A DNA stretch of 62,151 nt from a virus (Duplodnaviria > Caudoviricetes). Position numbers and translations under genes: made by a program. Location: positions 1 through 62,151 of the IMG/VR virus record IMGVR_UViG_3300049203_000084. One strand, given 5' to 3'. The notes beneath the pieces are model-generated. The model did not search any database. It saw only the letters and a program-made list of their open reading frames with translations, and had not been told where the DNA came from. Positions 1-62,151 of this stretch are shown here, piece after piece (position 1 is the first letter of the stretch; each line of letters starts with the position of its first letter).

Positions 1-98
1 GGGAGCAACCGAGGGGCCGGGGGTTTTCACCACACACTACAGGAGGAGTAGCACCACACAAATAGGATACAGCATTTTGTTTTTGGCCGGAAATGGCA
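1..98. repeat. Direct repeat, identical to 60356-60453 (contig wrap-around, flank of the capsid cassette)
   Basis: Base-by-base identity; first mismatch at 99 vs 60454. Confidence 0.95.
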
Positions 99-137
99 AA
101 AGCCCCTCACCGGATTTTCACCGATGAGGGGCCTTTG
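98..137 (-). terminator. Probable intrinsic terminator after MCP allele A
   Basis: GCCCCTCA...TGAGGGGC stem followed by a T-run on the minus strand. Confidence 0.65.
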
Positions 138-147
138 GTTGTTCAGA

Positions 148-1308
148 CTACGGGGTGCTGAACTGGGCAGGAGCGGCAGCGCCGTTGCCCTTGGAGGCCA
201 GCATTGCCTGAGTGTTCAGGTAAGCGCCGGACACAACGTGGCGGACACGGTAGGAGCTGGTGTCGTTCAGCAGCGAGCCTTCCAGACCCGGAACAGCGCC
301 ACCACCGAGGTAGTTGCCGCCGCCACCGGAGATGCGGATGTCCGGCTGCTCGTTGTTCTGCAGGAAGCCCAGAACGACGGAGCGGCGCTTGGAGTCGCGG
401 CCCTTGTCCGGCACCAAGTACCAAGTGGTCGCAGCCGTTGCAGACTGGTCAATCTCGGTCAGCCAGTCCGTTGCGGTCAGAGCCACGTCGGAGTTGGACA
501 CGCCGGTCTTGATTTCCTTGGTGCTGTCCGCGTTGCGGAGGGTCAGTTCCTTCACAGCCAGGATGGACTCGGCCTGATCCTTCATGGCGGTGGGGACCAG
601 CAGGCGGAACTTGGGAACGGAGACGTAGCTGCCGTTGACCTTGCGTGCGCGGATGGCCTTCTTGGCGAGCACCAGAGCGTCGAGGGAGAGCGGGTGCTCT
701 GCTGCGAACAGGCCGGTGTTGGCGTTGCCGTTGTCGGCGTTGAAGGTCAGGGCGTTGGGGCCGTCCTCGTCCGCCAGCACGCCGTAGGCCTCGGTGTCCT
801 CGGTGTTGGAGGCGTATTCGAGCAGCTTGCCGGGGATGGAGTTGATGAGGGACCACTCATCGTTGATGACCATTTCCCAGGTGAAGTCGAACGCGGCACC
901 GTTCTTGTAGAGCATGATGCCGCTCGCGGAAGTCGTGAAGCCGAACTTGGGGTATTCGGTGCCTTCCGGGATGCGTGCGAGCGACTGCGGCTTGGTCTTG
1001 GCCCCGCCGTTCTCGTCCAGGTTGATGTTCGGATCGAGCACCAGTTCACGGAGGAACTGCGGCTTGAAGTCGTTGAACACCTCTTTGGTGGCGAAGTCGG
1101 TCCACGTCGGAGTCAGTTTGGCGTACTGCTCCTTCAGGGTCTGCTTGATGCCGATGGCGAACGCGGCGGCAAGGTCAGAGGTGGAGACGGATTCGGTGAT
1201 GTACGCGGTGCCGTCAACCAGCGCCTTGACGCGGCCCTGAGCAGTGCGGTCACCGTTGAGAGCAGCACCAAAAATCTTGGAGGCCTCGGTGATGGTCTGG
1301 ATAGTCAT
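148..1308 (-). CDS. Major capsid protein, allele A (HK97-fold)
   Basis: 386 aa, downstream of protease/scaffold and decoration genes; IPEGTEYP and FTWEMVINDE motifs; homologous to 60498-61658. Confidence 0.88.
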   Translation of the reverse strand: MTIQTITEASKIFGAALNGDRTAQGRVKALVDGTAYITESVSTSDLAAAFAIGIKQTLKEQYAKLTPTWTDFATKEVFNDFKPQFLRELVLDPNINLDENGGAKTKPQSLARIPEGTEYPKFGFTTSASGIMLYKNGAAFDFTWEMVINDEWSLINSIPGKLLEYASNTEDTEAYGVLADEDGPNALTFNADNGNANTGLFAAEHPLSLDALVLAKKAIRARKVNGSYVSVPKFRLLVPTAMKDQAESILAVKELTLRNADSTKEIKTGVSNSDVALTATDWLTEIDQSATAATTWYLVPDKGRDSKRRSVVLGFLQNNEQPDIRISGGGGNYLGGGAVPGLEGSLLNDTSSYRVRHVVSGAYLNTQAMLASKGNGAAAPAQFSTP

Positions 1309-1319
1309 GTCAGCCTTCC

Positions 1320-1742
1320 TTATGCCGCATCCGGCACGACGCCGCCGTTGATGATTTTGACGTGGACATCAGCAAGCGGAGCGGTCTTGGCGGCGAGTGC
1401 CACACCGAACAGCTTGGTTCCGGCAGCTGCGGTGACCTGCAGCGTGTTGTCGGAGACCTTGATGTAGACGGGAGTTCCGAAAGCCGTGACGCCCGTGACC
1501 GGGAGAAGGGCGGAACCCTTCAGAGCCACCGAGGCGAATCCGGGCTTGTTGCCGGAGGCTGCGCCGGAAGGCTGGGTCAGGGTGGCACCGGCACCGAGCG
1601 TGATGGTCTCGGTAACCGAGCCCTCTGCGGTGACGGTGACGGCGTTGAGGGCACCAATGCGCAGAGCCTTGCCTGCTTTTGTGCCAGTGGGTACTGGGGC
1701 GGAAAGGTAATCCGCTTCCTTGAAGACAAAGTTCTTTGCCAT
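1320..1742 (-). CDS. Capsid decoration/cement protein, allele A
   Basis: 140 aa, Gly/Ala/Thr-rich beta protein directly upstream of the MCP; GxPVY...FGVAL pattern. Confidence 0.75.
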   Translation of the reverse strand: MAKNFVFKEADYLSAPVPTGTKAGKALRIGALNAVTVTAEGSVTETITLGAGATLTQPSGAASGNKPGFASVALKGSALLPVTGVTAFGTPVYIKVSDNTLQVTAAAGTKLFGVALAAKTAPLADVHVKIINGGVVPDAA

Positions 1743-1801
1743 TGTTCAGCCTTTCATAGCCGCTGCTGCTATTTATCAGTATACGGCATTGGAAATAAAC
1801 A
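1705..1801. repeat. Direct repeat, identical to 62055-62151 (window end)
   Basis: 97-bp identity; first mismatch at 1704 vs 62054. Confidence 0.95.
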
Positions 1802-1923
1802 CTATTTGAGTAAAGCCTGCCCGGAATTGTGTGCCCGTGAAATCCATCATGGGGCACACAATCCCGAGCTACTGCAATGCCCGAAAGCCGTCTGCAGCGG
1901 ACGAGAAACGGATCACCGCCTAA

Positions 1924-2859
1924 TTAGCCGCCGAAGATGTTTGCGCCGATTTTGGAACCGGCAGCTTCCTGAAGTTCCTCAGAGCCGTTGCCCTTGAACT
2001 CCTTGCCGGATTCCTCGATGACGGTCTCCAGGTACTTCTTCTCGGCGGAAATGGCCTCGGCCAGTTCGGTGCCGGATTCGACAGCTGCGATGACCTTGGC
2101 GTGAGCAGCCTTGGGCAGCTCGGCTTCGACCAGTGCGCCTGCAATCTCGGCGGCGGACGGAGCCTTGGGCTCGTCCTTCTTGGCAGCTTCGGTCAGGGCG
2201 TCAGCCTTGGCCTTGTCTTCCTTGTCGGCGCGCTCCACGAGAGCGGCGAGGGCGGTAGCGGTCTGCTTGTTGCTCTCAACGAGAGCGTCCAGGGCATCCG
2301 TAAATTCCTTGGGGAGTTCCATGATGTCTTCTTTCTTTTGGGACTCTGCAACACTCTCGGCAGCAGAATTTTCTCGGGCTGATTCCAGCAATTTGTCGAA
2401 GCCTCCACCGGCCCCGGCAGTTGTCACCACGTCCACCGAGGTAACGGAGGTGAACGCCTTCAGCACGGGGCCGTCAGCGGTTTCCTCCACATCGCCCGAG
2501 GCGCGGATCGACATTCCGATCACGCCTGCCTCAGCGAGTTCCTTGATTTCCTGCTGGTGCTTGGTGAAGAACCGAACGTTGGCGTAAAGGTCATTGCCAT
2601 CAAATTCGGAATCGGATTCAAAGACGCCCACAATTTCCTTGTAGGAACGCTCGGGGCGATTCCACTTTTCGTCCATCGTGGGGTGGTCACCATAAACGCG
2701 GGTGCCCTTGGCGAACAGGTTGGCCCCGGCCTCCACCACTTCTTTGGGGTAATAGGCCGAGGAGCCTCTGCGGTTTCCCTCGATAACCTTGACACGCCAA
2801 ACAGCGCCGGTCAGAGAGTCAGCGGAAATTTTGCTGGCTTCAAATAGCTCTTTGGGCAT
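1924..2859 (-). CDS. Capsid maturation protease fused to scaffolding domain
   Basis: N-terminal prohead-protease-like motifs (YGDHP, GMSI, SVDVVTTAGAGG); Ala/Glu-rich helical C-terminus; start MPKELF with GGAG RBS. Confidence 0.8.
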   Translation of the reverse strand: MPKELFEASKISADSLTGAVWRVKVIEGNRRGSSAYYPKEVVEAGANLFAKGTRVYGDHPTMDEKWNRPERSYKEIVGVFESDSEFDGNDLYANVRFFTKHQQEIKELAEAGVIGMSIRASGDVEETADGPVLKAFTSVTSVDVVTTAGAGGGFDKLLESARENSAAESVAESQKKEDIMELPKEFTDALDALVESNKQTATALAALVERADKEDKAKADALTEAAKKDEPKAPSAAEIAGALVEAELPKAAHAKVIAAVESGTELAEAISAEKKYLETVIEESGKEFKGNGSEELQEAAGSKIGANIFGG

Positions 2860-2942
2860 TGAAACTCCATTCATCTATGTCAAGTTTATCAGTCGCGTAT
2901 TTGTAGCGTTTCCGCCACGAATATGAAAACAGTAAGTGACGG

Positions 2943-4568
2943 TCAGCGTTTGTCCTGCTGCGCGTCCTTGCGGTACGAGTTGTCACCGTAGGACTTGGCC
3001 GTCGAGGCGTCCTTCTTCACCTTTGGACCCTTGCCTCCAGCGGGCAGGGCCTTTGGCCCCGGAGTTCCCGGCACACCACCAGCGGGCTTCTCCTTGGCCA
3101 GCTTCTCGGCGTGCTCGGCTGCCTTCTCGGCAGCCTCGGCCTGCATCTTGGCTTCAAGGATCAGGTTGCCCAGCTCCTCCTCGGTGGGCACCTTCTCGGG
3201 GTCCAGGGTCTGCAGGTCGAGTACCTTGACGATGAGCTTGCGCATCTCCTTGTCCGAGAACAGGTTCAGCGGCAGCAGCGAGACAATCGACTGAATCTGG
3301 CGGTAGACGGCCTCTTCCTCGATCTTCGGGAAGATGACCTTCACGTCGAAGCCGAGGTAGTTGAAGATCGCCTCGAAGAACATCTTGTGCTCCGACTGGC
3401 GGGCGCGCATGACCTTCTCGTTGGAGCCGGTCAGCGTCTCAGCCGAGGCGCGGTTGGCGTTCCCGGCGTCGGCGGTCAGCTCGTTCAGCGGCACGTTCAG
3501 GCCAGCGGCGACGTAGCCCGCCAGCGGCAGGCCAGCCTCGAAGTCCACGGAGCCGCCCGTGCGGCCCACCGAGGAGATGGTGGCACCCATGCCGGTGACA
3601 GCGGTTGCACCCACGGACTGGGGCTGGCCGGTCATCGGATCGAGCGTGGGGCTCGTGGCCACCTTGGTGGCAGCAGCCTTGGCGTTGGCAGCCGTGGGGG
3701 TGGCCACCTTCCAGGCGAACCGCGAGTAGGCCTTGACCAGCGTGGCCTGCGACTCCAGAAACTCCTTGTGCGCCTTGGCCCAGAAGATCACGCTCAGCAG
3801 GTCAGGCACACCCCACTTCCAGCCAGCCTGCTTGTTGACGCTGTGGCCTGCGATGCGCTGGTCCAGAATGACCGGCTTGCCCTTGAAGCGCCGGGGCCTG
3901 CCGTTGGACTCGTCATAGTCGATGGCCGGGTAGTAGGCCACCCTGTCCTCAACCTTCTCCTCCACGGAGTTGGCCTTGGTGACGGTGACCTTCCACTCGC
4001 GGCGGTAGAACCAGATTTCCTCCGAGTTCTCGGGGTTTGAAATCGTTCCGGTGATCTGCCGCATGGGGATGCGCGCCACTGCGCCGGTCTTGGACTTGGC
4101 ACCGGGCTTGGTGACCATCAGGAAGAAGTTGCCGTCCGTGCCAAGGCACTGCTCCAGCTCCTGCCACGCCTTGTCCGAGAGCAGGTACTTCTGGTTGACG
4201 GGGTTCTTGACGAACTCCTCGTGCTCCTCCAGCCCTTCAAGGATGACGCCGTTGCCCCAGATGTAGGCCGTGCGCACCGCGAGACCCCGCTTGATGAGGG
4301 GGTTGATGACCGCGAGAGCCCGAGTGACGTTGGTGTAGCCCTTGATGGCCGACAGCGGCAGCTCGTTCATGTCGGCGTCTTCACCGAGCGGACGCCAGCC
4401 GATGTTGTCCAGCGCCAGCTGCACGTCGGCCAGCGACTCGGCCAGCTCGATGACCTTGCCGGACAGGGCCGCGTTGGCTGCCGTCACCTCGGCCAGCTCG
4501 GTCGATGTCGGAGTTCCTGCCGCCTCCGAGACTGCCACCTGCTGGCGCGCTGCACGTTTCCTGGACAT
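2943..4568 (-). CDS. Portal protein
   Basis: About 540 aa between TerL and the protease; NPLIKRG and DGNFF motifs; AGGAG RBS before MSRKR. Confidence 0.85.
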   Translation of the reverse strand: MSRKRAARQQVAVSEAAGTPTSTELAEVTAANAALSGKVIELAESLADVQLALDNIGWRPLGEDADMNELPLSAIKGYTNVTRALAVINPLIKRGLAVRTAYIWGNGVILEGLEEHEEFVKNPVNQKYLLSDKAWQELEQCLGTDGNFFLMVTKPGAKSKTGAVARIPMRQITGTISNPENSEEIWFYRREWKVTVTKANSVEEKVEDRVAYYPAIDYDESNGRPRRFKGKPVILDQRIAGHSVNKQAGWKWGVPDLLSVIFWAKAHKEFLESQATLVKAYSRFAWKVATPTAANAKAAATKVATSPTLDPMTGQPQSVGATAVTGMGATISSVGRTGGSVDFEAGLPLAGYVAAGLNVPLNELTADAGNANRASAETLTGSNEKVMRARQSEHKMFFEAIFNYLGFDVKVIFPKIEEEAVYRQIQSIVSLLPLNLFSDKEMRKLIVKVLDLQTLDPEKVPTEEELGNLILEAKMQAEAAEKAAEHAEKLAKEKPAGGVPGTPGPKALPAGGKGPKVKKDASTAKSYGDNSYRKDAQQDKR

Positions 4569-4656
4569 GAAACTCCTAAAGTCAATGCTGAGAACCAGCG
4601 ATGACTCCAATTCTATCAAGTCATGCTTTATTGCCTCTTGACTAAAGGCTTATCGA

Positions 4657-6150
4657 CTAGTAGGGCGAGATTTGCGACTCGTGCGCGTGCAGAAATTCCT
4701 CGGCGGCAACCTCGAATTGCTCGCCCACCGGCAATTTCGCCACGGGGTCTTTCGGATCAATATGCAAATCCATCACGGCATAAGCGAAGGCGTCAGCGTA
4801 GTCAGGGGATTTCCCGGTTTTGGCCCGGATTTCCTCTTTCGATGCCACCTGCAATGCGGAACGGGTGTTTTTGAAGTGGTACTCCAGATCACCGAGTTCC
4901 TTTATCAGCTCGGTGTCTTCCTCATCAATATCCAGCTTGCCGTTCAGCATCCGCTCGCGGATGGTGTCATACATCTCGGCGCGGGTGTTCAGCCACTTGT
5001 CGTTGTCGGACGAGGCCGCGTTGCCGATGATGCCGATGGTCTCGAACAGCCCGAGGGACTTGTTGCCCACCATCTCGTAGACACCGGCACCGATGCCCAC
5101 GCCGTCGATCCTGACCTCATCCACGCCGTGGTCATGCGCGAGCTTCACCACGCGCGCGGCGGTCTCGGTCAGGGTGGCCTTGCTCCACTTGTCCAGGAGC
5201 CGCGCCACGCCATCGTGGTAGATGTAGACCACCGTGAAGTCACCGCCCATGCGGGCAACGTCCACGCCGAGGCGCGGCTTGGAGTCCTGCCGGACCTGCA
5301 GCTCGGTCATCTTGCCGACAGCCAGTGTGCCCTCGGGGAACAGCGCGTTGGTGCCGTCCATCGAGAACTCGCCCAGCACCTTGGAGCGGAAGCGCGGGGA
5401 CTCCTCGCCCCACTCCTTCTTGCGGTCCTCGATCCACTGCAGCGTCACCAGACCGCCGCTGGCCTCCTCCGGGAACGGCTCGCCCGTGATGTTGGGGGAG
5501 TCGTAGGAGTTGATCGTGATCTTGTGCCACGTCTCGTTGTTGGACTTCCAGATTTCGCCAAAGGGCGTGTTCACATCGTCAGGGTTCCCGATGGCAAGGG
5601 CGGCATCGTACTTACCCGTGGTGATGGCCGAGACGGCAGTGAAGATGGTCTCAGGGATACCGCAGGACTCGTCCAGGACAGCCAGCACACCCTGGCGGCG
5701 GTGGATACCTTGGAAGGCGTGCTCGTTGGTGTTCGAGGGCTTGCGTCCGAAGGCGCGCTTGACGCGCAGGTCCGACTTCCACTCGTTGTCGAGCGAGATG
5801 TCGCCCCAGAGCTTGCCCTTCAGCTTGTGGTCGCGCAGGTACTCCCAGATGATGTCCAGCTGGTTCTGTGTGGGCGCAGTGGTGACCGCGATGGAGTCCA
5901 AGTCCTTGCGGGTGTCAGCCCACCACGCCACGATGATGGACGCGACAAAGGACTTGCCGACGCCGTGGCCGGACTTCACCGCCACGCGCTTGTACTTCAG
6001 CAGCGCCTCGGCAATTTCCACCTGTTTTTTCCAAAGGGTGTACCCAAGCTTGTCTTTCGCCCACAACGCGATGTCCGTCTTGTACCGCTCGTTGAGAGCC
6101 GCCTGTTCGAGTTCCTTGGACGCCTGCCTCATGGCATCGAGCACACTCAT
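4657..6150 (-). CDS. terL: Terminase large subunit
   Basis: Walker A VKSGHGVGKS, Walker B VLAVLDES, nuclease motifs GVDVARMGGD and SPDYADA. Confidence 0.95.
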   Translation of the reverse strand: MSVLDAMRQASKELEQAALNERYKTDIALWAKDKLGYTLWKKQVEIAEALLKYKRVAVKSGHGVGKSFVASIIVAWWADTRKDLDSIAVTTAPTQNQLDIIWEYLRDHKLKGKLWGDISLDNEWKSDLRVKRAFGRKPSNTNEHAFQGIHRRQGVLAVLDESCGIPETIFTAVSAITTGKYDAALAIGNPDDVNTPFGEIWKSNNETWHKITINSYDSPNITGEPFPEEASGGLVTLQWIEDRKKEWGEESPRFRSKVLGEFSMDGTNALFPEGTLAVGKMTELQVRQDSKPRLGVDVARMGGDFTVVYIYHDGVARLLDKWSKATLTETAARVVKLAHDHGVDEVRIDGVGIGAGVYEMVGNKSLGLFETIGIIGNAASSDNDKWLNTRAEMYDTIRERMLNGKLDIDEEDTELIKELGDLEYHFKNTRSALQVASKEEIRAKTGKSPDYADAFAYAVMDLHIDPKDPVAKLPVGEQFEVAAEEFLHAHESQISPY

Positions 6151-6623
6151 GCTGCTTGCTTCCTTTTCGCTCTTCCGTAGTCCCTTGCCCTTGTGCGCAT
6201 ACACTCGCGGCACTCTCGCCCGCCTCGTGAACGGTGATGGGTGTTCTCGGGCGTGAACTCGTGGCCATTGATGCAGTGTGTCTTGGCCACGTTTTCCGCA
6301 GCGAGGGTTCCGCCGCGCATCAAGTTCTCTCGATTGGTCTCCACCTGCAGGTGCTTGGGGTTGCAGCACCTGCGGTGCGGGCAGGTCTTACCGCCCTCAC
6401 ACGTTTCGGGGTCATGGCAAAGGTGGTCGAGAACCCTCCCCTCGGGGACTGGCCCAACCATGTGCTCATAGAAGAACTTGTGAGCCCTGTGATTGCGCAT
6501 GTTCGAGGCCAGCTGACCATACCCATCGCCGTTGGTCCCTCCAGGCCACAGCCAGCACGCCTCTGGGTCTGAGGTATCGAGCTTGGCTAGGTGATCCTCG
6601 AACGTCTTGACTGGCGCTCCCAT
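6147..6623 (-). CDS. HNH endonuclease with C-terminal Zn domain
   Basis: CWLWPG..GYG..AHK..LDHLC..CCNPKHL..N motif, then HCINGH..CREC. Confidence 0.9.
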   Translation of the reverse strand: MGAPVKTFEDHLAKLDTSDPEACWLWPGGTNGDGYGQLASNMRNHRAHKFFYEHMVGPVPEGRVLDHLCHDPETCEGGKTCPHRRCCNPKHLQVETNRENLMRGGTLAAENVAKTHCINGHEFTPENTHHRSRGGRECRECMRTRARDYGRAKRKQAA

Positions 6624-6850
6624 TACTCAGGCAGGTCTTCCTTTAGGCGGTACATGAGGGTGGTGAAAGCCGCTTGATCTTCGTACACAGCGTGGAAGGC
6701 CCGGAGGAGTCCAATGGTCACGTTGAAGTAGGATTCGGTGCTGCGGTGCAGGCGCGTGCGGATCGCGGCCCAGTCCGGCTCGTGACCGTCGTTGGCGTAG
6801 AACAGGTCCAGGATGTCGGTCACGTCCGGGGTGTAGATGCCCTTGCTCAT
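6623..6850 (-). CDS. Hypothetical protein
   Basis: Overlap-coupled ORF in the packaging operon. Confidence 0.7.
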   Translation of the reverse strand: MSKGIYTPDVTDILDLFYANDGHEPDWAAIRTRLHRSTESYFNVTIGLLRAFHAVYEDQAAFTTLMYRLKEDLPE

Positions 6851-7395
6851 GCTTCGGTCTCCTCCTGCTGGGCGAGGACACGCTGCGCCTCGACGTTGAA
6901 CAACTGGGTCAGCTCGGGGCCGGTGAGTTCGCCCTTGATCGCCTTGATGGTCTTGTGCTTCTCGAAGGCTTGCTCGATGTGCTGGGTCATGGCTGCCGAC
7001 AGTGCGAACACGGCCTGGAGGATGAGCTGTGTCTGCGCGGCGGTGATCTGCACCAGCCGGTCCTCGGCCTCGCGCTTCATGTCCTTGTTGATGCCCTGCA
7101 GCGCGGCGATTTCTTTGAGGAGCTTGATGACCACCTCGTAGTCCTCGGCCTTGTCGGCATAGCGCAGCCGGTCATTGACCTTGGTGAGCAGATTCTCCAG
7201 CCGGAGTTCCTGCAAAACGGCCTGTTCCTCTGGCGGCATAATGTCGCGGGAAGAAATGAAATCCCGCCACGCGATAATCACGTCTTCGGGCTGAACGCCA
7301 ATTCGGACGGAAATTTCCTCGAATGTGTAGCCCTTGACACGCAAATCGCGCACCTGGACCGTGAGGGCGTCCATTGTATTCGGTATTTCTTCCAT
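6847..7395 (-). CDS. Probable terminase small subunit
   Basis: N-terminal HTH (LRVKGYTFEEISVRIGV), helical body, upstream of TerL. Confidence 0.55.
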   Translation of the reverse strand: MEEIPNTMDALTVQVRDLRVKGYTFEEISVRIGVQPEDVIIAWRDFISSRDIMPPEEQAVLQELRLENLLTKVNDRLRYADKAEDYEVVIKLLKEIAALQGINKDMKREAEDRLVQITAAQTQLILQAVFALSAAMTQHIEQAFEKHKTIKAIKGELTGPELTQLFNVEAQRVLAQQEETEA

Positions 7396-7448
7396 GTCTA
7401 TAGCTTAGTGCAAGGAACTTTTTACACACCTTTTTACACAGCCCGTGG

Positions 7449-7494
7449 AAAAGCAGAAGGCCCCTGAGCGGTGGAAGTCACTTAGGGGCCTTGC
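7449..7494 (-). terminator. Terminator closing the ncRNA operon
   Basis: AAGGCCCCT...AGGGGCCTT stem followed by CTGCTTTTCC on the minus strand. Confidence 0.7.
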
Positions 7495-7563
7495 TGTGCG
7501 TTTACCGCCCGCTCGGCTCTCTTCTTCCTCCAGGCTTGCACTGGCATGAGGCCGATCTGAGAG

Positions 7564-7674
7564 TGAGGCTGGTGGGATTCGAACTCCACGTCCACTTCCC
7601 CGGCATAAGGTTGGACACCGATTCACGGACTGCCGCCGTGGGTGTAGCTATTGCCATCCACTACAGACAGCCTC
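7564..7674 (-). ncRNA. Expanded tRNA-like RNA 1 (111 nt)
   Basis: GAGGCTG/CAGCCTC acceptor; TGTAG/CTACA arm; CACGG-CGGCAGT-CCGTG arm; GTCCA/TGGAC extra arm; TTCGAAT T-loop on a bulged stem. Confidence 0.6.
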
Positions 7675-7680
7675 ACTCAG

Positions 7681-7741
7681 TGGACTGCCGGGTCTCGAAC
7701 CCGGGATGCTCCCGGCAGGTACACCCTGCTAAGCCAGTCCA
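7681..7741 (-). ncRNA. Truncated tRNA-like RNA 2 (61 nt)
   Basis: TGGACTG/CAGTCCA acceptor; perfect T-arm CCGGG-TTCGAGA-CCCGG; a single GCAGG/CCTGC hairpin in place of the D and anticodon arms. Confidence 0.65.
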
Positions 7742-7911
7742 TTTTGAACCCATCTATAGGTTCTCCCTCTCCCACCCAGACTGAAGGGGTACTGGGCCGA
7801 GAGGGCTATTCGCTCGTTATCGAGCATGACGGTTATTTCAGGTGCTAACTCTTCTAGAAGTAGTCCGCTCCCACATGCGGAACACCAGAGCATTGTCATC
7901 TCGCTCAGGAG

Positions 7912-7980
7912 TGGGGCTGGCAGGAGTCGAACCTGCAACCTATGGATCATCCACTTGCTCTGCCTTTGAGCTACAGCCCC
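7912..7980 (-). tRNA. tRNA-like gene 3 with collapsed anticodon loop (pseudo-tRNA)
   Basis: GGGGCTG-TA-GCTC-AAAGGCA-GAGC...AGGTT-GCAGG-TTCGACT-CCTGC-CAGCCCC-A; anticodon arm GTGGA-TGA-TCCAT has only a 3-nt loop; no encoded CCA. Confidence 0.75.
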
Positions 7981-8142
7981 TCATCCCTCGCATCCCCTTC
8001 TCGGATAGGGCACCCGTTCCGGTCTGCGTGTGTGACCCGGCAGCATCAACTTGGGGGACTTTCCCTCGGCTCCTACATATCGGTCACCGAGGTAGCCTTA
8101 TGCGGCTGATTTCTGAAAATCAGTCTTCTTCAGTTTCGCCCA

Positions 8143-8238
8143 TTAGGCTGCCACCTTCTCTTCAGTGGCATCCGTGGAGAGCCAGTAGTTGGCCCACATG
8201 GTGGCCACGTCCTGGATTGCCTGCTCTCGTGATGCCAT
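8143..8238 (-). CDS. 31-aa peptide MASREQAIQDVATMWANYWLSTDATEEKVAA heading the ncRNA operon
   Basis: CAGGAGCAAC RBS with AC-rich leader; promoter directly upstream. Confidence 0.6.
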   Translation of the reverse strand: MASREQAIQDVATMWANYWLSTDATEEKVAA

Positions 8239-8276
8239 CGTTGCTCCTGATGCTCTGTGCTGTGGTGTGTAAGAAG

Positions 8277-8306
8277 ACAGTAGCACCACAAGAAAATAAA
8301 GGGCAA
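8277..8306 (-). promoter_or_regulatory. SigA-like promoter divergent from the integrase
   Basis: TTGCCC-18 nt-TACTGT with extended TG. Confidence 0.55.
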
Positions 8307-8337
8307 GCCCTCTTGACTGCCAATTTAGAATTGCCCC

Positions 8338-9753
8338 ATGAGCAAGCCACGCGCAGTCGCCTATGTACGGGTCTCCCAAGAGCGGGACGGCATGATTAGC
8401 CCCGAGCTTCAGCTGAACTCGATCCAGACCCACTGTGAGCGCATGGGCTATGACCTCATCGAGACGCTGGAAGACCTCGACCTGTCCGGGCGGTTCTGGA
8501 AGCGTCGGCAGGTCGAGCAGGCCGTCAAGATGATCGAGGACAAGAAGGCTGATGTCCTCGTGGTCTGGAAGATCAGCCGCGTGGCGCGCAACAGGATGGA
8601 CTGGGCCATCGCGGTGGACCGTGTGGAGGGCATCGGCGGGCGGCTGGAGTCCTCGACCGAGCCTCTGGACACCTCCACCTCCTCCGGGCGGTTTGCCCGA
8701 GGGATGCTCGCGGAGCTGGCCGTGTTCGAGTCCGAGCGCATCGGGGACACCTGGAAGGAGACCCACGCGCGCCGCGTGCGCAACGGTCTGCCCCATCACG
8801 GGCTGCCTCGGTTCGGCTACGACTACAGCAAGGAGACGGGATACACCGTCAACGAGGCGTCAGGCCCTGTCCTGCGCGAGATGTACCTGCGTTTCATCCA
8901 AGGGGACAGCCTGAGAAATATCGGCGCTTACGCGGCCTCTGAGGGCTTCACTCCCGAGGGCGGCTGGCGGGACGACGGCGTGCGCCAGATTCTGGATCGC
9001 GGCTTCGGGGCCGGATTCATCCGCAGCAAGGGCGAGTTCCTTCCGGGGGCACACGAGGGGGTCATCTCGGAGGCCGAGTGGAAGGCTTTTCAGGTCAAGC
9101 GCGCTGAGCGTTCCGCGCGCGGGATGGGCGGCGGCTTGAACACCGGCAACGTCTACGTCTACTCAGCCCTCCTGCGCTGCTTCTGCGGTGCCAAGATGGA
9201 CGGCGGGGCCACCAAGCGCAACGGGAAGGTCTACAAGCGGTACACCTGTCGGGACGGGCTCACCAAGGGCTCACACGCCCGCGTGTCCGTCTCCGAGCAG
9301 TACGTCGAGGAGGCCGTCATGGAGTGGATGCACACCGTGGCTGCCGAAATCGACGCGCTGGCCTCTCAGGTCACCAAACCGGCCCCGAATCTCGCCCGGA
9401 AGGCCAACCAGCTGGCTGCCGACATCGCCAAGAACCAGACCCGGCTCGACGCCCTCACCGTGAAGTACCTGGACGATGAAATCGGTGCCGAGGTCTACGC
9501 GCGCCTGAAGGCCAAGCTGGAGGACGAGAAGAAGGCCCTCGAAGCCCGGAAGCGGCTCGTGGAGGTCAATTCAGAGGTCAAGCCAGCCATGATCGTGCCG
9601 CAGCTGCTCGAACGGTGGTCCGATGCCCCTGACCGGCTGAAGCGCGAGGCGCTGGGCAAGCTCCTGGAGAAGATTCAGCTCCACGACTGGGAGAACGGCG
9701 TCAGGACAGGGCGCAGGCGGCTGGAGCCGGTGGAACACGCTTGGGATTCGTAG
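8338..9753 (+). CDS. int: Large serine integrase/recombinase
   Basis: YVRVS catalytic Ser, SRVARN, recombinase domain, LLRCFCG..YTC Zn ribbon, coiled coil; probably leaderless (TAGAAT at 8326-8331). Confidence 0.95.
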   Translation: MSKPRAVAYVRVSQERDGMISPELQLNSIQTHCERMGYDLIETLEDLDLSGRFWKRRQVEQAVKMIEDKKADVLVVWKISRVARNRMDWAIAVDRVEGIGGRLESSTEPLDTSTSSGRFARGMLAELAVFESERIGDTWKETHARRVRNGLPHHGLPRFGYDYSKETGYTVNEASGPVLREMYLRFIQGDSLRNIGAYAASEGFTPEGGWRDDGVRQILDRGFGAGFIRSKGEFLPGAHEGVISEAEWKAFQVKRAERSARGMGGGLNTGNVYVYSALLRCFCGAKMDGGATKRNGKVYKRYTCRDGLTKGSHARVSVSEQYVEEAVMEWMHTVAAEIDALASQVTKPAPNLARKANQLAADIAKNQTRLDALTVKYLDDEIGAEVYARLKAKLEDEKKALEARKRLVEVNSEVKPAMIVPQLLERWSDAPDRLKREALGKLLEKIQLHDWENGVRTGRRRLEPVEHAWDS

Positions 9754-9799
9754 GTAGATAGCACCTGCGTATGGTCATACGTCCTTCTTATCTACCTAC
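9750..9799. other. Putative attP site
   Basis: 50-bp imperfect inverted repeat GTAGGTAGATA-n7-CGTATG-GT-CATACG-n7-TATCTACCTAC overlapping the integrase stop; central GT at 9774-9775. Confidence 0.75.
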
Positions 9800-9851
9800 T
9801 CAGATGTACTGAAATCTAGGTAAGTCTAGCGTTTCGCTAGACTTTCGCGGC

Positions 9852-9895
9852 AAAAGAAAACCAGCCCCTTGGCTTAGGCCAGAGGGGGCTGGTGT
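9852..9895 (-). terminator. Terminator between convergent int and the leftward accessory operon
   Basis: CCAGCCCC...GGGGCTGG stem flanked by an A-run on the plus strand. Confidence 0.6.
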
Positions 9896-9944
9896 AAATC
9901 TTCGAGCAAGGTGTGTATTCGCTTTGCGGGCTATGAAAAGTGTA

Positions 9945-10304
9945 TCACTCGGGCTCCAGGTGGTGTTCCGGCATCCGGGCAAGGAACTCCCCGCTGCGTT
10001 TTCGCATGAACTGCCGGAACATGCTGTCGGGAAGGACGTAATACTCTCGGCGGGTGAACTCGGGCACCAGCATGATGGTCCCGCACTCGCCCTGCGCCAT
10101 GCGCTGGAACTGTAGCGAGGGACTGTCCGGCTTGACCGCCCTGACCCGCTCCCCGAGGGAGAAGGCCAGCTCCTCGGCCCGCCAGAGGCGCTGGCCGGTG
10201 GTCGAATAGACCGGCTTCAGGTCGGTGCGGTGGCCCGTGGCATCACGAGGATGCCCACGGGCGTCACGCAGCACCGTGGAGTGGCCCTTCCTAAGCCGCT
10301 TCAT
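9945..10304 (-). CDS. Hypothetical basic protein
   Basis: 119-aa ORF; TAAAAT -10 element 6 nt before the ATG. Confidence 0.55.
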   Translation of the reverse strand: MKRLRKGHSTVLRDARGHPRDATGHRTDLKPVYSTTGQRLWRAEELAFSLGERVRAVKPDSPSLQFQRMAQGECGTIMLVPEFTRREYYVLPDSMFRQFMRKRSGEFLARMPEHHLEPE

Positions 10305-10414
10305 GGTCCGATTTTACCGGGGCCGGAGCCTCGATGATAGAGCGGAGGGCGGGATCATCGAGGTCTTCGAGCGTGAGTTTGGAGATTTTGGGGGCCGGTA
10401 TGCCCTTCAGAGTG

Positions 10415-10852
10415 TCAAAAAGGCGTGCCATGAGTGCTCCTAGCTGAAAATGACGTCGAGGATGGTGTTGCCTTCACGTTGGTGCCCTTGCCGGGGGTTG
10501 CGCCGTCGATCATGGTGCGGACATCGCCGCGCCTGCGGTTCATCTGCTCGATCAGGTCCGTGCGGCCCCGGCGTCCGAGGGATTCCTTCATCCGCTTCCA
10601 GTTGCTGAAGCCGCTGCGCTGCAGGATTTCCTCGAACGTGGCTCCGAACCGCAGCAAGTCCTCGATGTCCTCGTGCTTGTCGGTGGTGCGCTGCGCCTGA
10701 AGCTCGTGGGCTGCCGGGTTGCCGTTGGGGGTGTACCGCTCCCGCTTGCAGTCCAAGCAGCGGATACGGGTGCGCTTTCGGGCGTTGTCGCGCACCCAGC
10801 TGGTGTTCTGCTCGGTCCTCTCGTGCCCGTTGGCGCACTGGCCGGTAATCAC
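10415..10852 (-). CDS. Zn-binding putative DNA-binding protein
   Basis: CANGH..NT..RCLDC domain like the C-termini of the HNH proteins, followed by an HTH-like segment. Confidence 0.6.
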   Translation of the reverse strand: MITGQCANGHERTEQNTSWVRDNARKRTRIRCLDCKRERYTPNGNPAAHELQAQRTTDKHEDIEDLLRFGATFEEILQRSGFSNWKRMKESLGRRGRTDLIEQMNRRRGDVRTMIDGATPGKGTNVKATPSSTSFSARSTHGTPF

Positions 10853-11298
10853 ACCGCCTCCAGAGTCTTCTGGTGCTTGCTGTGGATGGGCCGGTCATCG
10901 CCCCACCACAGAACGGGGGCCTCCAGCTGGATGAAGTGGGGGAAGTACGGCTTGGCCGCTTCCTTGGCGATGGTGACGTGGGGGTTGAAGCCGAACTCGG
11001 ACGGACTGACGATGCCCAGCATGCCCAACTCGCGCGTCAGCCATGCTTGCGCAACGTTCAGGACGGGGCTCTCGATGGTCAGCACCGGGACGTTCTTGTC
11101 CCTGCCGAACAGGGCTGTGCCAGTCACCCGACAGGCCCCGGGATCGAACAGGCCATCGAAATCGAGGACTTCCTGGATGTCCTCGCGCTTGAACTTGGTG
11201 GTCTCGATGTCCCCGAGGAAAAGGGCAGTGGCGTGCAGCTGCGGATCGGCGGAGCCAAGAAACCACGCTGGCCATACGATTGCTATTCCGGTGCTCAT
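10849..11298 (-). CDS. 2H phosphoesterase (LigT/Acb1-like)
   Basis: Two HxT motifs: LHATALFLG and FNPHVTIA. Confidence 0.8.
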   Translation of the reverse strand: MSTGIAIVWPAWFLGSADPQLHATALFLGDIETTKFKREDIQEVLDFDGLFDPGACRVTGTALFGRDKNVPVLTIESPVLNVAQAWLTRELGMLGIVSPSEFGFNPHVTIAKEAAKPYFPHFIQLEAPVLWWGDDRPIHSKHQKTLEAV

Positions 11299-11528
11299 CT
11301 GGTGACCGCCTGTAGAGAGTTGACGTGGGTGTTGGCCTCGGACTTGACCAAGGTGTCCTGCTCCTGATCGGCCCGCCTGCGCCAGAAATTGACGTGGCCC
11401 GAGGTGAAGGTGACGTAGTGCGCCTCGATGGTGTGCTGCCGGGAGCCGTAGTCCAGGTAGGCATAGGTCCGCAGCGGAGTGTCCACAGCGACGGCCTTGG
11501 GCTCGTTCTCTTTGCCGTAGAAGGTCAC
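11295..11528 (-). CDS. Hypothetical protein
   Basis: GTG start with GTGA/ATGA overlaps to both neighbours. Confidence 0.65.
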   Translation of the reverse strand: MTFYGKENEPKAVAVDTPLRTYAYLDYGSRQHTIEAHYVTFTSGHVNFWRRRADQEQDTLVKSEANTHVNSLQAVTR

Positions 11529-11689
11529 TGGTAGACCACCTTTTCTCCGGGGTGGAAGTCCTTGACGTGCTGCTCGGCCCAGTTGATGCAGGACGGCTTG
11601 CTGCTGTTGATGCCCTCCTGATGATCGACGCAGAACGCCTGCCACTTCCGGGGCTGCTTGTTGTCGGGGCGGTAAACGGTGACGGCCAT
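11525..11689 (-). CDS. Small hypothetical protein (Cys/His)
   Basis: TAATG-coupled ORF MAVTVYRP... Confidence 0.65.
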   Translation of the reverse strand: MAVTVYRPDNKQPRKWQAFCVDHQEGINSSKPSCINWAEQHVKDFHPGEKVVYQ

Positions 11690-12210
11690 TACGCGGCCTT
11701 CCTCTCGACTGGCACACCCTGCAACTCGGAGTCGAGCGCGGTTGGTGCGGGGTTGATGGCTGCGGCCCGTGCGAACGGGATGCTGTTGAGCTTGTTGAGG
11801 TTGTAGCCGGTCCACAGGTCCACGGGCTGGCCGTAGGAGGTGATGAGCACGATGGGCCAGCCGTGTGCCTTGTCATCGGGCAGCAGGCCCTTGACGTACT
11901 CGGTCTCGATCCTGTCCTTGCGCGCCGTGTAGGCGACGTGCGGGATGCGCAGTGCCTCCAGGGTCTTGATGGTGGGGTCATCCTTGGGCTTCTGCGGGTA
12001 GTGCAGGTAGACCTCGTAGGCCGGGTGGTAGGGCTGCAGCCGCTTGTTGTCCGTGCCGCGAGGCAGGCAGTCGCGCACACCCTCGCAGTCCTGGCACCAG
12101 CCATCGGGACGCCGGGGGTTCATCGAGTTGTCGCAGCGGGTGCAGTATTTGAACTCGGGCTCCGGCTCATCCCCGAGGCGAGCCAGCGTGAGGTTGCCGT
12201 TGAGCTTCAC
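11689..12210 (-). CDS. Zn finger fused to a degenerate NrdH/glutaredoxin-like domain
   Basis: CTRC..CQDC, then PIVLI..DLWTGYNLNKL resembling the NrdH PVV..WSGFRPD motif; no CxxC in that domain. Confidence 0.45.
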   Translation of the reverse strand: MKLNGNLTLARLGDEPEPEFKYCTRCDNSMNPRRPDGWCQDCEGVRDCLPRGTDNKRLQPYHPAYEVYLHYPQKPKDDPTIKTLEALRIPHVAYTARKDRIETEYVKGLLPDDKAHGWPIVLITSYGQPVDLWTGYNLNKLNSIPFARAAAINPAPTALDSELQGVPVERKAA

Positions 12211-12584
12211 CAGTTGCCTCCGGTGTTGGCCGGGTCGCGCCAGTCGGTGAAGGCGATGATCGGGGTGTTCCGCCACGTTCCCAAGGCCTCCTGGAAGGCA
12301 GCCTTGGGGACGTGGAAGCGTAGCGGCTGGACAGCCGGGTGCCCGATGCGGATCAGGGCTGCCTCCAGCGATTCGGTAGGGCGCTTGAAGACCTCACCTG
12401 CGAGGAAAAGATCAGGGTCCGACTCAGCTACCAGCTGGTCGAAGATCGGTGTGGGGTTGGTGCTCACGAGACCTCCTGTGGCGAATACGGGTGTGGCGTT
12501 GGCTTCGGTGCCGATCCAGGCAGCGATTTCCTGCTGTGTGGGGGTGGGTCCGAACTCTTGGCAGACGCGGATGCGGGGCTTCAT
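12207..12584 (-). CDS. Hypothetical protein
   Basis: GGAGG RBS, overlap coupling. Confidence 0.6.
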   Translation of the reverse strand: MKPRIRVCQEFGPTPTQQEIAAWIGTEANATPVFATGGLVSTNPTPIFDQLVAESDPDLFLAGEVFKRPTESLEAALIRIGHPAVQPLRFHVPKAAFQEALGTWRNTPIIAFTDWRDPANTGGNW

Positions 12585-12871
12585 ACTGTGCCTCCTATGG
12601 GGCCGAGAACGGTGATGTAGGTGTGGGCGGGGCCTTGGGTGTGGCACTCGCTGCACTCGATGTCCCAGTCCGTTGCGAACGACTCAACAAACGTCCGGCA
12701 GTAGGTCTTGACGGCGTTGAAGCCGCAGTCGGGGCAGTGGACCTGCGCGTAGTGCGTGGCCGGGTCAGCATCGTGGTGCGGGTGTTCCGGGTCATGGCTG
12801 GCGGATTCGCAGGGCTCGGCTGGCATCTCTCCCACCAGTTCGGAGATGTCCAGGTCAAGCGCGGTGCTCAT
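12581..12871 (-). CDS. Cys-rich Zn-binding protein
   Basis: C..H, CPDC, C, CSEC; ATGA coupling. Confidence 0.65.
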   Translation of the reverse strand: MSTALDLDISELVGEMPAEPCESASHDPEHPHHDADPATHYAQVHCPDCGFNAVKTYCRTFVESFATDWDIECSECHTQGPAHTYITVLGPIGGTV

Positions 12872-13221
12872 TGCCCCGTGCCCGCCAACTGCTGGTCCGT
12901 GAGGTCTTCCAGCTCGATGATGCGGTCCACAGCCTTCCGGCCCCACGGCGACAGCTGTCCGTACCCCAAGCGGGGGTCGAACTCGAAGCTGTTGGCAATG
13001 GCGTCCCGGCGCTCCTGCAGTCTCTTAGCCGCGTACTCCTCGGAGCCGAAATACTCCTCCAGCTTCTGGGTGAGTGCGATGAACATGAGGGCCTGACCGC
13101 GCGCGACTTCGAGGTTGGCACGGCTGAGGTGCCAGCCCCTGCCGTCCACGATGGCCTGCTTGTGCTCGGCGTCGATGGTGACCTCGGGCAGCTTGCCCCC
13201 GATCTTGAACTCGGTGCGCAT
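12868..13221 (-). CDS. Hypothetical protein
   Basis: TGATG-coupled ORF MRTEFKIG... Confidence 0.7.
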   Translation of the reverse strand: MRTEFKIGGKLPEVTIDAEHKQAIVDGRGWHLSRANLEVARGQALMFIALTQKLEEYFGSEEYAAKRLQERRDAIANSFEFDPRLGYGQLSPWGRKAVDRIIELEDLTDQQLAGTGQ

Positions 13222-13511
13222 CAGCCCACCCCGTTGGCGTAGTTGGCCTGTGCCTTGACGGCGGCGCGGAGGTGCTTGCGCTCGTCCAGGATTTCGTAGA
13301 GGTCCGCTGGGAAGTATTTCTCCAAGGCGGTGAAGTGGTGGCCGCAGAACATCAGCTGCAGGGTGGTCTCGTAGGACTCGACGCGGGCGTAGGCTGCCGC
13401 GCCGCACTGGTCGCAGCGGTCGGCGTGGGTCAGCTCGCGCTGGCCGAGGGGCGTGTGAGTCGGCGCTGGCTGCTGGGCTGCGGCGTAGGCGGCGGCTGCG
13501 GGTGTGCTCAT
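13221..13511 (-). CDS. Small Zn-binding protein resembling a conserved actinobacterial family
   Basis: ADRCDQCGAAAY..LMFCGHH..DE pattern; conserved leader and RBS. Confidence 0.65.
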   Translation of the reverse strand: MSTPAAAAYAAAQQPAPTHTPLGQRELTHADRCDQCGAAAYARVESYETTLQLMFCGHHFTALEKYFPADLYEILDERKHLRAAVKAQANYANGVG

Positions 13512-13655
13512 TGCTGCTCCTTACTAGGTGTGTAGATAAAGACAGCCTACCCAAAAAATAAACAGGGAGGAAGGGGTGCGGCCCGGAAACTTTTGGGCAC
13601 GGAAAAGCCCTGCGGCCTTTCGGCACACAGGGCTTCCGCTGGGGGTGGCTCCAGT

Positions 13656-14072
13656 CTACTCCGGGGGCATCTCGTTGCGCGCCTCGATCTGCAGAGACTT
13701 TCCCTGGTCCCGCAGCCACATGACTGGGTTGGCGGGGTTGGCCTGCTGCAGGCGCTTGGCTGCCTCGATGAGGGCCTTGGCCTCGACCTGCTTCCGCTCG
13801 ATGCGCCGCCACTGCCGTGCGCCCTCCCGGAGCTTCCTGCGCGCCTCGGCCATCCGCTCGGGGTGGTCCCGGTTGGCCTTCTCCACCTCGGTCAGATCGC
13901 GCTTGTCCTTCAGGAGGTGTGGGGCTGCGGCCACCAGGGCGTTACTGGCCCTGATTCGATACCTGATGCGTGTCTCATCGGACATCAGTTCCCACTTGGC
14001 GGGAGACCCGCGAAACTCGTGCTCGAACTCTGCCCTAGCCGCCGCTTCTACCGCCTCGTCAGAAATTTCCAT
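13656..14072 (-). CDS. Hypothetical protein
   Basis: CACCACACACCTAGTAAGGAGCAC leader; terminator hairpin at about 13605-13636. Confidence 0.75.
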   Translation of the reverse strand: MEISDEAVEAAARAEFEHEFRGSPAKWELMSDETRIRYRIRASNALVAAAPHLLKDKRDLTEVEKANRDHPERMAEARRKLREGARQWRRIERKQVEAKALIEAAKRLQQANPANPVMWLRDQGKSLQIEARNEMPPE

Positions 14073-14429
14073 CGCGTGCTCCTTACTAGGTGTGTGGTGG
14101 TTGCGCCCAGTCTACAGGTGCAAAGGGCGCGAGGGTAGAACCAGGGGAGCGCCTACTGCGAAAAATGCAGTGCCGAAATTTTTGGAATCGGGGAATCGGG
14201 AGAGGGGGCTACTACGGAAATTCGATGCGCCGAAAAAAGTATGTCGAACCCCGCCCCCATCCGGCCTTCGCCAGCTGTCTGAAACTGATTCGGTTGGACT
14301 CTTGACTTCTTCCTGGAACTCTGAAACTGCTTCCCGATCACTGCATACTCCCTCACACACCTGCATGGAAATTCATGAGTACATGGATGCATATGCATGG
14401 GGATACGACACGCCAACGCCCACGAGTGT

Positions 14430-14438
14430 TGTGGATAA
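14430..14438 (-). promoter_or_regulatory. DnaA box (TTATCCACA)
   Basis: Perfect consensus, read as TGTGGATAA on the plus strand, in non-coding DNA. Confidence 0.55.
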
Positions 14439-14521
14439 CTCAGGTTGGCATACGTCTCATCTGTGGTGATGCATGTCAAAAAGGCATGGTTTCAACAACG
14501 CCTGTCTCTCTCTCCGTGCCG

Positions 14522-14530
14522 TTATCCACA
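14522..14530 (+). promoter_or_regulatory. DnaA box (TTATCCACA)
   Basis: Perfect consensus, opposite orientation to the first, followed by AT-rich 14559-14580. Confidence 0.55.
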
Positions 14531-14820
14531 GATGTCCTTACACACCTTTGCGCGAGTGTTTTCTTAGATATAAATTAGAGAATGGGTTACTGAAACGGGC
14601 GCTAGCGCAACGCATTACCATTTATGAGACATATATCCCCTAGCAACACGCCCGACTACGTGGCAAGCCTTCCCTGCCCTTCAGCAGTACCCTTCCTGGC
14701 CTCCCTTCCCCTGCTCCCTGCCATCCTCCGGACCTTACAGACAGGCTATGGGGAGCAGTGCCACTAAGCCCTTCAGCGCCTCAGATCGGCTTACAGCGCT
14801 AGCTGTCAGCACACAACACA

Positions 14821-14946
14821 AGAGCCCTTCCCGCGTGATGGGGAAGGGCTCTAAGGAGTCGAGCTGCAGCAGCCCTGCTGCCTGCCTGGACACTGGCACT
14901 ATGGCAGGACATGAGTAGAGCCCTTACCTAATGGCAAGGGCTCTAC
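14821..14946 (-). terminator. Two related hairpins ending the low-GC operon
   Basis: AGAGCCCTT...AAGGGCTCT at 14821-14852 and again at 14915-14946. Confidence 0.6.
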
Positions 14947-14977
14947 AGGTAGTAGGAGTCCGGGAGGGGAGTGGCTC

Positions 14978-15208
14978 TTATATGCGCTCCTGTACTGGCG
15001 GGGGAGTATCAAGTGGGACAACGTAGCAGGAGCCTTCAGCAAGGCTCCACACATCGCCGCGTATGCTGTTAGGTCCGACATCGCGCGTGTAGCCTTGCAT
15101 CCCGCTACGCGCGTCATATCCCCTATGGATATAAACAGGGGAATCTTCAAGGCTATCCATCTTGAAGCGCTCCCCTACCTGCAGACTGTCGAGCCTAGTT
15201 CTGTTCAC
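14978..15208 (-). CDS. Hypothetical protein (low-GC block)
   Basis: GGAGG RBS, GTG start. Confidence 0.55.
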   Translation of the reverse strand: MNRTRLDSLQVGERFKMDSLEDSPVYIHRGYDARSGMQGYTRDVGPNSIRGDVWSLAEGSCYVVPLDTPPPVQERI

Positions 15209-15591
15209 TTGCTTACCTCCTGCCAGCTGCAGTTAGTGCAGCGGCCTCTAGTAATGGTTCCCTTGCGGCGCTTGCCCGTTACTTGAGCCATGGTGACGCA
15301 AGGGTCTGTTACAGCGTGTGCCGGACATAGCAGGGTAGTTGTGCTGCCGTCGGCATTGTGAGCACACGCACAACGGGCAGGCTTCCCTGCAGTGTCGAAT
15401 CCGTGGGCGAGGTTATAGAGCCCATCGATCAAGTTCTGAACGTTCATTCCGGCCCGATGCTTGCTGGCTATGTCGGCAAGCAAGCGATTGTAAGAATCAA
15501 CCTGGATATCTGGCCATACGCTGCCATTCCAGCGCTTGTATCCGTAGGGCATCGGCTCAAGCCCAGTGAGCCCAATAGGTGTGCTAGTCAT
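15205..15591 (-). CDS. Hypothetical Cys-rich protein (low-GC block)
   Basis: AAAGG RBS; C-terminal Cys cluster. Confidence 0.6.
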   Translation of the reverse strand: MTSTPIGLTGLEPMPYGYKRWNGSVWPDIQVDSYNRLLADIASKHRAGMNVQNLIDGLYNLAHGFDTAGKPARCACAHNADGSTTTLLCPAHAVTDPCVTMAQVTGKRRKGTITRGRCTNCSWQEVSK

Positions 15592-15595
15592 TGTG

Positions 15596-15871
15596 CTAAT
15601 GCCTTTCGAGTCGAGATACAGCGAACGTGACGTGAATCCGGTACTGCTCATCCAAGGTTTGAGCTACGCGGATAAGGCGGCTGGAGCGCGTTTTCTCCGG
15701 ATACATGAGAGCGCGACGGGCAAGACGCCTAGCGGCCTCATCACTCTTTTTTGTCCGGGGATGTGGGCAAGCAACAGTTACGCGCAACGTTCCGTTGTGA
15801 TCCCAATCCGTGGCAACAATCTGCATTGTTCCGGCCCTGTTGGTATCTCCAACCTTCAGCGGTTCACTCAT
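15596..15871 (-). CDS. Hypothetical protein (low-GC block)
   Basis: Tightly packed operon. Confidence 0.6.
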   Translation of the reverse strand: MSEPLKVGDTNRAGTMQIVATDWDHNGTLRVTVACPHPRTKKSDEAARRLARRALMYPEKTRSSRLIRVAQTLDEQYRIHVTFAVSRLERH

Positions 15872-16235
15872 CGTCTTGCCCTACCCATTCCGAATAGATG
15901 CCCTCCAGCGAGTCATACGCTTGCTGCAACAGCTCTGCAGTTGGGTACTCCGAGACCGACACAAAGCCATTGGAGTCTTCAGCGATGAGAAAATGACCTG
16001 CCAGCGAGCTACGGAACTCCGGCCCGTCTTCGATGCTGTAGACCTTCAGCTGGTCTTCGATGAGTGACGTTAGCTCAGTGTTGGATACCTGGACCTCTGC
16101 AGCATCATTGCTGATCCTCCAGACGTAGCCGGTAGGGGCCTCCACATTCCCAAACGAGTCATTGGCCCAATCCGATGTGGCCATGTAGTGGAGAATGTTG
16201 TCCCTGTCGGTGCTGTACTTTCCAAGCTGGGTCAT
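15864..16235 (-). CDS. Acidic hypothetical protein (low-GC block)
   Basis: GAAAGG RBS; Asp/Glu-rich. Confidence 0.7.
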   Translation of the reverse strand: MTQLGKYSTDRDNILHYMATSDWANDSFGNVEAPTGYVWRISNDAAEVQVSNTELTSLIEDQLKVYSIEDGPEFRSSLAGHFLIAEDSNGFVSVSEYPTAELLQQAYDSLEGIYSEWVGQDDE

Positions 16236-16239
16236 TGCT

Positions 16240-16353
16240 CTAGCCTTTCCTGTCGTTTGTGTGCCGTCGCTTCAGCGAGGCGATGAGCTGGGGAACTGCG
16301 ATAAGCAGTCCAATGATGCATAGAGCGAAAATGTAGAACTGGATCGGATACAT
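16240..16353 (-). CDS. Small membrane peptide
   Basis: MYPIQFYIFALCIIGLLIAVPQLIASLKRR..., 37 aa, fills the operon gap. Confidence 0.5.
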   Translation of the reverse strand: MYPIQFYIFALCIIGLLIAVPQLIASLKRRHTNDRKG

Positions 16354-16359
16354 GGTCAG

Positions 16360-17019
16360 TTACGCACTTGCGATGGCTTTGCGGATAAGTTCCTGCATTC
16401 GCACTATGACTGTGGCCGGAATCAGCCGGACCAGCCATGCCGAGCCCCAACGATAACCAGTTTCAGGGCAAGATGGTGTGTTTTTCAGGTCAGGCCGCTT
16501 ACCGTAGGGCGAGTCTTCCCAGAGCGGGTCCGGAACATGCTGGCAACCTGCCTGCATATCATTCAAGTGCCAGTTTTTCCATAGCCGGTGAATTTCCTTC
16601 AGCTCCTGGAGCGTCCAGCCGTTGGCAGGGTCTGCGACCTCTAGCAGAGTGTCCAGCATCTGCCCACCACCGTCCCAATTATCGTCCCTCCGGCCCTTCA
16701 AGACAGTGTGACCACTGGCACTGAAGCGAAAAAACTCATCGGTAACAGGCTCATGTGTAACACTGGTTTTTCCCTCTTTTGCCACACGCTCCAGGGACAT
16801 ATCCAGGTATACGCGAGTACCCTCCGCAGTCCTGCCAACGAAAATGTCTTCAGCTTTCAGGGACTCCCATTCGGTAGGTTCGAATGCGTAACCTTCTTCA
16901 GTGATAGCCAAGTCAACTGACTTGGTTTGGTGACGTAAGAGCCACGAAAAAGCCATGTTTTCTGTCAGCGGCCCTGCCAGTTTTTCACCGTCTCGGGTCA
17001 CGTTTACATAGTTGCTCAT
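16360..17019 (-). CDS. Hypothetical protein (low-GC block)
   Basis: 219 aa; WHLNDMQAGC..CP..GYRWGSAW motif; AC-rich leader with CAGGAGCA. Confidence 0.75.
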   Translation of the reverse strand: MSNYVNVTRDGEKLAGPLTENMAFSWLLRHQTKSVDLAITEEGYAFEPTEWESLKAEDIFVGRTAEGTRVYLDMSLERVAKEGKTSVTHEPVTDEFFRFSASGHTVLKGRRDDNWDGGGQMLDTLLEVADPANGWTLQELKEIHRLWKNWHLNDMQAGCQHVPDPLWEDSPYGKRPDLKNTPSCPETGYRWGSAWLVRLIPATVIVRMQELIRKAIASA

Positions 17020-17117
17020 TGATTGCTCCTGGTTGTGTGGTTGCTGTGGTTGCTGTGGTCTAGGGTTCCATACCGGCCCTGATAGATGGGGGCGACTATC
17101 CGGGCCGGTAAGGCGTC

Positions 17118-17501
17118 CTAGCTCTGTTGAGCTTTCCGGTATTCGTTGAATGCGTTTAGCTCCTCCAAGGTGAAAGTATTGAGTATTGCGGACAGTTTCG
17201 CTTGTGCTTTGATCCGATCATTGCGACCACGGTCACGGGTAGCGGCATCGATACCGAATCCTTCAAGGGTGCGAGCGTGTTTTACGTCCCGCTCCGCGTC
17301 AAGCAATGCCTCGAATTTTTCGGTATTGTCGGGGACCTCTTCAGATGCCGGAATGGTGCGGACGCCGCAACGGGGACAACGGCCCGTATCTACGCCGTCT
17401 ACCGTATGCTTTGCGTGGCCGTGCTCTGCGCAGTAGTCAGCGTGGCCCTGGCAAACAATCTCGCCCTTTGCGGCTGCCATATCCATTCCGTAGTGGCTCA
17501 T
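17118..17501 (-). CDS. Hypothetical Zn-binding protein
   Basis: GAGGAGCAC RBS; C..H..C..H and CPRC. Confidence 0.7.
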   Translation of the reverse strand: MSHYGMDMAAAKGEIVCQGHADYCAEHGHAKHTVDGVDTGRCPRCGVRTIPASEEVPDNTEKFEALLDAERDVKHARTLEGFGIDAATRDRGRNDRIKAQAKLSAILNTFTLEELNAFNEYRKAQQS

Positions 17502-17618
17502 GACGTGCTCCTCATTCTCTAGCTTGACTATCTAACTTATGGTTCCACCCTACACACTCGCGCAAGAGTGTGTCTATAGGTTTCTCAAAGTTTCTTGAAA
17601 ACTAGTAAGGCAGCTGCT

Positions 17619-17864
17619 CTAGGCCTCCTCGCATGTCTTGCAGGGCACACCATCGTAGCCGTTTGCCCAGCTGGCGCGGCGTGAGTGTTCATAGTCCACA
17701 GTGGAGGCCATCACTCCGCATTTGCCGCGTACTGAGACGCCGGTAGGAAAGCTGGCCACCAGATGCCATTTATCGGCATCGTTTATGTAAAACGCTCCGG
17801 CGTCATAGATTCCCCAGGCATTGCTTGTCAGGGTATCGCCGTTAGCTGCTTTAGGGCGTGACAT
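17619..17864 (-). CDS. Hypothetical protein
   Basis: GAGG RBS; H..C..CKTC. Confidence 0.6.
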   Translation of the reverse strand: MSRPKAANGDTLTSNAWGIYDAGAFYINDADKWHLVASFPTGVSVRGKCGVMASTVDYEHSRRASWANGYDGVPCKTCEEA

Positions 17865-17941
17865 GGCTTAGGCCTCTCTAGGCGAAAAACGGAATGGAAA
17901 ACATGACGAGGGCGAAAGTAAATCCGAATATGCGCCGGAAA

Positions 17942-18289
17942 TTAGGAACCATTGTTGAACCATTCCTCACAATCGCGCCTAACAACTGCTTTTACAGCCT
18001 CCGGCAATTCTGACCATTTAGCGGAATGGTGGTAAACCCTACGCCGGTAGTCTGCGGCTTGGTGCGCTCTCATTTGGCCGGAAATTCCGAATCCCTGGGG
18101 TGAGCTGGGCTCGTCAGACATTCCGCGATAGTCTATCCACCCTTCCGCGTAAGTAATGGGCTCTGAGGGCTTATAGAAAACGGTGTAGCGATCAAAGTCC
18201 TTGGGGCCGGAGTCATAAATTGCCAGCACACCTGCAGGGCAATCGCCGTCCAGGAATTTCTTTGATTGGGTCCGGGGCCGGTAGTTCAT
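17942..18289 (-). CDS. Hypothetical protein
   Basis: YDSG..DRYTVF..GMS..P..PQGF motif. Confidence 0.65.
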   Translation of the reverse strand: MNYRPRTQSKKFLDGDCPAGVLAIYDSGPKDFDRYTVFYKPSEPITYAEGWIDYRGMSDEPSSPQGFGISGQMRAHQAADYRRRVYHHSAKWSELPEAVKAVVRRDCEEWFNNGS

Positions 18290-18291
18290 TT

Positions 18292-18636
18292 TTAGTAATC
18301 CTTTCCTGCAAGTTTGAGCTGGGAGGCGTAGCGTGTGAGCACTTTACCGGCGTGCAAAATGTCGTCAAGCGTTACGCCGTCGTCTCGCATTGTTTCGAGT
18401 ATTTCGCTGTACTCGAAAGCCTCGGTATTGGCTCCGAATGGGGATTGGTGAAACTCCCATTCGGAGGGAACTTGTGAGGCGTCAATTTCGGTTATGACAT
18501 CAGCAATAGCGAACCACCAGCCCATAACCGAGCCCCAAGGGTCTCCACCATCAAAGCTATCCCGCATTCTTTCGAGGATGGGGTTACGAGTAGGCCGAGC
18601 TGAAAGCCACAACGCGAGTTTTTCCGAGTTTTCCAT
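18292..18636 (-). CDS. Hypothetical protein
   Basis: GAAAGG RBS; DPWGSVMGWWFAIA. Confidence 0.7.
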   Translation of the reverse strand: MENSEKLALWLSARPTRNPILERMRDSFDGGDPWGSVMGWWFAIADVITEIDASQVPSEWEFHQSPFGANTEAFEYSEILETMRDDGVTLDDILHAGKVLTRYASQLKLAGKDY

Positions 18637-18785
18637 TTGTCTTGCCTTTCAGAAATTCAGTGAGCCGATTGTGAGAATTGCCAGCGTTCCGGCAATTGCT
18701 AGGGAGTATTCGATACGCTGCCAAAGCCTGGAGACTCTAGGACTATTCCAGTAATCACGCTTTGCGGCCCTGCTCTGCGGCGTGC

Positions 18786-18944
18786 TCACGCTGTAACCCA
18801 AGGGCCGGGAATCTCGCCCTTTGCTCGCTGCACCAGCTGCAGCGGCGTAACTGTCGAGTATTCAGCTATCCAGGCTGCTACGGTCTGGAGCGGCCCTTTC
18901 ATGTAGACCACACCAGACGTTGGGATCATTGCGCCATATTCCAT
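18786..18944 (-). CDS. Small hypothetical protein
   Basis: 52-aa ORF MEYGAMIP..., below the ORF-track cutoff, fills the operon. Confidence 0.5.
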   Translation of the reverse strand: MEYGAMIPTSGVVYMKGPLQTVAAWIAEYSTVTPLQLVQRAKGEIPGPWVTA

Positions 18945-18948
18945 TGCC

Positions 18949-19134
18949 TTAGCTCCCTGCAGTGTTGAAGTTGGGGGCGTAGGCTACGCGGTCACGGTAG
19001 TCCGCTCGCTGCTCTGCAGTAAGGGCGAGCCATTCGCTGTACTGGAAACCCCAGCTGTGAGCGTATGCAACTTCGCGGGAATCGACTACGGGGGCCGGTG
19101 CTTCGAGGGTGGCAGCTGCCTTGCGTCCGAACAT
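18949..19134 (-). CDS. Hypothetical protein, first gene of the low-GC operon
   Basis: MFGRKAAA...; TTGACA upstream. Confidence 0.6.
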   Translation of the reverse strand: MFGRKAAATLEAPAPVVDSREVAYAHSWGFQYSEWLALTAEQRADYRDRVAYAPNFNTAGS

Positions 19135-19578
19135 TTCGCTTACCTGCTTTCGTTTGGTTGGGTGTTGCTGCTCTGAATCTCCTCTATGTGGATTAGTGCT
19201 GTCAAGCCCCCAAATTACAGCTCTATACATGCAATTTTCGGCATAACTGTATGCCTATGCGGCCCGCCTCCAGGGCTCCCAGGGGCGCAGTTTGTAACGA
19301 TTTTGGTTGAAGTTTCAAGCGTTCTGATATATCAGCAGGCGTTTTGGTTGAATCTTCAAGCCAAGGGGGTCCAAGGCCCGGAATCGCGCGGCAGCTCGAC
19401 CAGGAAAAGGGAGGTAAAGAACCCCTCGGAGGCAAAATGTGGGGCGATTTTCGGCGGTTCCGGGGGAAATCTTGAGCCAAACCTGCGGAAACCCTGCATG
19501 TCGAGGTACTGTTGCCTCATATTTTTCTGTGATTAGCTACAGAGGTACAGACCACAAACAACGAACTGGGGAGTTCAC

Positions 19579-19956
19579 ATGAGCAACGTCGTCAGCATCA
19601 ACAGCCGCAGGGTCAAAGGAGAGCCGCGCACCGCAACCGAGATGTTCCAGGAGGTCAAGGACATCCTGACCAAAGAACCAAGCACCGAGCCCCCGGCAGA
19701 GACGCAGAGCCGCCTGCTGGGCGAACTGGATGACCTCTCCTCGGACATCCTTCTCAGGAAGCTCCAGCTGATCCACCGAAAGCAGGCCGAGTACCGCAAG
19801 TGGACAGCGCAGGAAGAGGAAATGGCTGCCGAGCTGGAGGCTGCAGCATACCTCGCATACCGTCATGGTGTGCCGGAGGAAGCCATCTATGACCTCAATG
19901 ACGAGGCCCTGTCCAACGCCCTCCAGTCCGCCATGACCAAGGTGGCCTCGGCATGA
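19579..19956 (+). CDS. Hypothetical protein
   Basis: GGGGAG RBS; first rightward gene. Confidence 0.75.
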   Translation: MSNVVSINSRRVKGEPRTATEMFQEVKDILTKEPSTEPPAETQSRLLGELDDLSSDILLRKLQLIHRKQAEYRKWTAQEEEMAAELEAAAYLAYRHGVPEEAIYDLNDEALSNALQSAMTKVASA

Positions 19957-20207
19957 CCGAGCAGCTGCCCGAGTACCCCCACAATGACGCTGCCCTGGTC
20001 AACGTCGTCCGGGCACACACCGCGCTGGAGAAGATCAACGCCGAGATTGACGAGGCCGTCAAAGAGGCCACGCGCAAGATCAACGCCCAGTACACGCCCA
20101 TGATGTACGCGGCCCAGTCCGTCCTCTATGAGGCAATGGGGCAGGCCTCGGGCGCAGGCTTCACCTACCGCGAGCTGTGTGAAGTCATGCAGTGCGCCAA
20201 CCATTGA
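19953..20207 (+). CDS. Hypothetical protein (possible C-terminal HTH)
   Basis: ATGA coupling; GFTYRELCEVM. Confidence 0.7.
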   Translation: MTEQLPEYPHNDAALVNVVRAHTALEKINAEIDEAVKEATRKINAQYTPMMYAAQSVLYEAMGQASGAGFTYRELCEVMQCANH

Positions 20208-20447
20208 GGGGTACACCCCCTCTAAGAAATTCCAGTCAGACTTGAAAAAACGATTACTTACTGGCGAAACTGATGGGGTGTCATCTACTCGCCGGTAACA
20301 ATCGTCAACAAGCGAACTTTTATAGTCTAAAGTCATTGCCTAGTGGTTTGGACTATGCAAGTATTCATCTACAGGCACGATATACAGGAGCAAGACCAGC
20401 CCAAAACAAAGCACTAACACATACACACATCAAGGAGCACACAGAGC

Positions 20448-21107
20448 ATGGCTACTTTCGTAGAGTTACACAACAGGTGGAGGGGGTTCGCCGCAGACCG
20501 TGCAAAGGCACGCAAGGAAGTTGACGACAAGATCAAGGACAACAACGCCACGATTGAGCGTCTTCGCCTAGAGAACATCGAACTCGATACCTCGTTCGCC
20601 ACTGAGTGGACCCGGAAGAAGAAGCAGCTCCAGGAGGAGCGCGACCGGGCCGTCATGGACGAGATGGCGAGCGAGGAATCCGGTGGCAAGGGCAAGTCCG
20701 GTCAGGAGATTCTTCGGGAACTCGGCTCGCGCAACACCGTCTGGGTCTATGACCTGCGCAAACGTCTCGCTGCCGAGGGCAGGCTGCCCGAGACGGTCAA
20801 CGAGAACTCCAGCCCTGAGCTGCTGAAGCAGGCGAAAGAACGCTCGCGCAAGCCCGCTCTCTCGAACTCGTTTGCATCCGTCCAGTGGCTCCGGCCCGAG
20901 GGCACCGAACTGGCTGGCTGGTCCATCTCCAGCGACTTCACTCTGGTCAAGCGAGAGCGCCGTGGGGGCGTGTGGTTCATCTGCGGCCCCAACAACGAGT
21001 TCCTGGACGGCGACCGCGCCTTCTACGACTCCACCGACTCTGACCTCATCACCCAGCAGGCCGATCTGCTCATGGACCGGCTGGAGGCCGCAAGCGCCGC
21101 CTCCTGA
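20448..21107 (+). CDS. Hypothetical coiled-coil protein
   Basis: AC-rich leader with AAGGAGCAC; terminator at about 21129-21170. Confidence 0.75.
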   Translation: MATFVELHNRWRGFAADRAKARKEVDDKIKDNNATIERLRLENIELDTSFATEWTRKKKQLQEERDRAVMDEMASEESGGKGKSGQEILRELGSRNTVWVYDLRKRLAAEGRLPETVNENSSPELLKQAKERSRKPALSNSFASVQWLRPEGTELAGWSISSDFTLVKRERRGGVWFICGPNNEFLDGDRAFYDSTDSDLITQQADLLMDRLEAASAAS

Positions 21108-21286
21108 CCCGCAAACCATCCTCCCCAAGAAGCCCGCCGTGGACCCCCATACACGGCGGGCTTCGCTTTGCAAGCTGCTTACTGGATTGGTACACCGGGG
21201 CTGAAAAAATAAAGCTTGCACACCCTCGCGGACGAGTGTACTGTCAGATCATAAGCACTCAATCACACAACCAAGGAGCAACCACC

Positions 21287-21523
21287 ATGAAGGTCTACAT
21301 CAACCGCCTCGGACAGGAGCCGCTGGTATTCCATGATGCGGCCCGTTCCAATAACGTCCGCATCGAGACCGAGCAGGGCGTCTTCTCCATCATGGAGAAC
21401 AAGGACGGCTCGCTCAATATCTCGGAGGCCAGCCACATGCATCTCACGCTTCAGCCCAAGGCATCAAATTCCATCCAGCTCGGCGGCGTACTGCCCGAGG
21501 CCTTCAAGATCGGAGGCGAGTAG
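21287..21523 (+). CDS. Hypothetical protein
   Basis: Promoter TTGCAC-17-TACTGT; AAGGAGCAACC RBS. Confidence 0.75.
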   Translation: MKVYINRLGQEPLVFHDAARSNNVRIETEQGVFSIMENKDGSLNISEASHMHLTLQPKASNSIQLGGVLPEAFKIGGE

Positions 21524-21525
21524 AC

Positions 21526-21699
21526 ATGGCCAAGATCAAGGTACGCATCGAGTTCACCGCCGAAGTAGACGCGGACGCCTGGACCGAGGCCTACGGCATC
21601 GCCAAGTCCGAGGTCCGCGAGGACGTGAAGACCTACGCCCTGACCCAGCTGCAGGGCGCAGCGGCCAGCGATGAGGGTCTGTGGGAGGTGAAGGCATGA
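21526..21699 (+). CDS. Small hypothetical protein
   Basis: 57 aa MAKIKVRIEF...; GGAGG RBS. Confidence 0.65.
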   Translation: MAKIKVRIEFTAEVDADAWTEAYGIAKSEVREDVKTYALTQLQGAAASDEGLWEVKA

Positions 21700-21947
21700 G
21701 CACCAAGGAAGAACCGAGCTACATGATGTTCGCTCGGGCCAACGTCAAGGACAACCAGCTCACCACCCCGCTGGTGGTCAAGGCCCTGCTGGAGCGCATC
21801 GACCGCTTAGAGAAGACGGTTGCCGATGTGAAAGCCCTGACTGACAAGGCCTACGAGGGCCATACCTATGTTCTCCCGGATGGCTACCCCAGCCGCCCGG
21901 TGGAAGCATCTGAACTCCGCAACGCACTGGAGGAGGCAAAGAAATGA
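21696..21947 (+). CDS. Hypothetical protein
   Basis: GGAGGTG RBS, ATGA coupling. Confidence 0.7.
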   Translation: MSTKEEPSYMMFARANVKDNQLTTPLVVKALLERIDRLEKTVADVKALTDKAYEGHTYVLPDGYPSRPVEASELRNALEEAKK

Positions 21948-22252
21948 GCTGGCAGGGAGACTGGGCAGACTGGGCCGGGGACAACCCCGTAGAGGCCGAG
22001 CGCGAGCTGCGGGAAGAAGCCCGCAAGCGACTGGAGCGTGAAGTCGCGGAGTTGAAGGCCATTGTTGCGCAGAATCCCAACCCTAAGACCCCCGAGGAAT
22101 TGCTGGCTGATCTGGTCAAGGGCACTTGCGGGCACACCGAGGTGTACGCCACCGGCCACTGCGCTGACTGCGGCCACGAGGTGGAGGGCTTCGAGCCCAC
22201 CGACGCACAGATTTTCGCCCACCACGGACAGACCAAGGAGACAGCAGCATGA
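21944..22252 (+). CDS. Hypothetical protein with Zn motif
   Basis: CGH..CADC; coupled. Confidence 0.7.
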   Translation: MSWQGDWADWAGDNPVEAERELREEARKRLEREVAELKAIVAQNPNPKTPEELLADLVKGTCGHTEVYATGHCADCGHEVEGFEPTDAQIFAHHGQTKETAA

Positions 22253-22515
22253 CAACGATGGCCGAGGTGCTGGCAGCCCACCGATATGATCCCGTCCGAG
22301 CGGTCTGCTCATGCAGCGACTTCGTGCAGGTGGGTCTCCGCTGTGATGCTCAGACACATCCTGAGCACCTTGCCGAGGTTCTGGAGGCCGCAGGTTTCGG
22401 TAACCTTCACGACGCCTGGGAAAAGGGCGGGGAGGCAGCCATCGAGCGCGAGCACACCTACGGGCGCGAGGAGAAGGCCAAGTTCTCCAACCCCTTTCCG
22501 GACCCAAGGGCATGA
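22249..22515 (+). CDS. Hypothetical protein
   Basis: H..CSC..H..H motif; coupled. Confidence 0.7.
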   Translation: MTTMAEVLAAHRYDPVRAVCSCSDFVQVGLRCDAQTHPEHLAEVLEAAGFGNLHDAWEKGGEAAIEREHTYGREEKAKFSNPFPDPRA

Positions 22516-22682
22516 GCCGGAAGAAGTGGCTGATCCTGTCCCTCGTGCTGCTCGCCGGAGCCATCGGCAGTGTGCTGATGCAGGTGGCCACCGGGTTCGA
22601 GGGTTCCTGGATCATGGCAACCTTCTGGCTCACCATCGGCTCGTTCATCTCCGGCCTGCTGTCGTTCAGCTCGCCGCTGTGA
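22512..22682 (+). CDS. Small membrane protein with two TM segments
   Basis: 56 aa MSRKKWLILSLVLLAG..., two hydrophobic stretches. Confidence 0.6.
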   Translation: MSRKKWLILSLVLLAGAIGSVLMQVATGFEGSWIMATFWLTIGSFISGLLSFSSPL

Positions 22683-22867
22683 AGTCAATAGGAACCCGGA
22701 AAACTGTGCTTCCTCGCCCAATCTTGATGGAATCCTGAGCCTTTACTGGGCGTGTCTTGATGTTTCAACCATTAATAAGTGGCCTTACTACATTTTTTCT
22801 TGAATGTCATGTCATTTACAAACAAATCTCGCCTTTTCTCTACCAATTTGACTGAAAGGAACATACG

Positions 22868-23074
22868 ATGCTGTCACAGCAATTGGTTGACGTTCTCACC
22901 GGAGAGCGGAAGCGTCAGGGTCTCACCCAGAAAACAGTTGCCGAGCGAATGGGGAGGCATCCCCACTTCGTGCAAACAGTTGAATACAACAAGCGGGAAC
23001 CAAAGCTTTCAACCCTTGAACGTTATGCAGATGCGCTCGGGGTGACGCTGGAGGTCACCATCCAAACCGAGTAG
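22868..23074 (+). CDS. XRE/Cro-CI family HTH protein
   Basis: RKRQGLTQKTVAERMG..VE..REPKLSTLERYADALG. Confidence 0.9.
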   Translation: MLSQQLVDVLTGERKRQGLTQKTVAERMGRHPHFVQTVEYNKREPKLSTLERYADALGVTLEVTIQTE

Positions 23075-23098
23075 CACATCAGCAGGGGGACAGAAAGA

Positions 23099-23293
23099 GT
23101 GGAGCGTTTCGAGTCGGGTCAGTCAGTCTGGATTTCACCGGGGCTCAACGGTGAAACGGTCATCGAGGATGAGGCAGTGGTCCTCGATGACCTCGGGGAC
23201 GGTTACATCGTCCTCCAGGCAACTGAGCGGGTTCCATCCCACGGGATGGGCCATTTCGTTCAGGACATCGAGGTCTTGGCTATGATGAACTGA
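23099..23293 (+). CDS. Hypothetical protein
   Basis: Short ORF followed by a terminator at about 23302-23335. Confidence 0.5.
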   Translation: MERFESGQSVWISPGLNGETVIEDEAVVLDDLGDGYIVLQATERVPSHGMGHFVQDIEVLAMMN

Positions 23294-23431
23294 CTTGGGG
23301 GAGGGCCGGGTGCTTGACGCATCCGGCCCTTTTTCATGTCCGAAAGCTATTGCACCCTCGCCGGTAGGTGTATAGACTCATGTGTAATCCCACAGGGATA
23401 CACACCAACACCACACACTGAGGAGCAACCA

Positions 23432-23809
23432 GTGAGCATCCAGACCCTTTCCCGCAAAGTCCGTGAACTGACCCCCGAGGACGAGCTGATCGGCTCCCTC
23501 ACCAAGGAGCGCGTGAACCTGATGGTCCGCTACGCCGGAGCCTACGCGATGGACAACGGCGAGGCCGCAGGCCGTCACTGGCTGGCCTACGCGCTGGAGA
23601 CCGACATCCCCGAGCACGACTTCAGCCAGCTGTACCACTCCTTCATCCAGGCCCGTGAGACCGAGACCGTGTGCCTGGAGTTCTGGTACGGCGTGGCCAA
23701 CACCACCGAGAACCGCGAGCAGCTGCAGCGTGGCGCTGACATGACCATCGACCACTGCGTCATCCTCCTCGCCAACCGCCTGAGCACGCAGCTGGGGGTG
23801 GCACTGTGA
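23432..23809 (+). CDS. Hypothetical protein
   Basis: Promoter TTGCAC-17-TAGACT; CACCACACACTGAGGAGCAACC leader; GTG start. Confidence 0.75.
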   Translation: MSIQTLSRKVRELTPEDELIGSLTKERVNLMVRYAGAYAMDNGEAAGRHWLAYALETDIPEHDFSQLYHSFIQARETETVCLEFWYGVANTTENREQLQRGADMTIDHCVILLANRLSTQLGVAL

Positions 23810-24195
23810 AGATTCCATACCCGCAGATTCACCCCGCCGACATCCAGGCTGGAGACACCATCCTCTCCCAATGGTCAGGCACGGAGGCCACGAACTACTT
23901 TGAATGGACGGTGGAGGACACCAGCAAGCTTGAAGGCGGCAAGGAGGTCATCTACTACCTGATCGACCGGCCCAAGCCGGTGTTTCCCGAGGACTACGGC
24001 ACACTCATCATCGCCAAGAAGGTCCGGGGCATCGAGTTCCCCGAGGGCATCGTCCTTGCCCGCCAGCGCGGCGGCTACAGCGCGGCCTACCAAGGCCCGC
24101 AGTGGAAGTCCATCGACCAGCGTGTTGACGGTAAGGACAACCACGGGGAGCGCCAGATCGAGGACTGGGTGCTCGCCAAGGCGGTGCCAGCATGA
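23806..24195 (+). CDS. Hypothetical protein
   Basis: GTGA coupling. Confidence 0.7.
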   Translation: MKIPYPQIHPADIQAGDTILSQWSGTEATNYFEWTVEDTSKLEGGKEVIYYLIDRPKPVFPEDYGTLIIAKKVRGIEFPEGIVLARQRGGYSAAYQGPQWKSIDQRVDGKDNHGERQIEDWVLAKAVPA

Positions 24196-24343
24196 GGTTC
24201 ACACGCCGGACCTACCGCATCGCCATACGCCGAGCCATCCAGAAGGAATACGAGCTGTTCTGCCAGCCGGGAAACATCCACGGCTGGTACCTGCAACTGC
24301 TCCACACCGCTCGTTTGCAGGCCCGAAAGGACAGGGAGAGGCC

Positions 24344-24535
24344 ATGAGCTGCACCCGCATCGAAATCACCGGCAATCTCATCGTTCACCATCCCATCCCC
24401 GAGTCCGTGGCCATGCCCGGTGTCATCGTCAACAACGTCTACTACTGCTCGTGCAACGGCTGCGGATTCTGCAAGGGCCGGGAAGCGGAATGCACCTGTG
24501 ACATCGACTGGGGCAAGCTTTACGGCCATGACTAA
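24344..24535 (+). CDS. Small Cys-rich protein
   Basis: CSCNGCGFC..CTC. Confidence 0.55.
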   Translation: MSCTRIEITGNLIVHHPIPESVAMPGVIVNNVYYCSCNGCGFCKGREAECTCDIDWGKLYGHD

Positions 24536-24992
24536 GCAGACACCACAGCATCTCTTTTATTTGAAGGTGGAGCGCCGGGGAGACTGCCTGGAATGGACGG
24601 GTTACCGAAACCCCAAGGGCTACGGCAAGTTCAAACTGAATGGCAAGGTGCGAACTGCTACCCACGTTGTTTGGGAATGGGCACACGGACCACTGCCCGA
24701 GGGTAGGGAACTAGACCACAGATGCCACAACCATGCCTGTGTCAGACTCCGCCATCTGAGGCCGGTCACGCACAAGGAGAACATGGAGAACTTCAGGGGC
24801 GCAACGAAACGGAGCAAGTCAGGCGTCCGAGGGGTACACCAAGCTGGGAAGTCCTGGATAGCGCAAGTGACGCACCGCAGGGTGAATTATTACCTCGGGG
24901 TTTTCCCCACACCAGAACTAGCGGACGCAGCCGCGACAGCTAAACGCTTGGAACTTTTCACCCACAACGACGCAGACAGGAGGGCAGCCTGA
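24528..24992 (+). CDS. HNH endonuclease with AP2-like domain
   Basis: CLEWTG..GYG..LDHRC..CV..HL..N; SGVRGV..W.AQ..YLG.F. Confidence 0.9.
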   Translation: MTKQTPQHLFYLKVERRGDCLEWTGYRNPKGYGKFKLNGKVRTATHVVWEWAHGPLPEGRELDHRCHNHACVRLRHLRPVTHKENMENFRGATKRSKSGVRGVHQAGKSWIAQVTHRRVNYYLGVFPTPELADAAATAKRLELFTHNDADRRAA

Positions 24993-26470
24993 TGGAACGG
25001 TTAGTGCCCCGCCCAGAACAAGAAGAAGCAATCCAGGAAGTTTTGGCACACAAGAGTCACCTTTGTAGAGGGGAGACTGGGGCAGGAAAAACACTGATTG
25101 GTGTGGAAGCCATACTCAGGTCTCGCGCCAAGATTGCCCTTGTTGTCTGCCCAGTAAATACGTTTTCCGGCTGGACCAAGACGTTCCTCCGGCAGTCGGG
25201 CGGCAAGGTCCGGCCCCGCGTGATCGACTCCAAGCTGAAGGCAGGCAAGCTGGCCTTCGAGGCGCTGGTGCAGCGCGAGCCCGGTGTCTACCTCGTGGGC
25301 TGGGAGAAGTTCAGGATGTACGACTGGTCCAACATGCCACTGGATTTCACCATCGTTGATGAGGTTCACCGCCAGCAGAACCGGAGAGCAGGCACACACG
25401 CCTCGGTAATGACTACCAAGCACTCGACCTACAAGCTGGCCCTGTCCGCCACCCCGTGGGGCAATCACATCCAGGGTTCATGGGCGACTATTCGATGGCT
25501 CTGGTATGGCAGGCATGACATTGTGGGCAAGAATGACAGTTTTTGGAATTTCGTCACGATGCACATGACCACCGAGCTGGACCGCTACAGCGGCAAGAAG
25601 GTTGTGGGGGAGCGGACGCCGGGGACCGTCTGGGCCTCGCTGCCGTCCAAGTCCTACTTCCCCTCGCCGTATCAGGACGAGCCTGTCATCCACGAGATTC
25701 TGGTGCCCCTGAAGCCGACGCAGCGCAAGCTCTATGACCGCTTCGAGCAGGAAGCCATCGTGTGGCTGGAGGAGCACCCGCTGGTGGCTGACCTCCCCGC
25801 CGTCATGCGCGTCCGGCTCCGGGAAATCTGCCTCGCCGTCCCGTCCATCCGGTTCGAGTGGCAACGCATCCCGGACAATGACCTGCTCGATGAGAACTTC
25901 AACTGGGACCGCTGGGAGATGGAGGAGCGGGAGACCGGCTGGTATGCCTACAAGGAGGTGGTGTACTTCGAGGACGATGCCTTCTCCACCAAGGCCGACG
26001 CCATGCTCGATGTCATCAGTGACCTCTACGCGGCAGGGCCGGTGCCGATCCTCGTGTTCACCCACTCGGCCAAGTTCGCCACCATGTTCACCAAGCAGCT
26101 GCAGGCCAAGGGCTACAAGGCCCTGCGGTTCACGGGCGGGATGCCCCGTGAGGAGCGGGAGTGGAAAAAGGAGAACTTCGGCAAAGAGTACGACATCATG
26201 GTGTCTTCCATCGCCACCGTAGGCGAGGGAACCGATGGTTTACAGGATGTATGCAACATCGAGTTCTGGGTCTCCCTCGAAGACAACAGGCTCCTCAACA
26301 CTCAGGCCAAGGGCAGGCTCTCGCGGCCCGGTCAGAAGAAAACCGTCCAGCGGTTCCTGTTCCTCGCGGAGAACACCGTCGAGGTCAGGCAGGCTGGCAA
26401 GCTCAAAGCGGACCAGGAACAGCTGGACGCATCGTTTACCCCTCTCGAAGAACTGGAGACAGCAGCATGA
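24992..26470 (+). CDS. SF2 (SNF2-like) DNA helicase
   Basis: GETGAGKT, DEVH, SAT and QAKGRLSR motifs. Confidence 0.9.
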   Translation: MERLVPRPEQEEAIQEVLAHKSHLCRGETGAGKTLIGVEAILRSRAKIALVVCPVNTFSGWTKTFLRQSGGKVRPRVIDSKLKAGKLAFEALVQREPGVYLVGWEKFRMYDWSNMPLDFTIVDEVHRQQNRRAGTHASVMTTKHSTYKLALSATPWGNHIQGSWATIRWLWYGRHDIVGKNDSFWNFVTMHMTTELDRYSGKKVVGERTPGTVWASLPSKSYFPSPYQDEPVIHEILVPLKPTQRKLYDRFEQEAIVWLEEHPLVADLPAVMRVRLREICLAVPSIRFEWQRIPDNDLLDENFNWDRWEMEERETGWYAYKEVVYFEDDAFSTKADAMLDVISDLYAAGPVPILVFTHSAKFATMFTKQLQAKGYKALRFTGGMPREEREWKKENFGKEYDIMVSSIATVGEGTDGLQDVCNIEFWVSLEDNRLLNTQAKGRLSRPGQKKTVQRFLFLAENTVEVRQAGKLKADQEQLDASFTPLEELETAA

Positions 26471-26997
26471 AATCCCTCAACGAATACCAGCAGCAGGCAA
26501 TGTCCACCGCCATCTTCCCTGTGGACCGGAGCCTGGACTACACCGTCCTCGGCCTCTGCTCCGAGGTGGGCGAGCTGGCCGAGGCATGGCTGGACAACAG
26601 CAAAGGCTACCCCGAGGTGGCTGCCGAGGCGGGTGACTGCTACTGGTACTCCGCTGCCATCGCAGACACGCTCGAAATCCGTTTGGAGAAGGTGGTCGAG
26701 CTTTACAACGGCCCCGAGGTCTCCGGCCAACTGATTGGCAACTTCATCATCGACCTGACCCGCGTATCAGGGAACCTCGCCGGACTGGTCAAGAAGGCCA
26801 TTCGGGATGATGGTGGGCACTTCACGCAGGAGAAGGAAGCCAAGGCCATCTACTTCCTGGGCCGCACCATCCTCCTCTTGGACAAGATCACACAACAGCT
26901 CGGCACCAGCCGGTACGCCGTGATGAACGACAACTTGGACAAGCTCGCAGACCGCAAGCAGCGCGGTGTGCTTCAAGGATCAGGAGACAACCGGTAA
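26467..26997 (+). CDS. MazG-like nucleotide pyrophosphohydrolase
   Basis: LGLCSEVGE..EAGDCYWY..; C-terminal KLADRKQRGVLQGSGDNR. Confidence 0.85.
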   Translation: MKSLNEYQQQAMSTAIFPVDRSLDYTVLGLCSEVGELAEAWLDNSKGYPEVAAEAGDCYWYSAAIADTLEIRLEKVVELYNGPEVSGQLIGNFIIDLTRVSGNLAGLVKKAIRDDGGHFTQEKEAKAIYFLGRTILLLDKITQQLGTSRYAVMNDNLDKLADRKQRGVLQGSGDNR

Positions 26998-27251
26998 TGA
27001 GCAAGCGGACAACGGCGTCCCTCCTCTGGGAGCGGCAGGCCACCTACAACAAGCGCATGAGCAGCATCGAGCGGCTGACCACAGCTGCACAGGACTACAC
27101 CTTCCCGGCAGGGCAGGCGCAGGCAGGAATCCAGCTGGCCACCGTCGAGGTGCCGTGGCTCCTGGCGGAAATTGAACGGCTGAAGCTGAATCTGAAGGAC
27201 CACATCAATGACATCGAGCACCCCACCCATACGGTGGCTTCGGTCGCATGA
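26997..27251 (+). CDS. Hypothetical protein
   Basis: TAATG coupling; VPWLLAEIERL. Confidence 0.65.
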   Translation: MSKRTTASLLWERQATYNKRMSSIERLTTAAQDYTFPAGQAQAGIQLATVEVPWLLAEIERLKLNLKDHINDIEHPTHTVASVA

Positions 27252-27546
27252 CCCCGAGGCCCGCCCGCTCGGCTGCAACGGCAAGTACGGCTCTGGTGGA
27301 GCCCGCAGACATCACCGCAGAGGCGAGCCTGTGTGTGCCAAGTGCAAGGCCAGTGACAACCACTATCGCCGCGAGAAGCGCCGGGGACAGCGGCTGGCAA
27401 GGCGGAAGGCACCATGTGGCACACCAGAGGCAGCACGGCGTCACAGGCACCAAGGGGAGCCCGTGGACATGGCCTGCAAGCTCGCAGACGCAGAAGCAGC
27501 TCGGGCATACCGGGCCGCACGCAAACAATCCGTGAAAAACCATTGA
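27208..27546 (+). CDS. Basic protein with two Cys/His repeats
   Basis: C.G..GARRH.R.GEPV...CK occurs twice; start uncertain. Confidence 0.55.
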   Translation: MTSSTPPIRWLRSHDPEARPLGCNGKYGSGGARRHHRRGEPVCAKCKASDNHYRREKRRGQRLARRKAPCGTPEAARRHRHQGEPVDMACKLADAEAARAYRAARKQSVKNH

Positions 27547-27624
27547 CAGCTTTGCGCGTGGGTCTATAGATTTGTCCTGTAGCACTCCACAAATAAAAAC
27601 CACACACTGCACAAGGAGCACATT

Positions 27625-27765
27625 ATGAGCAAGCGCAACGCACTCGCAGAAGTTATCCGATACTCACGCGGTGAGGACGCCAGCGTGCGGCCCAGTGAGC
27701 AGGACTTCACCACTGCCGATGCCATTCTGGCTGAGGGCTACGCACAGACCACGAACAACAAGTAA
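27625..27765 (+). CDS. Small hypothetical protein
   Basis: Promoter TTGACA-18-TAGATT; leader with AAGGAGCAC. Confidence 0.65.
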   Translation: MSKRNALAEVIRYSRGEDASVRPSEQDFTTADAILAEGYAQTTNNK

Positions 27766-27779
27766 CCAAGGAGCATCCA

Positions 27780-28202
27780 ATGTCACCCCTGAACCTCACC
27801 GTCGATTCCCCGGCCCCGGTTGTCACCAAGCCCGCCGTCTCCGAAAACCTCCTGGAGCTGCTGGCCGAGCAGGCGCTGGAAGCCCAGCAGGAAGCCGACA
27901 AGGCCGCAACCGCCGCCAAGGCAGCCACCGAGAAGTTTCGCAAGGCCCTCGAAGCAGCTGGCAAGCTGGACGCGGACACCAAGGTTGTCGGCATCGTCCG
28001 CACCACCATCTTCCCCACGGCCCGGTTCAACGAGGACTTGGCCCGTGGCCTCCTCACCAAGAAGCTCCAGAAGGAGTGCGAGAAGACCGTCCTGGACTCG
28101 GCACTGGTCAAGGCCAAGGTCTCCCCGGAGCAGTACAAGCAGATGCAGGCCGTGACCGGCATGACCCTGAAGCTCTCCATCGACAAGGAGCAGGTCTCCT
28201 AG
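27780..28202 (+). CDS. Hypothetical Ala/Lys-rich protein
   Basis: AAGGAGCA RBS. Confidence 0.75.
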   Translation: MSPLNLTVDSPAPVVTKPAVSENLLELLAEQALEAQQEADKAATAAKAATEKFRKALEAAGKLDADTKVVGIVRTTIFPTARFNEDLARGLLTKKLQKECEKTVLDSALVKAKVSPEQYKQMQAVTGMTLKLSIDKEQVS

Positions 28203-28265
28203 CTTTCGGCTCCGATTACTCAGTAGCTACTTTTCATCCACATATCAGTAAAGCAGGAGCACACC

Positions 28266-28640
28266 ATGAACCCCACCGTCACCAAAGAGCAGGCGTGGAC
28301 CATCTTCCACGCCGACAAGATGGGCTGGCGCGAGCAGGCTGATTCAGCCCTGAAGAACATGACCGGCCCGGAGCAGCAGGCCTATCAGGTCCACGCCGAA
28401 GAGTTCGAGCTGGCGCTGGCCAAGCTCGGCATCGAGGCCCAGAACGAGGGCGCGGCCATCTGGGCCGACAACCCCAACACCCAGTTCGTGCTGGAGAACA
28501 CCAAGCCGTATGACCTGACCGCAGACCAATACTGCGCCATCATCCAGCTGTTCAAGGGCTCCAAGTTCGAGCGTCTGCATCTATCGGCCATGTTCCGCGT
28601 CCAGAACGCTGAACTCCTCCTGGAACTGGTGAAGCCATGA
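28266..28640 (+). CDS. Hypothetical protein
   Basis: CAGGAGCAC RBS. Confidence 0.7.
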   Translation: MNPTVTKEQAWTIFHADKMGWREQADSALKNMTGPEQQAYQVHAEEFELALAKLGIEAQNEGAAIWADNPNTQFVLENTKPYDLTADQYCAIIQLFKGSKFERLHLSAMFRVQNAELLLELVKP

Positions 28641-29002
28641 ACAAGATCGAATCAGCCCACGACGTATTCTGGCTGGCCCGGTACGCCCACAACACCCTCG
28701 ACCCGCTGTTCAAGGCAGCCAAGCAGTACGATCCCACCATCCAGTGGAGCATCGAGCTGACCTTTGCCGATAAGGACTCCCAGTACGCCAAGAGCAACCA
28801 CGTCACACTCAGGGCACACTGGGCACGGGAACAGCCGATCATGCTCTTTCAGGTTCCCCACCTCTACGACAAGGGGGGCGTGGACGGTGCGGCAGCCAAG
28901 CTGCAGGCCTGGATCGACGCCGAGCAGGCCAAGCTGGAGGCCGCTCACGACGCCGCTGTCTCCTACTCCATCTCGACCGTGGAAACGGGTATCGCGGCAT
29001 GA
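28637..29002 (+). CDS. Hypothetical protein
   Basis: ATGA coupling. Confidence 0.7.
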   Translation: MNKIESAHDVFWLARYAHNTLDPLFKAAKQYDPTIQWSIELTFADKDSQYAKSNHVTLRAHWAREQPIMLFQVPHLYDKGGVDGAAAKLQAWIDAEQAKLEAAHDAAVSYSISTVETGIAA

Positions 29003-29286
29003 GCAAGTCCAAGGCGTTCCTCCAGCTGATCGCAGACAACCCACCACCTTGCAAGACCATCGGTGACCCCGAGCTGTTCTTCCCGAGCTACGCCGAGGGG
29101 AACGAGTTTCAGGTCAAGCAGGCCAAGGCAGTGTGCCGGAAATGCCCGCTCACCACCCAGCTTGGCTGCCTGGAGTTCGCCTTGGACACCGATGACCAGT
29201 TCGCAGTGCTCGGCGGCACCACCCCCGCCGAGCGCACCATCATCAAACGCCGCCGAGAAGCACAAGAAGGGAGGCTGGCAGCATGA
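28999..29286 (+). CDS. whiB: WhiB-family Fe-S transcription factor
   Basis: C..DPELFFP..AKAVCRKCP..CL..AL..VLGG.T..ER. Confidence 0.9.
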   Translation: MSKSKAFLQLIADNPPPCKTIGDPELFFPSYAEGNEFQVKQAKAVCRKCPLTTQLGCLEFALDTDDQFAVLGGTTPAERTIIKRRREAQEGRLAA

Positions 29287-30074
29287 CCACGACAGCACTG
29301 GAGACGTTCACCGAGGCGGATGTCACGGCAGCGTTCACCAAGGGCTTCACCCGGCAGTCCGAGCGCGACAAGCAGGTCAAGATCGGGCCGTCAGAAATCG
29401 GCGGCTGCACCTACTGCGTCGGCTACACGATGGCCTCGAAGCTCTGCGAGATGCCCAGCCGGGATGACGGCTTCGGCTACGCCGCCTGGATCGGGACGAT
29501 GGCCCACTTCTGGCTGGAGCAGAATCTGGTGCTGGAGCACCCCGTCACCGGGGAACCGCTGGACACCCTGCGCGAGCACAAGGTGAGCGTGTTCGACATC
29601 CCGGACTACGGCACCATCAAGGGCCACCTGGACATCTACACCCCGGCCTTCCGGGAGACGGGCGACTACAAGTTCCCCGGCAAGTATTCGCTGGAGAAGC
29701 TGCAGACCTCGCTGGCCAAGCGCCGCAGGGCTCTGAACGCTGGAGACCTGGAGGAGGCAGCCAAGTACGGCCCCAGCCTCCAGTACCGCTACCAGCAGCA
29801 GCTGTACGCCCACGGACTCATCCAGCTGGGCTACGAGGTGGAGCGGTGCCGCATCATCTTCCTTCCCCGGCACACGAACGACATCCGCGATGTCATCCAC
29901 TGGGTGGAGCCCTACCAGCCCGAGATGGTGGAGAAGGCTTTGGCCCGCACCATCCTCATCTGGGAGTACGTTCAGGCAGGCCAGCTGGGCGAACTGCCTT
30001 CGGATGATGACTGCTACTCCTGCGACCGCGTGGGCCGTGGCGACCTGACCAACTACAACGAAACACTCAACTAG
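29283..30074 (+). CDS. Cas4/RecB-like PD-(D/E)XK exonuclease
   Basis: GPSEIGGC, GT..H, GHLD..DYK, Q..LY, terminal CYSC. Confidence 0.85.
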   Translation: MTTTALETFTEADVTAAFTKGFTRQSERDKQVKIGPSEIGGCTYCVGYTMASKLCEMPSRDDGFGYAAWIGTMAHFWLEQNLVLEHPVTGEPLDTLREHKVSVFDIPDYGTIKGHLDIYTPAFRETGDYKFPGKYSLEKLQTSLAKRRRALNAGDLEEAAKYGPSLQYRYQQQLYAHGLIQLGYEVERCRIIFLPRHTNDIRDVIHWVEPYQPEMVEKALARTILIWEYVQAGQLGELPSDDDCYSCDRVGRGDLTNYNETLN

Positions 30075-30083
30075 GAGAACATC

Positions 30084-30941
30084 ATGACAACCACAGACAT
30101 TGACCCCGATGAGGCCCTGGCAGCCCTTGCAGCCGAGGCTGAGGCAGCCGAAGAGAAGCCCGTCAAGAAGGCCGTGGCCAAGAAGCCCGCTCCCACCAAG
30201 GACTTGTTCGACCTGTCCAGTATCCCCGGCGTCAGCATCGGCGCACCGCGCGAGATGACCTCCAAGTTCAGCATGATGCTGTACGGCGGCAAGGGCGTCG
30301 GCAAGACCTCGCTGCTGGGTGATTGCGCCAACGTCCCGGCATGGGCTCCCATCCTCATCCTCGCCACCGAGGACGGCTCCAGTGTGCTCCACCGGGACTA
30401 CGCCGACAACCCGCTGGTGCGCGTGGTGAACATCGAGGACTGGGCTACTGCGGCCCCGCTGATCCAGGCAGTGGCCGAGAACGAGACCATCTACAAGACG
30501 GTGGCCATCGACACCCTGCCCGAGCTGCAGGAAATCAACAAGCTGCACATCACCAACGAGGGCCAGAACGAAATGCGCATCCAGGACTGGGGCACGCTGG
30601 CGGACAACACCATCAACGTGGTCAAGATGCTGCACCGCTCGCCCTACGTCAACGTCATCTTCACGGCCCACGTCGAAAAGGTCCAGGACGACGCAGGCAA
30701 GGTGCTGTACTCGCCCTACCTGCTGGGCAAGAAGTCCCTGCAGGAGGCCATGAAGCCCATCGACATCGTGGCCTACCTCGCCGTCGTGCAGGACAAGAGC
30801 ACCAAGGAAAGCATTCGTGTGCTCCAGGTCCACCCCGATGGCAAGTTCGACGCCTCGGACCGCTCCGGCAAGCTGCAGGGGCAGTACGTCGATCCCCACA
30901 TGATCGACCTCTACACGGATTTGATGGCCGAAAACCAGTGA
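30084..30941 (+). CDS. AAA ATPase (Sak4-like recombinase)
   Basis: LYGGKGVGKTS, VAIDT, IFTAH; lies between the exonuclease and SSB. Confidence 0.85.
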   Translation: MTTTDIDPDEALAALAAEAEAAEEKPVKKAVAKKPAPTKDLFDLSSIPGVSIGAPREMTSKFSMMLYGGKGVGKTSLLGDCANVPAWAPILILATEDGSSVLHRDYADNPLVRVVNIEDWATAAPLIQAVAENETIYKTVAIDTLPELQEINKLHITNEGQNEMRIQDWGTLADNTINVVKMLHRSPYVNVIFTAHVEKVQDDAGKVLYSPYLLGKKSLQEAMKPIDIVAYLAVVQDKSTKESIRVLQVHPDGKFDASDRSGKLQGQYVDPHMIDLYTDLMAENQ

Positions 30942-31041
30942 CACCCAACGAGCCTAGTGATAGGCTTTTCCCTATCGCTTACTAGTTCAGTAAGTTCTTC
31001 TCAAAAAATAACAACCCACCCATCCAGTAAGGATCACCACA

Positions 31042-31623
31042 ATGGCACGTCTTAGCCTCAACGTAGACCAGGAAACCTTCGAGAACGCCGGTCGGAGCTT
31101 CACGCCGGTCCCGCAAGGTGACTACAAGGTCAGCATCTTCGCCATCACCCCTGACGAGGTGAAGAACGGCGAGAACAAGGGCAAGCCTCGGCTGAAGTTC
31201 CAGTTCCGCATCGCGGACGGGGAAGAAGCCCCCGATGGCACCAAGCAGGGCAACCGCCGCCTGTTCTCCGACATCAACGCCTTCGACGGCGTGGACAAGA
31301 AGACCAACAAGCCCACCCCGCCGTTCGACCTCGTGGCCATCGGCAAGGCTCTCGGCTACAGCGCCGAAGACCTGAAAGACCTCGACACGGACGACTGGCT
31401 GGGCGAGGAACTGCAGGTCACCGTCAAGCACACCCGCAAGCAGCATCAGGTGAACGGCGCTTGGGTCAACATCGAGCCCGCCGAGTACCGCGAGACGGTC
31501 CGGGGCTACCGCTCCCTGGCCTCCGTCGAGACCTCGGTAGCCGCCGCTGCAGCCGTCGCAGGCAAGGCCCCCGCAGCCTCCACCGGCAAGGCCAAGGCTG
31601 CCGGAGCCAAGTTCAAGCTCTAG
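31042..31623 (+). CDS. Probable single-stranded DNA-binding protein (DUF669-like)
   Basis: FTPVPQGDY..; position after Sak4. Confidence 0.7.
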   Translation: MARLSLNVDQETFENAGRSFTPVPQGDYKVSIFAITPDEVKNGENKGKPRLKFQFRIADGEEAPDGTKQGNRRLFSDINAFDGVDKKTNKPTPPFDLVAIGKALGYSAEDLKDLDTDDWLGEELQVTVKHTRKQHQVNGAWVNIEPAEYRETVRGYRSLASVETSVAAAAAVAGKAPAASTGKAKAAGAKFKL

Positions 31624-31671
31624 GCCCCCCACCCACCACGCACCAACGAACCCCAAAGGAGGTGACCCATT

Positions 31672-31698
31672 ATGTGGCGCTGGATCATTTCTCACTAG
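31672..31698 (+). CDS. Putative 8-codon mini-ORF MWRWIISH
   Basis: Extended SD AAAGGAGGTGA at 31655-31665. Confidence 0.4.
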   Translation: MWRWIISH

Positions 31699-31705
31699 CA
31701 GTACC

Positions 31706-31752
31706 GCCCAGCCTGTGAAGGCACACAGCCCGTTCGAGACGGGCGCTGGGCA
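31706..31752 (+). ncRNA. Minimal tRNA-like element 4 (47 nt)
   Basis: GCCCAGC/GCTGGGC+A acceptor; TGTG-AAGGCA-CACA D-like arm; GCCCG-TTCGAGA-CGGGC T-arm; no anticodon arm. Confidence 0.7.
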
Positions 31753-31766
31753 CTAGGCAATATCCG

Positions 31767-31790
31767 GGCCAGCGGAAGCTGGCCTTTTTA
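31767..31790 (+). terminator. Intrinsic terminator
   Basis: GGCCAGC-GGAA-GCTGGCC-TTTTT. Confidence 0.8.
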
Positions 31791-31834
31791 TCGGCAGGAG
31801 CAACGCTAATGCGTATCAAAGCAAGTGGGGGAGC

Positions 31835-34054
31835 ATGAGCCAGCAGGACGAGTTCACCACATTTCTCTGGGAAGGGCTTGAAGGCCGAGCGGTCATCGCC
31901 CTCATGGACGAGCGGGGAGCCCCTACCAACCAGCGGTTCTTCAGCTGGCCGGAGCAGAAGGCGCAGCTGCTGGGGTACACCGCCAAGCAGGCCGCGCACG
32001 ACACCTACACCTCACCGTCCCTGTTCCGGGCCACCAACGCCCGCAAGCGCAGCGTCAAGTGCATCCAGGTGGTCCACGCCGACGCCGACACCTTCAACGT
32101 CGAGGACGCCCTGCTGGAGCCGTCCGGCATCGCCACCACCTCCGAGGGCAAGACGCACCTCTACTGGAAGATCACGGACTGCCATGACCCGGCCCTGATC
32201 GAACCGCTCGCGCACTCGGTCTCGGACACCCACGACAAGGCAGAGACCGGGCTGGACAACGGCTGGGCCGTCAACAAGCTCCTCCGTGTGCCGGGAACCT
32301 CAAACACCAAGTATGACGAGCCGTTCCTTGTCACTTTCGAGAACACCGGCCTGACCTACACGCTGGACGAGTTCGCCGCAGCCTACCCGCCCGTCGAGCA
32401 CACCTCCGTGCTGAACGCGGACATGGGCGAACTGCCCAGCTACCCGGCAGCCCTGAAGTCCCTGAAGGCCTCGCCCAAGCTCCTGGAACTGCTGAACAAA
32501 AAAGTCGCGGGCAACGTGGACCGCTCCGACGCGCTGTTCCTGCTGCACAACGAGGTCTTCCGCTGCGGCGGCACCAACGAGGTGGCTTTCGTCATCGCCC
32601 AGAACCACGTCCTGAACAAGTTCAACGAGAAGAACAACTCGGACGAACTGCTCTGGGAGGACGTGCTGCGCGCCCGGTCCAAGTCCGAGATTGGTGAGAC
32701 CGAGGACGAGGAGCTGGAAGGCGTCAACGTCACCGTCGAGCCCAGCGTCAAGGACAAGTCCGTGGACTTCCTCTCGGCCACCGAGAAGGCAGGCCTGCAG
32801 CGCACGTTCGTGGATGACTACATCGCATGGGCTACCTCCAAGACCGACGCCGCGCAGGAATACCACGTCGCCTCGGCCTTCATGATCCTCTCGACCGTGT
32901 TCTCCGACTTCGGCCACGCGGTCCCCAAGTTCGGCAGGTTGCCGTTGAACCTCTGGTTTATGGTGCTCGGGGAGACCACCCGCTCCCGGAAGTCCACCAC
33001 CCGCGCGCTCGGCCTGCAGTTCATCAAGGCCCTCGCCGTGGTGCCCGAGACGGAGGGCGAGGTGGACTTCAACTATGACCTCGGCTCCGACTTCACCCCG
33101 GAAGCCCTGGACAACGAACTGCTGAAGCGTCCCAACCGCTCGGCCCTGCTGCACCGCGATGAGGCGCAGGGCTGGATTCAGGAAATGGACAAGAAGGCCT
33201 ACATGGCTGGGGCCAAGGGCAAGATGACCGAGCTGTACGACGGCCACGTCTCCGGCAAGCTGCGCGCCACGGGCGATAACAACCGGCGCGGCTCGGTGGA
33301 CGTGGCCCTGACCCTGTTTATGATGGGCATCGCCTCGCAGGTGGCTGACTACCTGACGCAGGACGACTTTCGCTCAGGCTTCCTGACCCGCTTCATCTAC
33401 ATCGAGGCCACCCCGCCGCCGCGCTCGGCCCAGTCCGACTGGCTGGAGCAGGCCGACATCCACGAGGTCAAGCAGGGTGACGAGGTGTTCACCGCGATGG
33501 TGAAGCGCATCGAGACCGCCCGGAACCACTGGGCCAGCTTTGCGGACCCCGACGCTCCCACGGTGCCGGTTCCCTGTGTGCCGGAAGCGTGGCTGCGGCT
33601 GAACAAGTTCATCACCGACGTGCTGGACGCAGCCGAGGGCCACCAGCGCCACCAGATCATCGAGGCAGCCAGTGACCGTCTCACCAAGTCCATCCTGAAG
33701 GCAGCCACCCTCCTGGCGATGCTCGACTGCTGCGACAAGGTGCAGGTGCCCCACATGCTCGCGGCCATCAACTTCGCCAGCAGCTGGTTCACCCACATGG
33801 TCAACATGGCCAACCGCATCTCCGAGTCCAGCTGGGCGCGCAGGCAGACGCAGGTTGAGGAGTTCCTGCTGGAGAAGGGCGGCACGGCCAAGTGGGAGGT
33901 GGTCTACCGGCAGTTCCGGCAAGACCTCCGGGCCGATGAGTTCCTGAAGATCATCCAGGCGCTGCAGGACGCAGGCATCATCATGGTCACCCCGTCAGAG
34001 AAGGGCGTCCGGTGGATCACCCGCGTTGACATTGATGAGGAGCTGGCCGCGTAA
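31835..34054 (+). CDS. DNA primase (RepB/AEP-like) with C-terminal P-loop-like (DUF3987-type) domain
   Basis: HADAD, TSEG.THLYW, LLRVPGTSN.K; LGETTRSRKST and RDE. Confidence 0.8.
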   Translation: MSQQDEFTTFLWEGLEGRAVIALMDERGAPTNQRFFSWPEQKAQLLGYTAKQAAHDTYTSPSLFRATNARKRSVKCIQVVHADADTFNVEDALLEPSGIATTSEGKTHLYWKITDCHDPALIEPLAHSVSDTHDKAETGLDNGWAVNKLLRVPGTSNTKYDEPFLVTFENTGLTYTLDEFAAAYPPVEHTSVLNADMGELPSYPAALKSLKASPKLLELLNKKVAGNVDRSDALFLLHNEVFRCGGTNEVAFVIAQNHVLNKFNEKNNSDELLWEDVLRARSKSEIGETEDEELEGVNVTVEPSVKDKSVDFLSATEKAGLQRTFVDDYIAWATSKTDAAQEYHVASAFMILSTVFSDFGHAVPKFGRLPLNLWFMVLGETTRSRKSTTRALGLQFIKALAVVPETEGEVDFNYDLGSDFTPEALDNELLKRPNRSALLHRDEAQGWIQEMDKKAYMAGAKGKMTELYDGHVSGKLRATGDNNRRGSVDVALTLFMMGIASQVADYLTQDDFRSGFLTRFIYIEATPPPRSAQSDWLEQADIHEVKQGDEVFTAMVKRIETARNHWASFADPDAPTVPVPCVPEAWLRLNKFITDVLDAAEGHQRHQIIEAASDRLTKSILKAATLLAMLDCCDKVQVPHMLAAINFASSWFTHMVNMANRISESSWARRQTQVEEFLLEKGGTAKWEVVYRQFRQDLRADEFLKIIQALQDAGIIMVTPSEKGVRWITRVDIDEELAA

Positions 34055-34458
34055 TGCACTCTCTCGACTACTTCACACAACGCTCGGCGGTGGATGAGAA
34101 CTTTTGCTGGGTCTGGAGTCTCCACATCACCCGAGGCGGCTACGGAAAGTTTCGTTGCGGCCCCAAGTGGTATCAGGCTCACCGAGGTGTCTACGAGGCG
34201 GTCTTCGGGAGGTTCGATGCAGGCCTGACCGTCGATCACATCTGCTTCAACACCGCTTGTATCAATCCGGCGCATCTCCAGTTGCTGACTCTGAAAGAGA
34301 ACCAGAGACGCCAACGTAGCGCATTTGCAACGTACTGCAAGTCAGGCCATCTGTTTGATGAGGCAAACACCTACATCCGTCCTACTGGGCAGAGACAATG
34401 CCGCAAATGCAACTCCCTGGCAGCACAGAAGCTCAACATGAAGAAGGTGGCGGCATGA
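34054..34458 (+). CDS. HNH endonuclease
   Basis: CWVW..GYG..AHR..DHIC..CINPAHL..N; CKSGH..CRKC. Confidence 0.9.
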   Translation: MHSLDYFTQRSAVDENFCWVWSLHITRGGYGKFRCGPKWYQAHRGVYEAVFGRFDAGLTVDHICFNTACINPAHLQLLTLKENQRRQRSAFATYCKSGHLFDEANTYIRPTGQRQCRKCNSLAAQKLNMKKVAA

Positions 34459-34730
34459 GGCAGTGCGAGTGGTGCAGCGAGGAGTTCGAGCCCACCGGCA
34501 CCGATCAGGCCTACTGCAAGCCCCGCCATGCCAAGAACGCCCGCCTGAAGCGCAAGAAGGAGAAGGACTTGCTCGCCGCCGCAGGCAAGTGCCCGACACC
34601 CTACAAGCGGGTCTACGTCAACGAGGAGCACGCCCAGCGCCGGGGACTGCTCCCCAACCAGTACCTCTACCGATGCTCCTGCGGAGCCATCCACTCGGCA
34701 ACCGTCAAGACCAAGAAGGCAGCAGCATGA
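34455..34730 (+). CDS. Zn-binding hypothetical protein
   Basis: CEWC..YC..H; CP..K..YRCSCG..H. Confidence 0.65.
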   Translation: MRQCEWCSEEFEPTGTDQAYCKPRHAKNARLKRKKEKDLLAAAGKCPTPYKRVYVNEEHAQRRGLLPNQYLYRCSCGAIHSATVKTKKAAA

Positions 34731-35149
34731 CCGCCCAAGTTGAAGACATCTTCACCGCAGACCTCACCAACGTCCAGGACAGGATGCTGCTGGGGCTCAC
34801 GCGGGCCAAGGAAATCTGGGTGCTGGCCGCACTGGCTGACCGGAAGCAGCGGCTGCTGATGGCACACGAACTGCACGCCTACGGACTGTTCAGTCTCAAC
34901 CAGCTGGCCAAAATCTGCCGGATCAGCGTCCCCACCGTGTGCCGCCACATGAAGAAGAACGCTGTCGGCGGGAAGTTCGAGCCCGAGGTGCTGTCCCAGC
35001 TGGTGTACCTGCGCAAGCTCGTCATCGTCAACCAGCCCATCCCTGTCTCCTTCATCAAGGGAGCCGTCGAGACCGGAACCTCGGTCAGCACCATCGCCCG
35101 CCTCACAGGGGCATCCGAAACCAATCTGTACCTCAAAGTCAAGCAATAG
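34727..35149 (+). CDS. HTH DNA-binding protein
   Basis: SLNQLAKICRISVPTV and SVSTIARLTG (two HTH-like motifs). Confidence 0.65.
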   Translation: MTAQVEDIFTADLTNVQDRMLLGLTRAKEIWVLAALADRKQRLLMAHELHAYGLFSLNQLAKICRISVPTVCRHMKKNAVGGKFEPEVLSQLVYLRKLVIVNQPIPVSFIKGAVETGTSVSTIARLTGASETNLYLKVKQ

Positions 35150-35158
35150 GAGCACACC

Positions 35159-35758
35159 ATGACTGTTTTAGGACTCACCGGATTTGCCCAGAGCGGCAAG
35201 AGCACTGTCGCCAACTACCTCGTGGAGCAGCACGGCTTCACCCGCCTGTCCTTCGCGGCCCCGCTGAAGCAGATGCTGCGGACGCTGAACCCCATCATCG
35301 CCTTCGAGGACAGTGGGGACACCCGAGTCGATCAAGTCCGTGTGGGTGATCTGTTCAACGGAGGCTGGACCGAGCAGGACATCAAGGCCGATACCAATCT
35401 TGGCCCTGAGTACCGCCGTCTCCTCCAGGTGCTCGGCACCGACTGTGTGAGGGCCGTGCAGGAGGACTTCTGGATTCGAGCAGCCGAGGCTCAGATCACT
35501 GACCCCGCCGCCAACTACGTCTTCGATGACTGCCGCTTCCCCAACGAGGCCCAGTTCATCGAGAGCAAGAGCCCTCTCGGCCTGTGGAACATCCGGCGCG
35601 GGGGAGTCACCGCTGTCAACGGCCACGTCTCGGAGCAGCACGCCGGGAACATGGGCGAGTTCGTCACCCTGTTCAATGACCGGACCATCGAGATGCTGTT
35701 CGAGAACGTGGATGTGGTCCTCGACTTGGTTCAAGGGCAGGAGGCTCAGGCAGCATGA
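35159..35758 (+). CDS. Deoxynucleoside monophosphate kinase
   Basis: GFAQSGKST, FAAPLK, RRLLQVLGTD, DCRFPNE, HVSE. Confidence 0.9.
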   Translation: MTVLGLTGFAQSGKSTVANYLVEQHGFTRLSFAAPLKQMLRTLNPIIAFEDSGDTRVDQVRVGDLFNGGWTEQDIKADTNLGPEYRRLLQVLGTDCVRAVQEDFWIRAAEAQITDPAANYVFDDCRFPNEAQFIESKSPLGLWNIRRGGVTAVNGHVSEQHAGNMGEFVTLFNDRTIEMLFENVDVVLDLVQGQEAQAA

Positions 35759-37911
35759 GGGTCTACCTGAGCAGCGCCGATGTCGTGACGCCTCAGTGCC
35801 TGGAAATCCTGTCACGGGTCAAGAACGACACCATTCCCAACATCGAGCTGGAGTTCAGCAAGATCGTGGGGGAGGAACTGCCGCCCAACGCCACCGTCTT
35901 TGCGATGGGCAGCTACGCGCGCCGGGGCGATGAGCGTGTGGTCCCGGCCCCGTCCGTGGCCCAGTGCCTGACCAAGCCGGACATCCTCACCCGGCTGGGC
36001 ACGGCGTTCCGGCTCTTGGCCACCCCACCCGAGCTGCCCGAGTTCGAGTACACCGTGATCGAGGACATGGTGGACGCGATGGAGTTCTTGAACTCGATTG
36101 CGGACTACCCCAAGGTCGTGGTGGACATCGAGACCTCCGGCGACATCTCGGTGGACGAGGCTGAGCCCCGCCGCATCATCTCCATCGCCATCACAGCAGG
36201 TGGCATGAGCTATGTTTTCCCGGAGGAGCTGTGTACCGACACAGCCTTCTACTTCGACTTCTGCGCGTTCATGGAGCGCAATGGCATCATCGCCGTCAAC
36301 GGCAAGTTCGACCTGAAGTATTTCCCCGACTCCAAGGTCCGGTTCGTCCGCGACACCCAGCTGGCACACTACGCACTGTTCCCGGCTGCCGGACAGCATG
36401 ACCTGAAGAACACCACCAAGAAATACTTCGGCTTCGAGGACTGGGACGAGGCCACCAAGCAGTACACCAAGAAGGCCACCTACGAGGAGGCGTGGCGGGA
36501 CGAGGAGACAGGCGCGCGGGCCGACGCCCGCAGCTACTCTGCCGGGTCCGGCTACGAGCGCATCCCCCGTGACCTGCTCTACCGCTACAACGCCTTCGAC
36601 GTGTACGCCACATGGCACTGGGATGTCCTCATGGAGGAGTACCTTGCCGATGACCCCGACTCCCAGCGGGTGCTCGAACTGCTGATGAAGCTCTCGGACA
36701 TGTTCATGGGCGTGGAGAAGCGCGGCATCCGGCTGGACATCCCCTATCTGGAGGAACTGTCCGGCATCCTGACCAAGGAGAAGGCCGAGGCCGAGGCCAA
36801 GCTGAACGAGATTGCCGAGCAGGCCATCAACCCCCGCTCGCCCAAGCAGGTCAAGGAGTGGTTCGAGGCTCACGGCGTGAACCTGAAGGGCACGGCTGAG
36901 GGCGTCCTGAACGACTTCCTGGACGGGGAGGAGCACGAGTCTCAGGAGGCGGATTTCGCCCGTCAGATTCTTGTGTGCCGGGACTACACCAAGCAGCTGG
37001 GCACCTATGTGGACGGCTACCGGAATCAGGCCGACGCCAATGGCATCGTCCGGCCCGGATACAAGCTCACCGCGTCCACCACGGGCCGTCTGGGCGGTCA
37101 GGGAGCCTCCATGCTCACCCTGCCCCGTGACAAGCGTCTGAAGAAGATGGTGCTGCCCTTCCAGGACAACCACTTCGTGGTGGGCGCTGACCTCTCGCAG
37201 GCCGAGCTGCGCGTGATGGCCTGTGAGTCGATGGACGAGTGGCTGATCGAGGCGTTCCAGCCCGGTGCGCCGGACTTCTTCGACAACCTGCTCACGCAGG
37301 CCTACCCCCGCACGGACTGGTTCGACCTCCACGGCTGTGTCAGCGAGCACACCGCCACGGAGGAGCAGACCAACTTCTACAACAACAAGCGCGCCAGCAT
37401 GAAGGGCGTGGTGTACGGGAAGTCCTTCAACCGTGGTGAGAAGGCCATCGCCAAGGCCCTGAAGATCACGCTGGACGAGGCAATCCGCCTCAGCGATGCC
37501 TTCATCCGGCCCGGTTCGATGTTCGCCCTGTGGCGCGAGGAAATCACCGAGCGCGCCATCAACGGCGAGTCCATCGTGACCAAGTTCGGCAGGCACTTCC
37601 AGTCCGAACTCATCACCCCGAAGAACCGCCAGAGCGTCATCAACGGCGCGCTGGCTTTCACCTCGCAGTCCACGGCCAACGACATCTGCCTGACGGCAGC
37701 CCTGGAGGTCAACAAGTGCCTCCCGGCCTACGGGGCACACCTCATGGGGACAGTTCACGACGCAATTTATGTGTCTGCTCCCAAAGCAGAGGTCGAACTG
37801 GTGGGGCACGTTTTGGTGCGAGAGCTGGCCAAGGCTGGGGATGCCGTCTACGGCGGGCTGGTCCCATTCGCGGCAGACTCGGGCTCGGGAGAAAATCTCG
37901 CAGCCGTCTAA
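35755..37911 (+). CDS. polA: Family A DNA polymerase with 3'-5' exonuclease
   Basis: DIETS, NGKFD, YNAFD; TTGRL, ADLSQAELR, K..VYG, VHDA. Confidence 0.93.
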   Translation: MRVYLSSADVVTPQCLEILSRVKNDTIPNIELEFSKIVGEELPPNATVFAMGSYARRGDERVVPAPSVAQCLTKPDILTRLGTAFRLLATPPELPEFEYTVIEDMVDAMEFLNSIADYPKVVVDIETSGDISVDEAEPRRIISIAITAGGMSYVFPEELCTDTAFYFDFCAFMERNGIIAVNGKFDLKYFPDSKVRFVRDTQLAHYALFPAAGQHDLKNTTKKYFGFEDWDEATKQYTKKATYEEAWRDEETGARADARSYSAGSGYERIPRDLLYRYNAFDVYATWHWDVLMEEYLADDPDSQRVLELLMKLSDMFMGVEKRGIRLDIPYLEELSGILTKEKAEAEAKLNEIAEQAINPRSPKQVKEWFEAHGVNLKGTAEGVLNDFLDGEEHESQEADFARQILVCRDYTKQLGTYVDGYRNQADANGIVRPGYKLTASTTGRLGGQGASMLTLPRDKRLKKMVLPFQDNHFVVGADLSQAELRVMACESMDEWLIEAFQPGAPDFFDNLLTQAYPRTDWFDLHGCVSEHTATEEQTNFYNNKRASMKGVVYGKSFNRGEKAIAKALKITLDEAIRLSDAFIRPGSMFALWREEITERAINGESIVTKFGRHFQSELITPKNRQSVINGALAFTSQSTANDICLTAALEVNKCLPAYGAHLMGTVHDAIYVSAPKAEVELVGHVLVRELAKAGDAVYGGLVPFAADSGSGENLAAV

Positions 37912-37979
37912 CCCTTGACACTCGTGCGCAGGGGTTACTAGATTGTTCTTTACGCAGTACAACTTACAGGGGAAAAGCA

Positions 37980-38426
37980 ATGAAGGTTCTTTGGCTCGAT
38001 CCAGGCGGGATGACGGGCGTGTGCCTGTTCAACGCAGACACCCTGAAAGTTGATCTCTTCAAGATCATTCCCAACGGGCTCACCGGCTTCCAGGAGTGGG
38101 TGGAGTTCGGAGATGTCCCCGAGCACGACGTGCTTGGCTGTGAGTCCTTCGAGCTGGAGGAGGGCACACACGGGGTGGACCTCACCCCTCTCGCCATCAT
38201 TGGCTACCTCGAATCGCTGGGGATGCCGATTGTGTGGCAGCGCCGCAACCAGCGCGGCAAAGACAAACTCATCTCGGTCTCGGTCCTGAAACGGGCCGGT
38301 CTCTATCCCAAGCGCGGGGAGTTGAAAGAGGGGCATCAGGTGGCAGCCCTCCAGCACGCACTGCGCTATCTCGTCAGTATCCGCCACCTACCCACCATTC
38401 GTTTGCTTCACCCACCACAGGAGTAA
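37980..38426 (+). CDS. RuvC-like Holliday junction resolvase
   Basis: LWLDPGGMTG, CESF, H..AA..HA. Confidence 0.75.
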   Translation: MKVLWLDPGGMTGVCLFNADTLKVDLFKIIPNGLTGFQEWVEFGDVPEHDVLGCESFELEEGTHGVDLTPLAIIGYLESLGMPIVWQRRNQRGKDKLISVSVLKRAGLYPKRGELKEGHQVAALQHALRYLVSIRHLPTIRLLHPPQE

Positions 38427-38428
38427 TC

Positions 38429-38809
38429 ATGAGCAGGTCAGTTCGGCAGGATTTTGACGTACTTCGCACGCCCCACCATGTCTACGCACGTAAGGGCGAT
38501 GTTATCGGCTACATCGGTGTGACCGTGCCCCTCTCGGACGAGCAGTTGTTCACCGTGATGGCCATCGACAACCCGGAATACGAGCGCAAGGCCATCAAGA
38601 CCGTGGTGGCCGCCACCCCGGAGGACTGGGCGCTCTACCACCAAGCCAAACGAGGCCTGCTCGCCGTCCGAGCCTACGAGGGCAGCATGGGGGCTGAGGA
38701 AGTCGAGATTCCCTGCCCCAAGCCCCGGACCGAGTACCACTTCCTGGAGACCGTGGAGGAGTGGCTGGCCCGCTGCCGGACCCTCCGGGAGGAGCAGAAG
38801 GCAGCATGA
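38429..38809 (+). CDS. Hypothetical protein
   Basis: CAGGAG RBS. Confidence 0.65.
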   Translation: MSRSVRQDFDVLRTPHHVYARKGDVIGYIGVTVPLSDEQLFTVMAIDNPEYERKAIKTVVAATPEDWALYHQAKRGLLAVRAYEGSMGAEEVEIPCPKPRTEYHFLETVEEWLARCRTLREEQKAA

Positions 38810-39015
38810 AGCAGCGCGGACGCAAGCTGGCACCGGAGCGTAAGGCGCTGCTCGACGCAGCTGTGGCAGATGGCTGGCCCATACGGCAGATCATCGCCAC
38901 CCACGGCATCGGCACCGCAACGGTGAAGAAGCACTACCCCGAGTACCGGGGCCAAGCACGAGAAGAAACTGACGCCATCCACAGGATGCGCCTGACCGAA
39001 AGGTACGCAGCATGA
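38806..39015 (+). CDS. Small HTH protein, paralog 1
   Basis: LAPERKALLD..V.DGWP..HG....TV..HYPEYRG. Confidence 0.65.
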   Translation: MKQRGRKLAPERKALLDAAVADGWPIRQIIATHGIGTATVKKHYPEYRGQAREETDAIHRMRLTERYAA

Positions 39016-39470
39016 AACCACCCGCAGTCATCTTCGACATGGACGGCACACTGTGTGATGTCAGCAGCGTCCGCCACCACATCCTGGATCGCCGTCGCCG
39101 GAACTACCACGCCTTCCACTACCTCTCGGTCTTCTGCCCGCCCATCGAGTGGGTGCGAGACCGGGCCATTGACTACAACATCGAGGGCGTCACCGTCCTC
39201 GTGGTCACGGCCCGGAGGGAGCAGTGGCGGCACCTTACGGAGGCGTGGTTGTTCCAGCACAATATCCCTCACAGTGGGCTCCTCATGCGGGCGCAGGACG
39301 ATGACCGCAAGGACAAGCTGGTCAAGAGCGACATCCTGGACTCGCTGCTGGAGACCCACGACATCCAGCACGCCTACGATGACAATCCATCTATCATCGA
39401 GCTTTGGCAGGAGCGCGGGATTCCCCACACCGTGGTCCCCGGCTGGGCAGAGGAGTACATTTCAGCATGA
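39012..39470 (+). CDS. HAD phosphatase (PNKP/PseT 3'-phosphatase-like)
   Basis: IFDMDGTL, VTAR, MR..DDRKD..VK, YDD. Confidence 0.85.
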   Translation: MKPPAVIFDMDGTLCDVSSVRHHILDRRRRNYHAFHYLSVFCPPIEWVRDRAIDYNIEGVTVLVVTARREQWRHLTEAWLFQHNIPHSGLLMRAQDDDRKDKLVKSDILDSLLETHDIQHAYDDNPSIIELWQERGIPHTVVPGWAEEYISA

Positions 39471-39542
39471 GCGCCGAGACAATCACCAAGGACCACCGAG
39501 GGTTCGTAATCGAGACCCGTGAGAAGCACGAGGATCACGGCG

Positions 39543-39794
39543 ATGCCCAACACGCTGACGCCTGAGCGCAAGGCTCTCCTGGACGAGCTGGTCAAGGACG
39601 GCTGGCCTCTGATCGAGATGCACCGGACCCACCGCTTCAGCTGGGACACGGTGCGCCGTCACCACCCGGACTACCGGGGGATGGACCAGACGGAGGCTGC
39701 CAAGCTCGGCAACACGGCGCGGCAGGTAACACTGGCAATAAGACGGAGACGCCCAACGAGGCGTGGTACGCTCACTCTTGCAACCTTGAAGTAG
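39543..39794 (+). CDS. Small HTH protein, paralog 2
   Basis: LTPERKALLD..VKDGWP..TV..HHPDYRG. Confidence 0.65.
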   Translation: MPNTLTPERKALLDELVKDGWPLIEMHRTHRFSWDTVRRHHPDYRGMDQTEAAKLGNTARQVTLAIRRRRPTRRGTLTLATLK

Positions 39795-39814
39795 AAAAGC
39801 AGGGTGTATCTAGG

Positions 39815-39848
39815 AAAGGCCCCCACCGAAAGGTGAGGGCCTTTTCTT
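39815..39848. terminator. Terminator between convergent operons
   Basis: AAAGGCCC-CACC-GAAA-GGTG-GGGCCTTTT. Confidence 0.75.
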
Positions 39849-40731
39849 ATGTCTCCTGGACGTACTGGTTGGGGTCCACCCACAGCGGGTCCAGCTCGAT
39901 CACGTTGTTCCGGGGATCGACCTCGTGGAACTCCGGCAGCTTGTTCCGGTAGCGGGTGTTGTAGTGCTTGTGGATCACCTCAGCTGCGGCCCAGCCCACG
40001 GTGCCTCCCTTGGCGTCCTTCAGCGTCCGTGCCTGCGCCGTGAGGTGACGTGGCACCTGACCCTGCAGAATGAACTCCAGGCGCTCGAACTCGATGCGCT
40101 TGCCGAAAGTGGCGATGAAGATGCCCAGACCCTCCATGATGGCGCGCGAGTAGGTGTTCCTGTCGTTCTTGTCGCCGTAGGAGCGGTGCAGGGTGCGGAT
40201 CACCTTGTCCAGCAGGTCAGGGTACTCGCCTGGAGTGCGGATGGTGGCCCCTCGGAAGACCTTCTCCAGTGTGCCGACAGCGGAGATGACGTTGAGGCTG
40301 GAGTTGTTCGCACTCTGCACGTTCAGACCGTAGGCGCTGAGCACCTTGTTGATGGCGACGGCGGCAGGTTCCTCCTCGGTCACGCGGACCTTGAAGGACT
40401 CGATGGCGCTGACCGGGCGCATCTTGTTGTGGGTGCGAAACAGCTTGGCCTCCTCCTGCAGCGTGAGCCCGGTGAAGACCTTGGTGTCGAGCAGGCCAGT
40501 GTAGTTGGCCATCCGGCAGGCTGCCATGCGGTGGCGTCCGTCGATGACGTAGGTGTGGCCGTCGATTCGTTTTGAGGCAATAAGAAGGCCCAGAGCGGAC
40601 GGCTGAAGGTCTTCAGCTATCGCCTGGGCGCGCTTCTCATCCAGCTTCCGCTGGACCCGCTCGTCAACACTGAAAGCGGTGGCTGGCAGTTGCTCCAGCC
40701 TGTTGGGCTTGTTCAAAAGGTCGATAGTCAA
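39847..40731 (-). CDS. ParB/Srx-like N-terminal domain protein
   Basis: VDERVQR..YVIDGRHRM..EEAKLF..N. Confidence 0.75.
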   Translation of the reverse strand: MTIDLLNKPNRLEQLPATAFSVDERVQRKLDEKRAQAIAEDLQPSALGLLIASKRIDGHTYVIDGRHRMAACRMANYTGLLDTKVFTGLTLQEEAKLFRTHNKMRPVSAIESFKVRVTEEEPAAVAINKVLSAYGLNVQSANNSSLNVISAVGTLEKVFRGATIRTPGEYPDLLDKVIRTLHRSYGDKNDRNTYSRAIMEGLGIFIATFGKRIEFERLEFILQGQVPRHLTAQARTLKDAKGGTVGWAAAEVIHKHYNTRYRNKLPEFHEVDPRNNVIELDPLWVDPNQYVQET

Positions 40732-40779
40732 GGTTGCTCCCCCTCGTGGCGTGTATAAACCCCACCAGAATAGAGCATC

Positions 40780-41976
40780 TTATTGGCGAGTATTGCCTTC
40801 GAGCTTTTTTACGTCGATCAATTTGCCATCCTCGACGGTGAAAACGAGGAGACCGGGGGAAGACCAGATGCCCGTAATGTTGGTGAACCAGTCCGAACCG
40901 TTGTCGGCGGCAGGGCACTGGAGCCACGTCTGGTTGGCGAGAATTGTCTTCAATTGGTAGCTGTGGAAATGCCCTGAGACAAACAATTCCGCCTGCGCCA
41001 GGGCTTGTTTTCCGGCGACTTGGCCCGCAATGAATTTCGGCACACCGTCCGCATTGTTGCTCTGGTGGCCGTGGAAAAAGCCGGTGTTGAGCCCTCCAAC
41101 GTTGAGCACCAGAGTCTCGCGGTGCGTCTCGGGATAGGCGAACTTCACATGCCCGTAGGCGTCCGAATTGAGGGAGAAGGCATCCTGGACGCTGGCCACG
41201 ATGTCGAGCCCGAAGTCGGCACTCGCATTGCCCTGCGCCTTGCCGTTCTCGCGCCACTGCATGTGGTTGCTCGGGACTCCGAAGACATCCATCTCGGGGA
41301 CCATGCGCGAGAACATGTCGGCCCCGTACATGAACAGGCGGCGGGCCACCCTGATCTGCTCGGGGAAGGAGAGGTCATTGGTGTGTTTCTGGGAGGAGGA
41401 GTTCTGCGTGTTCTCGCAGGCGTCCCCGAGGTCTCCGAAGACTATCTTTGAGGCCTTTTGCAGGCGCACATAGTCTTGGGCTTGGTGGAAAAGATCGCCC
41501 ACACGATGTTCAGTATCAACCGTCCCGCCACCTGTGTGCTGAGCCTTCCCAACTTGCGGATCGGCGTAGCAGATGGCGACAGTGCGTTGACGAACACCGC
41601 TGGGACTGACGGCCTTGGGCTTGCGTTTGAGTGCTGCTGCATAGTCTCTGAACTCCCTGATCTGGTGCGTGTATGCGGTGCGGACCACCTTGAAGCGGTA
41701 GGTCCAGTTGGGCCGGGTGACGGCGAGTTCCTGATCCACGGAGTCGCGGGTCCAGGCGTTCATGTTCTTCTTGGCCTCGACCAGCTGCAGCTCGTAGCCG
41801 TCAGGGATCGGCACACCAAGGTCGGCCACGATGGCGTTGAACTCAGCCGGTGTGGTGGCTGCCGGAGCCATCGGGACCGTGATGTACTCGGGGATGTTCT
41901 CGCGGTAGGTGACGACAGCCTGCTCCTTGGGAGCGAGCGGGGCCGTGACGCTGGTCAGCGTCTCGTGCAGGCTCAA
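40780..41976 (-). CDS. Calcineurin-like metallophosphoesterase/nuclease
   Basis: ADPQVG, LGDACE, SNH, HGH, GHFH; TTG start overlapping the upstream TGA. Confidence 0.8.
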   Translation of the reverse strand: MSLHETLTSVTAPLAPKEQAVVTYRENIPEYITVPMAPAATTPAEFNAIVADLGVPIPDGYELQLVEAKKNMNAWTRDSVDQELAVTRPNWTYRFKVVRTAYTHQIREFRDYAAALKRKPKAVSPSGVRQRTVAICYADPQVGKAQHTGGGTVDTEHRVGDLFHQAQDYVRLQKASKIVFGDLGDACENTQNSSSQKHTNDLSFPEQIRVARRLFMYGADMFSRMVPEMDVFGVPSNHMQWRENGKAQGNASADFGLDIVASVQDAFSLNSDAYGHVKFAYPETHRETLVLNVGGLNTGFFHGHQSNNADGVPKFIAGQVAGKQALAQAELFVSGHFHSYQLKTILANQTWLQCPAADNGSDWFTNITGIWSSPGLLVFTVEDGKLIDVKKLEGNTRQ

Positions 41977-42230
41977 AGCCCGTCCACTTCCGTGGCAGAG
42001 TTCCTGCGCCGCCATTCGGCCACGGAGCTGTCCTTGACGACATCGCGGGAGTGGCACTCTGCTCTGAGAGCCTTTGTGAGCGCCGCCGAGGAGATGTTCT
42101 CGTTGTGGAGCGCCGCCAGGAGCGTCTTGCCGTCCTCGGTGCCCTCCCACTTCTCCAGCAGGATGTCCACGCGGTTCTTTGGTGCTACGGAGTTCCCGGT
42201 GATTGCCGAGAGGGTATCGCTAAGGGCCAT
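41973..42230 (-). CDS. Hypothetical protein (HTH-like)
   Basis: GAGGAGCAC RBS. Confidence 0.7.
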   Translation of the reverse strand: MALSDTLSAITGNSVAPKNRVDILLEKWEGTEDGKTLLAALHNENISSAALTKALRAECHSRDVVKDSSVAEWRRRNSATEVDGL

Positions 42231-42302
42231 TGAGTGCTCCTCAAACAAAGAATGGGCTACAAACCTGTGTAGGTTCATAGCCCATTCTAGCAAGGTAGTA
42301 AG

Positions 42303-42566
42303 TTATACAGCTTTGTCGGTGGCAAGCCACGGGATGTGGGTGCGGATCAGCGCGTCCACAACGGGCAGCGCCATGACGCGGGTGATGCCGGAGGCGATGG
42401 CCAGCGAGGTGCCCACCCACTCGATACCGGGGTCAATTCCCGCCGCTCCGACAATGAGCGCCCAGCCGCCAGCGAGGCCCACGAGGAACTGAAAGGCCGA
42501 GCGGACGGTGGTGCGCCACGGGTGCTTGGTCTGGGTGCTCGGGGATTCGGCTTCGTACCTGCCCAT
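42303..42566 (-). CDS. Holin
   Basis: HPWRTTVRSAFQ plus two TM segments and ITRVMALP; follows the endolysin. Confidence 0.75.
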   Translation of the reverse strand: MGRYEAESPSTQTKHPWRTTVRSAFQFLVGLAGGWALIVGAAGIDPGIEWVGTSLAIASGITRVMALPVVDALIRTHIPWLATDKAV

Positions 42567-42570
42567 TGCC

Positions 42571-43374
42571 CTAGCCCTTCATCCGGCTGGCTGCGTCATC
42601 GTTCACTGCCTTGGCGATGGCGTTGTAGTCAATGACCACGCCCTGCGCCACGGAGAGCTGCTTGACCAGTTCCCGGAGCGCCACCACCTCGGGCATGAGC
42701 CATGCTGCCGTGTTCTCCACGATCTTGTTGTTGTCGTGGCGGGCTTCGGCAAGGAACGCGCCGAGGTTGATCTGTCCGCCCGTTACGGCGTCCACCTTGA
42801 AGTCCAGGATTGCTCGGGCGATTTCGTTTGCAGAGGGCATGTCATCCTCCTCGGATGTTGTGATGGTCCCTGCGGATGCAAGGTTGATGGAGCCGTCCCA
42901 GTATTCGGTCATGTAGAGACGGGGGTTGACCCGGCCATAGGTGTTGGTGCCGAGGTTGTAGTTCGGAGGCAGGGCACCGACGTGGCAGTGCGGGCCGGTA
43001 CTGATTCCGGTGTTCCCGTCCGTGTTGCCGGTAATGGCGATGATCTGTCCGGCCTGTACGCGCTGGCCTGCGCTGACGAGAATCCGGGAGTTGTGGCCGT
43101 ACTCGAAGTAGGGGCCTTCTGCGCCGTCCATGTTCAGGACAACCATGAGCCCGCCATAGTGGAGGTTCCAGCCGAAGTTGTCCTCATAGGTGGAGTCGAA
43201 CTGTCCGGCAAACACCACCTCGCCGTCGCCAGCGGCCCGGACAGGTGTGCCCACAGGCGTCAGCCAGTCGTCACCGTTGTGCCCGCCTGCGGGGTTGGGG
43301 CCAAGTCCGGGGTTCCAGCCGAACTGCTGGCCCAGCCGGATGGTCCGGTCAAAGGGGAGGTAGTAGCCGCCCAT
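42571..43374 (-). CDS. Endolysin, M23 peptidase
   Basis: HNGDD, YGHN, GNT..STGPHCH. Confidence 0.9.
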   Translation of the reverse strand: MGGYYLPFDRTIRLGQQFGWNPGLGPNPAGGHNGDDWLTPVGTPVRAAGDGEVVFAGQFDSTYEDNFGWNLHYGGLMVVLNMDGAEGPYFEYGHNSRILVSAGQRVQAGQIIAITGNTDGNTGISTGPHCHVGALPPNYNLGTNTYGRVNPRLYMTEYWDGSINLASAGTITTSEEDDMPSANEIARAILDFKVDAVTGGQINLGAFLAEARHDNNKIVENTAAWLMPEVVALRELVKQLSVAQGVVIDYNAIAKAVNDDAASRMKG

Positions 43375-43376
43375 GC

Positions 43377-43799
43377 TCAGACTCCTGGTGTGGTGACAGT
43401 GATGTTGGTCTGTACTGCGGGGCAGGACTCGATGTGATCGTCCAGCTTCTTCTCGGTGCGGTTCACAGCATCTGCGAGGGATGAGCCGGAGTTGGGGTGC
43501 ATCTCGTGGTCCAGCTTGTCGATGATGGGGCCGTACTTCTCGAAGAAGGCATCGGCCTTGCTCTGGTGCGTTGCGGAGGCGGTCTGTGAGGTCTCGATGT
43601 TGGCTACCCGCTCCATCATTCCGGGGCGTCCCGGCACACCGGGCCTCTCGGGCTCGCCATTCCAGTCTTCAAGGAAGTGCTCGATGCCTTTTGTCGGGGG
43701 CCTGAGATACTTCCAGACCAGTGCCCCGAGGAACCCTGCCACACAAAAGGCCCCGAGAACGGGCGAGACTGAAATAATGTCGCTGATCCACTGGGGCAT
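43377..43799 (-). CDS. Membrane protein of the lysis cassette
   Basis: N-terminal TM; DWNGEP.RPGVPGRPG; PNSGSSL.DAV. Confidence 0.7.
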   Translation of the reverse strand: MPQWISDIISVSPVLGAFCVAGFLGALVWKYLRPPTKGIEHFLEDWNGEPERPGVPGRPGMMERVANIETSQTASATHQSKADAFFEKYGPIIDKLDHEMHPNSGSSLADAVNRTEKKLDDHIESCPAVQTNITVTTPGV

Positions 43800-43880
43800 T
43801 TACATCCCCGCCAATGCGAAATTCATAATTCTCCCTGTAGAAAAGATGTATCTAAACACCAATTCTACAGGGAGGACTAT

Positions 43881-44480
43881 TTAGGTCGCGTAGATGAGGG
43901 CTAGGGAGAGCATTGCGTCCTGCACGGTGAGCGAGCCGATGTGGTCCAGGCCGACGCCGATCTGCAGGTAAACGGTATCGCCCTCGGTCAGATAGCGGGT
44001 GTCGAATACACGCCCGCTGGAGTAGGACTCGGTGGTGGTTGCGCCGTAATCCGGCAGGCCGAAGATGCCGGTGTTGGTGGCACCGATGAAGTCCCAGGCA
44101 TCAGGGCCTGTGGGACCGGGCCGCAGGGTGATCTGGCCGGTGATGTTGTAGAAGCCGCTGACCTGAATCAGAGCGTAGCCGCCCTCCATCTCGATTCCGT
44201 TGGCGTGGTTGCCGGGAGCGAAGTCGGGCTCGGGATCGCGGGAGCCGGTGTAGCCGCCCACGGTCAGCGGCACCACCATAGGCACGGTGTCTCCTGTCGT
44301 GCTGACTACATCGAACACGTCAGGAGCCGTGGCGCGCAGGCTCACGCGCTGCTCCTGCTTGTTCATGCGCTCCCCGAGGCCGTTCATGATGGAGTCAGCC
44401 ATCGCGGCTGACCACACCTCGGGGTCCATCTTGTCGAACTCGTCCGGTGTCCAGATACCGGCTGCGTTTGTAACTCCCAT
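43881..44480 (-). CDS. Minor tail protein
   Basis: End of the tail module; beta-rich. Confidence 0.65.
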   Translation of the reverse strand: MGVTNAAGIWTPDEFDKMDPEVWSAAMADSIMNGLGERMNKQEQRVSLRATAPDVFDVVSTTGDTVPMVVPLTVGGYTGSRDPEPDFAPGNHANGIEMEGGYALIQVSGFYNITGQITLRPGPTGPDAWDFIGATNTGIFGLPDYGATTTESYSSGRVFDTRYLTEGDTVYLQIGVGLDHIGSLTVQDAMLSLALIYAT

Positions 44481-44493
44481 GATTCAGTCCTTC

Positions 44494-45255
44494 CTAGACT
44501 GCCGTGCCGATAAGGTTGACCCACGCTGTGCCGTTCCACAGGATGGGGATGCCGAGGTCATCGTCATAGACCATCGAGGCAAGATCGTTGGTGCTGCTCC
44601 CAAGGTCTGCGGGGCGTGTGGCTGTTGTGCAGCGGGGCAGGATGATGCGCGAGCAGTTGAAGCGGACACCATAGGAATACAGCGTCATGTACCCATAGGT
44701 GTTGTCGTTGTAATCCTCAGCGGAGAGGCTGATGTACGGGCGTCCGAAACCGTCATGGGACACCTCGATAAGTGCCAACGGTCCCGAGTCCCAGTTGCCG
44801 GAACCGATGAAGGCCACATCCGTGCCCCACATCTCGGCATCACCCTCTGAGGTCTGGCCCATGTAGGCCCACGTCTGGGTGGCCTCATCAATGTAGCCCT
44901 GCCCCGTCATGTCGGGGCCAAAGGTGTACGCCACCGGGATCGGGATGTTGCCCCCGGAAGCGGGCGTGGCAGGCAACCACCGCTGGTCCATCTGGCTCCA
45001 GGTCAGCACCTGCTTGTCCGCGACGTTGTAGGTCTGCACGTCCGCGAGGCTGGAGAGCTTCTGGCCCACAGGGTTCTGCACACTGGGGGCAGCGCCTGCG
45101 TTGATGTTGCGCTTGGGGTTGGAGTAGTCCAGACCTGCATTCTCACAGAGGCGCTTGACCACCTCCTTCAGGTGCCGGTTCTCCTCCATGAGGGCATCAA
45201 CCTCTGCGGCCCACGCCTGTGAGCCTCCCGGCAAATCCTTGTGGTTCTTAGGCAT
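44494..45255 (-). CDS. Minor tail protein
   Basis: Coiled N-terminus, LSSLADV..VLTW..W fibre motif. Confidence 0.65.
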   Translation of the reverse strand: MPKNHKDLPGGSQAWAAEVDALMEENRHLKEVVKRLCENAGLDYSNPKRNINAGAAPSVQNPVGQKLSSLADVQTYNVADKQVLTWSQMDQRWLPATPASGGNIPIPVAYTFGPDMTGQGYIDEATQTWAYMGQTSEGDAEMWGTDVAFIGSGNWDSGPLALIEVSHDGFGRPYISLSAEDYNDNTYGYMTLYSYGVRFNCSRIILPRCTTATRPADLGSSTNDLASMVYDDDLGIPILWNGTAWVNLIGTAV

Positions 45256-48200
45256 TGCTGCTCCTCAGTGGCTGGATGTTGACCTGCTTGATGGTGCGCC
45301 CCGCGTGGCGGGCCTTCTCGTCCGCGATGGTGGCATCAGGCGGGAAGCTGGCGACGTACTCACCGATGGTGGTGTGGGGCACCGCGCTGCCCGAGACCCG
45401 CGAGTGCGACTGCGAGGCCGAGGTGATGCGGTAGTTCCGCTTGCCGTCAGTGAACCGTGTGCCTGCGGGGTACTGCCCGAAGCGGGACGGGGTGTAGAAG
45501 TCGTTGGGCAGCTCGAACGTCACATCGGCCATCGCCGCGCTGTACTCGGACGCCATTGCAGCTGCGGTGTCGTAGGTCTCCATCGCCCCTGCCATGAAGG
45601 GTGACTCGAAGACCGAATCGAAGCCTTCCTTGGCGTTGGTGGCCCCCGTGCCGACGTGGACTTCCTTGGGATCGTTCAGGATGCCCGAGCCGGAGACGTA
45701 GAGCGCCGGACGGTCACCCTCACCCTCGGAGATGCGGTAGGGAGCGCGCACCGTGTCGATGGTGGGGGCAATGATCTTGATGGCGATTTCCCCGGCCTTG
45801 CCGGTCAGGGAGACCTCGACCTTGCCGCCGTTGTCGTTCCACCACTCGGGCGCGATGATGTAGCCGTCCGCGCCGGTCACAACGTACTGTCCAGCGCCCG
45901 TGGTGTACGGGAACGGCCAGATGCCCGTCACCGGGACAGGCTGGACCAGCGAGAGGATCGAGTGGCCGGTCTCCACTGTGGTCTCGAAGACCTCGCGGGC
46001 AGCCACCTGGAACACCGAGTCGGCGCGCCAGAGCACGGCGTCGTTGGTGGTGACGGCCTTGGACTGCTGATTGACGATGGCCACCTGCTTGTACTTCTCG
46101 CGGCGCTCGGAGTCCCGGCTGAACTTGCTGAAGGTGCCACGCGGTGCGGACAGCGAGGCGATGCGCGGGGTGACCGTCAGCTTGGAGTCCAGGAAGGACA
46201 CGTCCTGCCGGGTGATGGCGCAGTATTCGTTCAGGAGCGCCCAGACGTTGCCGTCGAAGCCGGACACGAAACCGAACTCCTTGGCCGTGGCGCTCAGAGC
46301 CTTCTGGACAACCGGCAGGTCCACCGGGTGTGCCTCGGTCACCGTCAGGTAGGTGCCCCAGCGCAGCATCTCGTCCCCGGAGCCTCCTGCCGAGACGTGG
46401 GTGATGCTGGTCAGGTGCAGCACCGAGGGCATGGCGTAGCTGGCGGCAGTCGCAGCCCCGAGGTAGGCCAGCGCGCCGCTGCCCGCCAGATCGTCCGTGT
46501 GGACAATCAGCTTGCCCACCACGGCGGTGTCCGAGGCCCGCTCGATGGAGAACGTGATGCGGTAGTTGCCGTCAGCAGCCACCGAGGTGGAGTCCACCGG
46601 CACACCACCGAGGCTCGCCGTGATGAGCCCAGCCGACGTTGCCGCGACGGAGACCGCATAGGTGGTGTCCTTGGCGTCGATCATGTTCCAGGTCACGGTC
46701 GAGGTGCGCCCGGTGCCGCGCAGGCCAAGGCCGATGCTGGCCACAAGCTTGCGCTGCCGGGGGACGCTCACGGGCACGGTGCCCTCGGGCAGTTCGTGCA
46801 ATGCCGTGGTTCCGGTGACAGCGGAACCGAGGGTTTTCACCGAACGGCCATTTAGCACAGCTGTGCTGGTTGCGCCGTTGGCCTTCTCGTAGAACCGGGC
46901 CGTGGTGCTTGCGCCGTAGGAATCGACATGGCCGAAGCCGGAGGCGTAGGCGATGCAGTCACCGGGCACCTTGTCGTAGAACAGGCCACACTGCTGGCTC
47001 CAGTAGTCGATGGCCCGTGCAGCCGTCCAGACGCTCGGGGCCGCGTCGATGAACGGGAACAGGTTGCGCTCGGTGTTCAGCAGGGTCAGCGCCGTGTCCT
47101 GCGAGACGCTGGCAACGTCCGAGCCCTCGGGCAGGGACAGCCGGACAATCTCACCCTCGTAGGTGCCCACGGTGCCGTGGGAGAGCGTGTTGGTCTCACC
47201 CAGAGCGAACTCAGGATCAACGCCCTTGATGTAGCCCGCGTTGACGCTCGGAGCAGCGCCGGAGCCCTCGGCAGGGTTCAGCGGCACGGCTGAGGTGGAG
47301 ACGCTGAAGCTGACCAGCTTGCCCAGCGGGGTGCTGCCCAGTTCGGCAGGGGGAGCCGTGTAGAACAGCTCGGAGTACAGGACACCCTCAGCTGCGAAGC
47401 TGGAGGTGATGTTGTTGCCGTAGACCAGTTCCGAGGTCAAGGTGCCTGTGGCCGAGAACTCGGACGCGATGGTGCGCTCGTAGTCGAGTTCCGAGGTCAG
47501 CGTGCCGGAGGCGCTGAAGGCGCTGTCGATGCGCTTGGTGTAGGCAAGGCTGGCTGACAGTGTGCCCGAGCCACTGAATGCGGACGCGATGACGTTGCCG
47601 CCCCCAGCCACCTCAGTTGACTTTGAGGCGTGGGGAGTGCCGGTCCAGGCGTGGGTCATCCCGCTGGTGAGGGTGTCCCCATCGAAGTAGGTGCCTGCGC
47701 TGCTGGCCTGCTCCAGCAGGAAGCCATCGAAGTAGTGAACCTCGCCCACAGCAGAGGCAGTAACCACGCGCACCTTGACAGCGGCAAAGGCCGCATTGGC
47801 AGGCGCTGTGGCTGTGGTGGTCTCGCGGGTCCACTCAGTCGTGCTGTTGAGGGTATCGCCTTGGGAGCTGGAGCTGATGGAAGCACCGGCAGCGTCGTAC
47901 CAGTGCAGCGCGGAACGGATGTTCCGGGCCGTGGTGGCGGCACGGGTGTAGAGGGACACCGTATAGGCCTTGCCGCCGACAACGGGGAATCCGTTCGTGC
48001 CGGTTGGTGTGGTGGCTTCAACCGAGGTGGTGGTGCCGGAGGTGAACTTGTAGGACTCGGTGCCAACCCATGCCTGCTCGGTGGTGCGCTCGACCGTGAG
48101 CGTTCCGATGCTGGTGGTCCAGGTAATACCCACGCCTTCAGCGGACGGGTGGGTGAACAGGTTGGTCCTCGGCACACTGAGGGTGGAGGAGAGGGTGCCG

Positions 48201-49615
48201 CTGGCCGAGAGCGCAGACTGGATGTGGCGGGTCAGCGAGGCTGACAGCGTGCCCGTACCGCTGAAACTGGACGTGATGAAGCGCCCCAGCACGGAAGTCA
48301 GCGTGCCGCTGCCCGACAGTGCGGAGCTGATGCGCTTGGTGTAGGCCAGCGTGGAAGTGAGTGTGCCTTCACTGGAGAACGTCGAGCTGATCGCATTACC
48401 GACTGTCTCCGTGCCAACCACCATTCGCACAATGGGGTGGGCCGTGCTGCTCGCCCGGTAGGTGCTGAAGTAATGGCTCTCGGAGGTTGCGGGAATCCGG
48501 TAGACGCGGGAGGCCTGACGGTTGGTGGTCATCACCAGATCGTCAGAGTTCACCCAGCCTGTGGCCGGGTTGGGGTCTTTGAAGGTGTTCGCAGAGGATT
48601 CGGCGTAGCCGGAGCCAATGAAAATCTGGCCCGGTCCAGCGGTCATGGCGGTGCTTACAAGTGTGTCAGCAGCAGCATTGTCCACTCCGCCGACATACAC
48701 GTCGGTAGTTCCCCGGACGTGCCAAAGGTTCAGGTATTTAAATCCGCCAGAAGACCCTGCGATTTGAGTGGCGGTAACAGTTCCAGCGGTTGTCGCGCCT
48801 GTACCTATCCAGAGGTCCAGCACCCCAATGGAGTCCTTGCCCACACGGGTCCATGTCGCACCAAGGCCTCCAAGTGAGTGGTTACCATTGATCTGGTTGC
48901 TGGTCACCAGCGCGGCAACAACGTCACCGGAAACAATGGCATTGGACAGCGTGGAGCTAACCGTGGTTGCGTCAGAGGCAACCTTAGTGCCGTTGACAAC
49001 TTCTACTACTGCGGGGGTTGAGGTATCTGGAGTCTCGGCAGAGGTCGAGGCGTGGGCAGTCCCGGTCCAGGCGTAAGTGAACCCGGCAGCTGTGCTTGAA
49101 CCGTCGAAGTAGTTTCCGAGTGTTCCGCCCAGTTCCGCAAGAGCGCTATCAAGGTAGAACTCATTGTTGGCAGCGGTGGACGTAACCCGAGCGCCAAAGC
49201 CGAACTGGGTGGCGCTGGCAGGAGCCGTTGCTGTCAGCGTGATGCGTTGCCATGTACTACTTACGCTGACGGCAGAGCCACTGGAGGAAGACAGGAAGCT
49301 ACCCGAAGATGCCTGCCAAAAAATCATCGGGAAGACATCCATCGCGCCAGTACCCTGGCGGACGTACATGGAAACTGTAACGCTCTGTCCCGCTGTTACG
49401 GCCATGCTGTTCCCAGTTGCGCCACCTGCGCTGCTGGTTCCGAATGTGGTTGTCAGCCTGCCCGAGGCAGTGGTCTTTGTAACGCGTAGGGACTGGGAAC
49501 CTCTGTATGCCTGTGCGGTGGAGGTGGCAATAGCGTTGCTGCCATCGTAGGCCAACCAGCCTGTGGTTCCTGTTTCAAGGGAAGGGTTGGTGCAGAGGTT
49601 CGTGCGTGTTGTCAC
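45248..49615 (-). CDS. Large tail protein: carbohydrate-binding-like modules and repeats fused to a baseplate-hub-like region
   Basis: 1455 aa; two RTNL..(N/H)PS.E...YFDG..WTGT.HAS modules; eight Sx(F/L)SxxGTLxSxL-type repeats. Confidence 0.8.
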   Translation of the reverse strand: MTTRTNLCTNPSLETGTTGWLAYDGSNAIATSTAQAYRGSQSLRVTKTTASGRLTTTFGTSSAGGATGNSMAVTAGQSVTVSMYVRQGTGAMDVFPMIFWQASSGSFLSSSSGSAVSVSSTWQRITLTATAPASATQFGFGARVTSTAANNEFYLDSALAELGGTLGNYFDGSSTAAGFTYAWTGTAHASTSAETPDTSTPAVVEVVNGTKVASDATTVSSTLSNAIVSGDVVAALVTSNQINGNHSLGGLGATWTRVGKDSIGVLDLWIGTGATTAGTVTATQIAGSSGGFKYLNLWHVRGTTDVYVGGVDNAAADTLVSTAMTAGPGQIFIGSGYAESSANTFKDPNPATGWVNSDDLVMTTNRQASRVYRIPATSESHYFSTYRASSTAHPIVRMVVGTETVGNAISSTFSSEGTLTSTLAYTKRISSALSGSGTLTSVLGRFITSSFSGTGTLSASLTRHIQSALSASGTLSSTLSVPRTNLFTHPSAEGVGITWTTSIGTLTVERTTEQAWVGTESYKFTSGTTTSVEATTPTGTNGFPVVGGKAYTVSLYTRAATTARNIRSALHWYDAAGASISSSSQGDTLNSTTEWTRETTTATAPANAAFAAVKVRVVTASAVGEVHYFDGFLLEQASSAGTYFDGDTLTSGMTHAWTGTPHASKSTEVAGGGNVIASAFSGSGTLSASLAYTKRIDSAFSASGTLTSELDYERTIASEFSATGTLTSELVYGNNITSSFAAEGVLYSELFYTAPPAELGSTPLGKLVSFSVSTSAVPLNPAEGSGAAPSVNAGYIKGVDPEFALGETNTLSHGTVGTYEGEIVRLSLPEGSDVASVSQDTALTLLNTERNLFPFIDAAPSVWTAARAIDYWSQQCGLFYDKVPGDCIAYASGFGHVDSYGASTTARFYEKANGATSTAVLNGRSVKTLGSAVTGTTALHELPEGTVPVSVPRQRKLVASIGLGLRGTGRTSTVTWNMIDAKDTTYAVSVAATSAGLITASLGGVPVDSTSVAADGNYRITFSIERASDTAVVGKLIVHTDDLAGSGALAYLGAATAASYAMPSVLHLTSITHVSAGGSGDEMLRWGTYLTVTEAHPVDLPVVQKALSATAKEFGFVSGFDGNVWALLNEYCAITRQDVSFLDSKLTVTPRIASLSAPRGTFSKFSRDSERREKYKQVAIVNQQSKAVTTNDAVLWRADSVFQVAAREVFETTVETGHSILSLVQPVPVTGIWPFPYTTGAGQYVVTGADGYIIAPEWWNDNGGKVEVSLTGKAGEIAIKIIAPTIDTVRAPYRISEGEGDRPALYVSGSGILNDPKEVHVGTGATNAKEGFDSVFESPFMAGAMETYDTAAAMASEYSAAMADVTFELPNDFYTPSRFGQYPAGTRFTDGKRNYRITSASQSHSRVSGSAVPHTTIGEYVASFPPDATIADEKARHAGRTIKQVNIQPLRSSNA

Positions 49616-49689
49616 CGTCGTGTGGTTCCTCTCTGGATACGACTGTGGCGGGGCATAGTTACCCCGCCACGACTAGCTCAGGGAGAGGC

Positions 49690-50031
49690 TTAGGTGAGGG
49701 TGAAGGTGAAGGTGACAGTCACAGTGTCCTGCCCGGAGAAGGTCACTGAGGTCACGGAGTTGCCATCGAGGTAAGTGCCAGCCGTGGCTGCGTCGAACAC
49801 GGCAGTGCCGACAACGGTGCAGGCAGGAACATCGAACGTGGCAGAGGCGGTGATGACACCGTTGGACGGCGCGCTCCAGGTCAGGGCCTTGCGGGCGTAG
49901 GCGGGCGAGCCTCCCGTGACCTCGGTGTAGGTCGAGGGAGCCGTGAAGGCAGTGAGCAGTGCGCCGTAGGTGGCATCGGTGCCGTACTCGACGGCGAGGC
50001 TGTTCTTCTGCGTGGCGGTCTGAATTGCCAT
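49690..50031 (-). CDS. Small minor tail/fibre protein
   Basis: EVTGGSPAYARKALTW..FDAATAGTYL pattern. Confidence 0.7.
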   Translation of the reverse strand: MAIQTATQKNSLAVEYGTDATYGALLTAFTAPSTYTEVTGGSPAYARKALTWSAPSNGVITASATFDVPACTVVGTAVFDAATAGTYLDGNSVTSVTFSGQDTVTVTFTFTLT

Positions 50032-50049
50032 GAAATTCTCCTAGTCGGT

Positions 50050-50877
50050 CTATTCGACCTCTACGAGGTCCAGCGATAGCCCAATTCTATCAAACCTCTT
50101 TGTTACGATATTTCCGCTCAAAGAACTAGTAAAGGACACAGCTCCGACGCCCAGACCGGGCTTGCGGGTATTGTCCCCGGACACCGTGGACAAATTGATG
50201 TGGTCCAAAGTCAGGCTGGAGCCGGAGGGAACATTCAGCTGCAATTTGATTGCAGAATAGGTGTTGGCAATTCCCTCGGCGGCAGAAACAATTTCCACCT
50301 GAGCGGGGCTTGCTCCCGGCACACAAGCCACCGGGGAGGTCCAGACTCCCGTGCTCGCGTTGAGCAGGGAGACCATCACGGCACCGCTGCCCGTGCGCGA
50401 GCCCCACAGGTGTAGGTACGCAGGCTCACCGGGAACCGTCGCCACCATCTGGGAGATGCCTGCAGCCGGGAACTGTCCGAGGTTGGTGAAGGTCACCTGC
50501 TCCCCGGCCAATGCAGATGCACTCGCCTCGACCACCGGCACACACCAAGTGTCGGCCACGTAGCCGAGCATGTAGGCCGAGGCCCAGCGGGTGGGCAGCA
50601 GGTTCCCTGCCGTGTAGTTGAAGTCCAGCAGGTAGTACGGACCCTTGCCGTAGACGCCGTTGTAGATGTCCACGAGGTTCTGCAGGTCCGGCGTCCCACC
50701 CTTGTACTGGAGCTTGTAGCGCCGGAACGGGGTGGGAGCCTCGTAGACGTGCGTGCCGCCCGAGAGCAGTTCGGTCTCCTCGGTGCGCCGGGTGGTGTCC
50801 CAGCCCATGTCGGCCTCGGGGTAAGGAACCGGAAGCATCCTGCCGATGGGGCCGAACAGCATGGTCTTGGTGGTCAT
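50050..50877 (-). CDS. Minor tail protein (distal-tail position)
   Basis: Immediately after the tape measure gene. Confidence 0.7.
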   Translation of the reverse strand: MTTKTMLFGPIGRMLPVPYPEADMGWDTTRRTEETELLSGGTHVYEAPTPFRRYKLQYKGGTPDLQNLVDIYNGVYGKGPYYLLDFNYTAGNLLPTRWASAYMLGYVADTWCVPVVEASASALAGEQVTFTNLGQFPAAGISQMVATVPGEPAYLHLWGSRTGSGAVMVSLLNASTGVWTSPVACVPGASPAQVEIVSAAEGIANTYSAIKLQLNVPSGSSLTLDHINLSTVSGDNTRKPGLGVGAVSFTSSLSGNIVTKRFDRIGLSLDLVEVE

Positions 50878-53800
50878 GAGCGGTGTCCTTCTGCAGCAAG
50901 TTGCCGGTTTCCGTCGTTGGCGGCTTGGGCAATGAGGCGGTTTTCGGTGAACAGCTTGATGTCGGTCCTGAACGCTTCCGCGAGGAACGCCAGGGTCTCC
51001 GCGTCCAGCCCCACGACGGAGGAGGCCGCAGCGCCAGCGCCGCCACGGGAGCCCGAGACCGAGCCGCCCATGTTGAACTTGGGCATGGACATGGTGCGAA
51101 TGGCTTCCATCGCGTCGGGGCCGTAGTAGTCCACGGCTTCCTGCGGCTGGATGAACTCGCGCGAGCGGACCCGGATGAAGCCCTGCCCGTCCACCTTGGC
51201 CAGCATGTTGTCCACTTTGGGGTTGGACGGCGGGGTGCCGGGGATCATGCCGCCCGAGGCGTAGCCCGGAATCTGGTAGTCGCCGGACACGCCACGGTTG
51301 ACCCGCTCGACGGTGCCGTCAGGCATCGTGATGTCAGACCATGCCTCACCGTTGCCCTGGTAGGACTTGGTGACCACAATCTCCAGCGGGATTTGCGCGG
51401 GCAGGCCCGCCAGGGCGTCACCGAACGCGGCAATCTCCTGCTGGGCAGCCTCGGTGTCGGCGTCCACCTCGACCGGGACGTAGCGGGGCACCCGGTTGAT
51501 GGTGTCGATGTAGCGGCCCATGTCGCCCGTGAGCCCTTGTACGGCAGCCATGTTGAAGCCGATCTGCCCCACGTCGGTCTGGAACTGGGCCGTCAGGCCC
51601 TGTGCGTAGCGTCGGACTTCCTCGGTGCTGTGACCCTGTGCCGCGTAGGCGGCAACCATGTCGATCATCTTGACTTCAAGGTTGCGCAGTGCCTCGCGGT
51701 TGGCGATGGCCGCGTCAGAGTAGCCCGTGAGCAGACCAATGCCGTTCTGGATCGTGGTGGCCTCCTTGTTGGCCACGTCGATTTCCTTCTGCTTGGCAGC
51801 AGCGTTGGTCAGGGCTTCCCGAGCCTGCTGGCCGTAGTCGGCAGCACGGTCCACCTCGCCGTACTTGATCGAGATGTTCTGCTCGATCTTGGCCTTGTTG
51901 GCAGAGATGAGTTCCTTGTCGCGCTCATCGTTCAGCTCCCGGACCTTATCGCGCAGCTCCTCGACCTGCTTGATTTCGTCCTCGCGCTTCTTGTTGATCG
52001 CGTTCAGGGCAGAGTGGTACTCGTCCGTGGCCTTGGTCAGCCCGTACTGCTGGTTGTAGGCGCTCATCATCGCGGTCTTCAGGCGGTTGCCGTAGTCCTC
52101 GGCATCCTTCACCGCGTCGTCAATGCCGTCCGCGATGTCCTTGGCTGCCTGCTTGGCCTGCTTGCCGGTCTTGGCAGCCGCGTCCCCGGCCTTCTTGTAG
52201 CCGTCTGCGAGGCCCTTCAGCGGGGCAGGGTTGATCTGGGGTGCCCGGACCTGCACCGGAGCCTTGGCGGGCGCAGGAGCCACCGTGCGGGTGCTGATCT
52301 GGCCGTACTGCGCCTTCTGGGCAGGGGACATCGAGCCCTCGCCGTCAGCGAGGCCGATGCCGCCGTTCATCTGGGTCTGGAGGCGGGACAGCTCGGTGCG
52401 GGCGTAGGCCACAAAGTTCTGCACGTTCGTGATGGCAGCCGAGGTGTCAGCGTCCACCGGAGCGGTGTAGGTGTTGTTGGTGATGGCCAGCAGGAGGGCT
52501 TCGACCTCGCGCGCCTTCTCGTGTGCCGGATCGGTCAGCGCGTCCATGACCACGGCGTGGGGCAGGCCGGTGATCTGGGAGATGTTCTCGGCCAGCACCG
52601 CCAGCTCCATACGCACTTCCTGCGTATCGGCACCGACGCTGAGCATGGGGATGTTGCCGTTGAAGTAGCCCTGCACGAGGTTCCAGGCGTTGACGGACTC
52701 GACCTGGACGGCAGCCTGATCCACCTGCACCGGCACACTCACAGGCTTGCCGCCGATGATGGCCTCGTACTTGGCTCGGGTCTGTTCAGCCAGCTGCTCG
52801 ACGTAGGAGGTGTCTCCTCCGAAGGCCTTGATTTCGTTGACCAGTCCGGCCACGAAATCCGCGTAGCCCTGAGCAGCATCCTGCGCGCTGATCTGGTTGC
52901 TCTGCATCAGCTGGGTGTAGTAGTCCCGAGCCTTGGAGAGCGCATCCTGGAAGTTCTGGATGTTCTCGCGTCCGCCCTCGGACAGGGGGGAGTAGGACTG
53001 TGAGGCGTGCAGCCCTTCACCGATCTTGGAGAGGGCGTCCTGCAGCGCGGCCTCGTTGTTGATCGTGCCGAAGACCTCATCGTTCAGAGCCTTCAGGGCA
53101 TCCGTCATCTCGTCAATGTCGGAGGCGGTCTCCTCGAAGCCGTCCCCGGCGTCGGTCCCGGCCACACCCAGCTTGTTCAAGGCTGTGGTGGTGGTCTCCG
53201 TGGTCTTCTGGGCGTCCTTGGCCTGGGTGTCGTACTCGTTGACGACGTTCTTCAGGAAGGCGATTTTGCGGGCGTCGGCTGAGATGTTGTTCTCAATGAA
53301 ATCGTCAGCGTTCTTGTAGCCCTTGGACTGGGAGTATTTGTCCAGCTCGGCGTTGAAGGCCTTCATGCCAGCCTCACCCTTGGCGAGGGCAGCCACGATG
53401 ACATCGAACTCGACACCCACAGCCTTGCCGATTTCCTGAACGTTCTTGTCCAGATCGGTGAAGCCCAGTGTGCCATCGAGCAGGGTGACCTTGCGCTCGG
53501 CCAGCTTGTCAGCCACGGCCCGTGCTCCGGCGTCAGCACCCTGTGCCAGACCCTCAGCGATGGCCTTGCCAGCCTGCTCTGCCTCGATGCCAGCGTTGAT
53601 GAGCCCGCCCGTCAGCAGGGCGAGGGCACCGATGGCGATACCGATGGGTCCACCGGCCAGCCCGAGCAGCGCGGAGGCAGTGCCCTTGATGCCGCCCGTA
53701 GCCTTGCCGGTGGCGGTGTTGAGCACACCAAAGGAGCCCGCCGCGCCGGAGCGCAGCTGGGCCGAGGTGGTGGAGGAGGCAATCAGCAGCGCGCGGGTAG

Positions 53801-55607
53801 CGCCCACCTGCGCGAGCAGGGCGCGGGACTGCTGATCGGTGGCACCCTTGGCGATGAGCATGGTCTGGGCCAGCGTGCGCATCATGTTGCCCAGCTGGAG
53901 CCCGCCGCCCATGCCACGGTTGGCAGCCTGCTGGAAGCCGATCATGCCAGCCATGACAAATGCCTGCGCTGCCTTGAAGCCGAGGAACAGCGCGGTGACT
54001 GTGGCAATGCCCATCAGGATCGAGATGAGGTGGCCGAGCATCGGCACCTTGTCGGTCAGGGAGTCCAGCCCGATGGCGAAGTTGGTGGCCATATCGACCA
54101 GCACACCGATGGGCGCGAGGGCTCCGGCACCGAGAGTGTCCCCGAGGTTCTTCCAGGCGTTGGCCATCTTGGTCAGCTTGGCTTCCAGGGTCTCGAAGAC
54201 CGGGGCCGACATCTTGGACAGGGCGGTGCCCTCTTTGAAGCCGACGTTGGCCTCGTCCATTGAGGTCTTCAGCACCTCGTTGCCGACAGCGAGCTTGGTC
54301 ATGGCGTCGGAGACGCGCAGTTCCTTGATTCCGAGGTCATCGAGGGTGGTTGTCAGCTCGCCGTTCTTGGCCAGCGTGGCGTTCAGACCGGCGATGAGGT
54401 CTGTGAAGAACTTGGAGGAGTCGGTCTTCCACAGGTTGGCCGCAGCCTCACCCGTGATGCCCATGACCTTGCCGTACTCGGCCAGCCGGGGTGAGCCCTC
54501 GGCCACGTCACGGTTGATGTTGGCGAACACCTTGGTCAGCGCGCCTCGGGCCAGTTCAGGCCGGACGCGGACGGAGGCGAGGGCTGCGGACAGGCCGGTC
54601 ATCTCGGACGCGCTCATCCCGGCAGCGGCACCGAGGGGGCCGATCTGGTTGAGCATGGCAGCGATTTCGGGGTCTGTGGCAACCGTGGCCGCGCCCACCT
54701 GAGCGATGGAGGAACCGATGCGCTCGAAGAAGTCCGGGTACTTCTGCACGTCTGAGGTGAAGGAGGTCTCCAGCCGTCCGAACAGGGTGGCAGCGGTGTC
54801 AGCCGAGATGCCGGTGACAGCCATGAACTTGGCCGTGGTCTCGGTGAAGGAGGCCAGCTTGTCGTCCACGACACCCATCTGGGCACCGAGCTGGGTGATG
54901 CGGGACAGCTCACCGAAGGCCACCGGGATTTCCGTGGCGAGGTCTTTGAGCGAATCCTTCATGGACTGCGCGGCGTCGGTGCCAGCAGCGGTGCCATCGT
55001 TGAAGGAGTCGTTGACGCGGATGACCTGAGCGAAGTCCTTCTGGTACGCAGCCGAGACGGCAGCGGTGGCAGCCGGGATCGCCAGGAGCCCAGCCGACAG
55101 CACACCATAGGTGGCTCCCACGTCGTACATGAGGTAGCGGCTGTTGGAGAGCGAATCGTGCATCTCCATCTGGGACCGGGCAGCGCGCTGCGTGGCTGCT
55201 GCTGCGCGGTCAGTGATGGCAGCACGGCGGGCCTCGGACTCAGCGGCACGGGCAGAGGCAGCAGCACCCTGCGCCGTGGCGCGGGCAGCCTGTGCCTCCT
55301 GGTTGGCCTTGCGCGCCAGCGTCTCGGCCACCTTGGCGTCGGCGGTGTTGCGGATGCCTGCGGCGCGGGCGGCAGCGATGTCAGCCTGTGCGGTGGCCTT
55401 GGTGGCTTCGGCAGCCTTGCGCTGCTCGGCCACCAGCTTGGTGAACTGCTGGGCAATCAGGACAACGTTCTGCTTGTTGGCCTTGATGATGCCATCGAGC
55501 TGCTGGAGCGACTGCCCCGTGAGGTTTACTTCCTTGCGGAGGGCCTGAAGGCCAGCGGTAGCTTCCTTTGTCGAAATGTCTACCTTGGCGTCAAATGCAC
55601 CTGCCAC
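50874..55607 (-). CDS. Tape measure protein
   Basis: 1577 aa, Ala-rich helical, TP901-type core, TM segments, follows the tail chaperones. Confidence 0.95.
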   Translation of the reverse strand: MAGAFDAKVDISTKEATAGLQALRKEVNLTGQSLQQLDGIIKANKQNVVLIAQQFTKLVAEQRKAAEATKATAQADIAAARAAGIRNTADAKVAETLARKANQEAQAARATAQGAAASARAAESEARRAAITDRAAAATQRAARSQMEMHDSLSNSRYLMYDVGATYGVLSAGLLAIPAATAAVSAAYQKDFAQVIRVNDSFNDGTAAGTDAAQSMKDSLKDLATEIPVAFGELSRITQLGAQMGVVDDKLASFTETTAKFMAVTGISADTAATLFGRLETSFTSDVQKYPDFFERIGSSIAQVGAATVATDPEIAAMLNQIGPLGAAAGMSASEMTGLSAALASVRVRPELARGALTKVFANINRDVAEGSPRLAEYGKVMGITGEAAANLWKTDSSKFFTDLIAGLNATLAKNGELTTTLDDLGIKELRVSDAMTKLAVGNEVLKTSMDEANVGFKEGTALSKMSAPVFETLEAKLTKMANAWKNLGDTLGAGALAPIGVLVDMATNFAIGLDSLTDKVPMLGHLISILMGIATVTALFLGFKAAQAFVMAGMIGFQQAANRGMGGGLQLGNMMRTLAQTMLIAKGATDQQSRALLAQVGATRALLIASSTTSAQLRSGAAGSFGVLNTATGKATGGIKGTASALLGLAGGPIGIAIGALALLTGGLINAGIEAEQAGKAIAEGLAQGADAGARAVADKLAERKVTLLDGTLGFTDLDKNVQEIGKAVGVEFDVIVAALAKGEAGMKAFNAELDKYSQSKGYKNADDFIENNISADARKIAFLKNVVNEYDTQAKDAQKTTETTTTALNKLGVAGTDAGDGFEETASDIDEMTDALKALNDEVFGTINNEAALQDALSKIGEGLHASQSYSPLSEGGRENIQNFQDALSKARDYYTQLMQSNQISAQDAAQGYADFVAGLVNEIKAFGGDTSYVEQLAEQTRAKYEAIIGGKPVSVPVQVDQAAVQVESVNAWNLVQGYFNGNIPMLSVGADTQEVRMELAVLAENISQITGLPHAVVMDALTDPAHEKAREVEALLLAITNNTYTAPVDADTSAAITNVQNFVAYARTELSRLQTQMNGGIGLADGEGSMSPAQKAQYGQISTRTVAPAPAKAPVQVRAPQINPAPLKGLADGYKKAGDAAAKTGKQAKQAAKDIADGIDDAVKDAEDYGNRLKTAMMSAYNQQYGLTKATDEYHSALNAINKKREDEIKQVEELRDKVRELNDERDKELISANKAKIEQNISIKYGEVDRAADYGQQAREALTNAAAKQKEIDVANKEATTIQNGIGLLTGYSDAAIANREALRNLEVKMIDMVAAYAAQGHSTEEVRRYAQGLTAQFQTDVGQIGFNMAAVQGLTGDMGRYIDTINRVPRYVPVEVDADTEAAQQEIAAFGDALAGLPAQIPLEIVVTKSYQGNGEAWSDITMPDGTVERVNRGVSGDYQIPGYASGGMIPGTPPSNPKVDNMLAKVDGQGFIRVRSREFIQPQEAVDYYGPDAMEAIRTMSMPKFNMGGSVSGSRGGAGAAASSVVGLDAETLAFLAEAFRTDIKLFTENRLIAQAANDGNRQLAAEGHRS

Positions 55608-55724
55608 AATTCACCACCAATTTCCTGTAGATAATGACTACATTCTATCAGTCAGTGTTTTTCCGCTTCTGGGCAAAGAGAAATGCACTAACCCACTCAT
55701 AACGATGGATTAGTGCATTTCGCC

Positions 55725-56183
55725 CTACTCGCCGTCCTGCTTGGCTCGGCGTTTCATTTCCCGCTCATGTTCGAGCTGGTGTTCCCTCGCGGCCCGGACG
55801 AAATAGTCCGAGCGTGGGGGCAATTCCTCGAAGCCGTCCTCGGGCACCGCGTACACGACGTGGGACTCCCCGGCCTTCCTGTCCTTGTGGTCCGGCTCGT
55901 GCTCGTCCTTGTGCTGGCAGCCGTAGCAGGTGACGGTCTTCAGCTTGAAGCCAATGGCGCTGTTGGTGGAAAAGGCGTACCAGATCGGCACACCACAGCG
56001 GGGGCACTTCTCCTCCATCAGCGTCTGGACTGCGTGGGCGAAGTTGTAATCAGCCGGGTGGGGCTTCTTGGGGTTCTTGGCTCCCCGGATGACCGCTGTG
56101 GGTGACCAGCCCCACTCCTTGGCCGTCAGAACCATCTGGACATAGTGACGGTTCTGGGGCCACGTCAGTGCTTCGGTAAAAAA
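55725..56183 (-). CDS. Tail assembly chaperone, -1 frameshift extension (gpGT-like)
   Basis: Slippery T-TTT-TTA at 56177-56183; the -1 frame is open (FTEALTWPQNRHYVQMVLTAK...) into ORF 55725-56135. Confidence 0.8.
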   Translation of the reverse strand, partial: FFTEALTWPQNRHYVQMVLTAKEWGWSPTAVIRGAKNPKKPHPADYNFAHAVQTLMEEKCPRCGVPIWYAFSTNSAIGFKLKTVTCYGCQHKDEHEPDHKDRKAGESHVVYAVPEDGFEELPPRSDYFVRAAREHQLEHEREMKRRAKQDGE

Positions 56184-56923
56184 TCAGCGTCCTTCTCCAC
56201 CGCGATGGAGAACAGGTTGTTGGCGAACGTCAGCTGGTTCACGAGGTCTTTGATCTTGTTGTACTCGGACTCCAGGTAGAAGTCGTTGATGTCGGCAACT
56301 TCCTCCTGCGTCCAAGTGTGGGTGTCCTCGGCACCGTCGTGCTTGCGGACCACCTTGACGATGGCCGAGGCAATCAGGTCATTGTTGATCGCGTGGGTGC
56401 GCAGCAGGTTCCGCTCGTGGACGGCCACCTCGTAGGCCTCCTCGCCTTCCTCCGTGTTGGGGAAGTTCTTGCGGGCCGGGGGCTTGATGGCCTTGCGCTG
56501 CTTGGAGTCGATGAGCCGCCACTGCGCGGGCGCGAGGCCACGGACGTGGAAGGTCAGCACACTCTCGCGCAGGCGCTCAACGGCCTCGGCCACCTCGCCC
56601 TCCAGGATGGCTGCCTCGTCCGCAGCTGCCTGATAGCCGGGGGCTTCGGTGCCGTCGCCCGCGTAGGGCTCGTCCTCGATGGACTTGCTCTTGGCGTCCT
56701 CAGCCTGCTTCTGCTTGATCCAGCCAGCCTTGATGCTGTCCGCGAGGTAGCGGGCCTTGGCAGCCTCGTTGGCCGTGACGTTCAGCTCGTGTGCCAATGC
56801 TGCGTCCGAGTACACGTCGATGAAGTCCGTGGGGTAGGTGGCTCCGGTGATCGCCTTGCGGGCGTCGAAGGTCTTCTCAGACTTCAGTTCTTCGGCAATT
56901 TCTTTCGCTGCTTCAATGCTCAC
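56165..56923 (-). CDS. Tail assembly chaperone (gpG-like)
   Basis: Between major tail and TMP genes; ends DFLPKH at the slippery site. Confidence 0.8.
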   Translation of the reverse strand: MSIEAAKEIAEELKSEKTFDARKAITGATYPTDFIDVYSDAALAHELNVTANEAAKARYLADSIKAGWIKQKQAEDAKSKSIEDEPYAGDGTEAPGYQAAADEAAILEGEVAEAVERLRESVLTFHVRGLAPAQWRLIDSKQRKAIKPPARKNFPNTEEGEEAYEVAVHERNLLRTHAINNDLIASAIVKVVRKHDGAEDTHTWTQEEVADINDFYLESEYNKIKDLVNQLTFANNLFSIAVEKDADFLPKH

Positions 56924-57189
56924 AGTTCGTCATCCTCATCGTTGTCAGCGGAGCGTTCCAACATGGCCTGAATGATGCTGGCGTCCTGCCGGTTCAGGAG
57001 TTCCTGAAACATCCCGCCCGTCTGCGTCTGCATGGCCCGAGCCACGACGTTGATGGCGTGGAGGCCATTGCCCTCGGGGTAGACGATGAAAACCTCGACC
57101 GGAAGCTGGATTCCGTTCTTCATCGTGGCATTGAGGTCAAAGCTGATTTCGCTACGCCCCTCGGGAACTTCAATCGTGGACTGTGGCAC
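56920..57189 (-). CDS. Hypothetical protein
   Basis: AGGAG RBS, GTG start. Confidence 0.6.
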   Translation of the reverse strand: MPQSTIEVPEGRSEISFDLNATMKNGIQLPVEVFIVYPEGNGLHAINVVARAMQTQTGGMFQELLNRQDASIIQAMLERSADNDEDDEL

Positions 57190-57270
57190 TTTTTGCTCCT
57201 AATAGAAATGGCTCCAGCATCTGTCTTTAGATGCTGGAGCCATACTATCAAACTACCTAGTAAGCACTGC

Positions 57271-57792
57271 CTAGACGACAGTGACGTTGGGGTACGCCTC
57301 GCCCTGCGGCAGGAACTCGACCTCAACGAGGATCGGGTTTCCGGCGTCACCCTCGACGGTGCGGGGGTAGTCGCTCTTGACCCGGAAGGTGGAGACCTTG
57401 TGGCCAGCTGCGTAAGCAACCGAGGCCTTGCGTCCATAGCGGGTGACCAGCCAGCCCTCGACGTAGGGAACCTTGAACAGGTTCACTGCCGTGGTGAACG
57501 CGGTGGCGTTCTCGGGAGCGTCCTGTGTGCCGGAGCCCAGCTCGTCCTTGAACAGCGAGAACTTGGCCTCGTAGTTCTTCAGCGTCGGGGTCTCGACGTT
57601 GCCCTCGTCCTCGACCGTCTTGGAGTTGTCCGTGTCCGAGTCGTTGAACTTGATCGTGTAGCCGGTGGTGATGGCTGCCGAGATGCGCGTGCCAGCGTTC
57701 AGCTGGGCTGCGGTGGGGGAGGAACCGCTGGGCAGGCCTGCCAGGGGAATCCAGTCGATACGGGTGTTGGGGTTGACCATCTTGTGCGACAT
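57271..57792 (-). CDS. Major tail protein, paralog 2
   Basis: PNTRIDW..PTAAQLNAGT.IS.AI..GY..NVETP..NYE..FLPQG. Confidence 0.85.
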   Translation of the reverse strand: MSHKMVNPNTRIDWIPLAGLPSGSSPTAAQLNAGTRISAAITTGYTIKFNDSDTDNSKTVEDEGNVETPTLKNYEAKFSLFKDELGSGTQDAPENATAFTTAVNLFKVPYVEGWLVTRYGRKASVAYAAGHKVSTFRVKSDYPRTVEGDAGNPILVEVEFLPQGEAYPNVTVV

Positions 57793-57802
57793 GTCAGGCT
57801 CC

Positions 57803-58297
57803 TTATGCCACTACGGCAACGTCGAGTTCCATGCGGCCCTGCGGCAGGAACTTGGTGGAAAATTCGATCAGGTCGTCATCAATGACATCCTGGGGGAAGT
57901 CGCTGATGAACTTGAAGCTGTCCACCTTGTGGCCGATTTCGATGGCCACGGTGTTGCGGTAGCCGGTGCGGCGGACAAGGTAGCCGGACTTGCGGACAGT
58001 GCCGAAGAAGGCAAACGCGCGGGCGTAAGCGGAGGTGTTGTCCGCCAGATCGCCTTCACGGAAGAACGTCAGGTTGCCCTCGTAGTTGTAGCGCACGGGG
58101 GTCTCAACGTTCGCATCCTCGCAGATGGACTTCTTGTTGTTGGTGTCCGACTTGGTGGGGTTCAGGCTGTAGCCTGCCTCGATGGCGCACGAGATGTTCG
58201 TGGCATCGGAGAACAGGGCCGCGCTCGGAGCCTCGGGATCGTAGGAGTCATCCTCGATCCAGTCAATACGGGTGTTGGGGGACATCAATTTGCCCAT
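57803..58297 (-). CDS. Major tail protein, paralog 1
   Basis: Shares PNTRIDWI, NVETP..NYE and FLPQG with its neighbour. Confidence 0.85.
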   Translation of the reverse strand: MGKLMSPNTRIDWIEDDSYDPEAPSAALFSDATNISCAIEAGYSLNPTKSDTNNKKSICEDANVETPVRYNYEGNLTFFREGDLADNTSAYARAFAFFGTVRKSGYLVRRTGYRNTVAIEIGHKVDSFKFISDFPQDVIDDDLIEFSTKFLPQGRMELDVAVVA

Positions 58298-58528
58298 TTA
58301 CTTGCCACCTTCCTTGTTTGCCGCGACAGGCTTGGCGACAGCCTTGGGCTTGGGAGCCGGGGTAATGGTTGCCCCGAACATTTTGCGTTCCTTGCCTCGC
58401 TGGCGCTCAGCAATCTCAGCGTCATTGAGTTCCCGGAAATCCGGGTAAATGGTCAGATAGCTGCGCGGAATGACCTGCACGAGTTTGGTCTTCTCATGCA
58501 CCGCAGTCACGGTTTTGCTTTCAGACAC
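58298..58528 (-). CDS. Hypothetical protein
   Basis: GGAG RBS; between tail terminator and major tail genes. Confidence 0.6.
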   Translation of the reverse strand: MSESKTVTAVHEKTKLVQVIPRSYLTIYPDFRELNDAEIAERQRGKERKMFGATITPAPKPKAVAKPVAANKEGGK

Positions 58529-58582
58529 GTTTACTCCAATCCTTTATTCCAATTGTACCGGAATAGAGAATTAGGCCTTTTG

Positions 58583-59011
58583 TCAAGCGTTTATCAGGTA
58601 GCGGTACGACTGCACCGCTGAAAGCCTTGTCGGCTGGCCGAGAGATGAAATCTGTCCGACGCCTGCGAAAAAGGCCGGACGCACCTGCCCGCAATGCGTG
58701 GGGGTGAACCCCAGCAGCTTCCCGAGCGCAATTCCATTCAGCTGGCGGGCCGCGTCATCGTCACCGGCAATGGCGTGTGTGGAGACACCCTGGAGGAAGG
58801 AATCGTCCTGCGCTCCTGTAATTCCGTTGACGCCCTTGGACGGTTCGGTGAGCCCTGCAAAGTTCACCACGAGGTGCGGCTTGACCTTGCCGGTGGGCGT
58901 CATTGGGATCGCCTCTCCGTCCGGCACACTGCCCTCGAACACCTCGACGTGGGGGATGGTGCGCAGGTGCGCGATGATTTCCTGCTGGGAGGGGTATGGG
59001 TTGACTGTCAT
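58583..59011 (-). CDS. Tail terminator-like protein
   Basis: Synteny and size; VFEGSVP..KPHLVV. Confidence 0.6.
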   Translation of the reverse strand: MTVNPYPSQQEIIAHLRTIPHVEVFEGSVPDGEAIPMTPTGKVKPHLVVNFAGLTEPSKGVNGITGAQDDSFLQGVSTHAIAGDDDAARQLNGIALGKLLGFTPTHCGQVRPAFFAGVGQISSLGQPTRLSAVQSYRYLINA

Positions 59012-59424
59012 AGCGTTTTGATTCCCCATCGGGTCAGAGTTTTCAGGACTTCGGTGTGTCCGGCCATGAGAGCGTTCATGGGGGTAACAATCCTTCCGTC
59101 ATCCATCACGCCACCGTGCTCCTGGATCAGGAAGTAGAGCTTCTGTGCATCCACCCAGCCCACCCGGATGGTGGTGAGTGTGCCCTTGGTCTTCATGTCG
59201 GAGGACACGGATCGCCGCATCTCAAACGTCCAGTTACGGTTGTCCTTGGGCTCTGCGGACAACGAGGACTCGGTGGTGTCGATGATGTGCCGTATCATCT
59301 CCTGCCCCGCGATGGCTGCCTCCAGCGCCGCTTCCTGAACGTCGGCCTTCATGTTCCGCTCCCCCTGCATCAGGTGCTGGAACAGGCCTTGGGTCAGGGC
59401 CTTATGCCCGGTGACCCCGGCCAT
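59008..59424 (-). CDS. Neck/tail completion protein (HK97 gp10-like)
   Basis: Synteny; YFLIQEHG motif. Confidence 0.6.
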   Translation of the reverse strand: MAGVTGHKALTQGLFQHLMQGERNMKADVQEAALEAAIAGQEMIRHIIDTTESSLSAEPKDNRNWTFEMRRSVSSDMKTKGTLTTIRVGWVDAQKLYFLIQEHGGVMDDGRIVTPMNALMAGHTEVLKTLTRWGIKTL

Positions 59425-59876
59425 TACGCACCGTCCTGCTTGGAGTTGAAGCCGCAGTAGAGCGTGTGTGCCCAGTCCTCGGACGCACCGGCCCAGCCGC
59501 GCACGAACAGCTTCTCGCCCTCCATCATCGGATTCGAGCACACGAGCACGGTGAGCAGATCGTTGGACTGCCAGCGCAGGTTCTCCGGGGTGGCCTCGTT
59601 GAGTTCCGGTGCCAGCGGCAGCATCGCCTGCATCATCTGGTTGTCCGCCGAGTCGGAGACGAACTCCCGGCGCGTGGGGCGGGCGATGCGGTCCAGGTCA
59701 GCAGGCCCGAGGTACAGCAGTTCGGTCTCCCCGCCGTCGTAGTCGCCCGTGGCGGAGTTCCACTTGCCCTCGGAGATGACGCGCTCGACCTTCACGCGGG
59801 CTGTCATAGCTGTGGAGAGAACCGGCGCGTGGAAGGCTGCCCAGCCGTCAGGGAAGACCGAGGTGCCTAGTGCCAC
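59424..59876 (-). CDS. Head-to-tail stopper
   Basis: Synteny; WNSATG.Y..LYLGPA. Confidence 0.6.
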   Translation of the reverse strand: MALGTSVFPDGWAAFHAPVLSTAMTARVKVERVISEGKWNSATGDYDGGETELLYLGPADLDRIARPTRREFVSDSADNQMMQAMLPLAPELNEATPENLRWQSNDLLTVLVCSNPMMEGEKLFVRGWAGASEDWAHTLYCGFNSKQDGA

Positions 59877-60301
59877 AGCACACCACCGTTGTTGGCCTCG
59901 AAGACATCGAAGGGCGTCACGGGGTCAGCGAAGTCCACGATGGCGAACGTCCCATCGGCAGCCTCGCCGGATTCCTCGACGGCCTTGCCGCGCGCCCGGT
60001 AGTCCTGCGCGAGCAGCCGGAGGGCGTTGGCCACAGCGGGGCCGTCCGTCTGCAGATTCTCCTTGCGGATTTTCTTGGAGACCAGCGCATCATTTGCCGC
60101 AAATGCGGTCAGCGCGTCGGCTGCGGCGAAATAGATATTGTCCCCGGCAATTGTCAGGAAGCCGCCGAGAAATTCGTCCGAGTAGTAAAACTCGGGCTCG
60201 GCAGCGGGGTTTAGCGGATCGTTCCGCAGCTGTGAGTCGGAAATGAGCAGGCGCAATTGCCCGACCGGGGTATTGGGGTCCAGGGGATTCACGTCAGCCA
60301 T
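59867..60301 (-). CDS. Head-to-tail adaptor
   Basis: TPVGQLRLLISD..YSDE..AAADAL; probably leaderless (TAGAAT at 60308-60313). Confidence 0.75.
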   Translation of the reverse strand: MADVNPLDPNTPVGQLRLLISDSQLRNDPLNPAAEPEFYYSDEFLGGFLTIAGDNIYFAAADALTAFAANDALVSKKIRKENLQTDGPAVANALRLLAQDYRARGKAVEESGEAADGTFAIVDFADPVTPFDVFEANNGGVLWH

Positions 60302-60330
60302 ATGTCAATTCTACCGGAGCGGCTTTTTGA

Positions 60331-60413
60331 CAAAGAAAACCCCCGGCGATTCTCGGGGAGCAACCGAGGGGCCGGGGGTTTTCACCACACACTACAGGAG
60401 GAGTAGCACCACA
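60331..60413 (-). ncRNA. Candidate ~83-nt sRNA with anti-Shine-Dalgarno loops
   Basis: Own -10-like TATCCT (60419-60424) after the MCP terminator; hairpin CTAC-TCCTCCT-GTAG; GTGTGTGGTG tract; terminator with TTGCTCC loop and U-tail. Confidence 0.6.
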
Positions 60414-60453
60414 CAAATAGGATACAGCATTTTGTTTTTGGCCGGAAATGGCA

Positions 60454-60488
60454 GAAGCCCCTCCGGGAAATTCACCGGAGGGGCTTCT
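60454..60488 (-). terminator. Hairpin after MCP allele B
   Basis: AGAAGCCCCTCCGG...CCGGAGGGGCTTCT. Confidence 0.65.
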
Positions 60489-60497
60489 TAGTTCAGA

Positions 60498-61658
60498 CTA
60501 CGGAGTGTTGAACTGCGACGGGGCCGCAGCGCCGTTGCCCTTGGAAGCCAGGAGGCCCTGACCGTTGATGAACGCACCGGCCACAACGTGGCGCACCCGG
60601 TACTCGGCGGTGTCGTTCAGCAGCGAGCCGGAGGTTCCGGGAACCTGACCGCCACCGAGGTAGTTGCCGCCGCCACCGGAGATGCGCAGCTCGGGAGCCT
60701 CGTGGTTCTGCAGGAAGGCCACACCCAGTGCGTCACGGGTGCCGTCCTTGCCGCCGTCCGGCACCAAGTACCAAGTGGTGTCGGCGGTTGCGGACTGGTC
60801 GATGTCGGTCAGCCAGTCGGTTGCCGTCAGGGCCACGTCGGAGTTGGAGGTTCCGGCCTTGACCTTGCGGGTGCCCTCGGTGACTTCCAGCTCGCGGATG
60901 GAGAGGATGTACTCGGCCTGATCCTTCATGGCGGTGGGGACCAGCAGGCGGAACTTGGGAACCGTCACGCGGCGTCCATTGACCTTGCGGTTGCGAATGG
61001 CCTTCTTGGCGAGAACCAGCGCGTCGAGGGACAGCGGGTGCTCGGCGGTGAACAGGCTGTCGCCGGTGTTCAGGTTGCCGTGGTCAGCGTGGAAGGTTAC
61101 CGCGTTGGGGCCAGCGGTGCCTGCCAGGATGCCGTAGGCTTCCGTGTCCTCGGTGTTGGCCGCGAGGTCGAGCATCTTGCCGGGGATGGACTTGATGAGC
61201 TGCCACTCATCGTTGATGACCATTTCCCAGGTGAACGGGAACCGCGCACCTTCCTTGTAGAGCATGATGCCCGACGCGGACGTGGTGAAGCCGAAGGAGG
61301 GGTACTCCGTGCCTTCCGGGATACGCGGGAGGGAGTTCGGCTTGGTCTTGGCCCCGCCGTTCTCGTCCAGGTTCACGTCATCGTCAAGCGTCAGCTCGCG
61401 GAACCACTGCGGCTTGAAGTCGTTGAACTTCAGCTCGACAGCGAAGTCACGCCAGGACTGCGTGCGCTCCTTGTACTGAGCCTGCAGCTTCTGGGAGACA
61501 CCGATGGCGAAAGCGCCCGCGAGGTCAGAGCTGGAGAAGGATTCGGTGATGTACGCAGTGCCATCAACGAGGGCCTTGATGCGGCCCTGTGCAGCGCGGT
61601 CACCTTCAAGTGCGAAGCCGAGAATCTTTCCGGCTTCCTCGATGGTCTGGATAGTCAT
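60498..61658 (-). CDS. Major capsid protein, allele B
   Basis: 386 aa, collinear with 148-1308; 45 of the first 60 aa identical. Confidence 0.88.
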   Translation of the reverse strand: MTIQTIEEAGKILGFALEGDRAAQGRIKALVDGTAYITESFSSSDLAGAFAIGVSQKLQAQYKERTQSWRDFAVELKFNDFKPQWFRELTLDDDVNLDENGGAKTKPNSLPRIPEGTEYPSFGFTTSASGIMLYKEGARFPFTWEMVINDEWQLIKSIPGKMLDLAANTEDTEAYGILAGTAGPNAVTFHADHGNLNTGDSLFTAEHPLSLDALVLAKKAIRNRKVNGRRVTVPKFRLLVPTAMKDQAEYILSIRELEVTEGTRKVKAGTSNSDVALTATDWLTDIDQSATADTTWYLVPDGGKDGTRDALGVAFLQNHEAPELRISGGGGNYLGGGQVPGTSGSLLNDTAEYRVRHVVAGAFINGQGLLASKGNGAAAPSQFNTP

Positions 61659-61669
61659 GTCAGCCTTCC

Positions 61670-62092
61670 TTATGCTGCGTCAGCGACAATGCCGCCGTTG
61701 AGGATTTTGACCAGCACATCGGCTACCGGGGCGGTCTTGGAACGGAGGGCCACACCGAACAGCTTGGTGCCTGCTGCGGCGGTGGAGGTCAGGGTGTTGT
61801 CGGACACCTTGATGTAGACCGGAGCGCCTACCGTGGTTGCGCCCGTGACCGGCAGGTTCGCAGAACCCTTCAGTGCGCAGGAGGCGAAACCGGGCTCGTT
61901 GCTGGATGCCGAGCCGGAAGGCTGGGTCAGGGTTGCACCGGCACCAAGGGTGATGGTCTTACCCACGGACCCTTCATCGGTGACAGTGACTACGTTGAGG
62001 ACACCAATGCGCAGAGCTTTGCCCGCGAGTGTGCCGGAGGGTACGGGAAGGGACAGGTAATCCGCTTCCTTGAAGACAAAGTTCTTTGCCAT
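61670..62092 (-). CDS. Capsid decoration protein, allele B
   Basis: 140 aa, collinear with 1320-1742. Confidence 0.75.
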   Translation of the reverse strand: MAKNFVFKEADYLSLPVPSGTLAGKALRIGVLNVVTVTDEGSVGKTITLGAGATLTQPSGSASSNEPGFASCALKGSANLPVTGATTVGAPVYIKVSDNTLTSTAAAGTKLFGVALRSKTAPVADVLVKILNGGIVADAA

Positions 62093-62151
62093 TGTTCAGC
62101 CTTTCATAGCCGCTGCTGCTATTTATCAGTATACGGCATTGGAAATAAACA

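Follow-up and report, generated by a model that had tools for sequence, protein, structure and literature searches.

A Conserved 47-nt RNA Three-Way Junction between the SSB-Like and Primase Genes of Soil Phages and Its Possible Role as a tRNA Mimic

The 47-nt element located between an SSB-like gene and a DNA primase gene in the viral DNA analyzed here (the window, the whole stretch of 62,151 nt) is a genuine conserved RNA fold in a group of soil phages. Represented by 24 distinct variants with strong covariation, it forms a compact and well-supported new family of structured RNAs. As for its role, we tentatively propose, with rather less than even confidence, a tRNA-derived RNA that imitates the top half of tRNA, placed at the 3′ end of the SSB operon and cut there by tRNA-processing enzymes. 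The Shine-Dalgarno (SD) sequence and the mini-ORF upstream of it appear, from sequence comparison, to be a later insertion restricted to the window lineage and present in diverged form in one relative, L004.

Organization of the Locus

The features of the locus are listed in Table 1. All parts described in the earlier note (AC-rich stretch, SD, MWRWIISH, 47-mer, and terminator) are present where it had placed them, and the element does lie, as it said, in the 3′ region of the SSB-like gene and ahead of a terminator. The product of the SSB-like gene matches Pfam DUF669 (E 1.5e-7) and PHROG phrog_378, "single strand DNA binding protein" (E 1.8e-8), and the syntenic gene of phages Amigo and Molivia is annotated as SSB. 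The genes around the element and the terminator all lie on the + strand.

Table 1. Features from the SSB-like gene to the primase gene, in window coordinates
Feature	Position	Strand	Remarks
SSB-like gene, 193 aa	31042..31623	+	in relatives, the element comes after its stop codon
75-nt insertion	31624..31698	+	AC-rich leader, SD and mini-ORF
AC-rich leader	31624-31654	+	part of the 75-nt insertion
SD AAAGGAGGTGA	31655-31665	+	part of the 75-nt insertion
Mini-ORF MWRWIISH	31672-31698	+	part of the 75-nt insertion; ends 7 nt before the element
7-nt spacer CAGTACC	31699..31705	+	from stop codon to outer stem; last three bases ACC conserved
47-nt three-way junction	31706..31752	+	MFE fold, RNAalifold consensus, covariation, covariance model
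P1 (outer stem)	31706-31712 with 31745-51	+	7 bp
P2 (middle hairpin)	31714-17 with 31722-25	+	4 bp, tetraloop 31718-21
P2-P3 linker	31726-27	+	2 nt
P3 (inner stem)	31728-32 with 31740-44	+	5 bp; 7-nt T-loop-like loop 31733-39
A31752	31752	+	unpaired base after P1
A/C-rich unpaired linker CTAGGCAATATCC	31753..31765	+	CT start in 22 of 24 aligned variants, rest variable
Intrinsic terminator GGGCCAGC-GGAA-GCTGGCCT then TTTTT	31766..31790 (hairpin 31766-31785)	+	
uORF MRIKASGGA, 9 codons	31809..31838	+	own SD AGGAG at 31796-31800; TGA overlaps primase ATG (ATGA)
DNA primase / D5-type helicase gene	31835..34054	+	phrog_10514, "DNA primase" (E 1.8e-188); Pfam DUF3987

The stop codon and the outer stem are separated by 6-9 nt in every context read, and ACC forms the 5′ flank of the element in 19 of 24 variants. 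The hairpin at 31766-31790 is GC-rich and stands directly before a T run, as in intrinsic terminators, while the 47-nt element has no T run. This hairpin is the top-ranked terminator-like site on the + strand within 26000-40000, and two weak Rfam matches, BjrC174 and isrD, are confined to it. A hairpin with a T run lies 3′ of the element in most relatives. The short uORF with its ATGA overlap at the primase start was found in 20 of the 27 loci examined; five of the other seven hold another inserted gene there.

Structure of the Element

The element has the sequence GCCCAGC-C-TGTG-AAGG-CACA-CA-GCCCG-TTCGAGA-CGGGC-GCTGGGC-A. Its minimum free energy (MFE) fold is a three-way junction of −27.8 kcal/mol (z = −3.67), and one of 200 shuffled sequences folds as well. 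RNAalifold, run independently, gives the same three helices as the consensus. The junction with an acceptor-like and a T-arm-like helix and no anticodon arm, proposed from the window alone, is thus borne out by the MFE fold and by covariation in relatives. The middle hairpin had been read with a 6-nt D-like loop, AAGGCA, but the relatives fix its register as TGTG-AAGG-CACA followed by a 2-nt linker: here L019 has TGCG-ACAG-CGCA-CG and L003 has TGTAG-GTCGG-CTACA-CA, and linkers CC or CG also occur. The P2 tetraloop follows the pattern NNNG, ending in GG in the class with P1 GCCCAGC and in AG or CG in the others.

In the window P1 and P3 are stacked directly, with 0 bases between their 3′ strands. 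This gives the arrangement typical of tRNA, in which a 7-bp acceptor-type stem sits on a 5-bp T-type stem and is followed by an unpaired discriminator base. P1 has 6 bp in a few variants and a bulged base in its 3′ strand in four, and the unpaired A after P1 is present in 23 of 24. The P3 loop, N-Y-C-R-A-G-N, is 7 nt long in 22 of 24 variants; all 24 have C at position 3, a purine at position 4, and G at position 6, and 23 have A at position 5. It resembles the T-psi-C-R-A motif of tRNA T-loops.

Several characters depart from tRNA. The first, T54-like position of the P3 loop is T in 17 of 24 variants and A or C in the other 7. The G53-C61 pair closing the T-loop is near-universal in tRNA, whereas the pair closing the P3 loop is G-C in 12, C.A in 9, C-G in 2, and T-A in 1 of the 24 variants. 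A D arm would have a loop of 7-11 nt with G18 and G19; P2, which stands in its place, has four base pairs and a tetraloop. An anticodon arm with its 7-nt anticodon loop is missing, the base preceding P1 is C, and CCA is not encoded.

Conservation and Covariation

How much of this fold has been kept along the different phage lineages? In a MAFFT alignment of 19 distinct variants, 93.7% of cells were paired and 10 of the 16 pairs had changed on both sides, a level reached by none of 500 shuffles, while slid controls gave 28-59%. When the alignment was fitted to the covariance model and included 24 distinct variants from related phage contigs, the values were 95.0% and 12 of 16 pairs, again with 0 of 500 shuffles. 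P1 is replaced completely from one variant to another (GCCCAGC/GCTGGGC, GCCCGTG/CACGGGC, GCCTGTG/CACAGGC, CCCTCC/GGTAGGG), and in L008 indels in P1 are matched, leaving 6 bp on both strands. The primases of phages sharing this pairing are 57-85% identical. Because compensatory changes keep the fold in relatives, it exceeds chance; the earlier note had named a lack of conservation in relatives as grounds for giving up its idea, and the structure proved to be kept. The orientation fits a + strand RNA, since the genes and the terminator are on this strand, the T-loop motif can be read only on it, and G-U pairs occur in P1 of L006 and in P3 of L019.

The covariance model, R1, describes a new family with the architecture P1-C-P2(tetraloop)-CN-P3(NYCRAGN)-P1′-A. 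In the window it finds only 31703-31754, at 78.2 bits, with the next best site at 14.6 bits, and it scores the 24 distinct variants at 45-78 bits. Each complete genome holds one copy. A MITE-like reading of the element, suggested by flanking CTAG repeats, was rejected on account of this single copy and of the lack of the repeat in another phage, G044. Among bacterial genomes, where 80 of 85 pattern-selected loci were fetched, L064 is a real member at 68 bits; the other loci selected in this way score at most 28 bits under R1 and were rejected as forced by the pattern. L170, at 21 bits and within a coding region, was dropped as a chance match. Element length varies through indels from 50 to 55 nt among variants, so the frame downstream of the SSB stop is not kept; this stop varies between TAG and TAA, and a stimulator of readthrough or frameshifting was rejected.

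The element is degenerate in L004 (46 bits), absent in L053, and split in L016 by an HNH gene within P3. In G003, a complete relative of 58.8 kb with direct terminal repeats, an HNH gene is inserted inside P3, and the element is therefore dispensable in this phage. HNH genes also recur near this spot: L015 and L017 have them past the terminator, G044 has one two genes upstream, and in the window one lies beyond the primase gene. In G044 the neighbors of the element are two unrelated genes, and no terminator comes after it; its P2-P3 core is near-identical to that of the window clade, and these are otherwise different phages.

The 75-nt Insertion

The segment holding the leader, the SD, and the mini-ORF is missing in 22 of 24 variants, which run directly from the stop codon through CAGTACC into the element. 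L004 has a diverged homologue at the same place, encoding MSGFWAWIMHF and sharing the pattern TGG-NNN-TGG-ATC-AT; it was recognized by reading the sequence, not by searches. Apart from L004, no further homologue was found in the window, the collected loci, or IMG/VR: blastn-short against all loci gave nothing past words of 10-11 nt, and an exact 20-mer scan of IMG/VR gave no match. Contigs of three other runs span the insertion with 2-3 changes, none of them within 31654-31704. Both mini-ORFs stop 7-8 nt before P1; with the insertion, a second stop codon lies as far from the fold as the ancestral one.

The earlier note also supposed that the SD is sequestered by fold-back of the mini-ORF segment. 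This hairpin is absent from the MFE fold, and the 82-nt leader folds no better than its shuffles (z = +0.33 in the window and +0.49 in L004). The case shows that a first-pass reading can take a lineage-specific insertion for part of a conserved device.

Relation to tRNA Genes

In the distantly related Arthrobacter phages Amigo and Molivia (cluster AQ, Amigovirus) the gene order is WhiB, exonuclease, Sak4/RecA, SSB, two annotated tRNA genes, and primase, and the same gene order surrounds the element in the window. ARAGORN assigns 2- or 4-nt anticodons to three of the four tRNAs annotated at this locus. Metagenomic relatives with 47% primase identity carry an Amigo-type tRNA-like sequence of 78 nt here, and one with 41% identity has the terminator alone. 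The Amigo and Molivia genes resemble the element in genomic slot, flanking gene order, 7-bp acceptor-type stem, T-type arm, unpaired A, and position upstream of a terminator. However, their products are 73-84 nt long and have a D arm, whereas the 47-nt element has a tetraloop hairpin instead and neither anticodon arm nor variable region. Since R1 sees no similarity to the Amigo-type tRNA-likes, the argument for descent from tRNA is one of position.

ARAGORN did not call the element in the window, where its sole call was 7911-7980(−). The element matches no Rfam family; the tRNA model (RF00005) was silent at its gathering score, and a search of 31500-31900 gave no tRNA, tmRNA, mascRNA (RF01684), or C4 match even at E ≤ 10. 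We also considered whether the stem came from the host. The 41 genomes sampled from the genus to which the Arthrobacter MAG belongs yielded no Arthrobacter tRNA with these acceptor stems; two exact acceptor-pair patterns hit only coding-like sequence, and a loose stem pattern gave thousands of chance matches and was uninformative.

Possible Function of the Element

The reading that we tentatively prefer is a tRNA mimic that is processed out of the SSB message. The acceptor-like stem stacked on the T-like arm, with a small hairpin in place of the D arm and no anticodon arm, would form the final structured segment of the SSB operon transcript, lying past the stop codon and ahead of the terminator. 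Host tRNA-maturing enzymes would take it for a pre-tRNA. RNase P would cut between C31705 and G31706, RNase Z or exonucleases may trim the 3′ side at or past A31752, and CCA addition is possible. Such a cut would separate the SSB message from its terminator hairpin and might thus set the lifetime of the message. The tRNA-like RNA that it set free would be stable and would measure about 47 nt, or about 85 nt without the 3′ cut. No run listed as covering 31000-32400 is recorded as an RNA run. RNase P accepts minihelices of acceptor stem and T arm as well as phage small RNAs (the P1/P7 C4 and P4 CI RNAs) and mascRNA. The structure, the covariation, the tRNA-type dimensions and loop motif, the single copy, and the slot shared with the tRNA genes of relatives support this explanation. 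Against it stand the silence of all tRNA-family models, the deviating P3 loop and closing pair, the tetraloop far below D-loop size, the C before the stem, the lack of an encoded CCA, the disruption in G003, and the unrelated setting in G044.

An alternative is that the same conserved fold is a 3′-UTR module that is not handled as tRNA at all and that blocks 3′-to-5′ exonucleases or binds a phage or host protein, stabilizing or regulating the SSB operon mRNA together with the terminator. We regard this as unlikely on balance, yet as deserving serious weight. Covariation shows only that pairing matters, tRNA-type models are silent, the T-like loop and closing pair break tRNA rules in 9 of 24 variants, and in most relatives the element lies 6-9 nt past the stop codon and 13-25 nt ahead of the terminator. 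A plain barrier, however, needs neither a 7+5-bp stack nor a 7-nt loop with four near-invariant positions, and neither the invariant G of the P2 loop nor the conserved unpaired A; the element also occupies the slot of the tRNA genes of relatives, and in G044 no terminator follows it. Recurrent HNH genes at the site (L016, L015, L017, G044, and the window), the near-identical core in G044, and the location between SSB and primase genes could suggest instead that the pairing is kept in DNA, as a hairpin that is a conserved target or hot spot of recombination driven by homing endonucleases, or a single-strand initiation or origin structure next to the primase gene. The C.A at the closing pair of P3 would be G.T on the minus strand. 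But read on the opposite strand, the G-U pairs of P1 and P3 would turn into A.C, the loop motif and the unpaired A are sensible only as + strand RNA, there are no iterons and no AT-rich stretch, and an origin would not be dispensable, while the complete genome G003 has the element split. A role at the DNA level is thus rather improbable.

Once released, the tRNA-like RNA could also work in trans against a host factor that recognizes the acceptor/T-arm elbow, serving as its decoy or inhibitor; such a factor might be a defence nuclease or a transferase directed at tRNA. The processing of the mRNA would then be merely the route by which this RNA is produced. Other tRNA-likes of this phage, 7912-7980(−) and 7680-7742(−), are unable to decode, the anticodons at the Amigo and Molivia locus are odd as described above, and the element is accessory, as its disruption in G003 indicates. 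RNA ligase and polynucleotide kinase are enzymes of tRNA repair, which we count in favor of this role, and the window encodes a polynucleotide kinase. Cluster AQ phages encode both enzymes (PMC5513430). However, no defence gene or partner turned up here, and the arm recognized by anticodon nucleases is the missing one; we hold this role to be speculative and improbable. The scheme least compatible with the data, and hardly credible, is a ribosome-coupled attenuator for primase, also proposed earlier, in which translation of the Trp-rich mini-ORF would control folding of the element and terminator read-through. The SD is perfect, two of the eight codons are Trp, the L004 homologue keeps W-x-W-I with a similarly placed stop, no obvious primase promoter lies between the terminator and the uORF, and a possible pairing in the window, noted by eye, joins CCAGC of the terminator to GCTGG in the 3′ strand of P1. 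Yet the variants without the mini-ORF keep the same arrangement of element, terminator, and primase, the supposed SD-hiding hairpin does not exceed shuffles, and the P1/terminator pairing, again by eye, is absent from relatives, whose terminators differ. A leader-peptide attenuator has a leader ORF over mutually exclusive pairings of terminator and antiterminator, conserved with the regulated gene, and this is not the arrangement here. Very improbable, finally, is a decaying tRNA-gene remnant without present function. It would explain the tRNA-gene site and the degenerate, split, and missing copies in L004, L016, and L053, but a neutral relic should be free of compensatory changes, so the covariation among phages with such diverged primases, together with the matched indels of L008, largely refutes it.

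Comparison with Known Systems

In mitochondria and in bacterial mRNA-tRNA operons such as secG-leuU, tRNAs punctuate transcripts. There the cleavage mark is a tRNA-shaped fold placed after a coding region and before the next signal, as we propose for the element; these systems use real decoding tRNAs, whereas the element could act solely as such a mark or as an RNA that does not decode. MALAT1 and MEN-beta transcripts (RF01684) likewise end in a tRNA-like fold, and in mascRNA RNase P forms the 3′ end of the upstream RNA and frees the small tRNA-like RNA. These are nuclear lncRNAs of eukaryotes, and mascRNA, unlike the phage element, keeps a reduced anticodon-type arm.

Among phage small RNAs matured by RNase P are the C4 antisense RNA of P1/P7 and the CI RNA of P4, which are cut from longer transcripts because a stem ending in an unpaired 3′ tail imitates the acceptor end of tRNA. 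Unlike the 47-nt element, they measure about 77-79 nt and are antisense regulators whose targets are known and lie in immunity regions. The tRNA-like domain of tmRNA and the bacterial YrlA RNAs have an acceptor stem and T arm, a reduced D-loop analogue, and no anticodon arm. In these RNAs a long helix that leads to the ORF and pseudoknots, or else a Ro-binding stem, takes the place of the missing arm, while the element is a closed junction and far smaller. In the portions of the literature covered by our search, neither the element nor any phage tRNA mimic devoid of an anticodon arm was found described.

The genes for tRNA in phages are usually explained by codon usage, and newer explanations invoke escape from defences that cleave tRNA. 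A conserved non-decoding mimic would point to a third way in which phages use the tRNA shape, either to mark mRNA for processing or to make a small decoy RNA.

Other tRNA-Like Elements of the Phage

On the minus strand the window carries further tRNA-likes at 7558-7980. The earlier note counted the 47-nt element as a fourth independent copy among them, and its likeness to the 7681-7741 element holds for the P3 loop, as TTCGAGA is also present in 7680-7742(−). The likeness to 7912-7980(−) holds as well, AAAGGCA being the D-loop there; in the register fixed by relatives, the element's own loop is the tetraloop AAGG. The 7558-7980(−) elements fall outside the R1 family, so they are not copies; nevertheless, as they are odd tRNA-likes themselves, a looser idea of several tRNA mimics in this phage survives. 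Here, 7912-7980(−) is a cloverleaf with a 3-nt anticodon loop, and no relatives of it were found in IMG/VR. The center of 7680-7742(−) is irregular, and the mascRNA model of Rfam gives a weak match of 22.8 bits at 7681-7741(−), under the cut-off of 42.5 bits.

It is conceivable, if rather doubtful, that these Arthrobacter-type soil phages keep a set of non-decoding tRNA mimics that are cut from mRNAs by the tRNA-processing machinery of the host and act as decoys or inhibitors, not in translation. Such a set would include the 47-nt junction, the 7912-7980(−) cloverleaf, and the "tRNAs" with 6- and 8-nt loops at the same locus of cluster AQ, and its target may be a host factor, perhaps a defence enzyme directed at tRNA, that reads the elbow of acceptor stem and T arm.

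Conservation of the Element in Related Phages

The arrangement of the locus that the earlier note had read from the sequence was confirmed on inspection of the window and is listed below.

Features between the SSB-like gene and the primase gene of the window
Feature	Position	Strand	Basis
SSB-like gene	ends 31623	+	DUF669, phrog_378
AC-rich stretch	directly after SSB-like gene end	+	sequence
SD AAAGGAGGTGA	31655-31665	+	sequence
Mini-ORF MWRWIISH	31672-31698	+	sequence
Spacer, 7 nt	between mini-ORF and element	+	sequence
47-nt element	31706-31752	+	sequence and fold
Linker, 13 nt	between element and terminator	+	sequence
Intrinsic terminator	31766-31790	+	clearest + strand terminator within 26-40 kb
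Primase gene	start 31835	+	phrog_10514, E 1.8e-188

With the primase protein as query we obtained 20 IMG/VR loci (71-85% identity), and with the primase alignment as query 20 metagenome loci, 13 of them new. Each of the 17 IMG/VR loci that extend over the primase 5′ end has the element or a remnant of it: it lies at most 300 nt upstream of primase in 11, an inserted gene separates the two and places it farther upstream in L004, L015, L017, L018, and L020, and it is split in L016. Among the 13 new metagenome loci it is in place in eight, cut in one (L049), and behind an inserted gene in one (L056). Two more of the 13, with a primase of 47% identity, carry in its stead a 78-nt tRNA-like of the type seen in Amigo, an Arthrobacter phage of cluster AQ, and one with a primase of 41% identity has the terminator alone. 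Further variants, one of them from a different phage, came from a second pattern that was tied to the inner hairpins alone. Conservation in relatives, on which the earlier note had made its reading depend in part, was checked, and the element is kept as 24 distinct variants.

R1, the covariance model of the element, has one hit in the window (78.2 bits, against 14.6 bits for the second-ranked site) and one in each complete relative genome. It matches neither the tRNA-likes at 7558-7980 nor those of Amigo type; by this comparison the element is not a fourth copy of one family. The pattern scan of bacterial genomes, followed by R1 scoring, found only a phage contig of an Arthrobacter MAG.

Structure and Covariation

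Folded alone, the 47-mer forms a three-way junction of -27.8 kcal/mol (z = -3.67) in the order P1 (7 bp), C, P2 (4 bp, tetraloop), CN, P3 (5 bp, 7-nt loop), P1′, A. When this structure was imposed on the MAFFT alignment of 19 variants, 93.7% of cells were paired and 10 of 16 pairs had changes on both sides; none of 500 column shuffles matched these pairing and covariation values, and control partners slid by 1-3 columns were paired in 28-59%. RNAalifold returned the same three helices without a supplied structure. The alignment of all 24 variants, which is model-fitted and leans towards the structure, gave 95.0% paired cells and double changes in 12 of 16 pairs, many of them inherited rather than independent events, as the variants represent one phage clade and one outlier. 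Versions of the outer stem are GCCCAGC/GCTGGGC, GCCCGTG/CACGGGC, GCCTGTG/CACAGGC, and CCCTCC/GGTAGGG, with one base gone from each strand in L008, and those of the inner stem are GCCCG/CGGGC, GACCG/CGGTC, ACCCC/GGGGT, GTCC/GGAC, and ATCC/GGAT. By these comparisons the structure is real and under selection. A coding role was ruled out because the variants differ by indels (length 50 to 55 nt).

From the relatives, the register of the middle hairpin is settled as four base pairs and the tetraloop NNNG, after which come two linker nucleotides (CA, CG, or CC); the 6-nt "D-loop" register proposed before fails in L019, L003, L050, L006, and L057. P3 and P1 abut without a spacer, just as the T and acceptor stems of tRNA do. 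The P3 loop has the consensus N-Y-C-R-A-G-N over the 24 variants, with T at position 1 in 17, C at position 3, a purine at position 4, and G at position 6 in all, and A at position 5 in 23. Unlike that of a canonical T arm, the loop-closing pair varies: it is G-C in 12 variants, C.A in nine, C-G in two, and T-A in one. The unpaired A after P1 is present in 23/24 variants and is followed by C in 24/24; ACC stands directly 5′ of P1 in 19/24.

Contigs of two other runs have the loop TCCAAGT in place of TTCGAGA, a change of three positions at once (31734, 31736, 31739), and L015, from a different lineage, has TCCAAGT too. Either recombination takes place inside the element or the loop circulates as two "alleles".

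Gene Order and Relation to tRNA

In Amigo and in Molivia, also of cluster AQ, the genes follow in the order WhiB-like regulator, exonuclease, Sak4/RecA, SSB, two annotated tRNA genes, primase, small nuclease gene, and DNA polymerase I. The window order is WhiB-like, exonuclease, Sak4-like, SSB-like, element, primase, HNH, and DNA polymerase. Because gene order matches around the two tRNA genes, the element is placed by synteny in a tRNA-gene slot. According to PMC5513430, tRNA genes are confined, in its set of Arthrobacter phages, to those of cluster AQ, which also encode RNA ligase and polynucleotide kinase. The tRNAs in the AQ slot are, by prediction, unusual too, since ARAGORN reads three of the four annotated between SSB and primase (Molivia L038 2330-2483; Amigo L039 2188-2349) with 2- or 4-nt anticodons. 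The first of them keeps the loop TCCCAAGG, and its stem shows a compensatory change between Molivia and L052 (upstream of 1501), CCGAG/CTCGG versus CTGAG/CTCAG; this tRNA-like seems to be non-standard and conserved.

ARAGORN and Rfam did not call the element, and the Rfam tRNA, tmRNA, mascRNA, and C4 models gave zero matches to it even at E<=10. A sample of 41 genomes yielded no Arthrobacter tRNA whose acceptor pairs are the same.

In the window, ARAGORN and Rfam call a single tRNA, at 7912-7980 (-) (54.9 bits). It folds as a cloverleaf with just 3 nt (UGA) in the loop of the anticodon stem and is unable to decode in the normal way; an exact 28-mer search of IMG/VR found no relatives. Two more tRNA-like folds adjoin it at 7558-7742 (-). 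One (7680-7742) combines an acceptor stem of 7 bp and a T arm (loop TTCGAGA) with an irregular centre, and matches mascRNA-menRNA weakly (22.8 bits, under cut-off); the other (7558-7678) is a 121-nt fold with an 11-bp closing stem and a weak tmRNA match (13 bits).

The Insert and the Primase Leader

Relatives lacking the insert run directly "...AAGCTC TAG CAGTACC GCCC...". In the window, 75 extra bases separate the SSB stop from CAGTACC and end in their own TAG, so the mini-ORF stops exactly at the relatives' SSB stop position. The insert is missing in 22 of 24 variants, and the mini-ORF by this comparison lies outside the conserved device. L004 has at the same place an insert of similar length with an AC-rich start, SD-like GGAGAGGTAGGTGA, and ORF MSGFWAWIMHF, which stops 8 nt before P1. 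The two ORFs have TGG-NNN-TGG-ATC-AT in common; identity of the inserts is only 39% (MAFFT). The window insert is also covered by contigs of three other runs, which belong to at least two studies, with changes only at 31625, 31643, and 31653. Position 31653 is changed in contigs X4 and X5, of which X5 ends at 31663; no differences are listed for 31654-31704. Because of the L004 counterpart and the restriction of changes to these three positions, the mini-ORF may be translated and under some constraint.

Downstream of the terminator, 31796-31838 comprises an SD and the uORF of 9 codons that it serves (MRIKASGGA), whose TGA overlaps the primase ATG (ATGA). Of 27 loci examined, 20 have such a uORF ending in ATGA at the primase start, Amigo, Molivia, and L052 (MTIKGG) among them, and in five of the seven loci without it another gene is inserted at that spot. 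This placement and recurrence suggest translational coupling of primase to the leader uORF. Several relatives have genes inserted between terminator and primase, HNH-type in L015 and L017 (by eye, cysteine-rich ends) and methylase-like in L056 (by eye); the intergenic region is, on this comparison, a hot spot for gene insertion.

Possible Function

What could such an element do? Structure, covariation, tRNA-type metrics, loop motif, and the syntenic slot point, tentatively, to a tRNA-derived top-half mimic that would be processed by the tRNA-maturation machinery; we infer every enzymatic step. RNase P would cut 5′ of G31706 and the 3′ side would be trimmed near A31752, which would part the terminator hairpin from the SSB message and set free a small tRNA-like RNA. 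In this proposed working it would most resemble mascRNA at the MALAT1 3′ end, tRNA punctuation, and the phage RNAs C4 and CI, which RNase P matures. The element is a member of none of these, because the family models are unmatched and the defining anticodon and D arms are missing; we class it as a variant of "tRNA-like element".

A generic 3′-UTR stabiliser or protein site is a somewhat unlikely alternative to such a mimic. G044, a different phage whose sole SSB-like match is weak and 48 kb off, has the element (L183 491-542 (-)) 6 nt past the stop of an unrelated 140-aa gene; an SD and a second gene come directly 3′ of it without an intervening terminator, and two genes upstream there is an HNH gene. 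Neither of the two flanking genes has an assigned function. The G044 element differs from the window clade throughout P1, which nevertheless still pairs, and hardly at all in the P2-P3 core, a hint that it spread horizontally or that its core is very strongly constrained. In L016 (2376-2915), which belongs to G003, a complete genome of 58.8 kb with terminal repeats, P3 is interrupted by an HNH endonuclease gene of ~490 nt that leaves the 5′ two thirds of the element and its last 8 bases; the element is dispensable in that phage. In L004 the P1 stem is degenerate (46 bits). We regard a DNA-level homing or origin element as improbable, and a decoy RNA acting in trans as slightly more so. That the element is a neutral relic seems very unlikely. 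The ribosome-coupled attenuator of the earlier note is hardly credible: its SD-hiding hairpin does not form in the MFE fold, and shuffled sequences fold as well as the leader itself.

The L016 insert starts with another T-arm-like hairpin, GCATG-TTCGAGT-CATGC, overlapping the HNH start codon.

Host and Genome Context

The window is a complete virus record in IMG/VR (62 kb, G+C 61%) of siphovirus type with a serine integrase. The only isolated phages with detectable relationship to it are the Arthrobacter cluster AQ phages Amigo and Molivia, with similarity only within the primase gene, and an Arthrobacter MAG bin includes a contig with one family member; for these reasons the host is probably Arthrobacter-type. 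A polynucleotide kinase gene is present at 39012-39467 (phrog_415, E 3.9e-39), and RNA ligase was not detected among the window ORFs scanned, whereas the cluster AQ relatives have both. The record ends (1-1801 and 60356-62151) form a 1.8-kb repeat, 80% identical, in which a head-decoration gene and a gene of capsid/protease type are each present twice; either a terminal repeat has diverged or two strains were joined in the assembly. The replication module is bracketed by two + strand promoter-like sites (27543-27572 and 37915-37944) with identical hexamers, TTGACA and TAGATT, and an 18-nt spacer.

Follow-up and report, generated by a model that had tools for sequence, protein, structure and literature searches.

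The gap between the major capsid protein gene and the head-tail adaptor gene of this phage holds a small conserved unit. Comparison of related viral sequences shows that the structure of the unit co-varies, and that its terminator loop and the Shine-Dalgarno (SD) sequences of the phage are complementary in a way that co-varies between phage groups. The best reading, to which we give a probability of about 0.5, is that the unit encodes a trans-acting RNA directed against the ribosome-binding sites (RBS) of the phage's own, mainly non-structural mRNAs. Accumulation of the RNA, its pairing in vivo, repression as the effect, and the timing, we infer.

The element and its neighbourhood

The window, the whole stretch of DNA that was analysed, is an IMG/VR viral record of 62,151 bp. 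Its first ~1.8 kb (1-1806) repeats the last ~1.8 kb (60356-62151) with ~90% identity, and perfectly identical blocks are found at both edges of the overlap (1-98 equals 60356-60453). An overlap at this level of identity implies that the assembler joined two strain variants of a single genome, permuted or circular, and that the true genome is ~60.35 kb. The late structural genes are on the minus strand, while the non-structural genes, at ~8-39 kb, are found on both strands. Among cultured phages the closest are those of the Amigo group, which infect Arthrobacter; their DNA is 72.6% identical in a part of the capsid gene. No prophage was found when the adaptor alignment was searched against 185,579 species genomes (one per species). 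A single tRNA gene (7912-7980, minus strand) is located just downstream of a small ORF beside the integrase gene. The features of the locus are the following.

60498-61658, minus strand: major capsid protein gene, the upstream neighbour (ORF of 386 aa; its DNA matches Arthrobacter phage genes annotated as major capsid protein)
60453-60488, minus strand: first hairpin, terminator-like with a weak U tail, 3' of the capsid gene (fold; self-inverted match; a hairpin at the same place in relatives)
60419-60424, minus strand: -10 box TATCCT, candidate promoter of the small RNA (TAnnnT kept in type-A relatives)
60332-60412, minus strand: predicted small RNA of ~81 nt (5' end inferred from the -10 spacing; 3' end at the U tract)
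60392-60406, minus strand: 5' hairpin CUAC-UCCUCCU-GUAG, predicted by folding, with a canonical anti-SD loop at 60396-60402
60335-60383, minus strand: intrinsic terminator hairpin, inner stem CUCGG/CCGAG, with the U tract continuing to 60332
60357-60363, minus strand: apical loop of the terminator, UUGCUCC, complement of GGAGCAA (YUGCUCC invariant in 16/16 relatives)
60308-60313, minus strand: -10 box TAGAAT, 6 nt 5' of the adaptor ATG (same arrangement in relatives, Amigo and Molivia)
59867-60301, minus strand: head-tail adaptor-like gene, the downstream neighbour (ORF; alignment of relatives; homologues in cultured phages)
1-98, minus strand: truncated second copy of the element, identical to 60356-60453 (covariance model match at 1-54)

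The anatomy of the minus strand is as the first-pass annotation described it, TATCCT, CUAC-UCCUCCU-GUAG and the terminator CUCGG/UUGCUCC/CCGAG all being found where it had placed them, and the fold of the 5' hairpin confirms a second loop displaying the anti-SD sequence UCCUCCU. The small hairpin CUAC-UCCUCCU-GUAG is part of a GU-rich stretch between TATCCT and the long terminator. An 86-nt stretch of the element folds at -37.3 kcal/mol (z = -5.1), and 0/200 shuffles were as stable. The truncated copy had been used as an argument for conservation: the identity of positions 1-69 with the element is real, and even reaches 1-98, but as the two copies are joined variants of one genome it is not independent evidence of selection.

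A scan of the window for consensus sigma-70 promoters did not call TATCCT at 60424-60419, and the argument for a separate promoter comes from the relatives. All 15 type-A sequences that include the upstream region (1 of the 16 is truncated) have a TAnnnT box, in five different hexamers, 6-8 nt before the conserved 5' motif and often preceded by TGn. The box is also found in the other types of the unit and in Amigo and Molivia. On this comparative ground, the small RNA probably has a promoter of its own. The 5' motif itself, (U)GCUCCU...GUGUGG, which contains CUCC, is kept in 16 distinct type-A sequences. In one relative (L020) the 5' hairpin has CUGC/GCAG, a compensatory change, while in other relatives UGCUCCUGUG, the equivalent of the 5' hairpin motif, is single-stranded at the 5' end.

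The 16 type-A relatives all have a terminator hairpin of 15-21 bp, with widely different stems around an unchanged loop, YUGCUCC. In a MAFFT alignment 7/9 pairs showed compensatory changes and 95% of the cells were paired, a score that 0/500 shuffles reached. A U tract follows the second hairpin in 16/16, as in a canonical terminator, and an antitermination RNA of the put/nut type was discarded for this reason. A covariance model (R1) found the 16 relatives and the truncated copy at the start of the window, and nothing else convincing in 219 kb. Thus, the self-contained transcription unit with promoter and terminator that had been proposed for the minus strand is borne out by conservation, and the comparative evidence supports that the element is a small-RNA gene.

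The same hairpins would show SD-like loops if they were read from the plus strand, and the terminator of the window is nearly symmetrical. It is therefore conceivable that the functional RNA is that of the plus strand, with GGAGCAA and AGGAGGAG in hairpin loops acting as SD mimics that titrate ribosomes or an SD-binding factor. This is very improbable, because the -10 box of the relatives, and the T tract that follows their stems, are found on the late-gene strand only, and because a plus-strand RNA would be antisense to the adaptor coding region and no conserved promoter was seen for it.

The unit was found in 11/12 capsid-anchored viral loci that reach the region; the remaining one (L016) has no detectable unit, and another gene in its place. 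Among 33 adaptor-anchored metagenome loci inspected by eye, a set that shares some contigs with the capsid-anchored one, 24 have the unit (11 of type A, 8 of type C, 5 of type D), 3 are truncated, and 6 are without unit or unclear. An extra small ORF between the capsid gene and the unit in L006, L011 and L012/L014 suggests that the unit travels with the adaptor side.

More distant phages, with adaptor proteins 40-51% identical, have an analogous unit of different sequence at the same place: an extended -10 box, an RNA of 70-170 nt, a CUCC-loop terminator (ACUCUCCA, ACCUCUCUCC, ACUGCUCCC), followed by an adaptor gene that is leaderless. In Amigo and Molivia, cultured lytic phages of Arthrobacter, it is found in the gaps of 263 and 236 bp that follow the capsid genes. 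The terminator stems of the two co-vary, and the loop UUCCUCC is conserved; the predicted RNA, of ~165 nt, is on the late-gene strand, from ~7 nt 3' of TGTGCTAAGCT to the UUCCUCC-loop terminator. In the available text of the paper on Amigo-group phages (PMC5513430) no such feature is mentioned, and the terms 'intergenic' and 'small RNA' are absent. The cultured phages TripleJ, BIM BV-113, LuckyBarnes and Yappy have adaptor homologues and no such unit.

Rfam covariance models, among them that of 6C, which we take to be RF01066, gave no match at gathering thresholds in the window and eight related loci; the best E-values were ≥0.15, all to unrelated families. An exact 30-nt pattern of the element gave 0 matches in viral contigs. 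Four metatranscriptome runs, of five with small shares, contained pieces of the capsid genes of relatives only and nothing at 60120-60439, and are uninformative.

The placement of TAGAAT 6 nt before the ATG makes it likely that the adaptor mRNA is leaderless. The serine integrase gene likewise has TAGAAT 6 nt before its ATG (8326-8340, plus strand; the corresponding adaptor site is 60299-60313, minus strand) and is likely leaderless as well. At least seven more TGnTAnnnT boxes were observed in the structural block of the window, at 55647, 50089, 43867, 57247, 58557, 2888 and 62133.

It had been suggested that the RNA confers immunity, as an antisense RNA silencing lytic genes in the lysogen in the manner of P1 c4 and P4 CI. 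The window phage does have a large serine recombinase (8338-9753, with Resolvase, Recombinase and Zn_ribbon_recom domains), and a Pfam search with 20 window proteins revealed no repressor or other DNA-binding family; only 3/20 matched any family, namely the serine recombinase, DUF6551 and dNMP kinase. On the other hand, the unit is present in five relatives without serine and tyrosine integrases (G001, G005, G006, G007 and G008, four of them estimated to be 100% complete and one 94%), and in cluster AQ phages, which have no annotated integrase and are described as lytic in the available text of PMC5513430. It is furthermore located inside the late structural block and not in an immunity region. 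As integrase-less and lytic relatives carry the unit, the immunity role is not supported, and we regard it as scarcely probable.

Terminator loop and ribosome-binding sites of the phage

The commonest SD form in the window is AGGAGCA(A/C), usually within an AC-rich leader, rather than GGAGG. Two classes of RBS were observed, AGGAGCA(A/C) mostly at non-structural genes, and GAAAGG(C) or AAGGAAGG at the capsid, scaffold and several other genes. With gene starts from a crude in-house caller that made errors, GGAGCA was the most frequent SD-positioned GGAGNN in the window (10/46), G001 (8/34), G002 (6/33) and G009 (10/43), whose loops carry UGCUCC, and GGAGAG was the most frequent in G007 (9/29), whose loop contains CUCUCC. 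In Amigo, where annotated start regions were used (68 CDS, 38 GGAG-bearing sites), GGAGGA occurs 13 times and GGAGCA 0 times, and the loop is UUCCUCC. With a looser filter, 19 SD-positioned GGAGCA sites are found in the window.

A 6-mer complementary to the loop is present in 13/83 start regions of the window, as compared to 2.3 in shuffles. A k-mer matrix with whole small RNAs was confounded by RNA length and multiple motifs, and a matrix of loops only against start regions was used instead. In this matrix the own loop class scores highest in 7/7 complete genomes with an anti-SD-like terminator loop, although the phage lineages compared are few and related: 13/83 start regions in the window against 2-5 for the other classes, 13/82 against 1-3 in G001, 12/68 against 1-2 in G009, and 11/59 against 1-4 in Amigo, with 6/65 in G005, 5/77 in G006 and 12/84 in G007, each the highest of its genome. 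The incomplete genomes G002-G004 showed no loop preference in the matrix, and the terminator loop of G008 is not anti-SD-like. Any loop with CUCC will match SD sequences, so that part of the signal is generic. The flavour-specific covariation of loop and SD is the strongest argument that the loop may read the phage's own RBS.

It had been claimed that the terminator loop pairs with the RBS of several genes of the phage. The complementarity is found at many of its genes, most of them non-structural, and the match of loop and SD class co-varies across the phage groups. The loop-complementary sites are not significantly concentrated in non-structural as compared to structural genes in the window (10/55 versus 3/28, p = 0.53), nor in Amigo (9/33 versus 2/26, p = 0.09). 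The RBS complement that had been quoted, GGAGCAACC, is present at 21275 and 23422, and also at 40732 (minus strand), a site that had been overlooked. With at most one mismatch it has 34 matches in the window where 24.1 are expected, a number reached by 4/100 shuffles, so that as a word it does not clearly exceed chance.

A quite different explanation is that the unit is purely cis-acting punctuation. The capsid gene, which is highly expressed, would then be insulated by two terminators, and transcription of the tail genes would restart at internal promoters; the RNA would be no more than a by-product, or would act as an attenuator, with read-through determining the level of the tail genes, and the loop would serve termination or a protein instead of mRNAs. 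The unit indeed always has the terminator of the capsid side on one flank and the promoter of the adaptor gene on the other, and there are many extended -10 promoters in the late region. The loci L111 (1300-1500) and L115 (1330-1500), from two more distant phages, also fit such a role: a U tract is missing from their homologous element, whose loops are ACUGCUCC and CCGCUCC, an SD (GAGAGGA) precedes the adaptor gene, and the element is its 5' UTR and not a separate unit, an arrangement which hints at a cis-acting ancestor. Terminator loops are, however, not normally constrained in sequence, yet this one is invariant in 16/16 while the stems change, and its class tracks the SD flavour of the phage across groups. 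Moreover, read-through transcripts would be of no use to an adaptor gene that is leaderless. We therefore consider this explanation unlikely.

The C/U-rich loops could also be directed mainly at host mRNAs, whose G-rich RBS would be covered in a shut-off or reprogramming of the host similar to that of 6C or RsaE-type RNAs. In the minimum-energy folds of 13 RNAs, CUCC or CCUCC is exposed in the loops of all except the G008 terminator loop, and the 5' hairpin of the window shows the canonical UCCUCCU. But the conserved motif of type A is GCUCC and not the canonical CCUCC, relatives without the 5' hairpin have only GCUCC, and GCUCC matches the phage's own unusual GGAGCA flavour. Host mRNAs as the main targets are thus quite unlikely, and we favour the phage's own mRNAs as the probable targets.

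Pairing of the 5' domain and proposed action

The first-pass annotation also proposed that the 5' part of the RNA pairs with a leader shared by several genes. The leader sites that it quoted exist, CACCACACACT at 23409, ACCACACACTGCA at 27599 and CACCACACAC at 14090 (minus strand). A shared leader defined by CACCACACAC did not hold up, as the word is not enriched in the window: with at most one mismatch there are 9 matches against 6.3 expected, 16/100 shuffles reach 9, and 4 of the 9 belong to the element itself in its two copies. When the 5' domain was scanned as a duplex against the whole genome, the leaders that had been claimed were no outliers, ranking 8th and 13th. Simple duplex energies were marginal, the minimum of the window being reached by 21/200 shuffles and the mean of the five best by 10/200.

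A structure-aware measure, i.e. the cofold energy minus the two separate fold energies, to which loop kissing is out of reach, showed an excess of strongly pairing start regions. At -17 kcal/mol or lower we found 12/84 start regions of the window as compared to 15/672 shuffled regions (p = 4e-7); when the 5' domain of the RNA was shuffled, each of twelve such RNAs reached this level at 0-5 regions. The excess is also seen in G001 (13 against 2.2 expected) and G003 (9 against 1.4), that is in 3/11 genomes including the window; it is marginal in G008 (p = 0.01) and absent in 7 of the 10 genomes other than the window. The proposed pairing by several seeds was accordingly better than shuffled controls by the structure-aware measure in three genomes, but it was marginal as simple duplexes and is not seen in most other genomes. 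This implies that the extended pairing may be a property of some type-A phages, while the loop/SD match is family-wide.

The best start regions belong to the genes starting at 27625, 22249, 21287, 24992, 23432, 28266 and 14072, and 10 of the 12 best regions are in the non-structural part of the genome. The predicted duplex in the best regions is co-linear over leader, SD and spacer. When the own small RNA was set against a foreign one on a single orthologous target, the test succeeded for the window and G001 and failed for G003. Predicted target start regions are the following.

27588-27627, plus strand: best predicted target, start of a 46-aa gene with ATG at 27625, binding -28.7 kcal/mol
21250-21289, plus strand: predicted target with GGAGCAACC, ATG at 21287, -20.8 kcal/mol
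23395-23434, plus strand: predicted target with CACCACACACT and GGAGCAACC, GTG at 23432, -19.8 kcal/mol
14070-14109, minus strand: predicted target, ATG at 14072, -19.4 kcal/mol

Two other leaders were observed. TTGTGGTGCTACT (8280-8292, minus strand) repeats the sequence with which the small RNA begins, and opens the leader of a 31-codon ORF (ATG at 8238, SD GGAGCAACG) oriented divergently to the integrase gene; the exact 10-mer shared by the small-RNA start and this leader occurs at only these two unique places. GGAGCAACG is also found 5' of a 9-codon upstream ORF (31809-31838, plus strand; site 31797-31838), the stop codon of which overlaps the ATG (31835) of a 739-aa gene as ATGA, and this suggests translational coupling.

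The mode of action that we propose is as follows. A small non-coding RNA of ~81 nt would be transcribed on the late-gene strand from its own -10-type promoter and end at its own intrinsic terminator. Its exposed parts would be a pyrimidine-rich 5' domain (the UCCUCCU hairpin here, UGCUCCUGUGGUUGUGUG in relatives) and the 7-nt loop UUGCUCC, and these may pair in trans with the initiation regions of the phage's own, mostly non-structural mRNAs, where AGGAGCA(A/C) is set in AC-rich leaders. The SD would be masked by the pairing, with less translation of perhaps a dozen genes as the result, while genes whose mRNA is leaderless, the adaptor gene among them, and late genes with GAAAGG or AAGGAAGG sites would escape. 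A reading of the phage's own RBS flavour by the loop would also explain the combination of leaderless genes with two SD classes. To act through a 7-nt loop on a dozen mRNAs or more, the RNA would have to be very abundant. The candidate is well delimited, and it has cultured, non-pathogenic representatives in Amigo and Molivia, which grow on Arthrobacter sp. ATCC 21022.

Comparison with known systems

Small RNAs with C-rich loops which occlude ribosome-binding sites are known from bacteria, e.g. the 6C RNA of Actinobacteria and RsaE/RoxS of Firmicutes. The RNA proposed here resembles these in being short and terminator-ended, with C/U-rich loop motifs complementary to the G-rich SD of several mRNAs. 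Unlike them, it is encoded by a phage, always at the same position between the genes for capsid and adaptor, and its GCUCC motif is matched to the phage's own SD flavour; neither in sequence nor in structure does it match an Rfam family, 6C included. Phage T4 shuts down its own early mRNAs at the RBS by means of proteins, the endoribonuclease RegB, which cuts within GGAG, and the translational repressor RegA. The action on the RBS of the phage's own gene set would be the same, but here an RNA is proposed to act, and the proposal does not involve cleavage. If the loop reads the RBS flavour of its own phage, it would be an RNA counterpart of RegA/RegB.

Regulatory RNAs are almost undescribed in phages of Actinobacteria, and our literature search found no paper on a small RNA of this kind in actinobacterial phages; nor are these phages mentioned in the available text of a 2025 review of phage small RNAs (PMC12197685). 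According to the sections of that review on c4 of P1/P7, CI of P4, and OOP and aQ of lambda, these phage RNAs pair with genes of their own phage at one or few loci, in cis or in an immunity circuit. The present RNA is likewise phage-encoded with its own genes as proposed pairing targets; in contrast to those RNAs, the unit is found in lytic, integrase-less phages and the candidate targets are many. A terminator loop with a regulatory function has precedents in the E. coli small RNAs SdsR, RseX and ArrS acting on fepA, whose loops, in the available text of PMC11979758, probably act without base-pairing. The regulatory role placed in the loop of an intrinsic terminator is common to these and the present RNA, whereas exact complementarity to the SD is a feature of the latter.

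The element most resembles, by analogy, the unsolved start-associated sequences (SAS) of Cluster K mycobacteriophages and Cluster EF Microbacterium phages. In the available texts (PMC3203893, PMC7302621), the SAS are phage-specific, over-conserved RBS motifs at many non-structural genes, with conservation beyond the pairing to 16S, and the authors leave open whether the reader is an RNA or a protein; in K1 phages, one reversed SAS copy is located away from any gene start. A reversed copy that is not at a gene start is found here too, in the terminator loop. Compared to the SAS, the present motif is shorter (~7-9 nt, AGGAGCA[AC]) and less uniform, and its reversed copy is the loop of a defined small transcription unit. 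Our literature search found no paper linking SAS-type motifs to an RNA.

The reversed SAS of Cluster K1 (Anaya 59870-59882, Adephagia 58682-58694) is located in the loop at the tip of a predicted hairpin, GCGCG-GCCUCCUAUCCC-CGCGC. The hairpin is in a conserved non-coding gap of ~385-430 bp, between gp96 and gp97 in Anaya and between gp92 and gp93 in Adephagia, 3' of a TAGACT box (L102, Anaya JF704106, 59682-60066; L145, Adephagia JF704105, 58447-58878), in two phages too close to each other to show covariation. By analogy, its arrangement is one that appears to follow the same logic as the loop described here. If the loop reads the RBS flavour of its own phage, it would be a testable candidate for the kind of factor that was proposed in 2011 in connection with the SAS. 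We put forward, tentatively, the more general possibility that actinobacterial phages use a private translation code, in which sets of genes share a phage-specific RBS variant, the 'start associated sequences', and the exact complement of this variant in the hairpin loop of a phage RNA would turn all genes of the set on or off at once. In that case the Cluster K mycobacteriophages would follow this logic as well.
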